This document shows positions 1 through 46,608 of a DNA stretch of 46,608 nucleotides, in pieces. Location: positions 1 to 46,608 of the forward strand of contig JAEULC010000297.1 in assembly GCA_016792605.1 (NCBI GenBank), read 5' to 3'. Each line of letters opens with the position of its first letter. Position 1 is the first letter of the stretch. The translations under genes and the position numbers were made by a program. The notes beneath the pieces were generated by a model. The model was not told the DNA's origin. It was given only the letters and a program-made list of their open reading frames with translations, and made no database searches. Source of the DNA: Rhodospirillales bacterium (GTDB taxonomy: Bacteria; Pseudomonadota; Alphaproteobacteria; JAEULC01).

Positions 1-103
1 GGGGAAAAACACCCGATCCCATCCCGAACTCGGCCGTGAAAACCCCCAGCGCCCATGGTACTGCGTCTTAAGACGCGGGAGAGTCGGTCACTGCCAGGTC
101 TTC
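1..103 (+). rRNA. rrf: 5S rRNA, 3' portion (window begins inside the gene)
   Basis: CCCGATCCCATCCCGAACTCGGCCGTGAAA...GCGCCCATGGTACTG...GGGAGAGTCGGTCACTGCCAGGTCT matches the conserved core and 3' end of bacterial 5S rRNA. It is followed by tRNA-fMet, as is typical at the end of alphaproteobacterial rrn operons. The exact 3' end is approximate. Confidence 0.85.
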
Positions 104-199
104 CAAGCGCAGCCCACGCACACAACGCAACAAAATACTCCCACGCCATGCATCGCAGTCCCGCATGGGCCAACGCATTGCCCACGCACCAAGCCCTAT

Positions 200-276
<77 letters not shown>

Positions 277-280
277 AATT

Positions 281-314
281 AAGCCCGTAACCCCAAAAGG
301 TTGCGGGCTTTCGC
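281..314 (+). terminator. Rho-independent-like terminator of the rrn/tRNA transcript
   Basis: Hairpin AAGCCCGTAACC-ccaaaa-GGTTGCGGGCTT followed by TTCGCC. It lies immediately after the tRNA. Confidence 0.6.
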
Positions 315-429
315 CTGTCTGGGCCTCTAGGCCTGCGCGCGGCGTGTCAACGCTGTGTCAACAAAAGCCGGCGTTGCCACTTGGCCAGCGTGACGGCGTC
401 TTGGACAAGGGTGCGGATGCAGGGCAGGG

Positions 430-2493
430 CTAAGTCTTCGGCGATCGCGCCGACTCTGCGCGGGTGAATACGGGCAGGATCTGCCGCAGATCGTCGGCGG
501 GAATATGGCATCGTATGGCGTGTCCGGGCGCGACATTCCGCAGCGCTGGTGAGTTAGTGCTGCATAGGTCGCCGGCAAGCTTGCGCGGACAGCGCGACGC
601 GAAGGCGCACCCCTTCAGTTCCCCGACCACGCTTGGCGGCTCGCCATGGACGGGCATGTAGCGCTGCAAGGTGGTCGCGTCGGCGACCGGAATCGCGCTC
701 AGCAGGACCTCCGTGTAGGGATGGTAGGGTGGAGCGAACACTGCCTCGGTGGAGCCGATTTCGACGATCTCGCCAGCGTGCATGACGATGACCCGATCGG
801 CTGCATAACGTACGACGCCAAGGTCGTGCGAAATGAAGAGCAAAGCAGTTCCGTTCGCCCGCTGCGCCTCAAGGAGCAACTCCAGGACCGCCGTCTTGAC
901 CGATGTGTCGAGCGCCGAGGTTGGTTCGTCGGCAACGACGATCGCCGGTTTGCCGACGAAAGCGCGGGCGATGGCAACCCGCTGCTTCTGCCCACCCGAC
1001 AGCTGGCCCGGAGTCATATCGACGATCGCAGCTGGAAGGCGCACTTGGCGCAATAGTCGGTGCAGCGCCTCCGTGCGGTCATTCCGCGTGGCCTGCCCGC
1101 CTAGCCGGGCGAGCGCCCGAGTTAGAATGCGGCCGACGGTCCACGCGGGGTTCAAGGTGCTGTCCGGGTTCTGAAAGATCATCTGCACCGCCCGGACTTG
1201 ATCGCGCTCGCGGCGTCGTGTTGGGGTTCGGGCGACATCGCTGCCGCGCAGCACGACTTTGCCCTCTGACGCAACGTCCAGGCCAATGACGATTCGACCC
1301 AGCGTGGACTTACCAGAGCCCGACTCTCCGACCACCGCAAGCGTTTCGCCGGACGCCAGCTCAAATGTCACGTCTCGGTTGGCAGCGACATATCGACCAC
1401 CAGGAAGGTCGTAGCGCTTGGTCAACCCGTCGACCGACAGAACCATCGGCCCGGCGGCACGAAACGCTCCCTGTTCTGATGCGACTGGCACATCGACCAT
1501 GGCATCGAGAATCTCAATGTGGCGGAAACATCGGACGCGATGCATCGAATTTGGCTTTGCCGGTTCGAGCAGTGGATTGGTCGCGTCGCATAGGCCGCGC
1601 CGGCTGTCATCGCAGCGGGGTTGAAAGCTACAGCTGCGCGGCGCAGCTATCAGCTGCGTCACGCTTCCGCGGATCGCGTATAGCCGTCGGGTGTGCTTGT
1701 CTGCGTCGAGCGAAGGCAGGCATGCGAGAAGGCCCCGCGTATAGGGGTGACGCGGCGACGCAAACAGCGATTCAACAGGCCCTTCCTCGACAATCTGCCC
1801 CGCATACATTACGGCCACGCGTTCGCATATGTGGCGGACCAGTCCTAGATTGTGCGAGATGAACAGGGCCGCTGTCCGATGCGCTTGCTGCATTTCGGTT
1901 AGGAGTTCGACGATCTCCCGCTCCACGGTGACGTCAAGCGCCGTTGTTGGTTCATCCAACAGAAGCAGGTCCGGATTGGTCAGGAATGCCATCGCAATCA
2001 CTATGCGCTGCTGTTGCCCGCCAGAGAGTTGATAGGGATAGCGCCTTAGGATCGAGCCCGGATCGGACAGTCGTACGGCGTCCAGCATCGCTCTGACGCG
2101 TTCCATCCCAGCTGCAGGCGTTTCGTCGATATGATGCCGCAATACCTCCAAGAGCTGTTCGCCGACACGCTTTGTCGGATTGAGCGCCGTGGCCGGATCC
2201 TGATAGACCATAGCAATGCGATTTCCGCGCAGGCGTCGTAAGGCATCCTCGGGCAATCCCGCCATATCCTCGCCGAGGAAGCGGACCGTACCTCGCTCGA
2301 TGCGCCCCCGCCGGCCCAGATACCGCATGACCGCCATGGCGACGCTGGATTTTCCGCATCCTGATTCGCCTACCAACCCGACGGTCTCGCCGGCCGCAAC
2401 CGTCAGGTCGACGCCTGCGACCGCGAGAGTATCGGTATCCTCGCCAGCGTAGCGTATCTCGAGGTCGACGATTTCCAGGACGTTCTCTGCCAC
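430..2493 (-). CDS. ABC transporter ATP-binding protein, fused double cassette (DppD/DppF-OppD/OppF type)
   Basis: 687 aa with two full ABC cassettes. Walker A motifs are GESGCGKS and GESGSGKS. Signature motifs are LSGGQQQR and LSGGQKQR. Walker B motifs are LLLLDEPTTALD and IVVADEPTSALD. Each cassette is followed by an oligopeptide-type C-terminal extension. Confidence 0.9.
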   Translation of the reverse strand: MAENVLEIVDLEIRYAGEDTDTLAVAGVDLTVAAGETVGLVGESGCGKSSVAMAVMRYLGRRGRIERGTVRFLGEDMAGLPEDALRRLRGNRIAMVYQDPATALNPTKRVGEQLLEVLRHHIDETPAAGMERVRAMLDAVRLSDPGSILRRYPYQLSGGQQQRIVIAMAFLTNPDLLLLDEPTTALDVTVEREIVELLTEMQQAHRTAALFISHNLGLVRHICERVAVMYAGQIVEEGPVESLFASPRHPYTRGLLACLPSLDADKHTRRLYAIRGSVTQLIAAPRSCSFQPRCDDSRRGLCDATNPLLEPAKPNSMHRVRCFRHIEILDAMVDVPVASEQGAFRAAGPMVLSVDGLTKRYDLPGGRYVAANRDVTFELASGETLAVVGESGSGKSTLGRIVIGLDVASEGKVVLRGSDVARTPTRRRERDQVRAVQMIFQNPDSTLNPAWTVGRILTRALARLGGQATRNDRTEALHRLLRQVRLPAAIVDMTPGQLSGGQKQRVAIARAFVGKPAIVVADEPTSALDTSVKTAVLELLLEAQRANGTALLFISHDLGVVRYAADRVIVMHAGEIVEIGSTEAVFAPPYHPYTEVLLSAIPVADATTLQRYMPVHGEPPSVVGELKGCAFASRCPRKLAGDLCSTNSPALRNVAPGHAIRCHIPADDLRQILPVFTRAESARSPKT

Positions 2494-2496
2494 GTA

Positions 2497-3384
2497 TCAG
2501 GCCCGCAGCCGCGATTCCTGCAGCCCGTCGGCTAGCAGGTTGAACCCCAAAACCAGGGAGATAATGGCAAAGCAGGGGAACAGTGCCATGTGCGGAAACG
2601 CGATCAGCATCGGCGCGCCCTCGCGCACCATTCCGCCCCAATCAGGATCCGGCGGCGGCAGACCGAGGCCCAGGAATCCAAGGACGCCGATGGCGATGAT
2701 CGTATAGCCCATGCGCATGCAGGCATCGACGATAAGCGGTCCGCGTACATTCGGCAGGATCTCGGCGAACATGATGTAGAGCGGATGCTCGCCCCGAGTT
2801 GCGGCCGCCGCAACATAGTCGTTGGTCTTGACCTCCAACGTCAGCCCGCGGGTCAGCCGAGCGATGCCGGGCGCGGCGACGAGAATAACGGCGACAACGA
2901 TATTGGCCTTGCTCGGCCCCACTGTGGCGATGAGGACGACATAGATCACGATTTTCGGGAACGAGAGTAGGACGTCGACTGTGCGGCTGATTGCGTCATC
3001 CACCCATCCGCCGGCATAGCCGGCGATGAGCCCCAGCGTCACGCCGACGAGATAGGCGGCGGCGAGCGCCAGCGGCGCCAGGGTCAGTACCGGACGCGCG
3101 CCCCAGAGGATGCGCGACAGGATGTCCCGCTTGAGCGCATCGGCCCCCAGCCAGTGATGTACCGAGGGCACCGTGCCGATTGCCGTCACGTGTTGCGAAT
3201 TGGGCGTGTACGGCGCGATCAGCGGGGCAAACACGGCGGCGGCTATCCAGGAGAAGATCAGTAGCAGACCCACCAGCGCGATTGGCGAACGGAAGATGCG
3301 GCGGATCGGGTGCTTCGGCACGTGAGTGCCGGGTGCCAAGCCGTCGTCCGCGAGCGCGTCCGCTGCCGTCCTTGCGTTGCTCAT
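2497..3384 (-). CDS. ABC transporter permease (DppC/OppC-like)
   Basis: Only the C-terminal 295 aa of the 565-aa ORF look protein-like: multiple hydrophobic TM segments and a permease loop AAATRGEHPLYIMFAEILPNVRGPLIV. The start MSNART was chosen because its ATG overlaps the upstream permease stop (ATGA at 3381-3384). Confidence 0.85.
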   Translation of the reverse strand: MSNARTAADALADDGLAPGTHVPKHPIRRIFRSPIALVGLLLIFSWIAAAVFAPLIAPYTPNSQHVTAIGTVPSVHHWLGADALKRDILSRILWGARPVLTLAPLALAAAYLVGVTLGLIAGYAGGWVDDAISRTVDVLLSFPKIVIYVVLIATVGPSKANIVVAVILVAAPGIARLTRGLTLEVKTNDYVAAAATRGEHPLYIMFAEILPNVRGPLIVDACMRMGYTIIAIGVLGFLGLGLPPPDPDWGGMVREGAPMLIAFPHMALFPCFAIISLVLGFNLLADGLQESRLRA

Positions 3385-4394
3385 GCGAGGCGTATACGGG
3401 GGTTCAGGAGCATGTAGCCGAGGTCGCCGGCGAGCTGCGTTGTCGCGGCGAGACAGACGGAGACCAGTGTCGTCGCCTCGATCACGGCGATATCGCCGAA
3501 CAGGGCCGCCTCGAGCAGCAACCGGCCGATTCCAGGATAGGCGAAGACGACCTCGGTGACGACGACGCCGCTGAGCAGCCAGTTCACCTGCAGCAGAATC
3601 ACCGTGAACGGCGCGATCATGGCATTGCGGAAGGCGTGGCGAAAGACGACGGTGCGATACGGCAGGCCCTTGAGGATCGCAGTGCGGATATACGGCCGGG
3701 CCATGACCTCGATGAAGGCGGTGCGCACGAATCGGGCTACATAGGCGGTGACATAGAGGGCAAGAACCGTCACCGGCAGGACGAGTTGGGCATATATGGG
3801 CCATCGACCGCTTGCGTAGAGCGGGCTCGTCCCGGGAAGCAGGCCCAGCGTAACCACGAAGATGCTGATCAAGATCACGCCCGAGGCAAATTCCGGTACC
3901 GACGCGAGGATGGTGCCGACGGTCGTGATGGCACGATCGGCGGCCCTGCCCTGGTTGAGGGCGGCAACCATGCCCATTGCCAGCGCCAAGGGCACGATCA
4001 CCGCGACGGCCAGCCCGGCAAGCACTAGCGAGTTGCCCAGCCGCTCCCATAACACCTCGGAGACAGGCCGCTTCATCTGGGTGGAGATGCCGAAATTGCC
4101 AAAGTAACGGGTGCCGCGCGAATCCCGGGCGCCCAGCTTGAGCTCCGGATCGGCAAGCGGGTCGTCCATCACACCAACGAGCACGCCGAGCCACCGGCCG
4201 TAGCGCAGCGGGATTGGATCGCCGAGCTTCAGTCGCTCGTGCAGCATCCGGACCTGATCCGGCGAGGCGAACGGCCCCAGCATCTTGCGCGCGACCGTGC
4301 CCGGCGAGGCTTCGACCAGCACGAATACTAGAAACGATGCCGCCAGGAGCGTCAGTACCAGCTGGCCCAGCCGATGAACGAGGAATCGCGCCAA
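3381..4394 (-). CDS. ABC transporter permease (DppB/OppB-like)
   Basis: 337 aa. The N-terminus MARFLVHRLGQLVLTLLAASFLVFVL is typical of DppB-type permeases, there are six hydrophobic segments, and the gene is operonic with the neighbouring transporter genes. Confidence 0.9.
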   Translation of the reverse strand: MARFLVHRLGQLVLTLLAASFLVFVLVEASPGTVARKMLGPFASPDQVRMLHERLKLGDPIPLRYGRWLGVLVGVMDDPLADPELKLGARDSRGTRYFGNFGISTQMKRPVSEVLWERLGNSLVLAGLAVAVIVPLALAMGMVAALNQGRAADRAITTVGTILASVPEFASGVILISIFVVTLGLLPGTSPLYASGRWPIYAQLVLPVTVLALYVTAYVARFVRTAFIEVMARPYIRTAILKGLPYRTVVFRHAFRNAMIAPFTVILLQVNWLLSGVVVTEVVFAYPGIGRLLLEAALFGDIAVIEATTLVSVCLAATTQLAGDLGYMLLNPRIRLA

Positions 4395-4460
4395 TGACGT
4401 GTCCTTGATCCCCGACGGCCGCCGCGCCTAGTGCGGCGGCCGTCGGGCGATGATCTGGCG

Positions 4461-6143
4461 TCAGCTCTCCAGCCAGACGTCCTTGTAATAGTTGTAGTTC
4501 GTGGGGTGCATCGCGAAGTTCTTCACACGCTTGCTGTACGCCCCGAAGATCGACCGGTAGACCGGCTGAATGATGGGCCCGTCCTCGAGTAGCATCGTCT
4601 GCAGCTTGGCCATCGCCTGCTTGCGTTCGTTGATGTCCAGCTTACCCTCGGCCTCCACCAGAAGTTTGTCGAACTCGGCATTGGAGTAACCGGAGTCGTT
4701 CCAGGCGCCACCGGTCCGGAAGCAAAGCCCGAGCAGCATTATCCCGAGCGGCCGGTGGTTCCAGTCGGTGAACCCAACCGGCACCTTCTTCCAGACCTCC
4801 CAGTACTGGGTAGATGGCACCGGGTTCATCTTCATCCGGATGCCGACCTCTCGCCATTGTTCGATCATCGATTGCACCACCTGGCTTTCCCAGGCCGGGG
4901 CGGATTTGAGGTAGATCTCGGTATCAAACCCGCTGGCGTAGCCCGCGTCGGCAAGCAGCTTCTTCGCCGCGCCCGGATCGAAGCCCAGCGGCGTGACCGC
5001 AGCGTAGTCCGGATGGACCTTGGCGACCAGATGATGTTCGCCGACGCTGCCTAGGCCGCCGATGCCGAGATCGAGCACCTTCTTGCTATCGATCGCGAGC
5101 CGCATCGCCTTGCGCACGCGCGGATCGTCGAACGGCTTGGCCTCGGGCCGCACGCGAACAGACCCGGTATTGGCGGTCTGCGCCTCGTAGACGGTGACGT
5201 CCTTGACTTTGCGCACCGCGTCGAGCGAGGCGTTGTCGACGGAAGGCCAGCCATCGATCTGATCCGCCGCGAGGGCCGCGAGCGGAGCGGTGGCGCTGTC
5301 GCCCAGGTCAATCAGCTCCAGCGTCGTGACATGCGGCGCGCCGCCCCAGTAGCTGGGACGCGCGGTCATGATGGCGCGCTTGCCCTGCTCGTAGCTGTCG
5401 AGCTTGTATGGGCCGGTGAAATTTGCGCCAACCTTGAAGACGCCATTGTCCGCCGGGTCCATGATGAAAAGCTGGTAGTGATAGAGATGCTCGGGGACGG
5501 CGAGGTTAGCCACCTTGGCATTGAGCCGGACCGTGAAGTCGTCGACCTTCTCGATGGCATTGGCATCCCACAGGCGCTGGCTGAACTTGGCGTTGCCCTT
5601 GTCGTCCTTCTCGCCTGTGTCGAAGCGCTCCATGAGATAGCCGGCCATGAGGCCGACCGTTGCAGACCCGGTCTTCGGGTCCAGGGCCCGCTTTAAGTTC
5701 CAGATGACGTCGTCGGCGTTGAGCGGGCGGCCACTGTGCCATTTTACGTCGCGACGGACGCGAAGGGTCCAGGTCTTGAGGTCGGGACTCGCCTCCCATT
5801 TCTCCAGCAGCAGTGGCCGGGTGACGTTGTCGACACCCGTCAGCGTCAGGTGCTCCAGCGTCTGGCGCACGAAGAAATGCTGCTGCCAGCTATAAGTGTG
5901 GGGGTCGGTGATGTCTCCCAGCCGCATGGCGAGGCGCAATGTCCCGCCCTTGCTAGGCTGCTGCGCTTGGGCCGACGGGAACAGCCCAGGCTCTCGACCG
6001 AGTCCGGCGATCGAATAGGCGGCACCGGCAGAGAGGCCCAGCAAGGTCGCCGAGCGAATAAACTCGCGCCGGCCGATCCGACGCCGCTCCATCTGCTCGT
6101 GCAGTACTTTCACGTATGGGTGAATTTGATCGTCCCTGCTCAT
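4461..6143 (-). CDS. ABC transporter substrate-binding protein, family 5 (peptide/nickel type), Tat signal
   Basis: 560 aa. It carries a twin-arginine signal ERRRIGRREFIRSATLLGLSAGAAY. A strong SD AAGGAGG lies about 7 nt upstream of the ATG at 6143. Size and position fit the SBP of the dpp-like operon. Confidence 0.9.
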   Translation of the reverse strand: MSRDDQIHPYVKVLHEQMERRRIGRREFIRSATLLGLSAGAAYSIAGLGREPGLFPSAQAQQPSKGGTLRLAMRLGDITDPHTYSWQQHFFVRQTLEHLTLTGVDNVTRPLLLEKWEASPDLKTWTLRVRRDVKWHSGRPLNADDVIWNLKRALDPKTGSATVGLMAGYLMERFDTGEKDDKGNAKFSQRLWDANAIEKVDDFTVRLNAKVANLAVPEHLYHYQLFIMDPADNGVFKVGANFTGPYKLDSYEQGKRAIMTARPSYWGGAPHVTTLELIDLGDSATAPLAALAADQIDGWPSVDNASLDAVRKVKDVTVYEAQTANTGSVRVRPEAKPFDDPRVRKAMRLAIDSKKVLDLGIGGLGSVGEHHLVAKVHPDYAAVTPLGFDPGAAKKLLADAGYASGFDTEIYLKSAPAWESQVVQSMIEQWREVGIRMKMNPVPSTQYWEVWKKVPVGFTDWNHRPLGIMLLGLCFRTGGAWNDSGYSNAEFDKLLVEAEGKLDINERKQAMAKLQTMLLEDGPIIQPVYRSIFGAYSKRVKNFAMHPTNYNYYKDVWLES

Positions 6144-6179
6144 ATCATCCCCTCCTTCGGGCTGTTGGTTCGCGACCGG

Positions 6180-6440
6180 TCAAAAGCCGCGGGAAGAATC
6201 GCAGATATGACTCAATGCCTTTCCGACCATGTGTCGTCGGATTGCCCCCACCACAGGCTTCGCCGGTGTGCGCGGCAACAGCTCGCCCGCAATGTGCGAC
6301 GTAACCGGCACGTTGGGATGACGCCAATACGAATGCGCACCCGGCAGCGGTTCCTCTGCGAAGAAATCGAGGAAGGCGCCTGCGACTGGCCGTTGTCCAG
6401 GGCGGCGACTCAATTCCGGCATGCGCCGGTTCAACTTGGC
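6180..6440 (-). pseudogene. C-terminal remnant of a D-isomer-specific 2-hydroxyacid dehydrogenase (GhrA-like)
   Basis: The translation contains ...AGAFLDFFAEEPLPGAHSYWRHPNVPVTSHIAGELLP...GKALSHICDSSRGF, which is the conserved catalytic-His/C-terminal region of this family. The Rossmann and N-terminal domains are absent because the upstream space is occupied by a regulator gene on the other strand. The 5' limit is approximate. Confidence 0.45.
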
Positions 6441-6661
6441 CGGCGACAGTTGTTGGACTGAGATCATGGGAAGCGTTGGCACGTTGCCGATCCGCCCATC
6501 CAAGTTTATGATCGGAAACTTGAGGCTACTATCGTAAAGTGGGAGACGTCAATGCTAGCGAGCAATGGGCGGTGATAGCTTGGTAGCGAGATAGCCGTTG
6601 TGCGGGATTGTGGGTCGAGGCTATGTCACTCGAAGAGCAACGGTATGGGTGAGTAGGTAGG

Positions 6662-7324
6662 ATGGATTCCGTGCGTTTCGGTCGTTCTTCTAGGAGCCGG
6701 CCCGCCGACGGTCACGGCGACATGATCAGAGTCACGAGAAAAGCGCGCAGCAGCGCGCCGAGCGCGGCCGAACCGATCGATCTCGGCAAGCGGTTGAAGT
6801 TGCTGCGGACGCAACGCGCCTGGACCCTTGCAAACGCCGCTGAGAACACTGGACTTGCCCGCTCCACGCTGTCGAAAATCGAGAATCGGCAAATGTCGCC
6901 GACATTCGAGGTGCTGCAAAAGATCGCGCGCGGTTTCGGTGTCGATATCGCCGACCTGTTCTCGAGCGAGCACCCGCAATCGGCGTCTGGACGCCGCAGC
7001 ATCACTCGAAAGGGTGCTGGCCGCCGGCACGTGACTTCTACGCATCAGCACGAACTGCTCAATGCCGATCTTGCCAGCAAACGCATGCTGCCATTCCGGT
7101 CGAGCATTACCGCCCGCACGCTGGATGCCTCCGGTGGGTGGATGCACCACGATGGCGAGGAGTTTGCCTACATCCTGAAGGGGAAGGCTCGGGTGTATTC
7201 CGAACACTATGAGCCTGTCGATCTCAATCCCGGTGATTCGATATATCTCGATGGGAAGATGGGCCATGCGTTCATATCAATCGGACCGACCGACGCCGTC
7301 GCGCTCTGGGTCGTGACCGCCTAG
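6662..7324 (+). CDS. XRE-family HTH transcriptional regulator with C-terminal cupin domain
   Basis: HTH_3-like segment LGKRLKLLRTQRAWTLANAAENTGLARSTLSKIENRQMSPTFEVLQKIARGFGV. The C-terminal beta-rich cupin-like segment is HHDGEEFAYILKGKARVY...GDSIYLDGKMGHAF. The start is uncertain; an alternative Met lies at 6719. Confidence 0.85.
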   Translation: MDSVRFGRSSRSRPADGHGDMIRVTRKARSSAPSAAEPIDLGKRLKLLRTQRAWTLANAAENTGLARSTLSKIENRQMSPTFEVLQKIARGFGVDIADLFSSEHPQSASGRRSITRKGAGRRHVTSTHQHELLNADLASKRMLPFRSSITARTLDASGGWMHHDGEEFAYILKGKARVYSEHYEPVDLNPGDSIYLDGKMGHAFISIGPTDAVALWVVTA

Positions 7325-7337
7325 TCGGCAGGAGATA

Positions 7338-8498
7338 ATGAAGGTCGAGGAAGCGAAGATATTTGTGGCGCCGACAGGAAATCGGCGCGCGGTACTGCTT
7401 GAGATTACGACCGATACTGGGATCGCGGGTATCGGTGAGGCCGGCGTTGCATACGGTATCGGAGGCAGCGCAGCGGCGGAGATGTTGCATGGAATGGTCG
7501 ACCGATATGTGCTGGGGCGCGATCCGGCGCGGATCGGAGCCATTTGGAACGACATCTACGATCTGTCGTTCTGGACACGCAACGGCGGTGCGATCAGCTA
7601 TTCAGCGTTGAGTGCAATCGAGCAAGCGCTTTGGGACATCAAGGGCAAGGTGCTGGGCGCTCCTGTCTACGACCTGTTGGGCGGGCAGATGTGGGAGCAG
7701 CTTCCCGTCTATGCCAATGGCTGGTGGGTGGGCTGCGACACACCCGACGAGATCGCTCGCGCCGGCGCCGCGACTATTGCACGCGGATACACCGGCCTCA
7801 AATTCTACCCGCTCGGCCTCGCCGATCCCGTGACCGTGGTCCGCCATCCGACGCGCAGGCGACTCGATGCGCGCTACCTACCGCTGGTCTGCGACCGCGT
7901 CGTCGCCTTGCGCGATGCGGTGGGACCGGGGGTCGAGATCATGCTCGATTTCGGCGGGGGACTGACCACGGATCAAGTTCTGCGGATATGTCGCCGTATC
8001 GAACATCTCGATGTTCTGTTTGTAGAAGAGCCGGTCGATCCATCGTCGGTCGACGCACTTGCAAAGGTGACGCGCAGCACGCCGATTGCCATCGCCGCCG
8101 GCGAGCGTTGTTATGGCCGGCCGCAGTTTCACCGACTGCTGCAAAGCGACGCCGTCGACATCATCCAGCCTGATATCTGCAATACGGGCGGCTTGATGGA
8201 GGCGCGTGCGATCGCCGCGATGGCCGAGGTACACAATATTCGCGTCGCTCCGCACAATTACGGCAGCGATTTGGCGACGGCCGTGACGATCCAGTTCGCC
8301 GCCTGCACCCCCAACTTCATGGTGCTGGAATATTTCCCCGATTTCGCCAAGGAGCCCTCCTACCTTCCGGTCCTTGTGCGCTCGCCCGCGGTGCGACAGC
8401 AGGATGGACACATGCCCATCCCATCGGAGCCGGGCTTGGGGGTCGTCCTCAACCATGCGGCGCTGCAGCCGCACCTCTATGCCGTCTGTAAGGCGTGA
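7338..8498 (+). CDS. Enolase-superfamily enzyme (mandelate racemase/muconate lactonizing family; acid-sugar or hydroxyproline-type dehydratase-like)
   Basis: 386 aa. The N-terminal capping domain reads ...LLEITTDTGIAGIGEA...ALWDIKGKVLGAPVYDLLGG. Barrel motifs are MLDFGG, FVEEP, AAGER and DIIQPD, which are the metal-ligand positions of the family. Confidence 0.9.
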   Translation: MKVEEAKIFVAPTGNRRAVLLEITTDTGIAGIGEAGVAYGIGGSAAAEMLHGMVDRYVLGRDPARIGAIWNDIYDLSFWTRNGGAISYSALSAIEQALWDIKGKVLGAPVYDLLGGQMWEQLPVYANGWWVGCDTPDEIARAGAATIARGYTGLKFYPLGLADPVTVVRHPTRRRLDARYLPLVCDRVVALRDAVGPGVEIMLDFGGGLTTDQVLRICRRIEHLDVLFVEEPVDPSSVDALAKVTRSTPIAIAAGERCYGRPQFHRLLQSDAVDIIQPDICNTGGLMEARAIAAMAEVHNIRVAPHNYGSDLATAVTIQFAACTPNFMVLEYFPDFAKEPSYLPVLVRSPAVRQQDGHMPIPSEPGLGVVLNHAALQPHLYAVCKA

Positions 8499-9508
8499 TT
8501 CGGAAGCAATCGCCAAGTCGCAAGGAGATGACCGTGCAAGTGATCGAAGCCGCTCGCGTCCATGAGTTGTTGGCCTATGACGGCCTCATCGAGGCAATCC
8601 GCAAGGCCCATCTCGGCGGCATGCCCAAGATGTCGGACCGGCAAATATTTCAGCAGCCGCACCCGGAGGGCGATCCCGACATTGTTATCGTCCTCCCGGC
8701 TTGGCAGCCGCAGGAAGGAATACTGACCAAGATCGTGACCTCATTCCCGCGCAACCGTTCCCGCCACGGTGTGTCTAACGTTAATTCGCTCTACGTCTTT
8801 GCCAACGGGACAACGGGCGTCACCGAAGCCGTCATCGACGGCGAGGCAATGATCTTTCGCAAGACGTCGGCGGATTCGGCGCTCGGCGCTAGCATACTGG
8901 CCCGACAAGACGCACGAAACTTCCTGATGGTCGGGGCGGGGCTACTGGCGCCTTACCTCGTGCGCGCCCATCTCAGCGTCGGACGCTCGATCGACAACGT
9001 CGTCATTTGGAACCGGACGGCCGCGAACGCTGATCGCTTAGTGGAGATTCTCGGCCAGGAAGGCATCCGCGCGACTGCGACGCGTGACCTGGATGATGCG
9101 GTAACCCGGGCCGACATCATCTCTTGCGCCACTATGGCGGGCGCGCCGATCATCAAGGGCCGGTTGCTGAAGCCCGGCGCTCACGTCGATCTCGTCGGGT
9201 CGTTCACTCCCGAAATGCGAGAGTCTGACGACGACGTGTTACGGCGCGCCGATATCTTCGTCGATCATCGACAGACGACGAAGCGCTCGGGCGAATTTGT
9301 CGGGCCATTCGAGCGGGGCGTGATCACGCCGTCCGATGTTAGGGGCGACCTGTTCGAGCTGTGTCAGGGCAAGGTCAAGGGCCGAACGTCGCCCGACCAG
9401 ATCACGGTCATGAAGAACGGTGGCGGCAGTCATATCGACTACTTCGTGGCTAAATATCTGTTGGATCGGCTTAACCACCGCTCGTTTCAGACGACCTGTG
9501 CGAGTTGA
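8495..9508 (+). CDS. Ornithine cyclodeaminase / mu-crystallin family protein
   Basis: The Rossmann segment FLMVGAGLLAP and the overall length fit the family. GTG at 8495 overlaps the upstream stop (GTGA). Alternative starts are ATG 8528 and GTG 8534, just after an AAGGAG at 8522-8527. Confidence 0.85.
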   Translation: MIRKQSPSRKEMTVQVIEAARVHELLAYDGLIEAIRKAHLGGMPKMSDRQIFQQPHPEGDPDIVIVLPAWQPQEGILTKIVTSFPRNRSRHGVSNVNSLYVFANGTTGVTEAVIDGEAMIFRKTSADSALGASILARQDARNFLMVGAGLLAPYLVRAHLSVGRSIDNVVIWNRTAANADRLVEILGQEGIRATATRDLDDAVTRADIISCATMAGAPIIKGRLLKPGAHVDLVGSFTPEMRESDDDVLRRADIFVDHRQTTKRSGEFVGPFERGVITPSDVRGDLFELCQGKVKGRTSPDQITVMKNGGGSHIDYFVAKYLLDRLNHRSFQTTCAS

Positions 9509-10102
9509 GTAGCGGCCGACATCCACTGCTTACGTGCTGCAGGGCGAGTGAATCCTAGGCAGGTTATCAGCCTTGAACTGACCTTAGGCTGACGGGCAAT
9601 CGGCGTTGCTCGCCAAAAGAGAACCTGATTCCAGACGCGGAATTCGCACCAGGCGATCTGCCCTCCAGACATAGATCGATCGGTGAATTTGGCCAATTTT
9701 GGGTCCTAGAGACAGCCTCTGATCAGGATTGGGCGTACAGGACCGGAGATTCCAGCGTACGCCGGCCTTTCTGGCTACTGAGCCTTTGAAGCCCGGACAG
9801 GGCAGGGGGAGACCGTTTGTATTGACGGAGGGAGAGGAACTGAGATCCAACCTTCTCCATTCTGCGGATCGGGAAACTACCGACTAGCCTCCAGCGCAAC
9901 TTTATTGCGGCGCCCGTCCAACCCTGCAAAACCGCTCAGGTTGACCCGTAAGGCCGATTCCTTCGCGGTGAGCTAGACCCCCGGAGGGCCTCTAGCTTAA
10001 TCGCCACCAGCGGCGCCCTGGCAGCATTGACAAGCTCGGCCGATGGAGTTCCGGCATTTCGATACCTGGAACAGTCTGGAGGTTCGGGGTTATGGTGAGC
10101 GG

Positions 10103-11713
10103 ATGAACCAATTCGGTTTGGCGTTGTTAGTGGCTCTTCTCGGCTTCGTGTTACGTGAGAGCCCGGGTATTGCGCAGGACCAGCCGCCGAGTGCAGCTAT
10201 TGGCGAACCCATCGGCAATCGGTCCTCCCCAACCGGTAGTCAGTCCAGGCAGCCGGAAGACGGGGCCTGCAACAATCCGTATGGCTGCGGTCGAGGCGGC
10301 TCCCAGGCCAACCAGCGACCCAGCGACGTGTACTGCCAGCAGAACCCTGACGGCACCGAGAACCGCGGACCGTATCGCGGTACCGGGCGCAATATCCCGT
10401 GCAAGGTGCAGCCGGACGGCAGCGGGGCCGCCAAAAACACTACCGCCCAGCAGGCGGCGAGCCTCAAGATCGTCTTCAACTACTTCTACATCAACGGCAT
10501 CAACACGCCGCGCGACGGCGTCGGGCGCGGCACCTGCCTCTACGATCGGGGCATGATCAAGGGCAACCTGCTCGATCTCGGCCCGCGCGTCGGGCCCAGC
10601 CTGCAGGTAAAGCCGAAGGACGCGCCAAGTATCAAGGTCGCGGACGAGATCGACAAGTTCGAGATCGAGACCTGCAATCCCTCAGGCACGGAAGGCAAGG
10701 CGCTGCGCGCGGTGCAGACCTTCTGCGAGGACACACGTGACGGCAAGTTCGCCAAGTCGGGACCGTTCACCGAAGATCTGGCCAAGCTAATCTGCATCCA
10801 GGCGGCGGATATCGACAAGTTCCGCGCCCAAGGCCTGGGCGGCATGTCTCCGGGTGACGTCGTCGAGGCGTTCCGCCAATCGCTCGGCCTCGGGTTCACC
10901 GACGTCAAGACCGGCCAACCGATCACCGGCATCGAGTTCACTGCGCGTCAGGACGAAGTCGCCAAGGTCGCGCGCGCGATCACCGGGATCTACGAGCGCG
11001 AACTGGCGACGGCACGCAGACCGGCGCAGCAGGCGAGCGCAGGCGCGCCGGCGTCCGTGCCCGCGCCGGCAGAGAAGAACTTCTTCATCATCCTGGCGCA
11101 TTCGCAGGGCAACTTCTTCGCCGAGGGAGTCGCCTATCGGCTAATGAAGGGCCTCGGCGGCAAGAGCGACGCGGCGGTGTTCCAATCGCGCCTGGGCATC
11201 CTGTCGGTCGCGTCGCCGACCAACTACAAGTCGCTCGATCCCGCATTTCTCGGCCGCGCGGTCAAGCATTTCACTCGCAAGGACGACGGGATTCACGCGC
11301 TCGACGCGCTGGCCTTCCTCGGCAGCCGCGTGCCCTGGCCCGCCGGCTACGACCTGGACGCACTATGGCCATGGAAGGACGAGAAGACGATGCGCGGCAG
11401 CATGGAGCTGGTGCGCGGCCAACTCGACCTCAAGAAGGCCGTCTACAGCCCGTTCTTCGAGACGCTCGGCCTGGCGCCGCCGATCGAGCCCTGCCCAGGC
11501 TGCGGCGCTCTCTACACGCCGCTGATGAACTCGCACCTACTCGACAACTACCTAACCGATCCTGTCGCGGCGAGCCCTAACGTTGCGATCAACCTGAAGG
11601 CAGCACCGCTCTTCGAGAGCGGCAAGCCGTTGTCGGCGACCGCCCCGCCCGTCTTGGCCTTCGTCCGGTCTGATCTTGTGGAACTTAAGAAAGCGCTGAT
11701 GACGGCGCGGTAA
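10103..11713 (+). CDS. Secreted alpha/beta-hydrolase-like protein (lipase/esterase-type nucleophile elbow), function unknown
   Basis: Signal peptide MNQFGLALLVALLGFVLRESPGIAQD. There is a Gly/Cys-containing N-terminal region. The hydrolase-like motifs are FYINGINTP (oxyanion region), ILAHSQGNFF (A-H-S-Q-G elbow, Ser codon 11102-11104) and a late LMNSHLLDNY. About 210 aa are inserted between the first two motifs. The ORF extends upstream to 10043, but the signal peptide begins at the Met at 10103. Confidence 0.6.
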   Translation: MNQFGLALLVALLGFVLRESPGIAQDQPPSAAIGEPIGNRSSPTGSQSRQPEDGACNNPYGCGRGGSQANQRPSDVYCQQNPDGTENRGPYRGTGRNIPCKVQPDGSGAAKNTTAQQAASLKIVFNYFYINGINTPRDGVGRGTCLYDRGMIKGNLLDLGPRVGPSLQVKPKDAPSIKVADEIDKFEIETCNPSGTEGKALRAVQTFCEDTRDGKFAKSGPFTEDLAKLICIQAADIDKFRAQGLGGMSPGDVVEAFRQSLGLGFTDVKTGQPITGIEFTARQDEVAKVARAITGIYERELATARRPAQQASAGAPASVPAPAEKNFFIILAHSQGNFFAEGVAYRLMKGLGGKSDAAVFQSRLGILSVASPTNYKSLDPAFLGRAVKHFTRKDDGIHALDALAFLGSRVPWPAGYDLDALWPWKDEKTMRGSMELVRGQLDLKKAVYSPFFETLGLAPPIEPCPGCGALYTPLMNSHLLDNYLTDPVAASPNVAINLKAAPLFESGKPLSATAPPVLAFVRSDLVELKKALMTAR

Positions 11714-11720
11714 GCGCACG

Positions 11721-12893
11721 TCACGCCTGGCTAAGCAGAGCCTTGCTGCGCTCAAGTTGCGCTCGCTGCTTAAGGAGCGCTGCGTCATTCGCCTGGCTGG
11801 TGACGGTCGCCTGCTGGTCGTACTGCGCTTTCGCTTGCGCGACCTGAGCCTGCTGCTGCTGCGTGGAACCGCCGCTTTGCTGCGCCACCGTGCGCTCGTA
11901 GTCCTGCCGGCGCTGCTGCACGAGCTGGCGCGACTGTGCCTCGGCGCGCTGGTGCTCGGCCAGCTTCGCTTCGCGTTCCTGCACCACGGCCAGCGCCTCC
12001 TGGCGCGAGATCGCCCGCGATCGTGCGCAGGCCTGCAGCGCCTCCAGGTCGCGGCGTTCCTGCTGCTCGATCTGCTGGCGCAGGGTCGCGTTGCGCTGCA
12101 TCGCCTGCACGTCCCGCTGCAGGCTGCCGAGCGCCTGCTGCAGGAAGGCCTCGGCATTGAAGCCATAGGCGTTGAACTGGCGCAGGAAGCCCGAGGCCTG
12201 GCCCTGGAACGCCTGCATCATCGCCGACAGGGCCGGGCCGAACTGCTGCGCGAACGCCTGGCTGGCCTGGTCGTACTGTGAATAGAGCGGCTGGGCGCTG
12301 CCCGCGGCCGGGCATTTGCGCAGCGCCTCGGCTGCCAGTCCCGGCTGACCAGGCGTGGCGAGCGCCTGCTGCGACGGGGGAGCACGCACAACCGCCCCGA
12401 ACTCGGCGAGCAGCGGGCCGAAGACGAAGCCGATGTCGCGCCCGTCGCGGGCGACCCGGTACCAGTCCGTGCCCCGCACCCGGCCGGTCACGGCAATGCC
12501 AGACCCCGCCGCGAGCGTCTCGACCTTCTCCGCCTCCGTGGAAGGGGCGGCACGCACATTCGCGGCGCCGGTAACAAAAGAGTCGCGGTCGAGCGGCTCT
12601 ATGTCGAGAGCGGACGGCGGCGGCTTGGGAGCAGGCGGCGTTGCGGTCGGGAGGGGGGTGGGCGCAGTCGTCGTCGGCGCGGCATTGACGCGCACGCGGG
12701 CGAGCGCGGCGTAGCACCCGTTCGGGAAGGTATCGAGATAGGCCTTGTGGTCCTCGGGCGCGCGGCTGTTCTTGATCGAGTCCCAGAACGCGGCCTCGGC
12801 CGGGTCGACCTTGTCGCAGCCCGCCTGCCCCCAGGCCGGGCCGGCGGCGGCCGTCGCAAGACCGATGGCAACGAGATAGGCGCCGCGCCTCAT
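11721..12893 (-). CDS. Secreted SH3b-domain protein with C-terminal Q/A/R-rich coiled-coil
   Basis: Signal peptide MRRGAYLVAIGLATAAAGPAWGQ. The SH3_3-like segment is ANVRAAPSTEAEKVETLAAGSGIAVTGRVRGTDWYRVARDGRDIGFVFGPLL. The long C-terminal region is Q/A/R-rich and helical. Its ATG overlaps the upstream stop (ATGA at 12890-12893). Confidence 0.75.
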   Translation of the reverse strand: MRRGAYLVAIGLATAAAGPAWGQAGCDKVDPAEAAFWDSIKNSRAPEDHKAYLDTFPNGCYAALARVRVNAAPTTTAPTPLPTATPPAPKPPPSALDIEPLDRDSFVTGAANVRAAPSTEAEKVETLAAGSGIAVTGRVRGTDWYRVARDGRDIGFVFGPLLAEFGAVVRAPPSQQALATPGQPGLAAEALRKCPAAGSAQPLYSQYDQASQAFAQQFGPALSAMMQAFQGQASGFLRQFNAYGFNAEAFLQQALGSLQRDVQAMQRNATLRQQIEQQERRDLEALQACARSRAISRQEALAVVQEREAKLAEHQRAEAQSRQLVQQRRQDYERTVAQQSGGSTQQQQAQVAQAKAQYDQQATVTSQANDAALLKQRAQLERSKALLSQA

Positions 12894-14503
12894 TGCGAGC
12901 TCAGCTCCTGCTTCCACTGCTCGGGGTCGATGCGCCCCTGCGTGCGGCGATGAGCCTCGATGTGCTGCACGAACACGCCGACGAAGCGCTCGACGCGCTT
13001 CACCGCCGGATCGTCGGTCTGCAGCTTCAACAGGTCGAGCTGGCCGCGCAGCGTCTCCGGCGCATAGTCCTCCGCCGCCTGCTTCACGAAGGCGCGATAG
13101 GTGGCGAAATCCTCGTCCTGGCGCCGGCTCCAGTCGTTGATCGCCTGCTTGGTCTCGGCGATGTCCTTGGCCGGAGCGCGGATCTTGGCCTGGTCGACCA
13201 GCAGCTTGCCGTAGGTGCGAATCTCGATCCGGTCGCGGTCGACGTCGCGGCCATAGAGCGCGCCGATGCGGATCAAGGCGTTGGCGGCGCGGTCGCGCTG
13301 CTCATTGCGCACCGCCGTGTTGTTCGACAGCGACCGCGCCAGCTCGTTCAGCCGCTGCTGCGTCGCCGCGTCGAGATTGCCGCGCGCCAGCGCCTCGAGC
13401 TGCTGGATGGGGTCCGCGCCGGGCGTCGGCGCACCCGCGCCCTGCCCGCCAGTGTCGAGCCGCGACAGCGCCTCGTACTCCTCGCGGATCTTGGCGATGC
13501 GCTGCGGTTCGGCCTTGGTCTCGACCGTCGGCGCGAAGGCCAGGCGGAACCCGTTGGTCTCCACGCGGCTCGGACCCTTGCGCGCCAGGTCCATCGGCGG
13601 GTATTCGCGCCGCCAGGCCGCGCCGATCACCGTCTCGCCGATGAGATAGGAGCCGCCCTTGACCACGAAGCCGCCGGCTTGGCCGTGCATGCGTCCGGCC
13701 TTGGTCATGCGGTAGGAATCAAGCACGATCTCCGCTGCATTGCCGATGATGTCGTGCAGCAGCAGCGGGTTCGGCTTCTTGAGCCCGATCGGCCAAAGCT
13801 TGCCATTGGCGGATTTCGCGCCGGCGAACCAGACGGACTCTTCCAGCGGCTGGCCGGGCTCGACGAAGGTCGGGTTTCCGTAGTTCTTGCCCGCCGCCGC
13901 GCCGCCGCGCGCCGCGTATTCCCACTCGACCTCGGTCGGCAGGCGGAAGAAGCCGTTCAGCGTCACCAGGCGGTAGGTCTCGCCTGCCTTGTCGAGCTTC
14001 GTGTCGGCCTCGGCGTAGAGCCACTGCGAGTAACGCTCGCCGAACGAGACCGCGTCGAACCAGCTCAGGCCCACCGCCGGGATCTCGCGGTCGCCGGCGG
14101 GCGCCGCGCAGTCTTTCGGTGGCGCGGTCAGCGTCTCCAGGGCGGCGCGTTGGCCCTGCGTGAACTCGTACTTGGCGAGGAGATAGAACGACGCGGCCTG
14201 CTTCGCCGGGTCGGCCTCGCGGAAGCCGCCGACCAGCGGGATGTCGCGCGGCGCCTCGGCATAGCGTGTGCCCGGGTCGCGATCGTCGCCGAGCGTTACC
14301 GGCGCGTCCGCCATCCAGTTGGTCGCCTCGCCGCTCTTCACCGGAACGACGATCTTGCGGAACACCATGCGCGCGGCGCAGGGCATCGGGAACACGACGT
14401 CGTCCGCGTCCGGCACCGGATTGAAGCGGTCCGCCGTCTGCGCCTGGGCGACCGTTCCGGCCAACAGCGCGAGCAGCGCGGCGGCGGCGACCGTCCTAGA
14501 CAT
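12890..14503 (-). CDS. Periplasmic FGE-sulfatase-fold (SUMF1/EgtB/PvdO family) protein with helical C-terminal extension
   Basis: Signal peptide MSRTVAAAALLALLAGTVAQAQ. Family motifs are SWFDAVSFGERYSQWL, FRLPTEVEWEYAARGG, PNPLLLHDIIGNAAE, VVKGGSY and NGFRLAF. The catalytic Cys pair of true FGE is absent (KGGSYLIGETVIGAAWRRE). There is an 8-nt start/stop overlap with the permease gene. Confidence 0.85.
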   Translation of the reverse strand: MSRTVAAAALLALLAGTVAQAQTADRFNPVPDADDVVFPMPCAARMVFRKIVVPVKSGEATNWMADAPVTLGDDRDPGTRYAEAPRDIPLVGGFREADPAKQAASFYLLAKYEFTQGQRAALETLTAPPKDCAAPAGDREIPAVGLSWFDAVSFGERYSQWLYAEADTKLDKAGETYRLVTLNGFFRLPTEVEWEYAARGGAAAGKNYGNPTFVEPGQPLEESVWFAGAKSANGKLWPIGLKKPNPLLLHDIIGNAAEIVLDSYRMTKAGRMHGQAGGFVVKGGSYLIGETVIGAAWRREYPPMDLARKGPSRVETNGFRLAFAPTVETKAEPQRIAKIREEYEALSRLDTGGQGAGAPTPGADPIQQLEALARGNLDAATQQRLNELARSLSNNTAVRNEQRDRAANALIRIGALYGRDVDRDRIEIRTYGKLLVDQAKIRAPAKDIAETKQAINDWSRRQDEDFATYRAFVKQAAEDYAPETLRGQLDLLKLQTDDPAVKRVERFVGVFVQHIEAHRRTQGRIDPEQWKQELSSQ

Positions 14504-15695
14504 CGCGCAACGCCTCGGAGGGCTGAATGCGCGCCGCGTGCAGGCCGCCGACGCCGGAGGCGACGACCGCAAGCACCAGCGTCGCGCCGGCCGCATAGAC
14601 GAGATGCTGCGGCGCGAGCTGGCAGATCCGCTCGCCCTCGGCCAAGCTGGTGGTGAAGAACCGGTTCACGCTGGCCGCCACCGCCAGATATGCCGCTGTC
14701 GCCAGCGCGCTGCCGACCAGGGCTACCATCGCGGCCTGACAGGCCGGGAACAGCATGCAGCGCGGCGTGTCGAAGCCGACCAGCCGCAACACCGCGATCT
14801 CGCGCCGCTTGCGGTCGACATTGCCCCACAGGCTCGAGGCCAGCGACAGGGCGTAGCCGCCGACGCCGATCGCGGCGACGATCCAGAACACCGCCGTGAG
14901 GTTGCGATCGAGCGCCCGCACCGTCTCGATTTCCGCCGCCCGGGTGCGCACCTCGACGCCCTGGCCCTGCATCCGGTCGCGCAATCCGGACACGTCGTCG
15001 ATCGATCGCGCGTAGAGCCGGAACCCGGCGAAGGCGCGATCGGCGCTCAGCGGCGCGCTGCCCGCCCAGCCCAGCGCCTCGACCGCGCGGCCGTCGCGAT
15101 AGTCCTCGGCAGCGACGAGAAGCTCCAGCGACACGAAGGCCGCGTCGCGGTCGAAGCTCGCGAGCGGCAGCACGCCCGCCACCGTCAGGGGCTGCGTCGC
15201 GCGCTCCGACTGGCCGCGCACCACGCGGGTCAGGCTGCCTTCCAGGGTTGCGCCGGGTGCAATGCCAAGTTTTTCCGCGGCGGACCGCGACAGGACGATC
15301 TGGCCGGTGCCTGTGGGCGCGGGCTGCGCGGCCAACAGCGGGTCGCCGGGCGCGCTCGGCACCAGTTCGACGGTCACCAGCGGCCGGCCCGACTCGGCCG
15401 TATTGCGCAGGAACATCGATGCGGCGATGGCCCGGGTCTGCGGCAGCACGAAGCCCACCTCCGGCCGCGCGGCCATCTGGCGGAACCAGGCCGGATCGAA
15501 GCGCCCGCTCGCCACCGGCAGGATCTGGCGGTTGGCCGGATCCTCGATCAGGCGCTCGCGCATCGTCGTCACCACGCCGTGCTTCAACCCGAACAGCACC
15601 AGCATCGGCGCCAGGATGGCCGACAGGGCCAGGACCAGGCACAGCGACAGGCGCCATTCATGCAGGAAGTCCCGGAGCGCGAGGCCGAACACCAT
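14496..15695 (-). CDS. ABC transporter permease, FtsX/MacB-LolC type (4 TM, large periplasmic loop)
   Basis: 399 aa. TM1 is LSLCLVLALSAILAPMLVLFGL, followed by a periplasmic loop of about 220 aa and three C-terminal TMs. The protein ends ...AARIQPSEALRDV, which is typical of FtsX-family permeases. Confidence 0.85.
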   Translation of the reverse strand: MVFGLALRDFLHEWRLSLCLVLALSAILAPMLVLFGLKHGVVTTMRERLIEDPANRQILPVASGRFDPAWFRQMAARPEVGFVLPQTRAIAASMFLRNTAESGRPLVTVELVPSAPGDPLLAAQPAPTGTGQIVLSRSAAEKLGIAPGATLEGSLTRVVRGQSERATQPLTVAGVLPLASFDRDAAFVSLELLVAAEDYRDGRAVEALGWAGSAPLSADRAFAGFRLYARSIDDVSGLRDRMQGQGVEVRTRAAEIETVRALDRNLTAVFWIVAAIGVGGYALSLASSLWGNVDRKRREIAVLRLVGFDTPRCMLFPACQAAMVALVGSALATAAYLAVAASVNRFFTTSLAEGERICQLAPQHLVYAAGATLVLAVVASGVGGLHAARIQPSEALRDV

Positions 15696-15704
15696 GGACC
15701 CAGC

Positions 15705-16430
15705 CTAGCCCCAAAACGACGAGCGCACACCACCCTCGATCGGCTCCAGCCGGTGCTCCAGGCGCCGCAACTTGAGCCGATCGACGACCGACGCGTCATG
15801 CGTCGCCAGGATCGCGGTGGCGCCGAACTGCTCCACCGTTTCCAGGAACAGGTCGAGAATGCGCGCTGCATTCATCGGATCGACCGAGGCCGTCGGCTCG
15901 TCGGCGACGGCGATGGTCGGCCGGTGCGCCAAGGCCCGGGCGATGGCGACGCGCTGGCGTTCGCCGACCGACAGGGCCGCCGGCCGCTTCGCCAAATGCC
16001 GCGTCAGGCCCAGGCGCTCGGCCAGCGTCGCCACCGTGCCATCGTCGCCAAGGCCCAGCACGCGCCGCGACAAGGCGATGTTGTCGCGCACGCTCAGATA
16101 GGGCAGCAGGCCGCCGGTCTGCAGCACATAGCCGATATGGCGCGCACGAAGCTGCCCCAACGCATCCGTCTTGCCGGCGGACCAGGTCTCCGCCGCGGGC
16201 ACGGCTTCTCCATCGGTCGGCGCGAAGTCGAACCGCACTGCCGCGCTCGGCCGCAGGACAAGCGCCAGCAGGTCCAGGAGCGTGCTCTTTCCACTGCCGC
16301 TTTCCCCGACCAGGGCGATCTTCTCGCCGCGCGCGATCACCAGCCGCGGAATCTCGAGAGCGAAGCGCGACCCCGACGCCGTCCAGTCCTTGCGGACACC
16401 TTCCAGATGATAGACGGGGGGACCCGGCAC
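15705..16430 (-). CDS. ABC transporter ATP-binding protein (LolD/MacB-type)
   Basis: Walker A GESGSGKS, signature LSVGERQR, Walker B IAVADEPTASVD and H-loop ATHD. The GTG start is preceded by GGAG with a 6-nt spacing. Confidence 0.9.
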   Translation of the reverse strand: MPGPPVYHLEGVRKDWTASGSRFALEIPRLVIARGEKIALVGESGSGKSTLLDLLALVLRPSAAVRFDFAPTDGEAVPAAETWSAGKTDALGQLRARHIGYVLQTGGLLPYLSVRDNIALSRRVLGLGDDGTVATLAERLGLTRHLAKRPAALSVGERQRVAIARALAHRPTIAVADEPTASVDPMNAARILDLFLETVEQFGATAILATHDASVVDRLKLRRLEHRLEPIEGGVRSSFWG

Positions 16431-16441
16431 CTGCCGCTCCC

Positions 16442-18448
16442 TTATGGGAGGGCGTCCAGCGGCACGGGATAAACCGACTCGCCGCCCAGCGAGCCGCCGT
16501 CAAGCGCGACCCAGCTATCGGTGTTGTTGTGCAGTTCCTCGTAGAAGCGGATCTTCGACTTCAGGCGGTCGATGAAGGCCTGCTGCTCACCGATGCTCCA
16601 GGACTGCCAGAGATCCTGGCTGATGTTCAGCACGTCGCTTTTATATGGCAGCCCGTCCAGGTATTCGCCGATCAGCCCGGTCTCCGCCAGGTTCTTGGCC
16701 CCGCCCGCGCTCTTGGTCACGCCGGCGACACCGCGCGGCGCCCGCGCCATGGCGGCGGCGGCGCTCTGCAGGTCGGTAAAGAAGCCTTCCGGCGATATCT
16801 GGGCCGCTTCGCCCGCCTTGATGATCGTCTTCAGCACCTGCTGCAGGTCGCTGATCTGGTCGCGCGACATCAAAAGGCGCACGTCCAGCGTCGCCAGCGT
16901 CGGCCGGTCGAAGTCGCGGTCGCTGACCCAGGCCTCGAACACCGGCGGCGCCTGCGTCCCCTTGCGCTTGCCCAGATAGGCGAGCTGCATGGCGTTGCCC
17001 ACCAGCGCCGCCTTGCGGTCGATGCCGGACGCGTCGGACTCCTTCAGCGGCTCGGGCGTGGGCGGCTTTTTGGCCGGCTCGGACAAGGCCTGGCGAACCG
17101 TCTTTACCTGCTGCGTCAAGGACGTCGCCAAGCGCTCGATCGTCTCGCCGAAGCGGTCGACCGAACCGGCCTCGACCGGGATGTACAGGCTGTCCTTGCC
17201 CTGGAAGCGCGTCAGCATCTCGTACTGGGTCGCCGCGGCGGCGTGGTCGCGGGCGCCTTCGCGGGTCTTCAGATGCACGGCGAAGAGCGCAATTCCAGCG
17301 GCCTGTGCGAACTCGCGAACCTCGGAGGTGAACATGCCGCTGCTCGCCAGCGGATGATTGCCTTCGAGCGCGCTGGCATCGGAGATCAGCACCACGATCT
17401 TCGCGGCATACTGGTCCCAGTCCATCTCGGTGAGCGCCGACATCACGCCGGCATAGGCGTCCTCGGGAAGCTGCGGACCTGAGGATACTTTCGCCGGCAC
17501 GACCTGCGCGGTGAGGTCCAGGAATTTCTGGCCTTTGACGCCGTCCTTCAGCGAGGCGAAGGTTCGCGTCGTATATTCAAGATCCGGCACGGACTTTGTG
17601 CTGCTGCGATAGGCGACGAGGCCGAAGCTGACGTCGCCCTCCAGCTTCTCGGCCTCGACCCGCTTGTAGACCCGCGCGATGACGTCGCGCATCCGGTCGA
17701 TATAGGGGCCCATCGTGATCGTCGTATCGACCACGAACACGATGCCGGTCTTGAATCCGACCAGCATGTCCTGCGGCTTCGCCTGGTCGGCGGCGGGCGG
17801 TGGCGGATCGTTCAGCGACACCGAGGCGATCTTCAGCGCCGTGGCCGGCTGGCCCTTCTTGGTAAGCGCCTGCTGGTGCTCCAGGATCGGCAGCAGGTAG
17901 AACTGCTGCTGGATGTCGACATGCTCCGGCGGCTCGATCGACAGGACGGGCGAGTTCGCCGGCGGCTTGCCGGAAATGATCGCTTCGTAGAGCGCGCCGT
18001 ATTTCTGCGCCGGATCCGGCGCCTCGATCAGTTCCATCAAGGGCGGCCGGTCGCGCAGCAGCAGCACGCGCTTGCGGTCGGCCGGATTGGTGAAGGCTAC
18101 GGTCAGGGCCTGTTTCCATTCGATCGCCTGCTTGGCATCGATCCAGCCCGTGGGGCCGGATTCGACCGAGGCGCCCACCTCGATCATGGCGGTGTTCTGC
18201 GCCCGCTTGCGGCCGTACACGTAGAAGACGGTGAACGGGGTGGTGTCGTCCTTCGCCACCGCGGCGTCGGGCTGGGCGTCCTTCAGCACCTTGGTCCCGG
18301 GCCGGGTCAGGACGCGCTGGTAGAGCGTTTTCTTGCCGTCCAACAGCAAAGGCTTGCGATCCTGGGCAAAGGAGGGCCCGGCGGGGATTCCGAGGGCGCC
18401 GACCAGCATCAGCGCGGCGATCAGCCGCCGCTTCGACGAGACCTTCAT
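16442..18448 (-). CDS. Periplasmic von Willebrand factor A (vWA) domain protein
   Basis: Signal peptide MKVSSKRRLIAALMLVGALGIPAGPSFAQD. The vWA-like core is GIVFVVDTTITMGPYIDRMRDVIARVYKRV...VSFGLVAYRS...KIVVLISDA, with a DxTxT variant at the MIDAS position (17714-17728). N- and C-terminal flanking domains have no recognisable family. Confidence 0.8.
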   Translation of the reverse strand: MKVSSKRRLIAALMLVGALGIPAGPSFAQDRKPLLLDGKKTLYQRVLTRPGTKVLKDAQPDAAVAKDDTTPFTVFYVYGRKRAQNTAMIEVGASVESGPTGWIDAKQAIEWKQALTVAFTNPADRKRVLLLRDRPPLMELIEAPDPAQKYGALYEAIISGKPPANSPVLSIEPPEHVDIQQQFYLLPILEHQQALTKKGQPATALKIASVSLNDPPPPAADQAKPQDMLVGFKTGIVFVVDTTITMGPYIDRMRDVIARVYKRVEAEKLEGDVSFGLVAYRSSTKSVPDLEYTTRTFASLKDGVKGQKFLDLTAQVVPAKVSSGPQLPEDAYAGVMSALTEMDWDQYAAKIVVLISDASALEGNHPLASSGMFTSEVREFAQAAGIALFAVHLKTREGARDHAAAATQYEMLTRFQGKDSLYIPVEAGSVDRFGETIERLATSLTQQVKTVRQALSEPAKKPPTPEPLKESDASGIDRKAALVGNAMQLAYLGKRKGTQAPPVFEAWVSDRDFDRPTLATLDVRLLMSRDQISDLQQVLKTIIKAGEAAQISPEGFFTDLQSAAAAMARAPRGVAGVTKSAGGAKNLAETGLIGEYLDGLPYKSDVLNISQDLWQSWSIGEQQAFIDRLKSKIRFYEELHNNTDSWVALDGGSLGGESVYPVPLDALP

Positions 18449-18544
18449 GCGCGCCTTACCCCCGCCCCTGCTGGCATTTGCGTGGCCGGACTATATCATG
18501 CGCCCCAGCGCGGGAAACGCGCCGCAGGGGGAAACATCGTCACG
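18449..18544. promoter_or_regulatory. Divergent promoter/control region between the two operons
   Basis: The 96-bp gap between two divergently oriented start codons must carry both promoters. A CTATAT (-10-like) lies at 18491-18496. No convincing -35 element or operator was identified by eye. Confidence 0.3.
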
Positions 18545-27195: not shown

Positions 27196-28854
27196 ATGGC
27201 CATTCCGCAGCTGATCCGCACCACCGACACCGCCACGCTGGTTCCCGTCGACGTCGGCGGCCAGCCCGTCGTCCGCGCCGCGACCGAGCTGCGCGACTTG
27301 CTGGAAACGCGGCTCGGCCCGGGCTCGTCGGGCTTCTTCGCCGAGCCTGCCGTCGCCGGCCGGCCGGGCGCGGCGGTGGACCGGGTGTCCTGGTTCGGCG
27401 AGCAGCCCGGCGAAGGCCTCGCGCTGTCGGCGCTGACCGGCGCCACCAAGACCCAGGCCGAGGACCAGCTCCGCCAGACCCTGCGTCGCCTCGCCCCGCT
27501 GATCGCCGATCCGCGCCACGGGCCGCTGCTGCGCGCGGCGCTGGTCGTGCCGGGCGACGACGACATCCGCATGGTCGCCGGCGACCCCGTGCTGACAAAC
27601 TGGGGCTTCGCGCCCCAGGGCGTCGACCCCGCCGATCCCGCCCAGATCGACCGCCACTGGCAGGCGACGCTGGGCCGCTTCGCCGCCTTTCCCTCGCCCT
27701 GGCGCGCCGGTGCCGCCGTGCTGCCGCCCGACCCCGCGCCCAACCTCAGCCCACCGCCCGCGCCCGCTGCCCCTGCCATGCCCAGCGCGCCGCCTCCCCT
27801 CGCGGCACCCGCGCCCGCGCTGCTGCCCTGGTACCAGCGCCCGACCGCCTGGGCTGGCTGCGCCGTGGCGATCCTGGTCGCGGGCGTCGCCATCGGCCTG
27901 CTGCTGCGGTTCCTGCTGCCGCCGGCCCAGGTCGCCACGCCCGAGCGACTCCGCGCCCTGATCGCGGCCCAGGTCGAGGTCAATCGCGGCCTCGAGCAGC
28001 AGGTCCAGCGCCTGCGCGGCGCGCTCGCCGGCAATGTCTGCACCGCCGACAACCCGCTCGGCGCCGGGCTGCAACAGCGTCCGGTCTTCCCCGTGGACGG
28101 CGAGCCGAAGAAGACCGAGGCGCCGCCCAAGGACGGCCCCAAGGGCCCGGATGCAAAACCCGATCTGGCGCAGGGCGACCGGCTGATCGACATGATCGAT
28201 GCCGGGACGGTGCTGGTGATCGCCGAGAACAGCAAGGGCACCGGCTTCTTCGTCGCGCCCGGCATGGTGGCCACCAACCGCCACGTCGTCGAGACCGCGA
28301 AGAACGGCAAGGCCTACATCATCAGCAAGGCGCTCGGCCGCGTGGTGCAGGCCGAGATCGTCGCCTCGACGCCGCAGGACCCCGCGCTCCTGCGCGACTA
28401 TGCGCTGCTCAAGGTCGATGGCGCAGCGTTGGAGAAGGTGAAGGTGCTGCGCATCACCGCGACGCTCGATCGGCTCGACCAGGTCGTGGCCGCCGGCTAT
28501 CCCGGCTTCGTCATCAACCACGACGCGCACTTCCAGGCGCTGATGAAGGGCGACCTCACCTCGGTCCCGGACGCCGTGGTCAGCAATGGGGTCGTCAGCA
28601 CGATCCAGTCCCAGCCCCAGGGCGCCGGCGCGATCATCCATACCGCGATCCTGTCGCACGGCAATTCCGGGGGGCCGCTGCTCGACCTGTGCGGCCGCGT
28701 CGTCGGCATCAACACGCTGATTGCGCTGGATGAGAAATCGCACCGCCAGAGCAACATCTCGCTGACCGCGCCCGACCTGGTGCAGTTCCTGAAGACCAAC
28801 AACGTGCCGGTGACGCTGTCCGACGGGCGCTGCCAGGCGCCGAAGCTGGGCTGA
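27196..28854 (+). CDS. Membrane-tethered trypsin-like (S1/chymotrypsin-fold) serine protease with N-terminal cytoplasmic domain
   Basis: 552 aa. The order is an N-terminal domain of about 150 aa, a Pro-rich segment, TM AWAGCAVAILVAGVAIGLLLRFLL, a coiled-coil and then the protease domain. The triad contexts are ATNRHVV (His 28282-28284), DYALLKV (Asp 28396-28398) and GNSGGPL (Ser 28666-28668). Confidence 0.8.
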   Translation: MAIPQLIRTTDTATLVPVDVGGQPVVRAATELRDLLETRLGPGSSGFFAEPAVAGRPGAAVDRVSWFGEQPGEGLALSALTGATKTQAEDQLRQTLRRLAPLIADPRHGPLLRAALVVPGDDDIRMVAGDPVLTNWGFAPQGVDPADPAQIDRHWQATLGRFAAFPSPWRAGAAVLPPDPAPNLSPPPAPAAPAMPSAPPPLAAPAPALLPWYQRPTAWAGCAVAILVAGVAIGLLLRFLLPPAQVATPERLRALIAAQVEVNRGLEQQVQRLRGALAGNVCTADNPLGAGLQQRPVFPVDGEPKKTEAPPKDGPKGPDAKPDLAQGDRLIDMIDAGTVLVIAENSKGTGFFVAPGMVATNRHVVETAKNGKAYIISKALGRVVQAEIVASTPQDPALLRDYALLKVDGAALEKVKVLRITATLDRLDQVVAAGYPGFVINHDAHFQALMKGDLTSVPDAVVSNGVVSTIQSQPQGAGAIIHTAILSHGNSGGPLLDLCGRVVGINTLIALDEKSHRQSNISLTAPDLVQFLKTNNVPVTLSDGRCQAPKLG

Positions 28855-28858
28855 GGCG

Positions 28859-29803
28859 ATGGCGCGCCCGGTCCTCATCGCCCATACGCCGCGCGCGAGC
28901 CTGCGCCCCCTGGGGGCGCAGGGCCAGACCGTCGCCCAGGCCCAGCAGCAGGTCGTGGCGGTGATCGCCGCCAGCCTGACGCCGCGCCATGCCCTGCTCT
29001 TCGCCGAGCCCGTTACCGATCCGGCGCGCGACCAGATCGCCTGGTACACCACCGCGGACGGCAGGGCGCAGCGCCTGGCCGAAGCGGCGCCCGAGGCGCA
29101 GCAGAAGGCACGCGAGGCGATCGCGATGCTGGCCGACGATATCCGCAAGCTCGCCGCCGGCTACATCGCCGCCCCGAACCCGCAGCAGCGCCAGCTCGGC
29201 CAGCTCATCGAGCTGGCGCAGAGCTTCCCGGGTGAGGAATGCGTGTTCCTGGTCGGCGAGCAGCCAGTCATCGTCGCCTGGGGCTATGCCTCGACCGCCG
29301 CCAGCGCCGCCGAGCCGACCACGCTGACCCGCTACGGCGTCCGCCCCGCCGGCCGGACGCGCGCCGCCCGTGCCGAGGCCGATGCCGCCGCCGCCCAGGC
29401 AGCCGCGGCCGCTTCTGCCTCTCGGGCTTCCGCTGCTTCCCGCCACGCGGCGGCGCCCGCCTGGTTGTTCTGGATCCTATTCCTGCTCGCCGGCCTGGCG
29501 GTGGGCAGCGGCGTCGCCTGGGCGATCCAGAGCGGCCCGCTGCCGATCGTCTGGACCGCCGGCGTGCCGACGGTGGTCTCCGACCCGCTCGCCGAGGGCC
29601 GCGCCGCCGAGGCCAAGCTGCGCCAGGCGATCGCGGACCTGTCGCTGCAGATCGCGCAGAAGCAACTGCAATGCACCGTGCCGCCGGCCGACGGACCGGC
29701 CCGGGCGCCGGGCGGTAGCGACTCGCCGCCTCAGACCCGACCGCAGCCAACGGATACGCCGCCGGCTCCGGCAGCGCCACCGGCCGGAGCCACGAAACCC
29801 TAG
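28859..29803 (+). CDS. Bitopic membrane protein sharing the N-terminal domain of the preceding protease; coiled-coil and Pro-rich tail
   Basis: 314 aa, starting 4 nt after the upstream stop. The N-domain aligns with the 27196 protein: LFAEP...IAWY...VFLVGEQPVIVAWGYA against FFAEP...VSWF...IRMVAGDPVLTNWGFA. The TM is WLFWILFLLAGLAVGSGVAWAI. Confidence 0.7.
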   Translation: MARPVLIAHTPRASLRPLGAQGQTVAQAQQQVVAVIAASLTPRHALLFAEPVTDPARDQIAWYTTADGRAQRLAEAAPEAQQKAREAIAMLADDIRKLAAGYIAAPNPQQRQLGQLIELAQSFPGEECVFLVGEQPVIVAWGYASTAASAAEPTTLTRYGVRPAGRTRAARAEADAAAAQAAAAASASRASAASRHAAAPAWLFWILFLLAGLAVGSGVAWAIQSGPLPIVWTAGVPTVVSDPLAEGRAAEAKLRQAIADLSLQIAQKQLQCTVPPADGPARAPGGSDSPPQTRPQPTDTPPAPAAPPAGATKP

Positions 29804-29824
29804 CTTGTCCCGCGCGTCACAGCG

Positions 29825-30445
29825 CTACTCGATTTTCAGTTCCACCTGAGCGCCGTCTGGCAAATCGGCAATCTGGCGCGCGATGTCGGCGCGAGCGCGC
29901 ATCAGGGGCAACAGGTCCGCGGCGTAGAGGTTGTCGACGGTGAACTCGCCGCCCATTACGAAGGGGATTTTCGGCGCCAGGCGCTGATCGTGCTTCAGTG
30001 CGCCGTGCGTCGCCTGCCATTGATGCGCCAGCGAATGCCCGACCATCACGTCATAGTCGCGCAGCAGCAACGTGACAAACGCCTCGAGCGTGTCCGCGGT
30101 CCGCGTGAGATCGCCGGTCTCGGGATCCAGCGTCCATACCGCGCCGCTTCGCAGGCCGAACTGGCCGCCGAAGATATCCTGACCGAAGAAAAGCACGTCC
30201 GCGGGAATCGCCGGATAGGCGCCGCGCCAGCCATCTGCACTGTTGACGTTCTCTAGCGATAGAGGCTTGGCCGGGTCGCTGGGGTAGATATGAAGCGCCG
30301 CCTCGAACGCCAGAAATCCGTTCCGTTGCGCCAGCAAGCCCGCCAACTCACGCTCAACCGCGTTTGCACCGACAAAAGCCGGCGCGGCCTTGGAGAGGGC
30401 CGGCCCACCGATTTCGAGTAACTTGGAAACAGACGTGGAGGACAT
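29825..30445 (-). CDS. SMI1/KNR4 (SUKH superfamily) immunity-like protein
   Basis: 206 aa, cytoplasmic (no signal peptide). SUKH-like features are LAGLLAQRNGFLAFEAALHIY and VLFFGQDIFGGQFGL..GAVWTLDPETGDL...TLEAFVTLLL. The C-terminal segment is PFVMGGEFTVDNLYAADL. It starts 3 nt after the stop of the nuclease gene. Confidence 0.6.
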   Translation of the reverse strand: MSSTSVSKLLEIGGPALSKAAPAFVGANAVERELAGLLAQRNGFLAFEAALHIYPSDPAKPLSLENVNSADGWRGAYPAIPADVLFFGQDIFGGQFGLRSGAVWTLDPETGDLTRTADTLEAFVTLLLRDYDVMVGHSLAHQWQATHGALKHDQRLAPKIPFVMGGEFTVDNLYAADLLPLMRARADIARQIADLPDGAQVELKIE

Positions 30446-30448
30446 TCG

Positions 30449-31120
30449 CTACTGTGTCCTTAGTTCAACTTTGGTGTTGTCGGGATACTTGCGGCATTGG
30501 GCGCCAATACAGGCTCCGGCGCCCCGATTGTCGGAGGGTGGGACCGGCCGCACGCTGGATCCCTTGCCGCCCTCCTTGAACATGGCCGGCGGATACTCGT
30601 CGCGGTCCTTGCCGGGTTGCCGCGGCTGGCCCTGCATCGACGCGGCCCGCCGCTGCGCCGCGCCTTGCCGGTCGATCGTCACGACAGCAGGCTTGCCGGC
30701 TTTCTGCGCGTCCTCGATATGCTTTGCGCTTTCGGGATACTTGTCGCGCGGAACGACGACAACAGGCCGTTGTGCCGCCTTGGCTTTGGCGTCCGCGTCG
30801 GCTTTGGCTTTCGCATCGGCCCTTGCCTTGGTATCGGCGTCGGCCTTGGCCTTTGCGGTGGCCGCGGCCTTCGCTTTCGCGTCGGCGGCAGCCTTGTCAT
30901 CGGCGGCCTTCTTTTTCTGCCGCTCGGCTTCTTCCCGCTTTTGTTGTTCCTGGCGCTTCAGATCCTGCTCGCGCCGCAGCCTGTCCTCGTCGTTCTTGCT
31001 GGCCGCGACCAGCACGCGCTTGGTCGCGCTCTCCGCAGCGGCGATATTCGCCGTCGGAAAGAGCATCTGCCCGGCGAACAAGGCGAGGAACGCAAGTACG
31101 CGAAAAACAAAACCGCACAT
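30449..31120 (-). CDS. Secreted NucA/NucB-family deoxyribonuclease with Ala/Lys/Asp low-complexity linker
   Basis: Signal peptide MCGFVFRVLAFLALFAGQMLFPTANIAAA. The C-terminal ~105 aa read KYPESAKHIEDAQKAGKPAVVTIDRQGAAQRR...GKDRDEYPPAMFKEGGKGSSVRPVPPSDNRGAGACIG...YPDNTKV. This aligns motif-for-motif with Bacillus NucB (RYPETGSHIRDAI...TIDRDGADKRR...DRDEWPMA..EEGG...V.PSDNRGAGS...YPDGTRV). Confidence 0.9.
   Translation of the reverse strand: MCGFVFRVLAFLALFAGQMLFPTANIAAAESATKRVLVAASKNDEDRLRREQDLKRQEQQKREEAERQKKKAADDKAAADAKAKAAATAKAKADADTKARADAKAKADADAKAKAAQRPVVVVPRDKYPESAKHIEDAQKAGKPAVVTIDRQGAAQRRAASMQGQPRQPGKDRDEYPPAMFKEGGKGSSVRPVPPSDNRGAGACIGAQCRKYPDNTKVELRTQ
30771..30912 (-). repeat. Imperfect short tandem repeats encoding (A/D/T)AKAKA low-complexity linker inside the nuclease gene
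   Basis: On the plus strand there are reiterated GCCTTGGC/GCTTTGGC units. They translate on the minus strand to AAADAKAKAAATAKAKADADTKARADAKAKADADAKAKAA. Confidence 0.7.
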
Positions 31121-31168
31121 GACTGCCGCTCCGTCCGCTGAACGCCAAACTCCGCTGGCGTCTACTCC

Positions 31169-32005
31169 TCAGGGCCCCTTGGCGCAAAACATCGAGAAGG
31201 CCTGGATGACATTGGCGCCCTTGTCGACCTTCATCATGTCCCAGGGCATCGTCTGGCTGTAGCTGTTCGGGTTGATCATGTCCTTGAAGGACTGCATCAG
31301 CTTGCTCTGGTCGACGCCGACATTGACCATCGGCGCCACCGCGACGGACAGGCCCGTGGCGGCCCAGCCCTTGCAGTATTCGGTTACTTGCGTGCCCCTG
31401 GTCACCGCCTTGGGATCGGGCTCGGCTTCGACCGGATCGCCGGCGGCGTCGATGCGCTCGGCCCAGACCGGCGCGGCCGGGGCGAGCGCGAAGACGGCGC
31501 GGCCATCCTTGCGCTTCTGCATCGACGCAACCTTGCCGCAGGCAACGCGCAGGCCGCCGACGAAGGCGTTGCGGTTCGCGGCCACACCTTCGAACCCGGC
31601 GACGACCAGGCCCGGCGGGCATTCCATGAACACGGCCGTGCCGCCATCCGGATTGCCGGCGTACTCGTCGCCATCATAGGCGTCGTCCGCCACCCAGCCG
31701 CAGGCGCCCTTGTCGCAGGTCACCTCGGCGCAGACCGGCCGAATGTAGTCGAGTACCGGGCCCTGCTTGATCTGCACGCCGACGATGGCGTCGCGCTTGT
31801 CGCAGCGCAGCGTGCCGATCGCCACGCTCTGCAGCGAGGGGCCCTTGCCTCCGACCTGGGACAACTCCACCTCGAACGCGGCCGGGTTGCCGCCACTGTT
31901 CTTCATCTCCAGGCCCTGGGCCCGGAGCGTGGAGGACGCGGTGCCCAGCATGGCGGCGGCGATCAGAAACTGCGTGACCTGGCGTGCCATCCTGCCCTCG
32001 CGCAT
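31169..32005 (-). CDS. Secreted hypothetical protein (Cys-containing, beta-rich)
   Basis: Only the C-terminal ~278 aa of the 609-aa ORF are protein-like. The signal peptide is M(REGRM)ARQVTQFLIAAAMLGTASSTLRAQG, with an alternative start at 31990. Eight Cys are present and no family was recognised. Confidence 0.65.
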   Translation of the reverse strand: MREGRMARQVTQFLIAAAMLGTASSTLRAQGLEMKNSGGNPAAFEVELSQVGGKGPSLQSVAIGTLRCDKRDAIVGVQIKQGPVLDYIRPVCAEVTCDKGACGWVADDAYDGDEYAGNPDGGTAVFMECPPGLVVAGFEGVAANRNAFVGGLRVACGKVASMQKRKDGRAVFALAPAAPVWAERIDAAGDPVEAEPDPKAVTRGTQVTEYCKGWAATGLSVAVAPMVNVGVDQSKLMQSFKDMINPNSYSQTMPWDMMKVDKGANVIQAFSMFCAKGP

Positions 32006-32015
32006 CGTCCTGTCC

Positions 32016-32735
32016 CTAATTCGTCTTCCGGACCGAGGGCTGCGTCGAAGTCTGGTTCTGCACCGCGCGCATCTGCTCGTCCAGCTTGCGCTTGCGCTCG
32101 GCCTCGGCGGCCTCCTTCTGGCGCTTCGTCTCGGCCTCCTGACGCTGGCGATCCAAGGCGGCGAGGCGTTGCTGGTCGAGGCTCTTCTGCGCCTCGGCCT
32201 GGCGGCGCTGGCGATCGGCCTGGGATTCGGGGCTGTTGTTCTTGAGCGCGAGCGCCTTGCGCTGCTCGGCCTGGCGCGCCTCGGCCTCGGCGCGGGCCTT
32301 GCCTTGGCCGTCGCGGCGCGTGGCGGCGTCGGCCGCGGTCTTGGCCTCGGCATCCCGGCGGATCTGGGCGTTGCGCGCCTCGGTCTTCGCGCGCTGGTCA
32401 TCGCGTTGCTTCTGCAGCGCGGTATTGCGCACGGCATCGGTCTCGGCGCCCGCCCGATTCTTGAGCGCGGCGTCGCGGCGCTGCTGCTCCTGGTTCGCCG
32501 TCCGCACCGACTGCTCCTGCGCGGCGCGGCGCTGTTCGGCGGCCTGGCGAGCCTGTTCCTGCTCGTAGCGCTGACGGATAAGCCGCTGCGCCATCGAGTC
32601 ATTTGGCGATGCCACGGGTTGCTGAACGGCCGGCGCGGCCTCGGTGCCCTGGGCCCGCGCCGGGGCGGGCGCCGGGGTGGTGAAGCTGCCAGCGGCGAGG
32701 GCCAGGAGGCCGAGGCGAAGCCAGGCAGGATGCAT
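32016..32735 (-). CDS. Secreted Q/R/A/E-rich coiled-coil low-complexity protein
   Basis: Signal peptide MHPAWLRLGLLALAAGSFTTPAPAPARAQG, followed by about 200 aa of charged Q/R/A/E-rich sequence. GGAGG lies 4 nt upstream of the ATG at 32735. Confidence 0.65.
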   Translation of the reverse strand: MHPAWLRLGLLALAAGSFTTPAPAPARAQGTEAAPAVQQPVASPNDSMAQRLIRQRYEQEQARQAAEQRRAAQEQSVRTANQEQQRRDAALKNRAGAETDAVRNTALQKQRDDQRAKTEARNAQIRRDAEAKTAADAATRRDGQGKARAEAEARQAEQRKALALKNNSPESQADRQRRQAEAQKSLDQQRLAALDRQRQEAETKRQKEAAEAERKRKLDEQMRAVQNQTSTQPSVRKTN

Positions 32736-32900
32736 GTCCCCTCCCATTTGATAGGGTCGGCCCGTGGCGCCGAGGCGCTGAAATGCCTGCGGCGCCCCCG
32801 TTCCCTGTGACCAGCATCACTTGAACGGCGGCGGCCTTCAAGTACTATGCGCCGATCCGGATAGCGGGACAGGAGCGCCATGCTCCACGGGGGTGTGCCG

Positions 32901-33872
32901 ATGTTCAGACTCTTCCACTCGCTCAGGAACTCCAGCATTGCGGGACTGGCCGTCGTGATCGCGATGCCGCCGCTCCCCGCCTTCGCAGGCTCGCCCATTC
33001 AGCTTGCCCAGGCCGCCGAGATCAACAAGCAGGCCGAACCGATCGCCGCCGGCGACGACGCAGCCCGGCGTGCGGCCCAGGACCGTGCCCAGCGCGAGCA
33101 GGCCGAGCGCAATCGCCAGGCCTACGAGGACCAGAAGCGCCGGCAGGCCGCGCAGCAGAAGCGCGACGAGGAAGACGCCAAGCGGCGCATGGAAGCCCAG
33201 CGCCGCGGCCAGAATCCCTATTCGCAGGGCAACTACAACAACGATCCGGGCGTGCAGCGCCAGAAGCTGCTCGACCGCCAGGCCGAGCTCAAGCGCCAGG
33301 AACAGGAACGCGAGCGCCAGGCCAAGGCCAAGTTCGACGCCGACATGCGCCGGGCCGAGGCGCTGGACAAGCAGCGCCAGCAGAACCAGCAGCGGCAGGT
33401 CCGACCGATGCCGCAGCAGGACCAGGCGCGCCTGAACCAGCAGCGCCAAGCGGAACAACAGCGGTCCCAGGCGGCCCAGGAACGCCAGCGCCAGCAGCAG
33501 CTGCAACAGCAAAAGCAGGCCGACCAGCAGCGTCAAGCCCAGCAGCAACGCGCGCAGCAGGACCAAGCCCGGCAGGCCCAGCTGCGACAGGCCGCCGCCG
33601 CGTCGGACAAGCAGCGACAACAGCAACAACAGAAGCAGGCCGACCAGCAACGAGCCCAGCAGCAGCGCGCGCAACAGGATCAAGCCCGCCAAGCCCAGCA
33701 GCGTCAGCAGGAGGCGGCGCGTCAGCAGGCACAGCGCGCTCAGCAGGAGCAAGCTGCCCGGGCACGAGCGGCGGAAGCCCAGCGCGCGCAGGCCGCCGCC
33801 GCACAGCGCTCGCAACGCCGCGTGGGCGACTCTGATGCGGTTCCAGATGTGGCTGGCGCAGTCGCTCAGTGA
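32901..33872 (+). CDS. Secreted glutamine-rich low-complexity protein with internal repeats
   Basis: Signal peptide MFRLFHSLRNSSIAGLAVVIAMPPLPAFA; the ORF could also start at 32880. More than 200 aa are Q/R/A-rich, including the duplicated block QQQKQADQQR(Q)AQQQRAQQDQARQAQ. Confidence 0.65.
   Translation: MFRLFHSLRNSSIAGLAVVIAMPPLPAFAGSPIQLAQAAEINKQAEPIAAGDDAARRAAQDRAQREQAERNRQAYEDQKRRQAAQQKRDEEDAKRRMEAQRRGQNPYSQGNYNNDPGVQRQKLLDRQAELKRQEQERERQAKAKFDADMRRAEALDKQRQQNQQRQVRPMPQQDQARLNQQRQAEQQRSQAAQERQRQQQLQQQKQADQQRQAQQQRAQQDQARQAQLRQAAAASDKQRQQQQQKQADQQRAQQQRAQQDQARQAQQRQQEAARQQAQRAQQEQAARARAAEAQRAQAAAAQRSQRRVGDSDAVPDVAGAVAQ
33507..33708 (+). repeat. Two imperfect ~82-bp direct repeat units (about 120 bp period) inside the Q-rich gene
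   Basis: Unit 1 (33507-33590) is CAGCAAAAGCAGGCCGACCAGCAGCGTCAAGCCCAGCAGCAACGCGCGCAGCAGGACCAAGCCCGGCAGGCCCAG. Unit 2 (about 33627-33708) is CAACAGAAGCAGGCCGACCAGCAACGAGCCCAGCAGCAGCGCGCGCAACAGGATCAAGCCCGCCAAGCCCAG. Unit 2 has one codion fewer. Confidence 0.7.
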
Positions 33873-34559
33873 GCCTGCGGATAGCGGTATATACGTTTCA
33901 AAGGAACTGCAGCCAGAGCCCCTTGCTGCTGCGTGGGATACCTAACTGGCGTCCTAGCGAACAAATAGCCGCCTTCAGGCAGCCATGGTCGATGGATTGC
34001 GTGTCCGCGATGCCGTGAGGTACACGATCAGCGGCCACCACGAAACACAATCTATCTAAACCGGATCACTCTCGATCTTGAAGATCCTGGGAATAATCCA
34101 TACGTCGAGTAGCGCTGTATTGCTTTAGCCGGATACCCTATTTCGGGCGACTTAGCCCTCATTGCAAACATTCAAGAAACCTCGACCGCGATAAATTGGA
34201 AGGTGCTGCGCACCTCGCTCACTGGAATCCCGGCAGTTAAGCGAGGCCGGCCAAGGATCGCGTCCAACTACCTTCGTGAGAGCAATCAAGCCGAAGTGAA
34301 ATAGTTCGTCGCGCTGATAGGTGACCGCCTCCAGTACCGCTGCAGGCCCAACCGCAAGATTGATCAACAGCTGCCCTTTACCGACTCCTTCGACTAGTTA
34401 CCTTGCGTCCCCTGTAGTGCCAACTGCTTCTCGATGTGCCTGGCTGCCGTGCGTTTGGACTGCCCGCTGATATTTGTACCGTAAGACTCGCGAGGGGCGA
34501 CTCACGCGCCGCCGTGTGGAACCTGTCGGAGGCCAAACGCGCTAGACAATCAGAATGTG

Positions 34560-35639
34560 TTATCGATCGAGAAAAATTCCAGCGTCCACAGGCCATGTAA
34601 CCGATATCTGCTCGCCTGATGTAAAGGCTGTTCTGCGCTCATTGGCGAGCTCTTGCACGATAAGAGTTGTATTGCTCGAATGGGCGACAAAATGAGTAAT
34701 CGACCCTCCAGTAACCAGTGTGCCCTGCAACGTACCTTGCAACGCATTCATGCCAGCGTCGACATTGCCAGCCTGCACGAGGCGCATGCTTTCCGGCCGA
34801 ACCATTAAATGGCCCTTACCGGCATTTGCGCCTCGATTCACACGGACAACCGATCCGTCATTGAGCCTTGCCTGGCCGCCCCCAATCATCTCCGAAGGGA
34901 TGAGCGACGATCTTCCGATGAATTCGGCAGCAAACCTTGTGCGCGGCGCATAGTATAGATCGTGCGGCGTATCCAGTTGCTCGACGGATCCGCCGTTCAT
35001 CAGCATGATCCGGTCGGACATGTTGAGCGCTTCCTCCTGATCATGGGTCACGTAGACGATAGTGATGCCAAGCTCGGAATGCAGCCGCCGTATTTCGAGC
35101 TGCATTTGGTCGCGTAGATTCTTGTCTAACGCGCCCAGCGGCTCGTCCATCAGGATGAGGCTGGGATTGTATACGATACAGCGAGCCAAAGAGACGCGCT
35201 GTTGCTGGCCGCCGGATAACTCCTTTGGTTTGCGTTCGGCAACGTTCGGAAGGCGCACAATTTCAAGCACCTTCATTACGCGCTGCCGTATCTCATCGGC
35301 AGGAATCCGTCGAATTTCCAGAGGAAACGCAATGTTCTGGAAGATCGTCATATGCGGCATCAGCGCGTAGTTCTGAAAAACCATGCCAATGCCACGCCTC
35401 GACGGCGGGACTTCCGTCACGTCGCGGCCATCGATCCAGATTTGGCCGTCGCTGGGGCCGGTCATGCCAGCAATCATATTCAACAGGGTCGTCTTACCTG
35501 ATCCACTCGGACCCAGCAGCGTCAGGAATTCGCCGCGGCGAACTTCCAAGTGGGTTGAGCGCAATGCCTGGACGGCGCCGTAGTTCTTGCTGACGTTGTC
35601 CAAGTGCACCATGGGCGCCGCGGTTGTCCGGTTCACCAT
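34560..35639 (-). CDS. ABC transporter ATP-binding protein (PotA/spermidine-putrescine type)
   Basis: Walker A GPSGSGKT, signature LSGGQQQR, Walker B LILMDEPLGALD and H-loop VTHD, with a C-terminal TOBE-like regulatory domain. The start MVNRTT overlaps the upstream stop by 1 nt. Confidence 0.9.
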   Translation of the reverse strand: MVNRTTAAPMVHLDNVSKNYGAVQALRSTHLEVRRGEFLTLLGPSGSGKTTLLNMIAGMTGPSDGQIWIDGRDVTEVPPSRRGIGMVFQNYALMPHMTIFQNIAFPLEIRRIPADEIRQRVMKVLEIVRLPNVAERKPKELSGGQQQRVSLARCIVYNPSLILMDEPLGALDKNLRDQMQLEIRRLHSELGITIVYVTHDQEEALNMSDRIMLMNGGSVEQLDTPHDLYYAPRTRFAAEFIGRSSLIPSEMIGGGQARLNDGSVVRVNRGANAGKGHLMVRPESMRLVQAGNVDAGMNALQGTLQGTLVTGGSITHFVAHSSNTTLIVQELANERRTAFTSGEQISVTWPVDAGIFLDR

Positions 35640-36430
35640 CACGCGCTCTCTTTGCCCTGCAAGCGTGCCACGGCGAGGCATACGAGCGCCGACAGGGCCG
35701 TCAACATCGTTGAAATCGCGGCCAGGACGGCGGACACCTCCCATTGGATCGACGAGAACATCTTGACAGGCAATGTCGTCGTGTCGGCGCGCGCCACGAA
35801 CCAGGAGATCACGACTTCGTCGAACGAGATAAGGAAGGCAAAAAGCGCGCCGGCAATGATCGACGGTCGAATGAGCGGCAGGGTCACACGCCGAAACAGA
35901 TAAAACCGACTGGCGCCCATGATTGTGGCGGCGGTTTCCAGCGCTGGATCAACTTGGCGCAGACCGGCCGACGCCGTGACAATGACAAACGGTAGGGTGG
36001 CGACGACGTGGCCGAGAACAAGGCGCACGTCACCATCTCGTAGACCGATGCGCGCGAAATAGATGTAGAGCGCAACCGCGACCACCACACCGGGAACCAT
36101 GATCGGGCTGAGCAGAAACAACGCAAGCAGGCGCTTGCCGGGGAACCTTCCACGCGAAAGTGCGTAGGCCGCTGGGACCCCCACCACGACGGACAGGAAG
36201 GTCGTCGCGCAAGCCACGCGCAGGCTTACGAGGGTTGCACTGACCCAACCGGGCTCGGTGAAGAATCGAACAAACAACTCGATCCCGAACCTATTCGGCG
36301 GAAAGATGATCTCATTGCTGTTGCCGAACCCGATCGGGATAATGATCAGGCTTGGCAAGATCAGGAATGCAAGGATCGACCAGGCGGCGATGCCGACAAG
36401 CCGTAGTTCGCCGCCGCTGCCGACCATCAT
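35639..36430 (-). CDS. ABC transporter permease (PotC-like)
   Basis: 263 aa with six hydrophobic segments. There is an ATGA overlap with the upstream permease at 36427-36430. The ORF's N-terminal extension is His/Arg-rich and implausible as protein. Confidence 0.85.
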   Translation of the reverse strand: MMVGSGGELRLVGIAAWSILAFLILPSLIIIPIGFGNSNEIIFPPNRFGIELFVRFFTEPGWVSATLVSLRVACATTFLSVVVGVPAAYALSRGRFPGKRLLALFLLSPIMVPGVVVAVALYIYFARIGLRDGDVRLVLGHVVATLPFVIVTASAGLRQVDPALETAATIMGASRFYLFRRVTLPLIRPSIIAGALFAFLISFDEVVISWFVARADTTTLPVKMFSSIQWEVSAVLAAISTMLTALSALVCLAVARLQGKESA

Positions 36431-37290
36431 CGCTCGTCTCCGCCTAGGATGGCGGATCCGCCCGGGATGAGCGAGAGGATGATGGCTGCGATTGCCGCAG
36501 TGCCCATGAGAATAACCGACAGCGCCGATGCCATCGGCCAATCAATGATCTCGCGTGCGTAAAAATCCACGAGGTTAGCCAGCATCATGTCTTGCCTGCC
36601 CCCCAGCAGCGCCGGAACGACGTAGAAGCCGAGGGAGAGGATCATCACCAGCAAGACACCAGCCATCACCCCGGGCATGCTCAGCGGCAGCGTTACACGC
36701 CAAAATATCCGCCATTTTCCCGCGCCTAGGATCGAGGCTGCCGAGACAAGGTCGCGGGGCTGGTTCAGCAGGTTAGATAGAATGGGAAACACCATGAACG
36801 GAACGAGAAAATGACTCATGCCGATGATGACGCCGATTCGATTGAAGAGAAGTTTAACGGGCGGCAGGCCGAGCCAGGATATGGCTGTGTTCACCAGACC
36901 CGACTGACCGAGGATGACGGTGAAGGCGAAGCTCTTGACTAGGACGCTCGTCCAGAACGGTACCAGCACCAGGATCATCAACATGGCGCGGCGACGCGGC
37001 GGTTGTTGGGCCATGTAGTAGGCAAGCGGATACGCCAGCAGCAGTGCAAACGCCGTGGCGAGCAAAGTGATCTCAAGCGTCTTCCAGCTTACGCGAACGA
37101 AGAGCGTCGCCGACAGGATCTTCGCGTAGGACGCGAGGGTAAATCCGGGCGAGGCTTCCGAGGTGAAGCTTTGGATTACGACCGTACCGAGCGGCACAGC
37201 AAAGACGGCGAGCATCAGGATTGCCGCAGGGACAGCATAAAAAGCGATCCGCAACGCCTGCTGACGCTCGAGGCCACCGGCGCGTGCCAT
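36427..37290 (-). CDS. ABC transporter permease (PotB-like)
   Basis: 287 aa, multi-TM, with a permease loop ...AASILGAGKWRIFWRVTLPLSMPG typical of binding-protein-dependent transporters. Confidence 0.9.
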   Translation of the reverse strand: MARAGGLERQQALRIAFYAVPAAILMLAVFAVPLGTVVIQSFTSEASPGFTLASYAKILSATLFVRVSWKTLEITLLATAFALLLAYPLAYYMAQQPPRRRAMLMILVLVPFWTSVLVKSFAFTVILGQSGLVNTAISWLGLPPVKLLFNRIGVIIGMSHFLVPFMVFPILSNLLNQPRDLVSAASILGAGKWRIFWRVTLPLSMPGVMAGVLLVMILSLGFYVVPALLGGRQDMMLANLVDFYAREIIDWPMASALSVILMGTAAIAAIILSLIPGGSAILGGDER

Positions 37291-37291
37291 C

Positions 37292-38350
37292 TCAGACCTG
37301 GAGCCACTCTTTGAAGCGACGGGTCAAATCCTCGACCCGAGTATCCCACCATTGGGGATCAACGAACAGATTGTTGGCGTCACCCACCTCCGGCATCCAC
37401 TTCCTGGCTTCCGGCTCAACCTTGGAAAGCGCGTGCGCGTAGCAAGGGGCGTTACCCGTCAGATTCGCCATAGCCACCTGCAGCTCCGGCCTTGCGATGT
37501 AGGCGCAAAGACGCATCGCCGCCTCCTTGCGCGGCGTCCCCTTGACGACGCCCGCCCAACCGACGCCAAGAATGTTTTGCTGGAATGAAAATCCGATTGG
37601 GACGCCGGCGCGCTGCATGTCGGTTACGCGCGTCGTATAGGTAAAGGTGAAATCTGTTTCGTTGGATTGTATCAGTGAGACGGTCTGTGCAGTTTGCGCG
37701 ATCCAGTGGCTGACTGCCGGCTTGATGCGGTCAAGCGCCTTAAATGCGCGTTCGACATCGCAGGGATAGACATCTTTCGGCGCAACGCCGTCGGCGATCA
37801 GGGCGATTTCGATAATGTCGCTAGGCCGATTACGCAACCCGCGCCGCCCCGGGATTCGCCCGACGTCCCAGAAGTCCTGCCAGTTCTGAGGGACTCTGCT
37901 CCCGAAGCGGTCGGTCGGGAAGGCGATTCCGCCTGCGTAAATCGTGCCGCCGACGGCATATGCGTGGCGGGTTTCCGGGTAGCAGCCCGTGCGATCCACG
38001 ATCTTCTCGTCGATCGGCTCGAGCAGGCCAAGCCTCGCGCCGCTAGGTACCCAGGAATCCAGGAGGTCGACGACATCCCATTCCACATCGCGCGATTGCA
38101 CCTGGGCCCTGATCTTCGCGAGGTCAGGACCCGGCACCGCGATCACCTCGATCCCGGTGTCCCGGCTGAACGATGTGTAAATAATCTGCTGTTTTGCGGC
38201 GCCAATGGCACCGCCAAAATTGACGACGACGACACGGCCAGCCCCTCGTGCCCTGCCCGGCACCACGACGAAGGGAGCAGCTAGCGCCCCCGTCGTCATC
38301 GCGAGCAGCCGTCGACGTGAGACCACTTGAGTGGACCGCAGAATTTTCAT
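37292..38350 (-). CDS. ABC transporter substrate-binding protein (PotD/PotF-like), copy 1
   Basis: 352 aa. The Tat-like signal is SRRRLLAMTTGALAAPFVVVPGRARG. It sits directly upstream of the permease genes and is highly similar to the next gene. Confidence 0.85.
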   Translation of the reverse strand: MKILRSTQVVSRRRLLAMTTGALAAPFVVVPGRARGAGRVVVVNFGGAIGAAKQQIIYTSFSRDTGIEVIAVPGPDLAKIRAQVQSRDVEWDVVDLLDSWVPSGARLGLLEPIDEKIVDRTGCYPETRHAYAVGGTIYAGGIAFPTDRFGSRVPQNWQDFWDVGRIPGRRGLRNRPSDIIEIALIADGVAPKDVYPCDVERAFKALDRIKPAVSHWIAQTAQTVSLIQSNETDFTFTYTTRVTDMQRAGVPIGFSFQQNILGVGWAGVVKGTPRKEAAMRLCAYIARPELQVAMANLTGNAPCYAHALSKVEPEARKWMPEVGDANNLFVDPQWWDTRVEDLTRRFKEWLQV

Positions 38351-38389
38351 CTGGGAGTCCTCGTACGCGATTCGAAGGGCTCTCCTCGG

Positions 38390-39451
38390 CTAGGCCAACA
38401 ACCACTCCTTGAAGCGACGCGTGAGGTCGTCGACCCGGGTGTCCCACCACTCAGCGTTCACGAACAGATTGTTCGGATCCCCGACGTCGGGCATCCATTT
38501 GCGCGCCTCAGGATCCACCTTCGCCAGGGCATCCACGTAACATGGCGCGTCGACCGACAGATTCGCCAGCTCGACCTGACGGTCCTTCTTCGCGATATAG
38601 GCGCAGAGGCGCATGGCGGCCTCCTTGCGCGGTGTGCCCTTGAGGACGCCTGCCCAGCCAACACCGAGCAGATTCTGCTTGAAGGAGTAGCCCATCGGGA
38701 CGCCGGCACGCTGCATATCCTTCACCCTGGTCGTATAGGTGAAGGTGAAGTCGGTTTCATTGGACTGGATCAGCGAGACCGTCTGCGCCGTTTGCGCAAT
38801 CCAGTGACTGACAGCGGGTTTGATGCGATCGAGCGCCTTGAACGCACGCTCCACGTCACAGGGATACACATCCTTCGGCGCGACCCCGTCGCCCATCAAG
38901 GCAATTTCGAGCGTGTCCGTAACGCGATTGCGCAAGCCACGACGTCCCGGAATGCCAGCGACGTTCCAGAAATCCGGCCAGGTCATCGCAACCTTTCCGC
39001 CGAGCCTATCGGTCGGGAACGCGATGCCCCCAGCATAGATACTGCCGCCAACGGCAAAATCATGACGCGCGAACGGAATGCAGCCAGAGCGATCAACGAT
39101 CTTTTCGTCAATCGGCTCCAGCAAGCCCAGCCGGGCGCCCGCAGGAACCCAGGCATCGAGCAAATCGACCACGTCCCATTCGACGTCACGCGATTGAACC
39201 TGCGCCCGGATTTTCGCCAAGTCTGGGCCGGGAACGACGACCACCTCGATACCGGTCTCGCGAGTGAACGGTGTGTAGATCGCCTGCTGTTTCGCGCTCC
39301 CCATGGAGCCCCCGAAATTGACGACGACGACCTTGCCGGCGCCGCGAGCGCGCCCGGGTATCAAAATGAAAGGCGCGGCAAGCGCTGCGGCGCCTGTTGT
39401 CAGGACCCGGCGGCGCGACGCGCGGAGTGTCTCATCCTTGCATACGGTCAT
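38390..39451 (-). CDS. ABC transporter substrate-binding protein (PotD/PotF-like), copy 2 (tandem paralog)
   Basis: 353 aa. The signal is SRRRVLTTGAAALAAPFILIPGRARG. Long identical stretches are shared with copy 1, for example DRIKPAVSHWIAQTAQTVSLIQSNETDFTFTYTTRV. Confidence 0.85.
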   Translation of the reverse strand: MTVCKDETLRASRRRVLTTGAAALAAPFILIPGRARGAGKVVVVNFGGSMGSAKQQAIYTPFTRETGIEVVVVPGPDLAKIRAQVQSRDVEWDVVDLLDAWVPAGARLGLLEPIDEKIVDRSGCIPFARHDFAVGGSIYAGGIAFPTDRLGGKVAMTWPDFWNVAGIPGRRGLRNRVTDTLEIALMGDGVAPKDVYPCDVERAFKALDRIKPAVSHWIAQTAQTVSLIQSNETDFTFTYTTRVKDMQRAGVPMGYSFKQNLLGVGWAGVLKGTPRKEAAMRLCAYIAKKDRQVELANLSVDAPCYVDALAKVDPEARKWMPDVGDPNNLFVNAEWWDTRVDDLTRRFKEWLLA

Positions 39452-39487
39452 GGATCATCTCCCCTTTACCCCTGGGCCAGGATGATC
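39451..39487. repeat. Perfect 8-bp inverted repeat GGATCATC-N21-GATGATCC abutting the start codon/SD of binding-protein copy 2
   Basis: Read directly from the sequence: arm 1 is at 39451-39458 and arm 2 at 39480-39487. On the minus-strand mRNA the SD (AAGGGGAG) lies in the loop, and one arm overlaps the first base of the ATG. Confidence 0.5.
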
Positions 39488-39582
39488 CTACCGCTCTGAC
39501 GGCCTCAAGAGCCTGTGTGCCGAGAGTTTCGCCAAGTCCGTCGAATTGACGGCAGAACCCGGCACAATGCCATAAAGTGACT

Positions 39583-40086
39583 CTAGCCCGCTTCGCCCTG
39601 ATCCATGGCGACTGCCCTGAGTACAGCCGCTGGAGCTGTGTCGACCTGACTACGATCGAAGTTCGTCGAGAGAACGATAATCGACTTCACCCGCTCGACA
39701 CCTGGGATTTCGGTCAGAGCCTCCAAGACGGGATGAATATCCTCAAGCTGTGCAACTTTAATCCGGCATAACAGCTCGTGGTCGCCATTAACGGTCTGGC
39801 AGAGCTTGATCTCCGGAAATTCCCGCAACAGCTCAACGACGGGTTTTTGGCGCCGATGGGTGACGCCGATCATCACCACGACCTCTGCGTACTGGTCGTA
39901 GGGATCGCGCCGCAGCACCACCGAATAGCCGCTAATGGTCCCATTACGCTGCAGCCGAGCGATCCGCTCCTGCACAGTGGTCCTGGCAATGCCTAGCTTG
40001 CGGGCTAGCGTCGTCGTGGATTCACGCGCATTGGCCTGCAACAACGATAGCAGCTTCCGATCAATCGCGTCGTTCGCCTTAGTCAT
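39583..40086 (-). CDS. Lrp/AsnC-family transcriptional regulator
   Basis: 167 aa from MTKANDAIDRKLLSLLQANARESTTTLARKLGIARTTVQERIARLQRNGTISGY (HTH_AsnC). The C-terminal ligand-binding RAM-like domain is AEVVVMIGV...HELLCRIKV. It is divergent from the deacylase gene. Confidence 0.85.
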   Translation of the reverse strand: MTKANDAIDRKLLSLLQANARESTTTLARKLGIARTTVQERIARLQRNGTISGYSVVLRRDPYDQYAEVVVMIGVTHRRQKPVVELLREFPEIKLCQTVNGDHELLCRIKVAQLEDIHPVLEALTEIPGVERVKSIIVLSTNFDRSQVDTAPAAVLRAVAMDQGEAG

Positions 40087-40324
40087 GACGTTCTCGCTCG
40101 CAACCGAACTGCCGATGACGGCGTCAACCTGGATACAGTTTGGCCGATTGGGAGTAGCGTGAGAAGGGCGATGGCCCGGCTGTTCGGCATATTGTCGGTA
40201 TATTCCGGCGTTTTGACGAAAAGCCCGCCGAGAATGGCGAACCGATGGGTTCCATGCGTCGCGGTGCGCAAGTCTACTAGTGCGGTCGGGCACGTCCCGC
40301 TCACTGCGACAGTTGACCGTTCCT

Positions 40325-41470
40325 ATGACCACGACTGACTGCCTCTTTGGCCTCTCCGACGGACTCCCCCAAACCGGGCGGTTTTCGGGCTACGCCAAAA
40401 TTCCTTATGCGTCGGACAAGTCCGCCTACGGGTTCATTCCATTGCCGCTTGCCGTAGTGGGCGGTAGCGCGGGCCCGACGGTGCTTCTGATTGCTGGCTC
40501 GTTCGGCGATGAAATCGAGAGCCAGATCGCGGTCGCCTGCGTCGCCCGGCAACTCGATCCGGCCTCGCTGAATGGACGGGTTATCATCCTGCCAATGGCG
40601 AACCAACCTGCTGCGCAGGCGGGAACGCGCAACTCCCCGATCGATGGGCGAAACCTCAACCGCTCCTACCCAGGCGACGTCAGCGGAACGCCGACGAATG
40701 TCATCGCCGACTATATCGAACGTCACCTCATGTCCGTCAGTGACGTTGTGCTGGACCTTCACAGCGACGGTGCCTCGCTGCGGTATCTTCCGTGCGCTAC
40801 GCTGATCCACAACGCTGATCCGGATGTGCGAGCGCAGCGCCTAGCAGCGGCGCTTGCTTTTGGCGCGCCCTCAATCCTGGTCTTCCATAGTTTCGAGGAG
40901 CGGAATTCCTCGGGCGCAGCCAAGCGCGCTGGGGCAATTCGAATTGCGACGGAGATCGGTGGCCCTGCGCCGATCGCCACAACCGTCGCTGGCATCATGC
41001 GGGTCCTGCAATGGGCTGGAGTCGTGAGGGGTGGCGTGGCGGCTGCCCCGCAACCCGTTGTCCGCGTTGCCCGGCAGGATAAGGATTTCATCTACGCGCT
41101 GAATGACGGCTTTTTCGAGCCGACGGCGCTGTTGGGCGATGAGGTTGATGCCGAGGATGTCGTAGGACTGATCCACGACCCGTCCCGCCCGTTGTCCGAC
41201 CCGGTGATTGTCAAGGCCGCTTGCGAAGGAACCGTGGTCTGCACCCGCGGCGCATCGCTGGCCTCGCGCGGCGACTGCCTCGTTCACCTAGCCGGCCCCG
41301 CCGATGCAGCGCTAGCTGCCGAGGTCGCGATGGCACAGGAAATGTCCTGGTCCAGGGCGATGCCGCGGCAACGTCAAATAATGGCGAATGGCCCGGCCTC
41401 GGCCGGGAAGCGAACCAGGGGCCGCGTGGCCAAGCGACCGGTAGCCAAGAAGCCAAAAAAGGGCCGGTGA
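40325..41470 (+). CDS. Succinylglutamate desuccinylase/aspartoacylase (AstE/AspA) family deacylase-like protein
   Basis: Family motifs are GPTVLLIAGSFGDEIES, SPIDGRNLNRSYPG and VVLDLHSDG. The expected first Zn-ligand His is Phe here. The C-terminal tail is lysine/arginine-rich. Confidence 0.8.
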   Translation: MTTTDCLFGLSDGLPQTGRFSGYAKIPYASDKSAYGFIPLPLAVVGGSAGPTVLLIAGSFGDEIESQIAVACVARQLDPASLNGRVIILPMANQPAAQAGTRNSPIDGRNLNRSYPGDVSGTPTNVIADYIERHLMSVSDVVLDLHSDGASLRYLPCATLIHNADPDVRAQRLAAALAFGAPSILVFHSFEERNSSGAAKRAGAIRIATEIGGPAPIATTVAGIMRVLQWAGVVRGGVAAAPQPVVRVARQDKDFIYALNDGFFEPTALLGDEVDAEDVVGLIHDPSRPLSDPVIVKAACEGTVVCTRGASLASRGDCLVHLAGPADAALAAEVAMAQEMSWSRAMPRQRQIMANGPASAGKRTRGRVAKRPVAKKPKKGR

Positions 41471-42240
41471 TGCAGGCTTGGAACCGCGTCATCCTCATCA
41501 CCGGGGCAGCGTCGGGAATTGGCGCCGCCCTCGCCCGCCGAGTCGCGCGGCCGGGTATGGGCTTGGTTCTTCACAGTGGTGGCAGCACGCCGGAAAGCGC
41601 GGCCCGCCTACAACTAGTACTTCAGGCCTGCGAAGCGTCGGGCGCAACCTGCGCCACAAGCCAGGGCAACCTCGCGGAAGCGCGGCACGGCGCTGCCAGT
41701 GTCGCGGCAGCGCACCAGCACTTCGGCAGGCTTGATCAGATTGTCCACGCTGCCGGCCACGTGCACAAGGCAAAGCTTGGCGACTTGACCAAGGACGAAT
41801 TTGACCGGGCCATCGCCTTGATGCCGGGCGCTCTACTCGAAATCGTTTCAGCCGCGATTCCATTGCTGGCCGATTCCCCGGCCGGTCGCGTCGTGGCCAT
41901 CAGCTCCTTCATCGCCCACAAGATCGAGACATCGACGTTCGCCCCCGCCTCCTCTGTCGCAAAGGCTGCGCTGGAAGCAATGGTCAAATGCTTCGCGCTG
42001 CAATTGGCCCCCTCGGGAACGACCGTCAACGCGGTCATCCCAGGCTTTACCCGCAAGGATGCCGGCAAGCCAGGCTCTCTCTCGCCCGAGGGCTGGGCAA
42101 AGGCTGCCCAGCGTACCCCTACGGGCCGGCTCAATGAAACCAGCGAAGTTGCCGCGGCAATCGAATTCTTGCTCTCCGACGAAGCCCGGCAGATCACGGG
42201 CGCGATGCTGAACGTCGACGGCGGGCTCACGCTCGGCTGA
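41470..42240 (+). CDS. Short-chain dehydrogenase/reductase (SDR) family oxidoreductase
   Basis: 256 aa. The cofactor motif is VILITGAASGIGAALA. The C-terminal ...ITGAMLNVDGGLTLG is typical of classical SDRs. The ATG overlaps the upstream TGA by 1 nt. Confidence 0.85.
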   Translation: MQAWNRVILITGAASGIGAALARRVARPGMGLVLHSGGSTPESAARLQLVLQACEASGATCATSQGNLAEARHGAASVAAAHQHFGRLDQIVHAAGHVHKAKLGDLTKDEFDRAIALMPGALLEIVSAAIPLLADSPAGRVVAISSFIAHKIETSTFAPASSVAKAALEAMVKCFALQLAPSGTTVNAVIPGFTRKDAGKPGSLSPEGWAKAAQRTPTGRLNETSEVAAAIEFLLSDEARQITGAMLNVDGGLTLG

Positions 42241-42265
42241 ACCAAGTCTTTGGAAAGGACCCTCC

Positions 42266-46608: not shown

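Follow-up and report, generated by a model that had tools for sequence, protein, structure and literature searches.

A stretch of 46,608 nucleotides from a Rhodospirillales bacterium (GCA_016792605.1, JAEULC010000297.1:1-46608), hereafter called the window, hosts twelve genes arranged in two operons which diverge from a 96-bp gap (Table 1). All twelve ORFs have been confirmed at the coordinates of a preliminary description of this DNA, and the spacing calculated from them agrees with it as well. Minus-strand genes are separated by 11 and 9 nt or overlap by 8 and 4 nt; those of the plus strand lie 61, 13, 10, 16, 34 and 4 nt apart. The sole sigma-70-like match in the region 11400-30200 falls inside the divergent gap (18471-18499, plus strand), but is not significant in itself, 0.8 matches being expected by chance. 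The promoters of both operons presumably reside in this gap. The locus lies in a GC-rich island. Neighbouring defence genes, integrase and phage genes have not been found in the window, nor a membrane-fusion protein or TolC in the locus, as noted earlier.

Table 1. Genes and intergenic region of the locus, in window coordinates
Feature	Position	Strand	Remarks
SH3b and Q/A-rich coiled-coil protein, secreted	11721-12893	-	390 aa; SH3_3
FGE-fold protein, periplasmic, TagR-like, non-catalytic	12890-14503	-	537 aa; FGE-sulfatase; long helical C-terminal extension
FtsX-family permease, LolC/E- or TagS-like	14496-15695	-	399 aa; four TM
ABC ATPase, FtsE/LolD/TagT type	15705-16430	-	241 aa; ABC_tran
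vWA protein, secreted, MIDAS-like motif	16442-18448	-	668 aa
Divergent intergenic region, presumed promoters of both operons	18449-18544		96 bp
g1: N-terminal TM anchor and periplasmic Cys-rich SrfA-C	18545-19282	+	245 aa
g2: TM anchor, SrfA-C and acidic/Pro-rich tail	19344-20321	+	325 aa
SrfB: Hsp70-fold ATPase, predicted cytoplasmic	20335-23373	+	1012 aa; PF07520
SrfC: dynamin-like GTPase, predicted cytoplasmic	23384-26029	+	881 aa; PF10139
g5: conserved post-SrfC bitopic protein	26046-27161	+	371 aa
g6: SrfA-N, TM and periplasmic trypsin-like serine protease	27196-28854	+	552 aa
g7: SrfA-N, TM and short coiled/Pro-rich periplasmic tail	28859-29803	+	314 aa

The two largest proteins had been likened to SrfB and SrfC, with Hsp70/ASKHA and dynamin-like folds, and the likeness holds for both. 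SrfB is a full-length member of the Pfam family PF07520 (E=8.6e-287). Its AlphaFold2 model (pLDDT 84.8, pTM 0.87), compared by Foldseek to known structures, retrieved 189 matches at E<=1e-3, with DnaK (5nro, E=1.5e-15) at the top, and carries an additional beta-rich domain at the N-terminus. SrfC is a full-length member of PF10139 (Virul_Fac, E=2.4e-235), and its predicted model (pLDDT 83, pTM 0.76) is matched by BDLP (2j69, E=1.1e-6), dynamin, mitofusin/Fzo1, a Campylobacter DLP and LeoA. The NTPase motifs already named in both proteins fall in invariant columns, namely DxxxDFGN (251-260), DxGGGTxD (581-588) and GRPS (781-784) in SrfB, and G1 GPSQxGKS (68-75) and G3 DFPG (339-342) in SrfC; the G4 motif of SrfC is degenerate here (TMFD, 432-435; family consensus TKFD). 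In a hydropathy scan neither protein showed a credible TM segment or a hydrophobic leader at the N-terminus, and both are on this basis predicted to be cytoplasmic.

In the same scan g1, g2, g5, g6 and g7 have one TM segment each, in line with the single-pass topology proposed for them, yet they are not the unrelated adaptors they had been taken for. Canonical SrfA is made of a cytoplasmic SrfA-N domain, one TM segment and a periplasmic Cys-rich SrfA-C domain, parts which here are split across genes. Judging from similarity searches, four of the five bitopic proteins are separate modules of SrfA (g1, g2, g6 and g7, all matching NCBIfam NF040486, SrfA_fam), and the fifth, g5, is a conserved post-SrfC protein. 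The g1 protein (TM 18-36, 8 Cys) lacks SrfA-N and aligns to profile positions 278-428 only (E=1.8e-30), being matched by a SrfA-C HMM too, and g2 aligns to positions 219-437 (E=4.6e-33). The two are paralogues, as suspected (45% identity, E=3e-68), and a single gene of this type, encoding 339-354 aa, is found in the close relatives L086 and L089. The cytoplasmic part of g1 and g2 spans only about 17-23 residues, and therefore neither can alone dock onto the cytoplasmic NTPases. Residues 6-288 of g6 match profile positions 3-282 (E=6.4e-16) and include the TM segment (223-241). The trypsin-like domain reported in g6 is well recognized (Trypsin_2, E=3e-20), its triad H363/D401/S491 is kept in 11-12 of the 12 proteins of the same architecture, and the SrfA-N, TM and trypsin arrangement occurs 16 times among the loci collected. 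The g7 protein (TM 197-215) matches positions 9-190 (E=1.4e-24), and is 28% identical to the N-domain of g6 (E=2e-9). A kinase-like fold has been claimed for SrfA-N; searching PDB sequences with a SrfA-N profile gave no match. In g5, a cytoplasmic N-domain and a TM segment (179-197) are followed by a Pro-rich linker and a TPR/Sel1-like periplasmic domain, but the Sel1 repeats originally described correspond to a faint match (E=0.12), and the H. jordaniae homologue carries a TPR annotation. A 365-aa gene lying behind SrfC in locus L002 is homologous to g5 (E=8e-9), and tblastn matches are located directly 3' of SrfC in about 30 loci.

In the cassette encoded by the minus strand, Pfam confirmed the ABC, FtsX, FGE-sulfatase and SH3b domains. 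The vWA call is weak for the window protein (E=0.0055), but is sustained by its homologues, 17 of 26 of which match Pfam VWA (best E=1.2e-8), and by a MIDAS-like motif (D241-x-T243-x-T/S245 ... D357) in which D241, T243 and D357 are invariant or nearly so. The N- and C-terminal domains of the protein are conserved and match no known family, and two of its 837 homologues carry the JGI name 'PpkA'. The ABC ATPase (ABC_tran, E=5e-25) is matched by the NCBIfam FtsE (4e-39) and LolD (3e-35) models, all under equivalog cut-offs. The permease has the four TM segments and the FtsX domain (E=1.6e-10) ascribed to it, and a periplasmic domain of ~230 aa between TM1 (20-38) and TM2 (268-286). Its type can be refined: LolC (7arh, E=3.9e-4) is the top PDB match, NCBIfam lolCE is matched at 5.6e-8 and MacB_PCD weakly (3e-4), and neither a membrane-fusion protein nor TolC accompanies the permease, which resembles LolC/E and TagS more than it does MacB. 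The FGE-fold protein (FGE-sulfatase, E=2.6e-23) matches FGE and PorK among PDB sequences and, weakly, the NCBIfam GldK/PorK models. It reads GGSYLIGET where FGE reads GGSYLCHDS, hence the catalytic Cys is missing, and its only Cys residues are 42 and 132. A role as formylglycine-generating enzyme is ruled out by the absence of the catalytic cysteines. The SH3b protein (SH3_3, E=6.5e-11) is 390 aa long from the ATG at 12893, the ORF reaching back to a GTG at 12917. The signal peptides assigned to the cassette are matched by hydrophobic leaders in the vWA and FGE-fold proteins; the N-terminus of the SH3b protein is signal-like (MRRGAYLVAIGLATAAAGPAWGQAG), but no hydrophobic segment was detected at the threshold of the scan. 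The SH3b gene adjoins the FGE gene also in L086 and L089, and occupies the position of a TagQ-like Gly-zipper lipoprotein and a 165-aa coiled-coil protein in other clusters; no significant similarity to the TagQ-like and 164-aa proteins of L001 was found.

The genomic context was surveyed in the best 80 SrfB loci of GTDB species genomes, 44 of which extend for at least 9 kb downstream. SrfC, vWA, ABC, FtsX and FGE genes follow SrfB in this order in 34 of the 44, and the same cassette is found in 24 of the 31 loci with both flanks complete. The usual order is SrfB-SrfC-(TPR)-vWA-ABC-FtsX-FGE, and relative to it the cassette is inverted here, divergent from srfB/C, a layout shared by relatives at 77-89% identity (L086, L089). 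In Terasakiella and a second genome (4 Mb), SrfA-SrfB-SrfC-TPR-vWA-ABC-FtsX-FGE-GlyZip-cc form a single collinear cluster, and the vWA protein is 45% identical. The collinear cluster spans Alpha-, Gamma- and Deltaproteobacteria-type lineages, and is present as well on plasmids of K. pneumoniae, Cereibacter and Haematospirillum. The cassette is not nearby in 10 of the 44 loci, four of which lack SrfC too, and the vWA-ABC-FtsX core is also found without SrfB/C; the coupling is thus frequent, not obligatory. The preliminary description had assigned both operons to one system, and the synteny supports their being one functional unit.

What does not stand is the claim that the locus matches no described system, since there are three reports of the extended srfABC cluster, which is widespread: one from 2012 on the 12-ORF Vic2/HopL1 cluster of Pectobacterium (PMC3486870), one by Sun et al. 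from 2019, who placed srfABC beside 'T6SS post-translational control' genes (PMC6950479), and a 2026 preprint, where srfABC is flanked by Lol-like ABC, vWA and SUMF1 genes (bioRxiv 10.64898/2026.09.18.752743). The twelve genes are very probably one rearranged copy of this cluster, srfABC plus accessory cassette. The envelope-spanning logic of the single machine first envisaged holds, NTPases in the cytoplasm being combined with bitopic anchors and with modules in the periplasm. How it works can be sketched tentatively: identities, folds, topology and synteny have been shown, and each signalling or remodelling step is our inference. The periplasmic module would detect an envelope perturbation or a ligand, the LolD-like ATPase and LolC/E-like permease providing mechanical work. 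The signal might cross the inner membrane via the SrfA-N anchors; in homologues SrfA interacts with SrfB and SrfC according to co-IP (PMC6950479) and an AF3 model (bioRxiv 10.64898/2026.09.18.752743). SrfC would assemble locally and remodel the inner membrane, for the purpose of repair, fusion or the scission of vesicles. Loading or recycling of the assembly would fall to the Hsp70-like SrfB, and the anchored g6 protease may free or process periplasmic SrfA-C or vWA parts. The conserved g6 triad, the conserved vWA MIDAS and the invariant NTPase motifs are evidence of active parts. Identity and mechanism together represent the best explanation of the locus, in which we have moderate confidence.

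In ETEC the dynamin-like LeoA, one of the fold matches of SrfC, has been connected with the release of toxin in association with vesicles. According to the view prevailing in the literature, SrfABC would be toxic cargo, processed and exported by the Lol-like ABC, vWA and FGE proteins, possibly in outer- or outer-inner-membrane vesicles. X. stockiae SrfABC form a complex and, when expressed in E. coli, are cytotoxic and insecticidal (PMC6950479), deletion of Vic2 reduces potato maceration (PMC3486870), and export in OMVs has been argued (bioRxiv 10.64898/2026.09.18.752743). The only experimental data on Srf proteins indeed point to cytotoxicity, virulence or swarming, not envelope repair. However, cytotoxicity was measured with over-expressed proteins, and as 22 ORFs were lost in the Vic2 deletion, its phenotype is not specific to the srf cluster. 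SrfB and SrfC fold like cytoplasmic NTPases of the housekeeping type, their catalytic motifs are invariant and neither has a hydrophobic leader or credible TM segment, the SrfA modules are anchored in the inner membrane, and the FGE-fold protein, devoid of catalytic cysteines, is not an FGE-type modifier. The cluster is moreover common among free-living organisms, such as wastewater Competibacter, Roseomonas, marine Terasakiella and sulfate reducers. On balance, we regard toxic cargo as unlikely.

Improbable is also an anti-phage or inter-bacterial conflict system, in which vWA and FGE proteins would sense the invader, and the NTPases and the protease execute a protective or abortive response. 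Comparative genomics has established vWA, FGE-fold, trypsin-like protease and dynamin-like domains as recurrent components of conflict systems. The cluster is mobile: 114 Klebsiella plasmids carry it flanked by IS elements, and in 28 E. coli chromosomes it is 99.8% identical. Further points in favour are its place in a GC-rich island, a TIR+FGE gene adjoining one cluster and weak matches of the g6 protease domain to protease-containing PADLOC models. Yet SrfB, SrfC, vWA, FGE, FtsX, g1 and g7 were scanned against PADLOC without a match, and the matches of the ABC protein are generic. The conserved core lacks a nuclease, NADase or pore-forming effector, its conserved partners are envelope proteins, and the window has no defence, integrase or phage genes as neighbours.

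A sensor of the T6SS threonine-phosphorylation type, serving a T6SS encoded elsewhere with SrfB/C as unrelated passengers, is highly improbable. It finds support in the PpkA and T6SS post-translational-control annotations, and in NCBIfam VI_TagQ being the top match of the gene after FGE in L001 (8e-17) and L002 (2.5e-17) and of an upstream gene in Bilophila (L007, 2.8e-38), at scores of 61-132 bits, below the curated cut-off of 300. Kinase, phosphatase (PppA), FHA (Fha) and T6SS core genes are, however, found neither in the scanned window genes nor in annotated or gene-called related loci, and the close operonic coupling is with srfB/C, not with T6SS genes. That two unrelated operons are chance neighbours could be surmised from the opposite strands, the occasional lone vWA-ABC-FtsX cores and the SrfB/C loci without cassette, but is effectively refuted by the co-directional order of the same genes in diverse lineages and plasmids.

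The periplasmic half of the locus, a possible sensor, can be compared with TagQRST, an envelope sensor module (PMC6657622). In Pseudomonas aeruginosa, TagT, TagS and TagR, together with the vWA domain that PpkA exposes to the periplasm, form the sensor by which envelope damage is signalled to the H1-T6SS. TagR, TagS and TagT correspond to COG1262 (FGE), COG4591 and COG1136, respectively (PMC13584744), and the cassette encodes this same set of domains, vWA included. A TagQ-like lipoprotein is found in sister clusters as well, whereas the window is devoid of one. By domain composition, one NCBIfam model matched below cut-off and third-party annotation, the periplasmic module of the srf cluster may be described as resembling a known envelope-damage sensor.

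The twelve genes are very probably a rearranged copy of the extended srfABC cluster, known also as Vic2/HopL1. The preliminary description matched the locus to no characterised system. This claim is not sustained, the gene content being the same as in Vic2/HopL1 and in clusters of Terasakiella, Haematospirillum, Klebsiella plasmids and Cereibacter, but its reading of the locus as one envelope-spanning machine finds support. The twelve genes and their spacing were reproduced exactly by the ORF map. The two operons diverge from a 96-bp spacer; the minus operon (five genes) has two gaps, of 11 and 9 nt, and two overlaps, of 8 and 4 nt, and the plus operon (seven genes) has spacings of 61, 13, 10, 16, 34 and 4 nt. 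G+C content is 0.66-0.75 at the locus versus ~0.61 in the flanks, which carry ordinary transport and metabolic genes. A scan for promoters and terminators performed overall no better than chance.

Operons and neighbouring features of the Rhodospirillales contig
Feature	Coordinates	Strand	Remarks
tRNA-Met	200-276		only tRNA found
556-aa Cys-rich protein	10043-11713	+	hydrophobic N-terminal segment; no Pfam/NCBIfam match; convergent with the end of the minus operon
G+C-rich block	11000-34000		G+C 0.66-0.75; locus and downstream neighbours
Minus operon	11721-18448	-	vWA, ABC, FtsX, FGE and SH3b genes
Plus operon	18545-29803	+	g1, g2, srfB, srfC, g5, g6 and g7
206-aa protein	29825-30445	-	no family match; directly downstream of the DNase gene
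Secreted NucA/NucB-like DNase	30449-31120	-	Pfam E=3e-6; Lys/Ala-rich region
609-aa ORF	31169-32998	-	last ~250 residues conserved (73% identity in the closest relative, L086); signal peptide; Cys-rich
Gln-rich coiled-coil secreted protein	32880-33872	+	overlaps the 609-aa ORF; conserved in L086 (50%)

SrfB belongs to PF07520 (E=8.6e-287; residues 2-1009 against positions 3-991 of the 992 of the profile), and SrfC, which starts 10 nt past srfB, matches PF10139 (Virul_Fac) end to end (E=2.4e-235). PDB sequence searches with either protein returned no meaningful match, Pfam Dynamin_N is not matched by SrfC, and no Hsp70 match was found for SrfB at the sequence level. AlphaFold2 models were obtained from 36-sequence alignments (SrfB, pLDDT 84.8, pTM 0.87; SrfC, pLDDT 83, pTM 0.76, with a long helical stalk region) and compared to the PDB by Foldseek. 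Full-length DnaK, BiP, Ssb and Hsp110 rank on top for SrfB (best E=1.5e-15, 189 matches with E<=1e-3). The top 29 matches of SrfC are almost all members of the dynamin superfamily, with BDLP as the best (E=1.1e-6), and dynamin, mitofusin/Fzo1, the Campylobacter DLP pair and LeoA are included. The SrfB motifs DxxxDFGN (251-260), DxGGGTxD (581-588) and GRPS (781-784) are invariant, specifically at residues D253/D257/G259, D581/G583-T586/D588 and G781-S784, and so are the G1 (GPSQxGKS, 68-75) and G3 (DFPG, 339-342) motifs of SrfC in the 36 sequences; the sole exception is G4 of SrfC, TMFD in the window and TKFD in the family consensus. Since Foldseek matches and invariant catalytic motifs agree, the Hsp70-like fold of SrfB and the dynamin-like fold of SrfC, initially proposed from motifs, hold. 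The hydropathy scan detected no hydrophobic segment in SrfC, and a single marginal one in SrfB (residues 238-256), which we take to be an ATPase-core strand. Natural fusions (P0335, P0359) occur as well: a 1292-aa protein with Virul_Fac and SrfB Pfam domains, and a 1112-aa SrfC joined to a TerD domain.

A canonical SrfA, in which SrfA-N, TM segment and SrfA-C reside on one protein, is missing from the window, where no protein spans the NCBIfam model NF040486 (438 positions, cut-off 150 bits). The two SrfA halves are found on separate proteins flanking srfB and srfC. The C-terminal, Cys-rich half is matched upstream by g1 and g2 (107 and 115 bits), the N-terminal half downstream by g6 and g7 (59 and 87 bits), all below the cut-off. 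The g1 and g2 proteins are 45% identical, and carry ~17-23 cytoplasmic residues ahead of the TM segment. A single TM segment in each of g1, g2, g5, g6 and g7, and four in the FtsX permease, were found by hydropathy as anticipated. In g6 SrfA-N and the TM segment are followed by a trypsin-like protease, whose triad H363/D401/S491 is kept in 11-12 of 12 proteins of the same architecture. The g5 protein is homologous to the product of the gene following srfC in other clusters (E=8e-9 against 8907-10004 of the sister cluster L002), and has positional matches after srfC in ~30 loci; the Sel1 repeats assigned to it shrink to a faint Pfam match. HMMs built for both SrfA halves, and searched over all the loci collected, identified canonical SrfA (n=32), SrfA-N joined to trypsin (n=16), to vWA (n=2) or to other C-terminal regions (n=28), and SrfA-C alone (n=20). 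The tally showed that SrfA-N-anchored proteins make up a family whose periplasmic heads are interchangeable. A PDB sequence search with the SrfA-N profile gave no meaningful match; in a published description, the N-domain of SrfA is kinase-like and is followed by a TM segment and a C-domain resembling lipocalins (bioRxiv 10.64898/2026.09.18.752743). A "tellurite resistance domain protein" of the Klebsiella cluster (L083 3554-4666) carries SrfA-N according to the HMM.

Pfam and NCBIfam searches confirmed SH3_3, FGE-sulfatase, FtsX (with a weak MacB_PCD match), ABC_tran and Trypsin_2 domains. The window protein itself matches vWA weakly (E=0.0055); for its family the call is sound, since Pfam VWA is matched by 17 of 26 homologues and a MIDAS-like motif, D-x-T-x-S/T ... 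D, is conserved; PDB sequence searches with the protein and with the family profile gave no meaningful match. Among the signal peptides proposed for the minus operon, hydrophobic N-terminal leaders were found on the vWA and FGE-fold proteins; the N-terminus of the SH3b protein is signal-like, yet no segment of it reaches the threshold of the hydropathy scan. Between TM1 and TM2 the permease carries a periplasmic domain; a separate gene encodes the LolD/FtsE-like ATPase. In the FGE-fold protein, which starts with a signal-like leader, GGSYLIGETVI is aligned at the catalytic motif GGSYLCxxxYC (GGSYLCHDS in FGE), and no Cys occurs past residue 132. With the catalytic cysteine pair missing, a formylglycine-generating enzyme is ruled out, and the protein would rather be a binding or scaffold module. 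A non-modifying role contradicts the suggestion made in bioRxiv 10.64898/2026.09.18.752743.

Gene order in other genomes bears on the relation between the operons. Homologues of the vWA protein, ~45% identical, sit in Terasakiella pusilla and in a second genome within a single co-directional cluster, in the order (SrfA-N-vWA)-SrfA-SrfB-SrfC-TPR-like-vWA-ABC-FtsX-FGE-Gly-zipper lipoprotein-165-aa coiled coil, and a trypsin-like protease gene adjoins it. Searching the GTDB species genomes with an alignment of SrfB yielded at least 583 loci, the best 80 of which were kept and searched by tblastn with the window proteins. In this sample, biased to relatives of the window SrfB, SrfC, vWA, ABC, FtsX and FGE follow one another in 34 of the 44 loci whose downstream sequence reaches 9 kb or more, and in 24 of the 31 with both flanks complete. 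Moving from the vWA side, SrfB/C were found in most of the contexts inspected and were absent in two (an Azospirillum chromid and one MAG). All strong tblastn matches of the FGE-fold and vWA proteins in PLSDB correspond to Srf clusters (Klebsiella, Cereibacter, Haematospirillum) or to a cassette lacking SrfB/C (Azospirillum). In the window the vWA, ABC, FtsX and FGE genes keep the cassette order on the strand opposite to srfB and srfC, and are homologous to the cassette of the other clusters. The closest relatives (77-89% identity), which have a single SrfA-C gene, share the divergent layout, and the inversion of the cassette is therefore a feature of the lineage and not an artefact of assembly. 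On these comparisons of gene neighbourhoods, the two divergent operons are one system.

Departures from this order have been observed. No SrfB/C genes lie within ~9-12 kb of the vWA-ABC-FtsX(-FGE-Gly-zipper-coiled-coil) module in L085 (9000-17000, Azospirillum brasilense chromid), where an S41 peptidase and large unknown ORFs come after it, or in L095 (10001-14073). The cassette may be a portable module able to pair with other partners. Four loci (L034, L047, L055, L059) feature SrfB with neither SrfC nor vWA genes within 10 kb, and profile HMMs detected none there either; three more (L042, L052, L069) lack the cassette and have an SrfC that begins ~1.3, 2.2 or 4.4 kb past SrfB. These seven loci belong to Competibacteraceae and other Gammaproteobacteria. 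Weak FGE matches on plasmids of Burkholderia and Azospirillum ramasamyi lie in unrelated contexts. On a Burkholderia sp. JP2-270 plasmid (L090 8881-12712), the gene of a small stand-alone FGE-fold protein directly precedes those for DUF2169, a type 15 polymorphic toxin and a GAD-like protein, an arrangement that looks like a T6SS-effector-type cassette and is unrelated to the Srf cluster. A 432-aa protein joining TIR_2 and FGE-sulfatase domains, an architecture typical of conflict systems, is encoded ~0.6 kb downstream of the Srf cluster in L094 (17620-18918).

The SrfB family includes 1391 representatives at 50% clustering. In PLSDB, full-length homologues of the vWA protein reside on 114 Klebsiella plasmids, and homologues of the FGE-fold protein on 115. 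A complete, IS-flanked Srf cluster is found on the IncFIB/IncHI1B plasmid pKPN-065 of K. pneumoniae (L083), and the plasmids concerned include 125 others in PLSDB. Klebsiella-type srfB, 99.8% identical, is present chromosomally in 28 complete E. coli genomes (H101-H108 among the matches), and any srfB match was found in 31 of 5426. The occurrence on Klebsiella plasmids and of near-identical srfB on E. coli chromosomes points to recent horizontal spread. The whole cluster was also seen in many gut and rumen Desulfovibrionaceae.

The G+C-rich block of the window may be a horizontally acquired island; neither integrase nor tRNA genes were found at its edges. The genes flanking the operons on either side (10043-11713, 29825-33872) were considered as members of the system and left out because they are absent from other Srf loci, bar two neighbours shared with the closest relative. 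The DNase and the 206-aa protein, both missing in L086, could be a nuclease and its inhibitor. The motif ILAHSQGN of the 556-aa protein resembles the GxSxG of alpha/beta-hydrolases, and the Arg/Pro-rich N-terminal part of the 609-aa ORF looks like an over-extension of the reading frame in high-GC DNA.

What the machine does is a matter of tentative proposals. Two cytoplasmic NTPases, their catalytic motifs intact, are encoded along with g5, g6 and g7, which have sizeable cytoplasmic domains (SrfA-N in g6 and g7), with lipocalin-like, protease, TPR-like, vWA, FGE-fold and SH3b periplasmic modules, and with a Lol/TagST-like ABC pair; in homologues, SrfB and SrfC are interaction partners of full-length SrfA (PMC6950479). 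In one possible mechanism, a periplasmic module would sense envelope perturbation in the fashion of TagQRST, and the SrfA-N anchors would relay the signal, prompting dynamin-like SrfC to assemble on the inner membrane. SrfC would then remodel it, by repair or vesicle scission, with Hsp70-like SrfB as loader or recycler. The combination of SrfB with SrfC recalls dynamin and Hsc70, the scission-uncoating pair of eukaryotes. More speculatively, SrfABC clusters at large might be a general envelope-integrity machine and not a toxin, in which a TagQRST/PpkA-like damage sensor would recruit SrfB and SrfC to the inner membrane via interchangeable SrfA-N-anchored bitopic proteins with lipocalin-like, protease or vWA heads. 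The NTPases would mend the membrane or pinch off vesicles at the site of damage, and in the window, as a variant, the anchor and head modules of SrfA would have come to lie uncoupled on separate proteins.

Different roles have been, or can be, envisaged. In the model put forward in the literature, SrfABC would be a toxin exported by OMVs. The X. stockiae "SrfABC toxin" is cytotoxic, and SrfA, SrfB and SrfC form a complex (Sun et al., PMC6950479); srfABC is flanked by Lol-like ABC, vWA and SUMF1 genes, and OMV export has been proposed (bioRxiv 10.64898/2026.09.18.752743). However, SrfB and SrfC are of cytoplasmic NTPase nature, the FGE-fold protein is non-catalytic and the cluster abounds in free-living bacteria, all of which weaken the model and make it unlikely for the locus. 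A conflict or defence system would fit with the clear mobility of the cluster, but is improbable, and PADLOC v2 lends it no support. In a scan of ten locus proteins (all but g2 and g5) SrfB, SrfC, vWA, FGE, FtsX, g1 and g7 had no match, and only generic ABC and trypsin matches were obtained. It is highly improbable that the cluster is a remote regulator of a T6SS; Sun et al. described the neighbours of srfABC as genes for T6SS post-translational control (PMC6950479), and no kinase, phosphatase, FHA or T6SS gene was found among the window genes scanned or in the annotated or gene-called related loci. Chance adjacency of the two operons, set against the collinearity of the SrfB loci, has a negligible probability.

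For about 25 years srfABC genes have been labelled "virulence factor", "type III effector HopL1" or "toxin", a mechanism lacking. An Hsp70-like SrfB, a dynamin-like SrfC and a sensor-like cassette lead to testable hypotheses, as that of SrfA-N being a docking module, and the window, as a natural "dissection" of SrfA into anchor and head proteins, could ease experiments. Should the sensor-to-SrfB/C mechanism be wrong, the locus remains a correctly annotated member of a known, uncharacterised family. Its interest is moderate, and comes from the validated Hsp70-like and dynamin-like folds, from the modularity seen among SrfA-N anchors and from the TagQRST parallel.

SrfC is similar in fold to the bacterial DLPs (Nostoc BDLP, Campylobacter DLP1/2, ETEC LeoA, B. 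subtilis DynA; Foldseek E=1e-6 to 6e-2), but differs from them in lacking sequence-level similarity and a predicted membrane paddle or TM segment, and in being partnered by an Hsp70-like ATPase and bitopic anchors rather than by a second DLP. Similarly, SrfB shares with Hsp70/DnaK the fold and the classic phosphate-1, phosphate-2 and adenosine motifs, but has ~400 extra residues, including a ~240-aa N-terminal beta-rich domain, and the cluster encodes neither a J-domain nor a GrpE partner. Like the type VII ABC transporters LolCDE and MacB, the cassette has an FtsX permease of four TM segments, the first two enclosing a periplasmic domain, and a separate LolD/FtsE-like ATPase; unlike LolCDE it has a single permease gene in place of LolC plus LolE, and every NCBIfam score is far below the equivalog cut-offs. 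As first noted, no membrane-fusion protein or TolC partner is encoded among the locus genes, a difference from MacAB-TolC.

The cassette resembles TagQRST-PpkA, the envelope sensor in the threonine phosphorylation pathway of the P. aeruginosa H1-T6SS. PpkA has a periplasmic vWA domain. The ABC (COG1136), FtsX/LolE-type (COG4591), FGE-fold (COG1262) and vWA components recur in both, a likeness in the domain composition of broad families, and not an alignment to PA0070-PA0075. TagT, TagS and TagR are assigned to these COGs in the same order, and TagQ is a lipoprotein of the outer membrane (2026 review, PMC13584744); TagQRST acts as an envelope sensor upstream of PpkA (PMC6657622). Transfer of signals from the periplasm to a cytoplasmic assembly would be a further shared theme, inferred for Srf. 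The Gly-zipper lipoprotein following FGE in the sister clusters L001 and L002 best matches TagQ NF041250 (E=8e-17 and 2.5e-17), and a protein of the human gut pathobiont Bilophila wadsworthia ATCC 49260 (L007 5305-6168), encoded upstream and not downstream of the Srf cluster, matches it with E=2.8e-38; all three matches are below the cut-off of 300 bits. Two vWA homologues are named "PpkA" by JGI. In contrast, NCBIfam revealed no TagQ-like lipoprotein in the window, and the PpkA Ser/Thr kinase, PppA, Fha and T6SS core families are absent among the window genes scanned. Unlike in PpkA, a secreted protein of its own carries the vWA domain, which in some clusters is fused to SrfA-N and not to a kinase; the output partners, SrfB and SrfC, also differ. 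The Srf cassette would work like, and is probably related to, the TagQRST-PpkA sensor; given the missing TagQ-like protein and kinase and T6SS genes, and a comparison made at the level of families and not of Pseudomonas sequences, likeness and not membership is proposed.

The extended srfABC cluster is the nearest known system. Its srfABC part corresponds to the SsrB/FlhDC-regulated genes of Salmonella and to the Xenorhabdus "SrfABC toxin". Salmonella has srfABC alone, the cassette being absent (bioRxiv 10.64898/2026.09.18.752743), and its srf mutants swarm poorly (PMC4219756). Vic2 is a cluster of 12 ORFs in Pectobacterium wasabiae, conserved in Enterobacter 638, X. bovienii, A. vinelandii, P. 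multocida, P. putida, H. parainfluenzae and P. syringae (PMC3486870), the P. syringae counterpart being the HopL1 cluster. No paper in the literature searched ties SrfC to dynamins or SrfB to Hsp70; the two folds, the modular SrfA-N anchors and the TagQRST parallel are not stated there, and in bioRxiv 10.64898/2026.09.18.752743 Hsp70, dynamin, TagQ, T6SS and trypsin all go unmentioned. The window shares with these clusters full-length SrfB and SrfC, SrfA-derived modules, a TPR-like gene after SrfC, the vWA, ABC, FtsX and FGE genes and a trypsin-like protease. It differs from them in the inverted cassette and divergent layout, in the lack of a canonical SrfA, one SrfA-N protein being fused to the protease, and in having one SH3b/coiled-coil protein, with no NCBIfam match and no significant similarity to the TagQ-like and 164-aa proteins of L001, in place of the Gly-zipper TagQ-like lipoprotein and the 165-aa coiled-coil protein. 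The distinguishing marks of the window are thus a split SrfA, an inverted cassette and an SH3b protein where a TagQ-like lipoprotein sits elsewhere.

Follow-up and report, generated by a model that had tools for sequence, protein, structure and literature searches.

The four consecutive minus-strand genes at positions 12890-18448 of a 46,608-nt stretch of Rhodospirillales DNA (the window), encoding a vWA protein, a LolD/FtsE-like ATPase, an FtsX permease, and an FGE-fold protein, are not an orphan cassette: they form one half of a widespread, conserved SrfABC cluster of about ten genes. Judged by analogy, we consider it probable (roughly 60%) that the cassette contributes the periplasmic and inner-membrane half of the SrfABC system and is a portable trans-envelope sensor/transducer built like TagQRST-PpkA, and a signaling device appears more likely than a pump or an enzyme system. 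TagQRST-PpkA is the threonine phosphorylation pathway sensor for envelope damage of the P. aeruginosa H1 T6SS. A preceding sequence-only reading had correctly placed all four genes, but treated them as a four-gene cassette and overlooked srfA, srfB, and srfC, which begin ~97 bp upstream on the other strand.

Layout of the cassette and its linkage to srfABC

In the window, the srfA-srfB-srfC genes diverge from the cassette (Table 1), and the ~96-97 bp between the vWA start and the first srfA-C paralogue presumably serve as a promoter region shared by the cassette and the srfA-C side. The divergent layout is kept in relatives L086 and L087 (81% and 92% identity). SrfB carries the motifs DFGNARTCG and DVGGGTTD, which may represent Hsp70/actin-like phosphate motifs. 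Translational coupling had been proposed through overlaps of 8 and 4 nt. The 8-nt overlap does join the FtsX and FGE genes (ATGTCTAG), but the other junctions are gaps, one of 11 nt between the vWA stop and the ABC ATPase start, which has a GGGAG ribosome-binding site ahead of it, and one of 9 nt between ABC and FtsX; the 4-nt overlap (ATGA) couples the FGE gene to the SH3_3 gene, beyond the range that the claim concerned.

Table 1. Positions of the cassette, the facing Srf genes, and their neighbors in the window.
Feature	Position	Strand	Evidence
Secreted SH3_3 protein, Gln-rich coiled-coil tail	11721..12893	-	domain scan; conserved in relative L086
Secreted FGE/SUMF1-fold protein, 537 aa	12890..14503	-	Pfam, alignment, model
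FtsX-family (type VII ABC) permease, 399 aa, 4 TM	14496..15695	-	Pfam, NCBIfam, TM prediction
ABC ATPase, 241 aa, LolD/FtsE/YbbA type, separate chain	15705..16430	-	Pfam, NCBIfam
Secreted periplasmic vWA protein, 668 aa	16442..18448	-	Pfam, AF2/Foldseek, alignment
Divergent intergenic region, 96 bp, vWA start (18448) to first srfA-C paralogue (18545)	18449..18544	.	
SrfA C-terminal-only paralogue 1: TM helix + Cys-rich periplasmic SrfA-C domain	18545..19282	+	NF040486 positions 277-428
SrfA C-terminal-only paralogue 2: TM helix + periplasmic SrfA-C domain	19344..20321	+	NF040486 positions 219-437
SrfB	20335..23373	+	PF07520, 955 bits
SrfC (Virul_Fac), P-loop NTPase, motif GPSQNGKS	23384..26029	+	PF10139, 784 bits
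Sel1/TM adaptor, 371 aa: cytoplasmic N-domain, one TM helix, periplasmic Sel1-like domain	26046..27161	+	
SrfA-N-like domain + one TM helix + trypsin/HtrA-like protease domain	27196..28854	+	
SrfA-N-like domain + one TM helix + short Pro-rich tail	28859..29803	+	

Gene order was counted in vWA homologue loci with enough flanking sequence, the Srf count requiring at least 8.5 kb of flank. Downstream of vWA homologues, the ABC and FtsX genes are each found in 66 of 67 loci and the FGE gene in 48 of 67, an association far beyond chance. The four genes, whose co-occurrence had been named earlier as a check on the cassette, are strictly co-inherited. In 48 of 61 other species or loci, SrfB and SrfC are encoded upstream of vWA, the usual operon running SrfA-SrfB-SrfC-Sel1/TM protein-vWA-ABC-FtsX-FGE-lipoproteins, with annotated Srf-linked examples on Klebsiella, Haematospirillum, and Cereibacter plasmids. 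With 114 Klebsiella plasmids in PLSDB carrying it, the cassette is clinically widespread. In the window, srfA/srfB/srfC likewise adjoin genes for a vWA protein, a SUMF1-family protein, and an ATPase and permease of the Lol type. Srf genes are missing near about one fifth of the vWA-ABC-FtsX cassettes, many of which are also devoid of an FGE gene; therefore, SrfABC is not needed for the core function of the module.

In canonical cassettes, two lipoprotein genes come right after FGE, and a glycine-zipper lipoprotein follows FGE in at least 48 orthologous loci. In the window, tblastn (1e-4) found no homologue of the glycine-zipper/cassette lipoproteins, and the SH3_3 protein holds their slot after FGE instead. 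Kinase domains are absent from all scanned ORFs of the window, as are FHA, PP2C, and T6SS genes from its 46.6 kb.

Component proteins: a predicted metal site, a lost active site, and a type VII ABC system

The vWA protein comprises a signal peptide (cleavage ...SFA/QD), an N-terminal beta-rich region (~30-210), the vWA domain (~230-455), and a C-terminal helical region. Its Pfam VWA match is weak (17 bits, under the cut-off), and its AF2 model (pLDDT 75) retrieves integrin I-domains and SpaC in Foldseek (E 1e-8 to 1e-6), with a TMt of ~0.7 against isolated I-domains. Residues D241-x-T243-x-T245, S322, and D357, conserved in the homologue alignment, follow the D-x-S/T-x-S/T ... S/T ... D pattern on a Rossmann-like vWA fold, and the protein carries a predicted metal site of the MIDAS type. 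The DTTIT sequence, singled out earlier as a DxTxT variant, lies exactly at 17728-17714, but threonine in the MIDAS is a family trait: of the 80 species compared, 75 read DxTxS, four read DxSxS, and none reads DxTxT. On this alignment, DxTxS is the family consensus and the DxTxT of the window is a lineage-specific Ser-to-Thr swap at the last position only.

The FGE-fold protein (Pfam FGE-sulfatase, 83 bits) has the signal peptide and the helical tail attributed to it earlier, although the tail (~160-200 aa, ~residues 379-535, model pLDDT >90) is conserved in the family rather than an oddity of this locus. The same applies to the missing catalytic cysteines. Within KGGSYLIGETVIGAAWRRE (13660-13604), the alignment puts Ile288 at the position of the first catalytic Cys in the S. 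coelicolor FGE 6muj, and Ile293 occupies the second position by CxxxxC spacing; none of the 24 aligned homologues carries these cysteines. The hallmarks of a formylglycine-generating enzyme, namely two Cu-binding cysteines in a CxxxxC motif after RGGS[YF] and a sulfatase substrate gene, are lacking from the protein and from the window, respectively, and the alignment indicates a protein that is catalytically dead as an FGE. Core fold motifs are kept (RLPTEVEWEYAARGG, GN..E, and the invariant R298/E300), and the nearest relatives with a solved structure, whether judged on sequence or on fold, are CarF, a T. denticola variable protein, and PorK/GldK, all of them non-FGE proteins. The conserved motifs could also suit an active modifier that works by a different chemistry on the periplasmic SrfA-C or on the vWA protein, the ABC complex exporting or positioning the product, and a preprint suggests periplasmic modification of SrfA-C (bioRxiv 10.64898/2026.09.18.752743). 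Family-wide loss of both Cu-binding cysteines, the non-FGE character of the nearest solved relatives, and the retention of the FGE-fold protein in kinase-linked cassettes that have no SrfA make such an activity highly improbable.

The ATPase has intact Walker A, Walker B, and H-loop motifs and the signature LSVGERQR, an LSxGE variant common to the family. The permease has the four TM segments of the FtsX layout noted earlier, with a periplasmic domain of ~230 aa (previously put at ~220 aa) between TM1 and TM2. The earlier assignment to a MacB-type engine has to be revised: because LolC is the closest solved permease and the NBD is a separate chain, the system belongs to the type VII ABC class in the style of LolCD/FtsEX rather than to MacB proper. 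LolC is the only PDB sequence match of the permease, and lolCE and LolC are its top NCBIfam matches. The scores nevertheless fall far below the thresholds for LolCDE itself, at 32 bits against a cut-off of 362 for the lolCE equivalog and 122 against 308 for LolD, and FtsE reaches 134 against 265.

A conventional efflux pump or toxin exporter of the MacB type would have to recruit its MacA-like adaptor and TolC from unlinked genes, and the vWA and FGE genes would be unrelated neighbors. The permease does have Pfam matches to FtsX and, weakly, to MacB_PCD, the NCBIfam matches of the ATPase include MacB, one among many ABC families, and TolC is often encoded elsewhere in the genome. Such a pump is nonetheless scarcely credible given that vWA, ABC, and FtsX stay together, in fixed order and coupled, in all but one of the loci counted, and that the NBD is unfused, unlike in MacB. 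The make-up of a MacAB-TolC system is also lacking: in the orthologous loci examined, with existing or Pfam annotation, the cassette has no MFP or OMF partner gene, and the one weak MFP match near a relative adjoins its own ABC-2 transporter. Within the window, the domain scan found no Sulfatase, MFP, or OMF domain in any scanned ORF, in agreement with the sequence-only reading, which had reported no sulfatase, MacA-like adaptor, or outer-membrane channel. Because the catalytic cysteines are absent family-wide and the window has no sulfatase, MFP, or OMF, an enzymatic or efflux reading does not fit. Neither finding that had been named as speaking against an ABC system acting on its periplasmic neighbors, an alternative FGE site with a nearby substrate gene or linkage to MacA/TolC elsewhere, turned up.

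Alternative outputs and the proposed sensor

In four loci (L052, L088, L089, and L090), a gene for a Hanks Ser/Thr kinase-TM-Sel1 protein abuts vWA-ABC-FtsX-FGE. They belong to a gammaproteobacterial MAG (L052), to Thiocystis violascens, to Allochromatium warmingii, where a glycine-zipper lipoprotein follows FGE, and to Inquilinus, where the cassette lies behind ClpV, VgrG, an IcmF-related gene, and an M23 peptidase, with PP2C beside it. Identities to the window proteins (vWA 40-42%, ABC 52-54%, FtsX 47-50%, FGE 32-34%) equal those of Srf-linked orthologues. The TM and Sel1 part of the 371-aa protein of the window is homologous to the C-termini of the Hanks kinases (E 2e-7, 6e-8), to the Klebsiella gene between srfC and vWA (E 4e-6), and to a small gene before a stand-alone cassette (E 3e-12). 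In other species, the Sel1/TM gene stands directly upstream of vWA; this conserved fifth member of the cassette had also gone unnoticed. One orthologous cassette is joined to different outputs: SrfABC, Hanks kinases or T6SS genes, or nothing.

In the sensor that we propose, the parts would be a dead FGE-fold protein of the TagR type, a soluble vWA protein as counterpart of the PpkA ectodomain, a type VII ABC complex of the TagS/TagT type, and the single-pass Sel1/TM adaptor. The vWA and FGE-fold proteins would sense envelope changes or bind a ligand there, and ATP would drive or reset a conformational change in the large periplasmic domain of the ABC complex, no solute being moved. The Sel1/TM adaptor and the single-pass SrfA fragments could then pass this state through the inner membrane to SrfB and SrfC in the cytoplasm; in the sister cassettes, the endpoint of the same relay would be a Hanks kinase that is fused to the Sel1/TM protein. 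What is sensed, which way the information runs, and how SrfB/SrfC are affected are what we infer here. The earlier proposal that the ABC complex acts on or through the vWA and FGE-fold proteins, with no small solute transported, is consistent with the co-inheritance, the lack of MFP/OMF partners, and the component match to TagQRST-PpkA, although it was framed without the SrfABC context.

Two reports count against a sensor: SrfABC has been described as a tripartite toxin in Xenorhabdus (PMC6950479), and a preprint interprets the cassette as an export module of the Lol type (bioRxiv 10.64898/2026.09.18.752743). In such a module, a LolF-like permease homodimer and the ATPase would pull a cassette lipoprotein or the membrane-anchored SrfA from the inner membrane to the OM or to vesicles, and the vWA and FGE-fold proteins would serve as chaperones or receptors in the periplasm. 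The closeness of the permease to LolC and the two lipoproteins of canonical cassettes agree with this proposal, as does the reported toxin role of SrfABC. We regard it as rather unlikely, since neither lipoprotein has a homologue in the window cassette, the lolCE score is far under its cut-off, the same cassette serves Hanks kinases with no cargo to export, and P. aeruginosa TagTS is described as a signal-transmission component and not a sorter (PMC6657622). The damage-sensing mode of TagQRST is itself still an open question (PMC7817224), which also weighs against the sensor reading, as do the missing kinase, FHA, PP2C, and T6SS genes and glycine-zipper lipoprotein of the window, its deviating gene order, and the existence of cassettes far from any Srf genes.

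Going beyond the sensor reading, SrfABC and the cassette might together be an envelope-breach alarm and not a secreted toxin, an idea that we offer tentatively. The TagRST-like module would detect OM or periplasmic damage (phage entry, T6SS/T4SS attack, antimicrobials) and, at the inner membrane, activate SrfB, seen as an Hsp70/actin-like ATPase, together with the large P-loop NTPase SrfC, leading to membrane repair or an abortive response; the sensor would be reused with Hanks kinases to fire the T6SS (Inquilinus) or to signal to FHA-TIR proteins (Thiocystis). For more than 20 years, SrfABC has been listed as a "virulence factor" without a mechanism, and the wiring of the cassette offers a testable idea, that SrfB and SrfC respond to an envelope signal. 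The cassettes are also natural "split" versions of PpkA, in which the vWA and FGE-fold proteins are each free and the cytoplasmic heads of the Sel1/TM relay are interchangeable, so that the roles of the parts can be dissected.

Comparison with known systems

LolCDE, FtsEX, MacB, and YbbAP are type VII ABC mechanotransmitters, which perform periplasmic work with no transfer of solute across the membrane. The cassette resembles them in its 4-TM FtsX topology, the large periplasmic domain between TM1 and TM2, and the LolD/FtsE/YbbA-like ATPase. Besides its low lolCE and FtsE scores, it differs in its single permease gene, the LSxGE signature, and the absence of LolA/LolB logic, from MacB in having no MFP/OMF, and from FtsEX in having no EnvC or amidase partner. 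The FGE-fold protein is comparable to PorK/GldK, PvdO, CarF, and the T. denticola variable protein, exported FGE/SUMF1 folds that lack the two catalytic cysteines and act as structural or binding domains, but it has the conserved helical tail and shares its locus with genes for an ABC complex and a vWA protein.

Linkage of the cassette to srfABC was noted by Campbell et al. in 2013, who annotated the srfABC neighbors as Tag/PpkA genes (PMC3608642), and in the preprint (bioRxiv 10.64898/2026.09.18.752743). The window is a member of the srfABC accessory cassette of these papers, with the same gene content and srfA/B/C linkage, but its two halves point in opposite directions, SrfA is encoded as separate N-only and C-only genes, the SH3_3 protein replaces the lipoproteins, and its MIDAS is DxTxT. 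The family-wide loss of the cysteines, the fifth gene (Sel1/TM), and the sister cassettes linked to kinases are reported in neither paper.

TagR, TagS, and TagT belong to COG1262, COG4591, and COG1136, respectively (PMC13584744), and TagTS has been described as an ABC-transporter-like signal transmitter (PMC13584744, PMC6657622). The extracytoplasmic vWA domain of PpkA is the target of TagR action (PMC3224232), and TagQ, an OM lipoprotein, has been compared to the glycine-zipper 17-kDa antigen (PMC3608642). By component type, the FGE-fold protein of the window would correspond to TagR, the FtsX/LolE-type permease and LolD-type ATPase to TagS/TagT, and the periplasmic vWA protein to the PpkA ectodomain; JGI and GenBank annotators have labelled vWA homologues 'PpkA' or 'Ser/Thr kinase'. 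A glycine-zipper OM lipoprotein of the TagQ type occurs in most orthologous cassettes, and orthologues of the window cassette stand behind Hanks kinases, in Inquilinus near ClpV and VgrG. Unlike TagQRST-PpkA, the window has no TagQ-like lipoprotein and no T6SS core or Fha1/PppA genes, its vWA protein is free, soluble, and secreted rather than TM-joined to a Hanks kinase, its gene order is unlike tagQ-R-S-T-ppkA, and its relay is the Sel1/TM protein, with SrfABC as cytoplasmic partner and not PpkA-Fha1-PppA. By domain types, literature annotation, and kinase- and T6SS-linked orthologues, and not by direct alignment, the window cassette matches the Tag and PpkA proteins (PA0070-PA0074) as their putative kin.

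Cassette genes and their setting

The four-gene observation of the sequence-only reading is confirmed with small corrections. Of the coupling it had proposed, the 8-nt overlap exists at the FtsX/FGE junction; the 4-nt overlap joins the FGE gene to a fifth gene, encoding an SH3_3 protein, and the vWA/ABC and ABC/FtsX junctions are gaps (11 and 9 nt) rather than overlaps. As it had also stated, no sulfatase was found among the window ORFs.

Features of the cassette, the adjoining srf genes and the surrounding island
Feature	Coordinates	Strand	Remarks
tRNA-Met	200-276		only tRNA in the window
556-aa protein	10043-11713	+	secreted, Cys-rich (10 Cys)
SH3_3 protein	11721-12893		secreted, coiled-coil; fifth gene, next to FGE
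FGE-sulfatase-fold protein	12890-14503	-	537 aa; 4th in transcription order
FtsX-family permease	14496-15695	-	399 aa; 3rd in transcription order
ABC ATPase	15705-16430	-	241 aa; 2nd in transcription order
vWA protein	16442-18448	-	668 aa; 1st in transcription order
SrfA-C paralogue 1	18545-19282	+	TM helix and periplasmic SrfA-C domain only
SrfA-C paralogue 2	19344-20321	+	TM helix and periplasmic SrfA-C domain only
SrfB	20335-23373	+	PF07520, 955 bits
SrfC	23384-26029	+	PF10139, 784 bits
Sel1/TM protein	26046-27161	+	371 aa; single-pass; periplasmic Sel1-like domain
SrfA-N-like head with protease	27196-28854	+	single-pass; fused to trypsin-like protease
SrfA-N-like head	28859-29803	+	single-pass
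206-aa protein	29825-30445	-	no family matches
223-aa protein	30449-31120	-	secreted; Lys/Ala-rich repeat

The G+C content is 0.66-0.75 over the srf and cassette region (about 12000-34000) but only 0.57-0.65 in the flanks, whose genes are ordinary ones for ABC importers and amino-acid metabolism; such a contrast suggests an acquired island. Neither a tRNA nor an integrase gene lies at its edges. The remaining island ORFs (10043-11713 and 29825-33872) had no counterparts near other cassettes. The 223-aa protein, which matches NucA/NucB DNases weakly (28 bits), is directly followed by the 206-aa gene, and the two may form a toxin-immunity pair. The 556-aa protein has zero Pfam or NCBIfam matches, and its AHSQGN motif resembles the GxSxG nucleophile elbow of lipases and esterases. 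PADLOC gave zero matches for vWA, FtsX, FGE, SrfA, SrfB, SrfC and the Sel1/TM protein; its matches were confined to generic ABC and protease ones.

Periplasmic proteins and the ABC complex

The vWA protein scores only 17 bits against the Pfam VWA model, and a PDB sequence search with its family profile returned no match. Its AlphaFold2 model, built with 24 homologues as input (mean pLDDT 75), resembles integrin I-domains and the vWA domain of the SpaC adhesin (Foldseek E 1e-8 to 1e-6), with a TM of ~0.7 against isolated I-domains. The protein carries a signal peptide. The family is large and conserved over its full length, with at least 837 database matches and relatives encoded in at least 588 candidate stretches from species-representative genomes. 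The variant MIDAS described earlier is present as DTTIT at 17728-17714, and its threonine is no oddity of this locus: among 80 species, DxTxS occurs in 75, DxSxS in four and DxTxT in none. The window departs from the family by one conservative Ser-to-Thr change, common to its closest relative, and residues S322 and D357 are invariant in a 24-sequence alignment.

The FGE-fold protein, also with a signal peptide, carries KGGSYLIGETVIGAAWRRE at 13660-13604. Ile288 aligns with the first catalytic cysteine of Streptomyces coelicolor FGE (6muj), and Ile293 occupies the second position by CxxxxC spacing, so both cysteines are missing, as reported before. Their loss and the C-terminal helical tail, both of which had been noted before, are family traits: neither cysteine occurs in any of 24 aligned homologues (26-55% identity), and all 24 carry the tail. 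The nearest solved relatives (CarF, a T. denticola variable protein and PorK/GldK) are non-catalytic FGE folds, and an enzymatically active modifier is an unlikely role for this protein. The tail (residues about 379-535; 12890-13370) is modelled as a hairpin plus bundle with pLDDT >90. Foldseek gives it only non-significant matches (E 0.2-0.7), to alpha-hairpins in three membrane fusion proteins (HlyD, LipC and EmrA), and a role as hidden adaptor was set aside.

The permease spans the membrane four times, and some 230 residues separate TM1 from TM2, which bears out the FtsX layout first described. Its only PDB sequence match is LolC, and the ATPase resembles YbbA, FtsE and LolD; therefore, the complex is better described as a type VII ABC system with a separate NBD than as "MacB-type". 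The window ORFs yielded neither a membrane fusion protein nor an outer-membrane factor, and the earlier claim that a MacA-like adaptor and an outer-membrane channel are missing holds. Ordinary MacB efflux is unlikely. Across the window ATPase and 79 orthologues, the ABC signature reads LS[IV]GE/QRQR instead of LSGGQ; nearly all members retain Walker A, Walker B and the H-loop.

Linkage to SrfABC

The sequence-only reading had missed the plus-strand srf genes, which begin 97 bases upstream of the vWA start, and the Sel1/TM gene. SrfB carries Hsp70/actin-like motifs (DxG, DVGGGTTD) and SrfC a P-loop, all read from the sequence; neither protein matched the PDB in a sequence search. SrfA is split in this lineage, with two genes encoding the SrfA-C half and two others SrfA-N plus a TM helix only, one of these fused to a trypsin/HtrA-like protease; in contrast, a single 482-aa SrfA of Klebsiella spans the whole NF040486 model.

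Window proteins were compared by tblastn with 80 loci of other species, 67 of which had enough downstream sequence. ABC and FtsX genes each follow vWA in 66 of these 67 loci, and FGE in 48; in 48 of 61 loci with enough flank, SrfB and SrfC are encoded upstream of vWA in the same orientation. The commonest layout is a single operon, SrfA-SrfB-SrfC-(Sel1/TM)-vWA-ABC-FtsX-FGE, with a glycine-zipper lipoprotein next after FGE in at least 48 loci and a second small lipoprotein after that in at least 25. Annotated copies of this operon occur on plasmids of Klebsiella pneumoniae (IncFIB/IncHI1B), Haematospirillum and Cereibacter, and the vWA protein has matches on 114 Klebsiella plasmids. The Klebsiella plasmid that was examined is the large K. 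pneumoniae pKPN-065 (IncFIB/IncHI1B), in which IS elements stand on both sides of srfABC and the cassette; the 113 further Klebsiella plasmids with a vWA match are mostly typed as non-mobilizable.

The divergent layout of the window is real. Two independent metagenome contigs, at 81% and 92% identity, have it too, and the 81% relative also keeps the SH3_3 gene. The SH3_3 protein is not significantly similar to either the glycine-zipper or the second lipoprotein family, and that it replaces them functionally is only a guess. Downstream of SH3_3, the 81% relative encodes an MFP-like protein and an ABC-2 type transporter (13752-18131 of that contig), where the window holds unrelated genes; given its place immediately before the ABC-2 genes, the MFP-like gene probably partners that transporter rather than the cassette. 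The locus is, in short, a rearranged member of a known, functionally uncharacterised cassette type.

Cassettes away from SrfABC and the Tag system

For about one-fifth of cassettes, no Srf gene lies within 8.5-10 kb. Part of this group stands alone behind a small TM/Sel1 protein, and others come immediately after a bona fide Hanks kinase with the architecture Pkinase-TM-Sel1, namely those of a gammaproteobacterial MAG, Thiocystis violascens, Allochromatium warmingii (with a glycine-zipper lipoprotein at the cassette end) and Inquilinus. The Inquilinus kinase and cassette are positioned behind ClpV, VgrG, an IcmF-related protein and an M23 peptidase, and further Inquilinus loci have PP2C, VgrG and IcmF-related neighbours. 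Kinase-linked proteins are as similar to those of the window as Srf-linked ones are (identity for vWA 40-42%, ABC 52-54%, FtsX 47-50%, FGE 32-34%). Through its TM and Sel1 part, the 371-aa protein shows homology to the kinase C-termini (E 2e-7, 6e-8), to the Klebsiella gene between srfC and vWA (E 4e-6) and to the small gene before a stand-alone cassette (E 3e-12). The cassette is a portable module, so that one conserved periplasmic machine serves different outputs, to which it is joined via a Sel1/TM protein with an exchangeable cytoplasmic head.

The FGE cluster P0231, a large one, and the Cereibacter plasmid had been candidates for T6SS-linked TagR/PpkA relatives and were rejected, as both turned out to be Srf-linked. 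In T. violascens (CP003154), the kinase-linked cassette has two notable neighbours, a 1615-aa nSTAND1-WD40 protein and a TIR_2-FHA protein (4904-9751 and 17801-18595 of that locus); the FHA-TIR protein beside a Hanks kinase suggests a phospho-dependent immune-type output there. Beside the cassette kinase of the gammaproteobacterial MAG (L052), Hanks kinases are fused directly to an FGE-sulfatase domain (4379-6739, minus; 7125-8228, plus). Such fusions, also found in P0293, P0299, P0310 and others, are close paralogues of the kinase preceding the cassette and constitute an independent pairing of FGE folds with Ser/Thr kinases.

Export of the cassette lipoproteins or SrfA by a Lol-like route is plausible; against it, those lipoproteins are absent here and kinase-linked cassettes exist. 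In the sensor reading that we prefer, periplasmic binding or sensing would fall to the free vWA protein and the catalytically dead FGE-fold protein, the type VII complex would spend ATP on mechanotransmission within the periplasm, and the Sel1/TM protein and SrfA fragments would relay the signal to SrfB and SrfC. The earlier proposal that the ABC engine works on or through the vWA and FGE-fold proteins is partly supported.

The cassette-srfABC linkage is not new because it was noted twice before. In host-associated Deltaproteobacteria, Campbell et al. (2013) annotated neighbours of srfB and srfC as TagQ/R/S/T- and PpkA-like genes (PMC3608642), and a 2026 preprint described srfABC as flanked by a "Lol-like ABC, vWA and SUMF1" cassette, read as an export and modification module (bioRxiv 10.64898/2026.09.18.752743). 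Three points did not turn up in those two texts: that the FGE cysteines are lost throughout the family, that a fifth gene encodes the Sel1/TM protein, and that sister cassettes are linked to kinases and to the T6SS. In P. aeruginosa, PpkA is a Hanks kinase whose vWA domain is extracytoplasmic; it is activated by the outer-membrane lipoprotein TagQ, the periplasmic TagR (COG1262) and the ABC-transporter-like complex TagS/TagT (COG4591/COG1136) of the inner membrane, in a pathway triggered by envelope damage (PMC13584744, PMC6657622, PMC7817224, PMC3224232). Compared by component type, not by PA0070-PA0074 sequence, TagQRST-PpkA and the cassette match one for one, and the worth of the locus is that it ties SrfABC to a TagRST-like envelope sensor.

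Follow-up and report, generated by a model that had tools for sequence, protein, structure and literature searches.

We examined the locus within the window, by which we mean the whole 46,608-nt stretch of contig JAEULC010000297.1 from a Rhodospirillales bacterium. Two open reading frames lie on the minus strand, exactly where the first-pass annotation had placed them, and the following features can be distinguished:

30449..31120, minus strand: gene of 223 aa for a putatively exported NucB-family DNase (ATG start, GGAG 8 nt upstream; PF14040, PDB and AF2 evidence)
31034..31120, minus strand: codons 1-29, predicted Sec signal peptide (read from the sequence)
30770..31033, minus strand: codons 30-117, charged low-complexity spacer (composition, AF2, tandem repeats)
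30452..30769, minus strand: codons 118-223, NucB-type beta-beta-alpha-metal DNase domain (homology, conserved residues, fold)
29825..30445, minus strand: gene of 206 aa for an acidic, putatively cytoplasmic Tdi1/SUKH-like immunity-type protein (ATG start; homology, Pfam at the family level, Foldseek)

The stop codon of the nuclease gene (TAG) is followed by the three nucleotides cga and the ATG of the 206-aa gene, in agreement with the 3-nt spacing claimed before, and the identical pair was present in nine contigs from several sequencing runs. A simple scan of the minus strand revealed neither a sigma-70-like promoter nor a convincing terminator. A search of the surroundings of the cassette for flanking repeats and scars of insertion gave only short repeats at chance level as well as the internal repeats of the linker.

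The C-terminal part of the 223-aa protein was assigned to the NucB-type nucleases at first reading, and profile, sequence and structure comparisons all bear this out. The Pfam profile DNase_NucA_NucB (PF14040) scored 28 bits, above its gathering score of 23.8, and a phmmer search against the PDB aligned the whole mature domain of B. licheniformis NucB (5omt, E=6.5e-28); the alignment has no gaps over aa 119-218, and 52 of 100 positions are identical. The AF2 model of the protein reached a mean pLDDT of 89.7, with 95-98 in the nuclease domain, which Foldseek superposed on 5omt, 6ejs and 9fj7 with TM values of 0.91-0.92 and an rmsd of 0.9-1.2 A. Structure and mutagenesis have characterised eight residues of NucB, namely D93, E94 and N117 (metal binding and catalysis), H53 and S108 (supporting), and R70, R77 and R92 (DNA contact). 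All eight are kept, H53, R70, R77, R92, D93, E94, S108 and N117 corresponding to H134, R151, R158, R173, D174, E175, S189 and N198, and the same positions were invariant or nearly so in an alignment of 34 sequences. The domain is basic (20 K+R, 12 D+E) and carries two clade-specific cysteines, C204 and C209. Judged from sequence and model together, the 223-aa protein is a NucB-family DNase with an intact active site.

Ahead of this domain, the features expected of a Sec signal can be read from the sequence, as had been claimed: R7, a hydrophobic stretch from V8 to F21, P22 and a cleavage motif A27-A28-A29 before E30. The Sec signal peptide and its cleavage after A29 are predictions; in the AF2 model, residues 2-16 form an N-terminal helix at low pLDDT. 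The low-complexity spacer that was described next to it does exist, but it is about 88 aa long (aa 30-117) and not ~45 aa, and the Ala/Lys/Asp bias is confined to its last ~47 aa, the first part being rich in Glu, Arg, Gln and Lys. Its 88 residues include 28 A, 17 K, 11 D, 8 R and 7 E. AF2 models aa 26-116 as one continuous alpha-helix of ~91 residues and ~13.6 nm, with a pLDDT above 90 for aa 41-100. The underlying DNA consists of degenerate 18/24-nt repeats, tandem repeats being found at 30782-30896.

A Pfam profile search of the 223-aa nuclease found no T5SS, T6SS or T7SS delivery domain, as already noted at first reading; VENN, RHS, PAAR, Hint and LXG parts are absent from the protein, and the window holds no T2SS, T5SS, T6SS or T7SS genes. 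Instead of a dedicated delivery or trafficking domain, the nuclease has only its Sec-type signal peptide and the low-complexity helix. Entry into a target cell is not explained by Sec export alone, and no mechanism for crossing an envelope is evident. Zhang et al. (2012, PMC3482391) count toxins with only a Sec/T2SS route among the polymorphic toxins and report them as the most prevalent class, so the missing delivery domain limits the claim of contact-dependent delivery and not the identity of the cassette.

The 206-aa protein had been described as SMI1/KNR4-like; for the single sequence the signal stays below the Pfam thresholds, and it grows convincing only at the level of its family and by structure. 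The SMI1_KNR4 profile (PF09346) remained below threshold (13 bits, threshold 25.4, E=0.17), as did T6SS_Tdi1_C (PF08906; 13 bits, threshold 27.4, E=0.096), and the protein alone retrieved nothing significant from PDB and NCBIfam. Among 25 family members, SMI1_KNR4 was matched in 14 (best E=1.2e-5), Tdi1_C in five (E<=0.1) and SUKH_6 in four; precomputed PF09346 matches exist on the homologues P0008, P0017 and Acidovorax RhsI, and a family profile run against PDB sequences reached Atu4351 at E=0.046. The AF2 model (pLDDT 95.3) placed three DNase immunity proteins at the top of the Foldseek results, each with probability 1.0 over ~200 columns: Tdi2 (8fzz_B, TM 0.62/0.65, E=5.9e-7), Tdi1 (8g0k_B, TM 0.68/0.72) and Atu4351 (6itw, TM 0.52/0.49). 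Further down stood 2icg (rank 4, E=0.068, TM 0.44/0.54) and Syd (3ffv, rank 12, E=1.3), both of which we take to be SUKH members.

The protein is therefore better described as Tdi1-like, with a SUKH-like N-terminal and a Tdi1_C-like C-terminal part, than as plain SMI1/KNR4, and the comparisons of sequence and model suggest that it belongs to the SUKH superfamily. In spite of its Tdi fold, it is not filed here as a member of the Tdi family, since its partner is a NucB-type enzyme that has a Sec leader, and the window is devoid of T6SS genes. Nearly all residues conserved in the family alignment are kept. With 16 K+R and 25 D+E, the protein is acidic, and its charge is complementary to that of the basic nuclease domain, which we counted in favour of an inhibitor pairing. 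We infer that the 206-aa protein would physically inhibit the nuclease.

The pairing itself was followed through two sets of relatives, 80 metagenome loci picked by the nuclease domain alone and 49 genome loci picked by the immunity gene alone. The closest relatives of the DNase domain, with 60-71% identity, are toxin tips at the C-termini of polymorphic toxins of the CdiA, Rhs, Hint and T7SS types, whose N-terminal parts are PT-VENN/CdiA, RHS/TEN_YD-shell, PT-HINT or T7SS_signal; architectures with only a signal peptide carry the domain as well. The domain lies nearer to these toxin tips than to NucB of Bacillus (52%). Over its full length, the 206-aa protein shares 38-40% identity (E~1e-53) with the product of the gene right after NucB-tipped CdiA-CT and Rhs-CT, named cases being an orphan CdiA-CT of Enterobacter ludwigii and an Acidovorax Rhs-CT (L005, L006). 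At CdiA-CT, Rhs-CT and further NucB-domain proteins, homologues of the immunity gene lie directly 3' of the NucB domain, with a gap of -3 to ~110 nt. The immunity family adjoins the nuclease in 59 of the 80 metagenome loci, and a NucB domain, whether complete, broken or reduced to a remnant, was found just upstream of the immunity gene in 28 of the 49 genome loci; 25 of these domains are near-complete and three are remnants. Conversely, 21 genome loci have the immunity gene without the nuclease, and this immunity family is missing at 16 of the 75 metagenome loci that have at least 373 nt of downstream sequence. The pairing is strong but not obligate.

Linked immunity genes accompany the signal-peptide-only versions as well. 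Genes made of signal peptide, linker and NucB domain have an immunity homologue downstream (L064, L015) or upstream (L063, L065, L108), so that orthologues without linked immunity genes, which would have spoken for a simple scavenging enzyme, are not the pattern found. The proposal of a toxin with a cognate immunity-type gene is therefore upheld by the toxin-tip clade of the nuclease, by the homologues behind CdiA-CT and Rhs-CT, by the linkage in both sets of loci and by a fold that matches Tdi1 and Tdi2 first and SUKH proteins after them. Orphan immunity genes, one of them beside CdiI_3 (L002), and toxin remnants, such as the 25-aa nuclease remnants at L030 and L059, make up a pattern typical of polymorphic-toxin modules.

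A rival reading is that the pair is itself a decaying orphan module, left over from the C-terminus of a polymorphic toxin and no longer expressed or functional. Many homologous loci are indeed orphan, truncated or frameshifted (L014, L018, L023, L030, L058, L059, with frameshifts at L014 and L058), and the failure of the simple scan to find a sigma-70-like promoter would agree with silence. Both reading frames, however, are intact, all catalytic and nearly all family-conserved immunity residues are kept, and the identical pair recurs in the nine contigs. The nuclease, moreover, has its own start codon, ribosome-binding site and complete signal peptide, with no truncated Rhs or CdiA fragment. 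Decay is very unlikely on these grounds.

Flanked by p314 and pX, the cassette sits inside a high-GC Srf island, and the first-pass annotation had suggested that export or delivery might depend on this neighbouring "NTPase" locus. The comparative data speak against this. In a tblastn search of all homologous loci, SrfB, SrfC and eight other island proteins were matched only in the window's own organism, and none was found within +/-6 kb of any of the 49 genome loci. The GC3 of the cassette is 0.76-0.77 against 0.88-0.94 in the adjacent island genes, and a close relative with a syntenic Srf island (SrfC 89%, SrfB 84% identical) lacks the cassette and has a 266-aa protein in the same slot. A role of the nuclease as cargo or effector of the SrfABC island is suggested by its physical position and by the composition of its leader, which resembles the island proteins with signal peptide and charged sequence (p243, p330 and the 266-aa protein of the relative); this likeness was not significant after control for composition, and the reading, largely refuted by the absence of island genes at other loci, by the GC3 difference and by the syntenic relative, is extremely unlikely. 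On comparative sequence grounds, the cassette is an accessory, recently acquired and compositionally foreign element and not a conserved part of the genome.

Homology of the nuclease leader to the secreted island proteins was itself considered and rejected. Composition-corrected blastp against p243, p330 and the two L066 proteins (266 aa, 278 aa) returned E values of 0.014-1.7. Smith-Waterman scores exceeded those of shuffled sequences by only 0.9-3.5 sd, with the observed score reached in 4-181 of 1000 shuffles, and an apparent motif common to the leader and the island proteins, SK.D..RLRRE, did not reach significance in a shuffle test on 11-mers. An anti-phage defence system was likewise discarded: PADLOC matched neither protein, and PHROGs gave only a weak low-complexity match.

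Taken together, the locus very probably encodes an active, exported NucB-type DNase that the downstream gene product neutralises and that has no relation to Srf, a judgement that covers the identity of the cassette and not its ecological role. We propose that the two genes form an effector-immunity cassette gained by horizontal transfer, and that the first of them would encode a metal-dependent, sequence-non-specific DNase of the NucB family. Sec would move the nuclease unfolded across the inner membrane, and cleavage of the signal peptide would leave a nuclease domain of ~105 aa at the end of a charged single helix of ~13 nm. The second gene is probably translationally coupled to the nuclease gene, and its acidic cytoplasmic product, with its Tdi1/SUKH fold, would bind the basic nuclease domain 1:1 and inactivate it. 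In this way, the immunity protein may guard the DNA of the producer from enzyme that folds before export and, if the enzyme can re-enter cells, also from enzyme released by siblings. The unit would be the same exchangeable cassette that is found at the tips of CdiA, Rhs, Hint and T7SS toxins, here with a plain Sec leader. After export, the enzyme and its cytoplasmic inhibitor would reside in different compartments, and the need for immunity is therefore indirect.

The same pairing could serve a housekeeping secreted or periplasmic DNase with an inhibitor for self-protection, comparable to barnase-barstar, Anabaena NucA-NuiA or B. subtilis NucA-Nin, and here only the role would differ. Such an enzyme would break down extracellular or periplasmic DNA, whether to scavenge nutrients, to remodel biofilm or to restrict incoming DNA. 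It would have no other cell as its target, and the inhibitor would guard the cytoplasm only, against enzyme already folded ahead of export. The plain Sec leader, the missing delivery or receptor-binding domain and the lack of secretion-system genes in the window agree with this, as do the small proteins of signal peptide, linker and NucB domain, of which there are about 20 among the 120 nearest homologues. NucB of Bacillus, which shares 52% identity, is secreted and degrades biofilm and eDNA (PMC5758888); yet the domain of the window is closer to the polymorphic-toxin tips (60-71%), and the structure paper on the Bacillus enzyme mentions no inhibitor (PMC5758888). The partner family also accompanies CdiA-, Rhs- and T7SS-delivered versions and occurs as orphans, the cassette is accessory and recently acquired, and for a Sec substrate, which crosses the membrane unfolded, a dedicated high-cost inhibitor is less expected. 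We regard a housekeeping role as possible but less likely than not; between interbacterial antagonism and the degradation of extracellular or periplasmic DNA, the balance tips slightly towards antagonism.

As a form of antagonism, the pair might be a contact-independent DNase bacteriocin released through Sec, the ~13-nm helix being no passive spacer but the element that carries NucB to or through the envelope of the target; in related genes, Ser-rich or Lys-rich amphipathic leaders stand in place of the charged helix and would take over this task. We consider this improbable; if true, the leader would be the smallest kind of module able to deliver a polymorphic-toxin cassette. In a weaker form of the idea, the leader would be common to the secreted charged proteins of the island and would attach the nuclease to a surface structure associated with Srf.

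The locus thus holds a mobile toxin-immunity pair of a type familiar from the warfare systems of bacteria; its biology is otherwise expected. Its value lies in the breadth of the cassette, one exchangeable NucB/immunity unit serving CdiA, Rhs, Hint, T7SS and plain Sec leaders in many phyla, and in an immunity protein with the fold of T6SS Tdi proteins despite a different toxin fold. If a Tdi-fold protein does neutralise a NucB-fold nuclease, the Tdi scaffold would not be tied to Ntox15. Searches of the PDB gave only free NucB and no solved NucB-type toxin-immunity complex, so the structure of this small pair would be informative about the inhibition of a beta-beta-alpha-metal nuclease by a Tdi/SUKH scaffold. 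In annotation, the case corrects an association with the adjacent Srf locus that is easily made.

Among known systems, Bacillus NucB (5omt; PMC5758888) shares the fold, the catalytic residues and the small Sec-exported format with the enzyme described here, at 52% identity. The latter adds the 88-aa helical spacer together with C204 and C209, and it has a linked partner gene where the NucB paper mentions no linked inhibitor (PMC5758888). Barnase-barstar, Anabaena NucA-NuiA and colicin E9-Im9 follow the same logic of a dangerous exported nuclease beside a tight-binding acidic inhibitor, with unrelated folds in both partners; colicins, unlike our nuclease, lack a signal peptide and contain domains for receptor binding and translocation. 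Nin, the inhibitor of NucA, is not known to be related to the Tdi/SUKH-type protein. The motif of the toxin family called "Tox-NucA" presumably corresponds to the Serratia/Anabaena NucA type and not to PF14040, and we therefore do not equate the two. This motif was given as "GH, N, N, E" by Zhang et al. 2012 (PMC3482391).

The SUKH (SMI1/KNR4) superfamily was described by the same authors as immunity proteins of nuclease toxins (PMC3482391). The 206-aa gene likewise follows a nuclease toxin, and its family is also found as an orphan beside other immunity genes (CdiI_3); in contrast, the protein falls below the SMI1_KNR4 gathering score and has an additional Tdi1_C-like C-terminal part. With the Tde/Tdi pairs of Agrobacterium and Bacteroidales T6SS (6itw, 8g0k, 8fzz; PMC10470768), it shares the Tdi fold over its full length, a weak Tdi1_C sequence signal and a partner that is also a DNase toxin. 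It is, however, only 13-14% identical to them, its cognate toxin is of the NucB beta-beta-alpha-metal type and not Ntox15 (Tde), and T6SS genes are lacking in the window. The mechanism of Tdi was described as "insert and split the toxin" (PMC10470768); NucB and SUKH are not the subject of the papers on Tde5 (JBC 2026) and on Bacillota Tde/Tdi (mBio 2026).

NucB-like C-terminal domains of Rhs/WapA proteins are toxic and partially rescued by the adjacent immunity gene, as reported for WapA-CT1/Imm1 of Streptococcus suis (PMC12704120), and NucA/B-type Rhs C-termini have been predicted for Aeromonas hydrophila Rhs2 (PMC12396204) and for Stenotrophomonas Rhs-Ct families (bioRxiv 10.64898/2026.07.13.738213). 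Compared with NucB-tipped Rhs, WapA and CdiA, the N-terminus described here consists only of a Sec signal and a long charged helix, and the delivery route is different or absent. The nuclease belongs to the same clade, with 64-69% domain identity, and the same immunity family follows right downstream, in the same order and with tight spacing.

The interval 29825-31120 is filled exactly by two minus-strand open reading frames (ORFs), the stop codon of the first (TAG) being separated by 3 nt from the ATG of the second:

30449..31120, minus strand: nuclease gene, ORF of 223 aa, GGAG 8 nt before the ATG
nuclease aa 118-223, minus strand: NucB-type DNase domain (Pfam, PDB alignment and model)
29825..30445, minus strand: immunity-type gene, ORF of 206 aa with an ATG start

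The nuclease consists of three parts (aa 1-29, 30-117 and 118-223). As read from the sequence, R7, a hydrophobic stretch V8-F21, P22 and A27-A28-A29 ahead of E30 make the first part look like a Sec signal peptide; Sec export with cleavage after A29 would be expected. The second part is of charged low complexity (28 Ala, 17 Lys, 11 Asp, 8 Arg and 7 Glu among 88 residues) and is made up of degenerate 18/24-nt repeats at the DNA level. AlphaFold2 predicts a single continuous helix of about 13.6 nm for aa 26-116, with pLDDT >90 at aa 41-100. The first-pass annotation described an Ala/Lys/Asp spacer of about 45 aa, which is present but represents only the second half, since the charged low complexity spans aa 30-117.

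The nuclease matches the Pfam family DNase_NucA_NucB with 28 bits against a gathering score of 23.8, and mature B. licheniformis NucB (5omt) aligns to its domain as a whole and without gaps (E=6.5e-28, 52/100 identical); the model fits NucB with a TM of 0.91-0.92 and an rmsd of 0.9-1.2 Å. In NucB, D93, E94 and N117 form the metal/catalytic centre, supported by H53 and S108, while R70, R77 and R92 contact DNA (PMC5758888). All eight residues are kept at equivalent positions of the window nuclease and vary little or not at all across 34 aligned close relatives, so that the enzyme is very probably active.

Among the 120 best database matches to the nuclease domain (60-71% identity over the domain), most are C-terminal tips of polymorphic toxins, with N-terminal parts of the PT-VENN (CdiA-type), RHS/TEN_YD-shell or PT-HINT kind; several carry the source names "filamentous hemagglutinin" or "RHS repeat-associated". 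In the fetched loci, NucB domains end Rhs proteins (1041-1490 aa) and an actinobacterial T7SS_signal protein. Thus, judged by sequence, Bacillus NucB is more distant from the window domain than the delivered toxins are. Roughly 20 of these 120 matches are small proteins built like the window nuclease, with a signal peptide, a Ser-rich, Lys-rich or charged linker and NucB. Nearly all members of the toxin clade have two cysteines (aa 204 and 209; GAGACIGAQCR, within 30452-30769), whereas Bacillus NucB lacks both and reads GAGSWVGNRLN at this place.

The 206-aa protein is identified by three independent lines, namely context, family-level profiles and structure. Alone, it gave sub-threshold Pfam matches only (T6SS_Tdi1_C, E=0.096; SMI1_KNR4, E=0.17) and no match in NCBIfam or among PDB sequences. 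Of 25 homologues, 14 matched SMI1_KNR4 (best E=1.2e-5), five T6SS_Tdi1_C and four SUKH_6, and the family profile reached the PDB sequence of Agrobacterium Tdi1 (Atu4351) with E=0.046. The SMI1/KNR4-like features attributed to this protein are thus below threshold in its own sequence and convincing only for the family and by structure. Its AlphaFold2 model has very high confidence (pLDDT 95.3, pTM 0.91), and the three significant PDB structure matches, over about 200 columns each, are all T6SS DNase immunity proteins: Tdi2 (8fzz_B, E=5.9e-7), Tdi1 (8g0k_B, TM 0.68/0.72) and Atu4351 (6itw). The fourth match was 2icg, and Syd appeared at rank 12; we take both to be SUKH members. The protein is without a signal peptide and acidic (D+E 25 vs K+R 16), and the nuclease domain is basic (K+R 20 vs D+E 12). 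The family comprises 2060 representatives of 50%-identity clusters at E<=0.001 and 564 at E<=1e-30.

The pairing of the two genes, as originally proposed, recurs widely. Genes directly following a NucB-tipped orphan CdiA-CT in Enterobacter ludwigii and a NucB-tipped Rhs-CT in Acidovorax encode proteins 38% (E=6e-53) and 40% (E=2e-55) identical to the 206-aa protein. When a single genome of each species was scanned with the alignment of the family, 49 loci came out, spread over Pseudomonadota, Actinomycetota, Cyanobacteria, Acidobacteriota, Myxococcota and Verrucomicrobiota, among other groups. In 25 of them, a nearly complete NucB domain on the same strand immediately precedes the immunity gene (two frameshifted, one without a start codon); three have nuclease remnants and 21 are orphans. 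Conversely, among the 80 metagenome loci that best match the window nuclease domain, the immunity family is present in 59: immediately after the nuclease in 58 (at a distance of up to 40 nt in 57) and upstream of it in one. Five of the other 21 have <300 nt of sequence downstream. Other Sec-only NucB versions (loci L064, L015, L063, L065 and L108) also keep a linked immunity gene. Three of these (L063, 4591-5441; L065, 4594-5438; L108) form a sub-group of small genes whose products combine a signal peptide, an amphipathic linker rich in Lys and NucB; the immunity homologue is shortened (~136 aa) and lies on the upstream instead of the downstream side, with a 4-nt overlap. Their contigs also hold SSB, SNF2 helicase, DUF29 or HipA genes and look phage- or plasmid-like.

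The pair lies within a high-GC island of about 22 kb (~11700-34000; GC 0.65-0.76, GC3 0.82-0.94), flanked by ordinary ABC-transporter and amino-acid-metabolism genes (GC3 0.63-0.83). Besides SrfB and SrfC, the island encodes an SH3_3 protein, an FGE-sulfatase-like protein, probable FtsX/ABC ORFs, a VWA-like 668-aa protein, a 371-aa protein, a trypsin-like protein, a 314-aa protein and three secreted charged proteins. Close to the pair are:

27196-28854, plus strand: trypsin-like protein of 552 aa
28859-29803, plus strand: protein of 314 aa (p314)
31169-31990, minus strand: cysteine-rich protein of ~270 aa (pX), directly upstream of the nuclease gene, 48-nt gap
32016-32747, minus strand, and 32880-33872, plus strand: secreted charged proteins (further such genes in the contig of a close relative, L066: 16458-17258 and 18143-18979)

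Export or delivery through the neighbouring Srf locus, as suggested earlier, is not upheld. For ten island proteins, the 49 genome loci with 6 kb on either side gave no homologue. GC3 is 0.76-0.77 in the immunity gene and the nuclease gene (leader and domain alike) vs 0.88-0.94 in flanking island genes. L066 shows the same gene order (identity: SrfC 89%, SrfB 84%, trypsin-like protein 72%, pX 73%). In the space between its p314 and pX homologues, the nuclease and immunity genes are missing and a different 266-aa gene lies on the other strand; DNA similarity is lost at ~29683 and returns at ~31176. The cassette was thus acquired separately, into a variable slot, and is independent of Srf.

Some further features of the island were observed. 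In the products of the secreted charged genes, the signal peptide leads into a low-complexity stretch of 200-300 aa rich in Glu, Arg, Gln, Lys and Ala, without a Pfam match. With a signal peptide and a long charged region, the 266-aa protein of L066 and the island proteins p243 and p330 resemble the nuclease leader, a resemblance that is compositional only and not significant once composition is controlled. The pX protein appears secreted and has no Pfam match; the 609-aa ORF listed for it is an over-extension overlapping the p243 gene in another frame. The 552-aa and 314-aa proteins share an N-terminal domain of ~160 aa (25-28% identity in cross-matches to each other's L066 homologues), each copy followed by a hydrophobic segment and matching no Pfam family. 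The true start of SrfB (1155 aa, 19906-23373) is probably later than listed; the relative's SrfB is shorter (1010 aa) and follows a 339-aa gene, the counterpart of an overlapping 325-aa ORF (19344-20321), possibly SrfA-like. A tRNA-Met (CAT) lies at 200-276 on the plus strand, near the left end and far from the island.

The Sec leader would take the enzyme only to the periplasm, the host probably being, as judged from distant matches only, a Gram-negative alphaproteobacterium, and nothing in the nuclease protein or the window accounts for how the enzyme would be released or get into other cells. An enzyme for digestion or eDNA degradation, with an inhibitor that would only protect the cytoplasm as in barnase-barstar, is nearly as plausible as a diffusible or surface-exposed antibacterial DNase. 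We slightly favour antagonism because of the toxin-clade ancestry of the domain, the immunity gene retained in other Sec-only versions and the accessory, mobile character of the cassette.

In biochemical terms, the two genes very likely form a toxin-immunity pair. By analogy with polymorphic toxin systems, the 206-aa protein would bind and inactivate the nuclease domain. In S. suis, toxicity of the NucB-like WapA-CT is partially rescued by adjacent immunity genes (PMC12704120). Tdi proteins act on Ntox15 by insertion, which splits the fold of the toxin and so disables it (PMC10470768); the window nuclease has a compact NucB fold, to which this may or may not apply. Sequence and structure searches of the nuclease revealed no NucB-type toxin-immunity complex in the PDB. 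Sec/T2SS-only toxins are the most prevalent polymorphic-toxin class (Zhang et al. 2012, PMC3482391), and, like NucB-type C-terminal toxin domains and SUKH-type immunity to nuclease toxins, Sec-only polymorphic toxins are already described; public annotation of relatives reads "NucA/NucB deoxyribonuclease domain-containing protein" and "SMI1/KNR4 family protein". Modestly new details are the predicted full-length Tdi fold of the NucB-linked immunity family, the modelled long single-helix leader of the nuclease, and the sub-group with a shortened upstream immunity gene in phage- or plasmid-like contigs.
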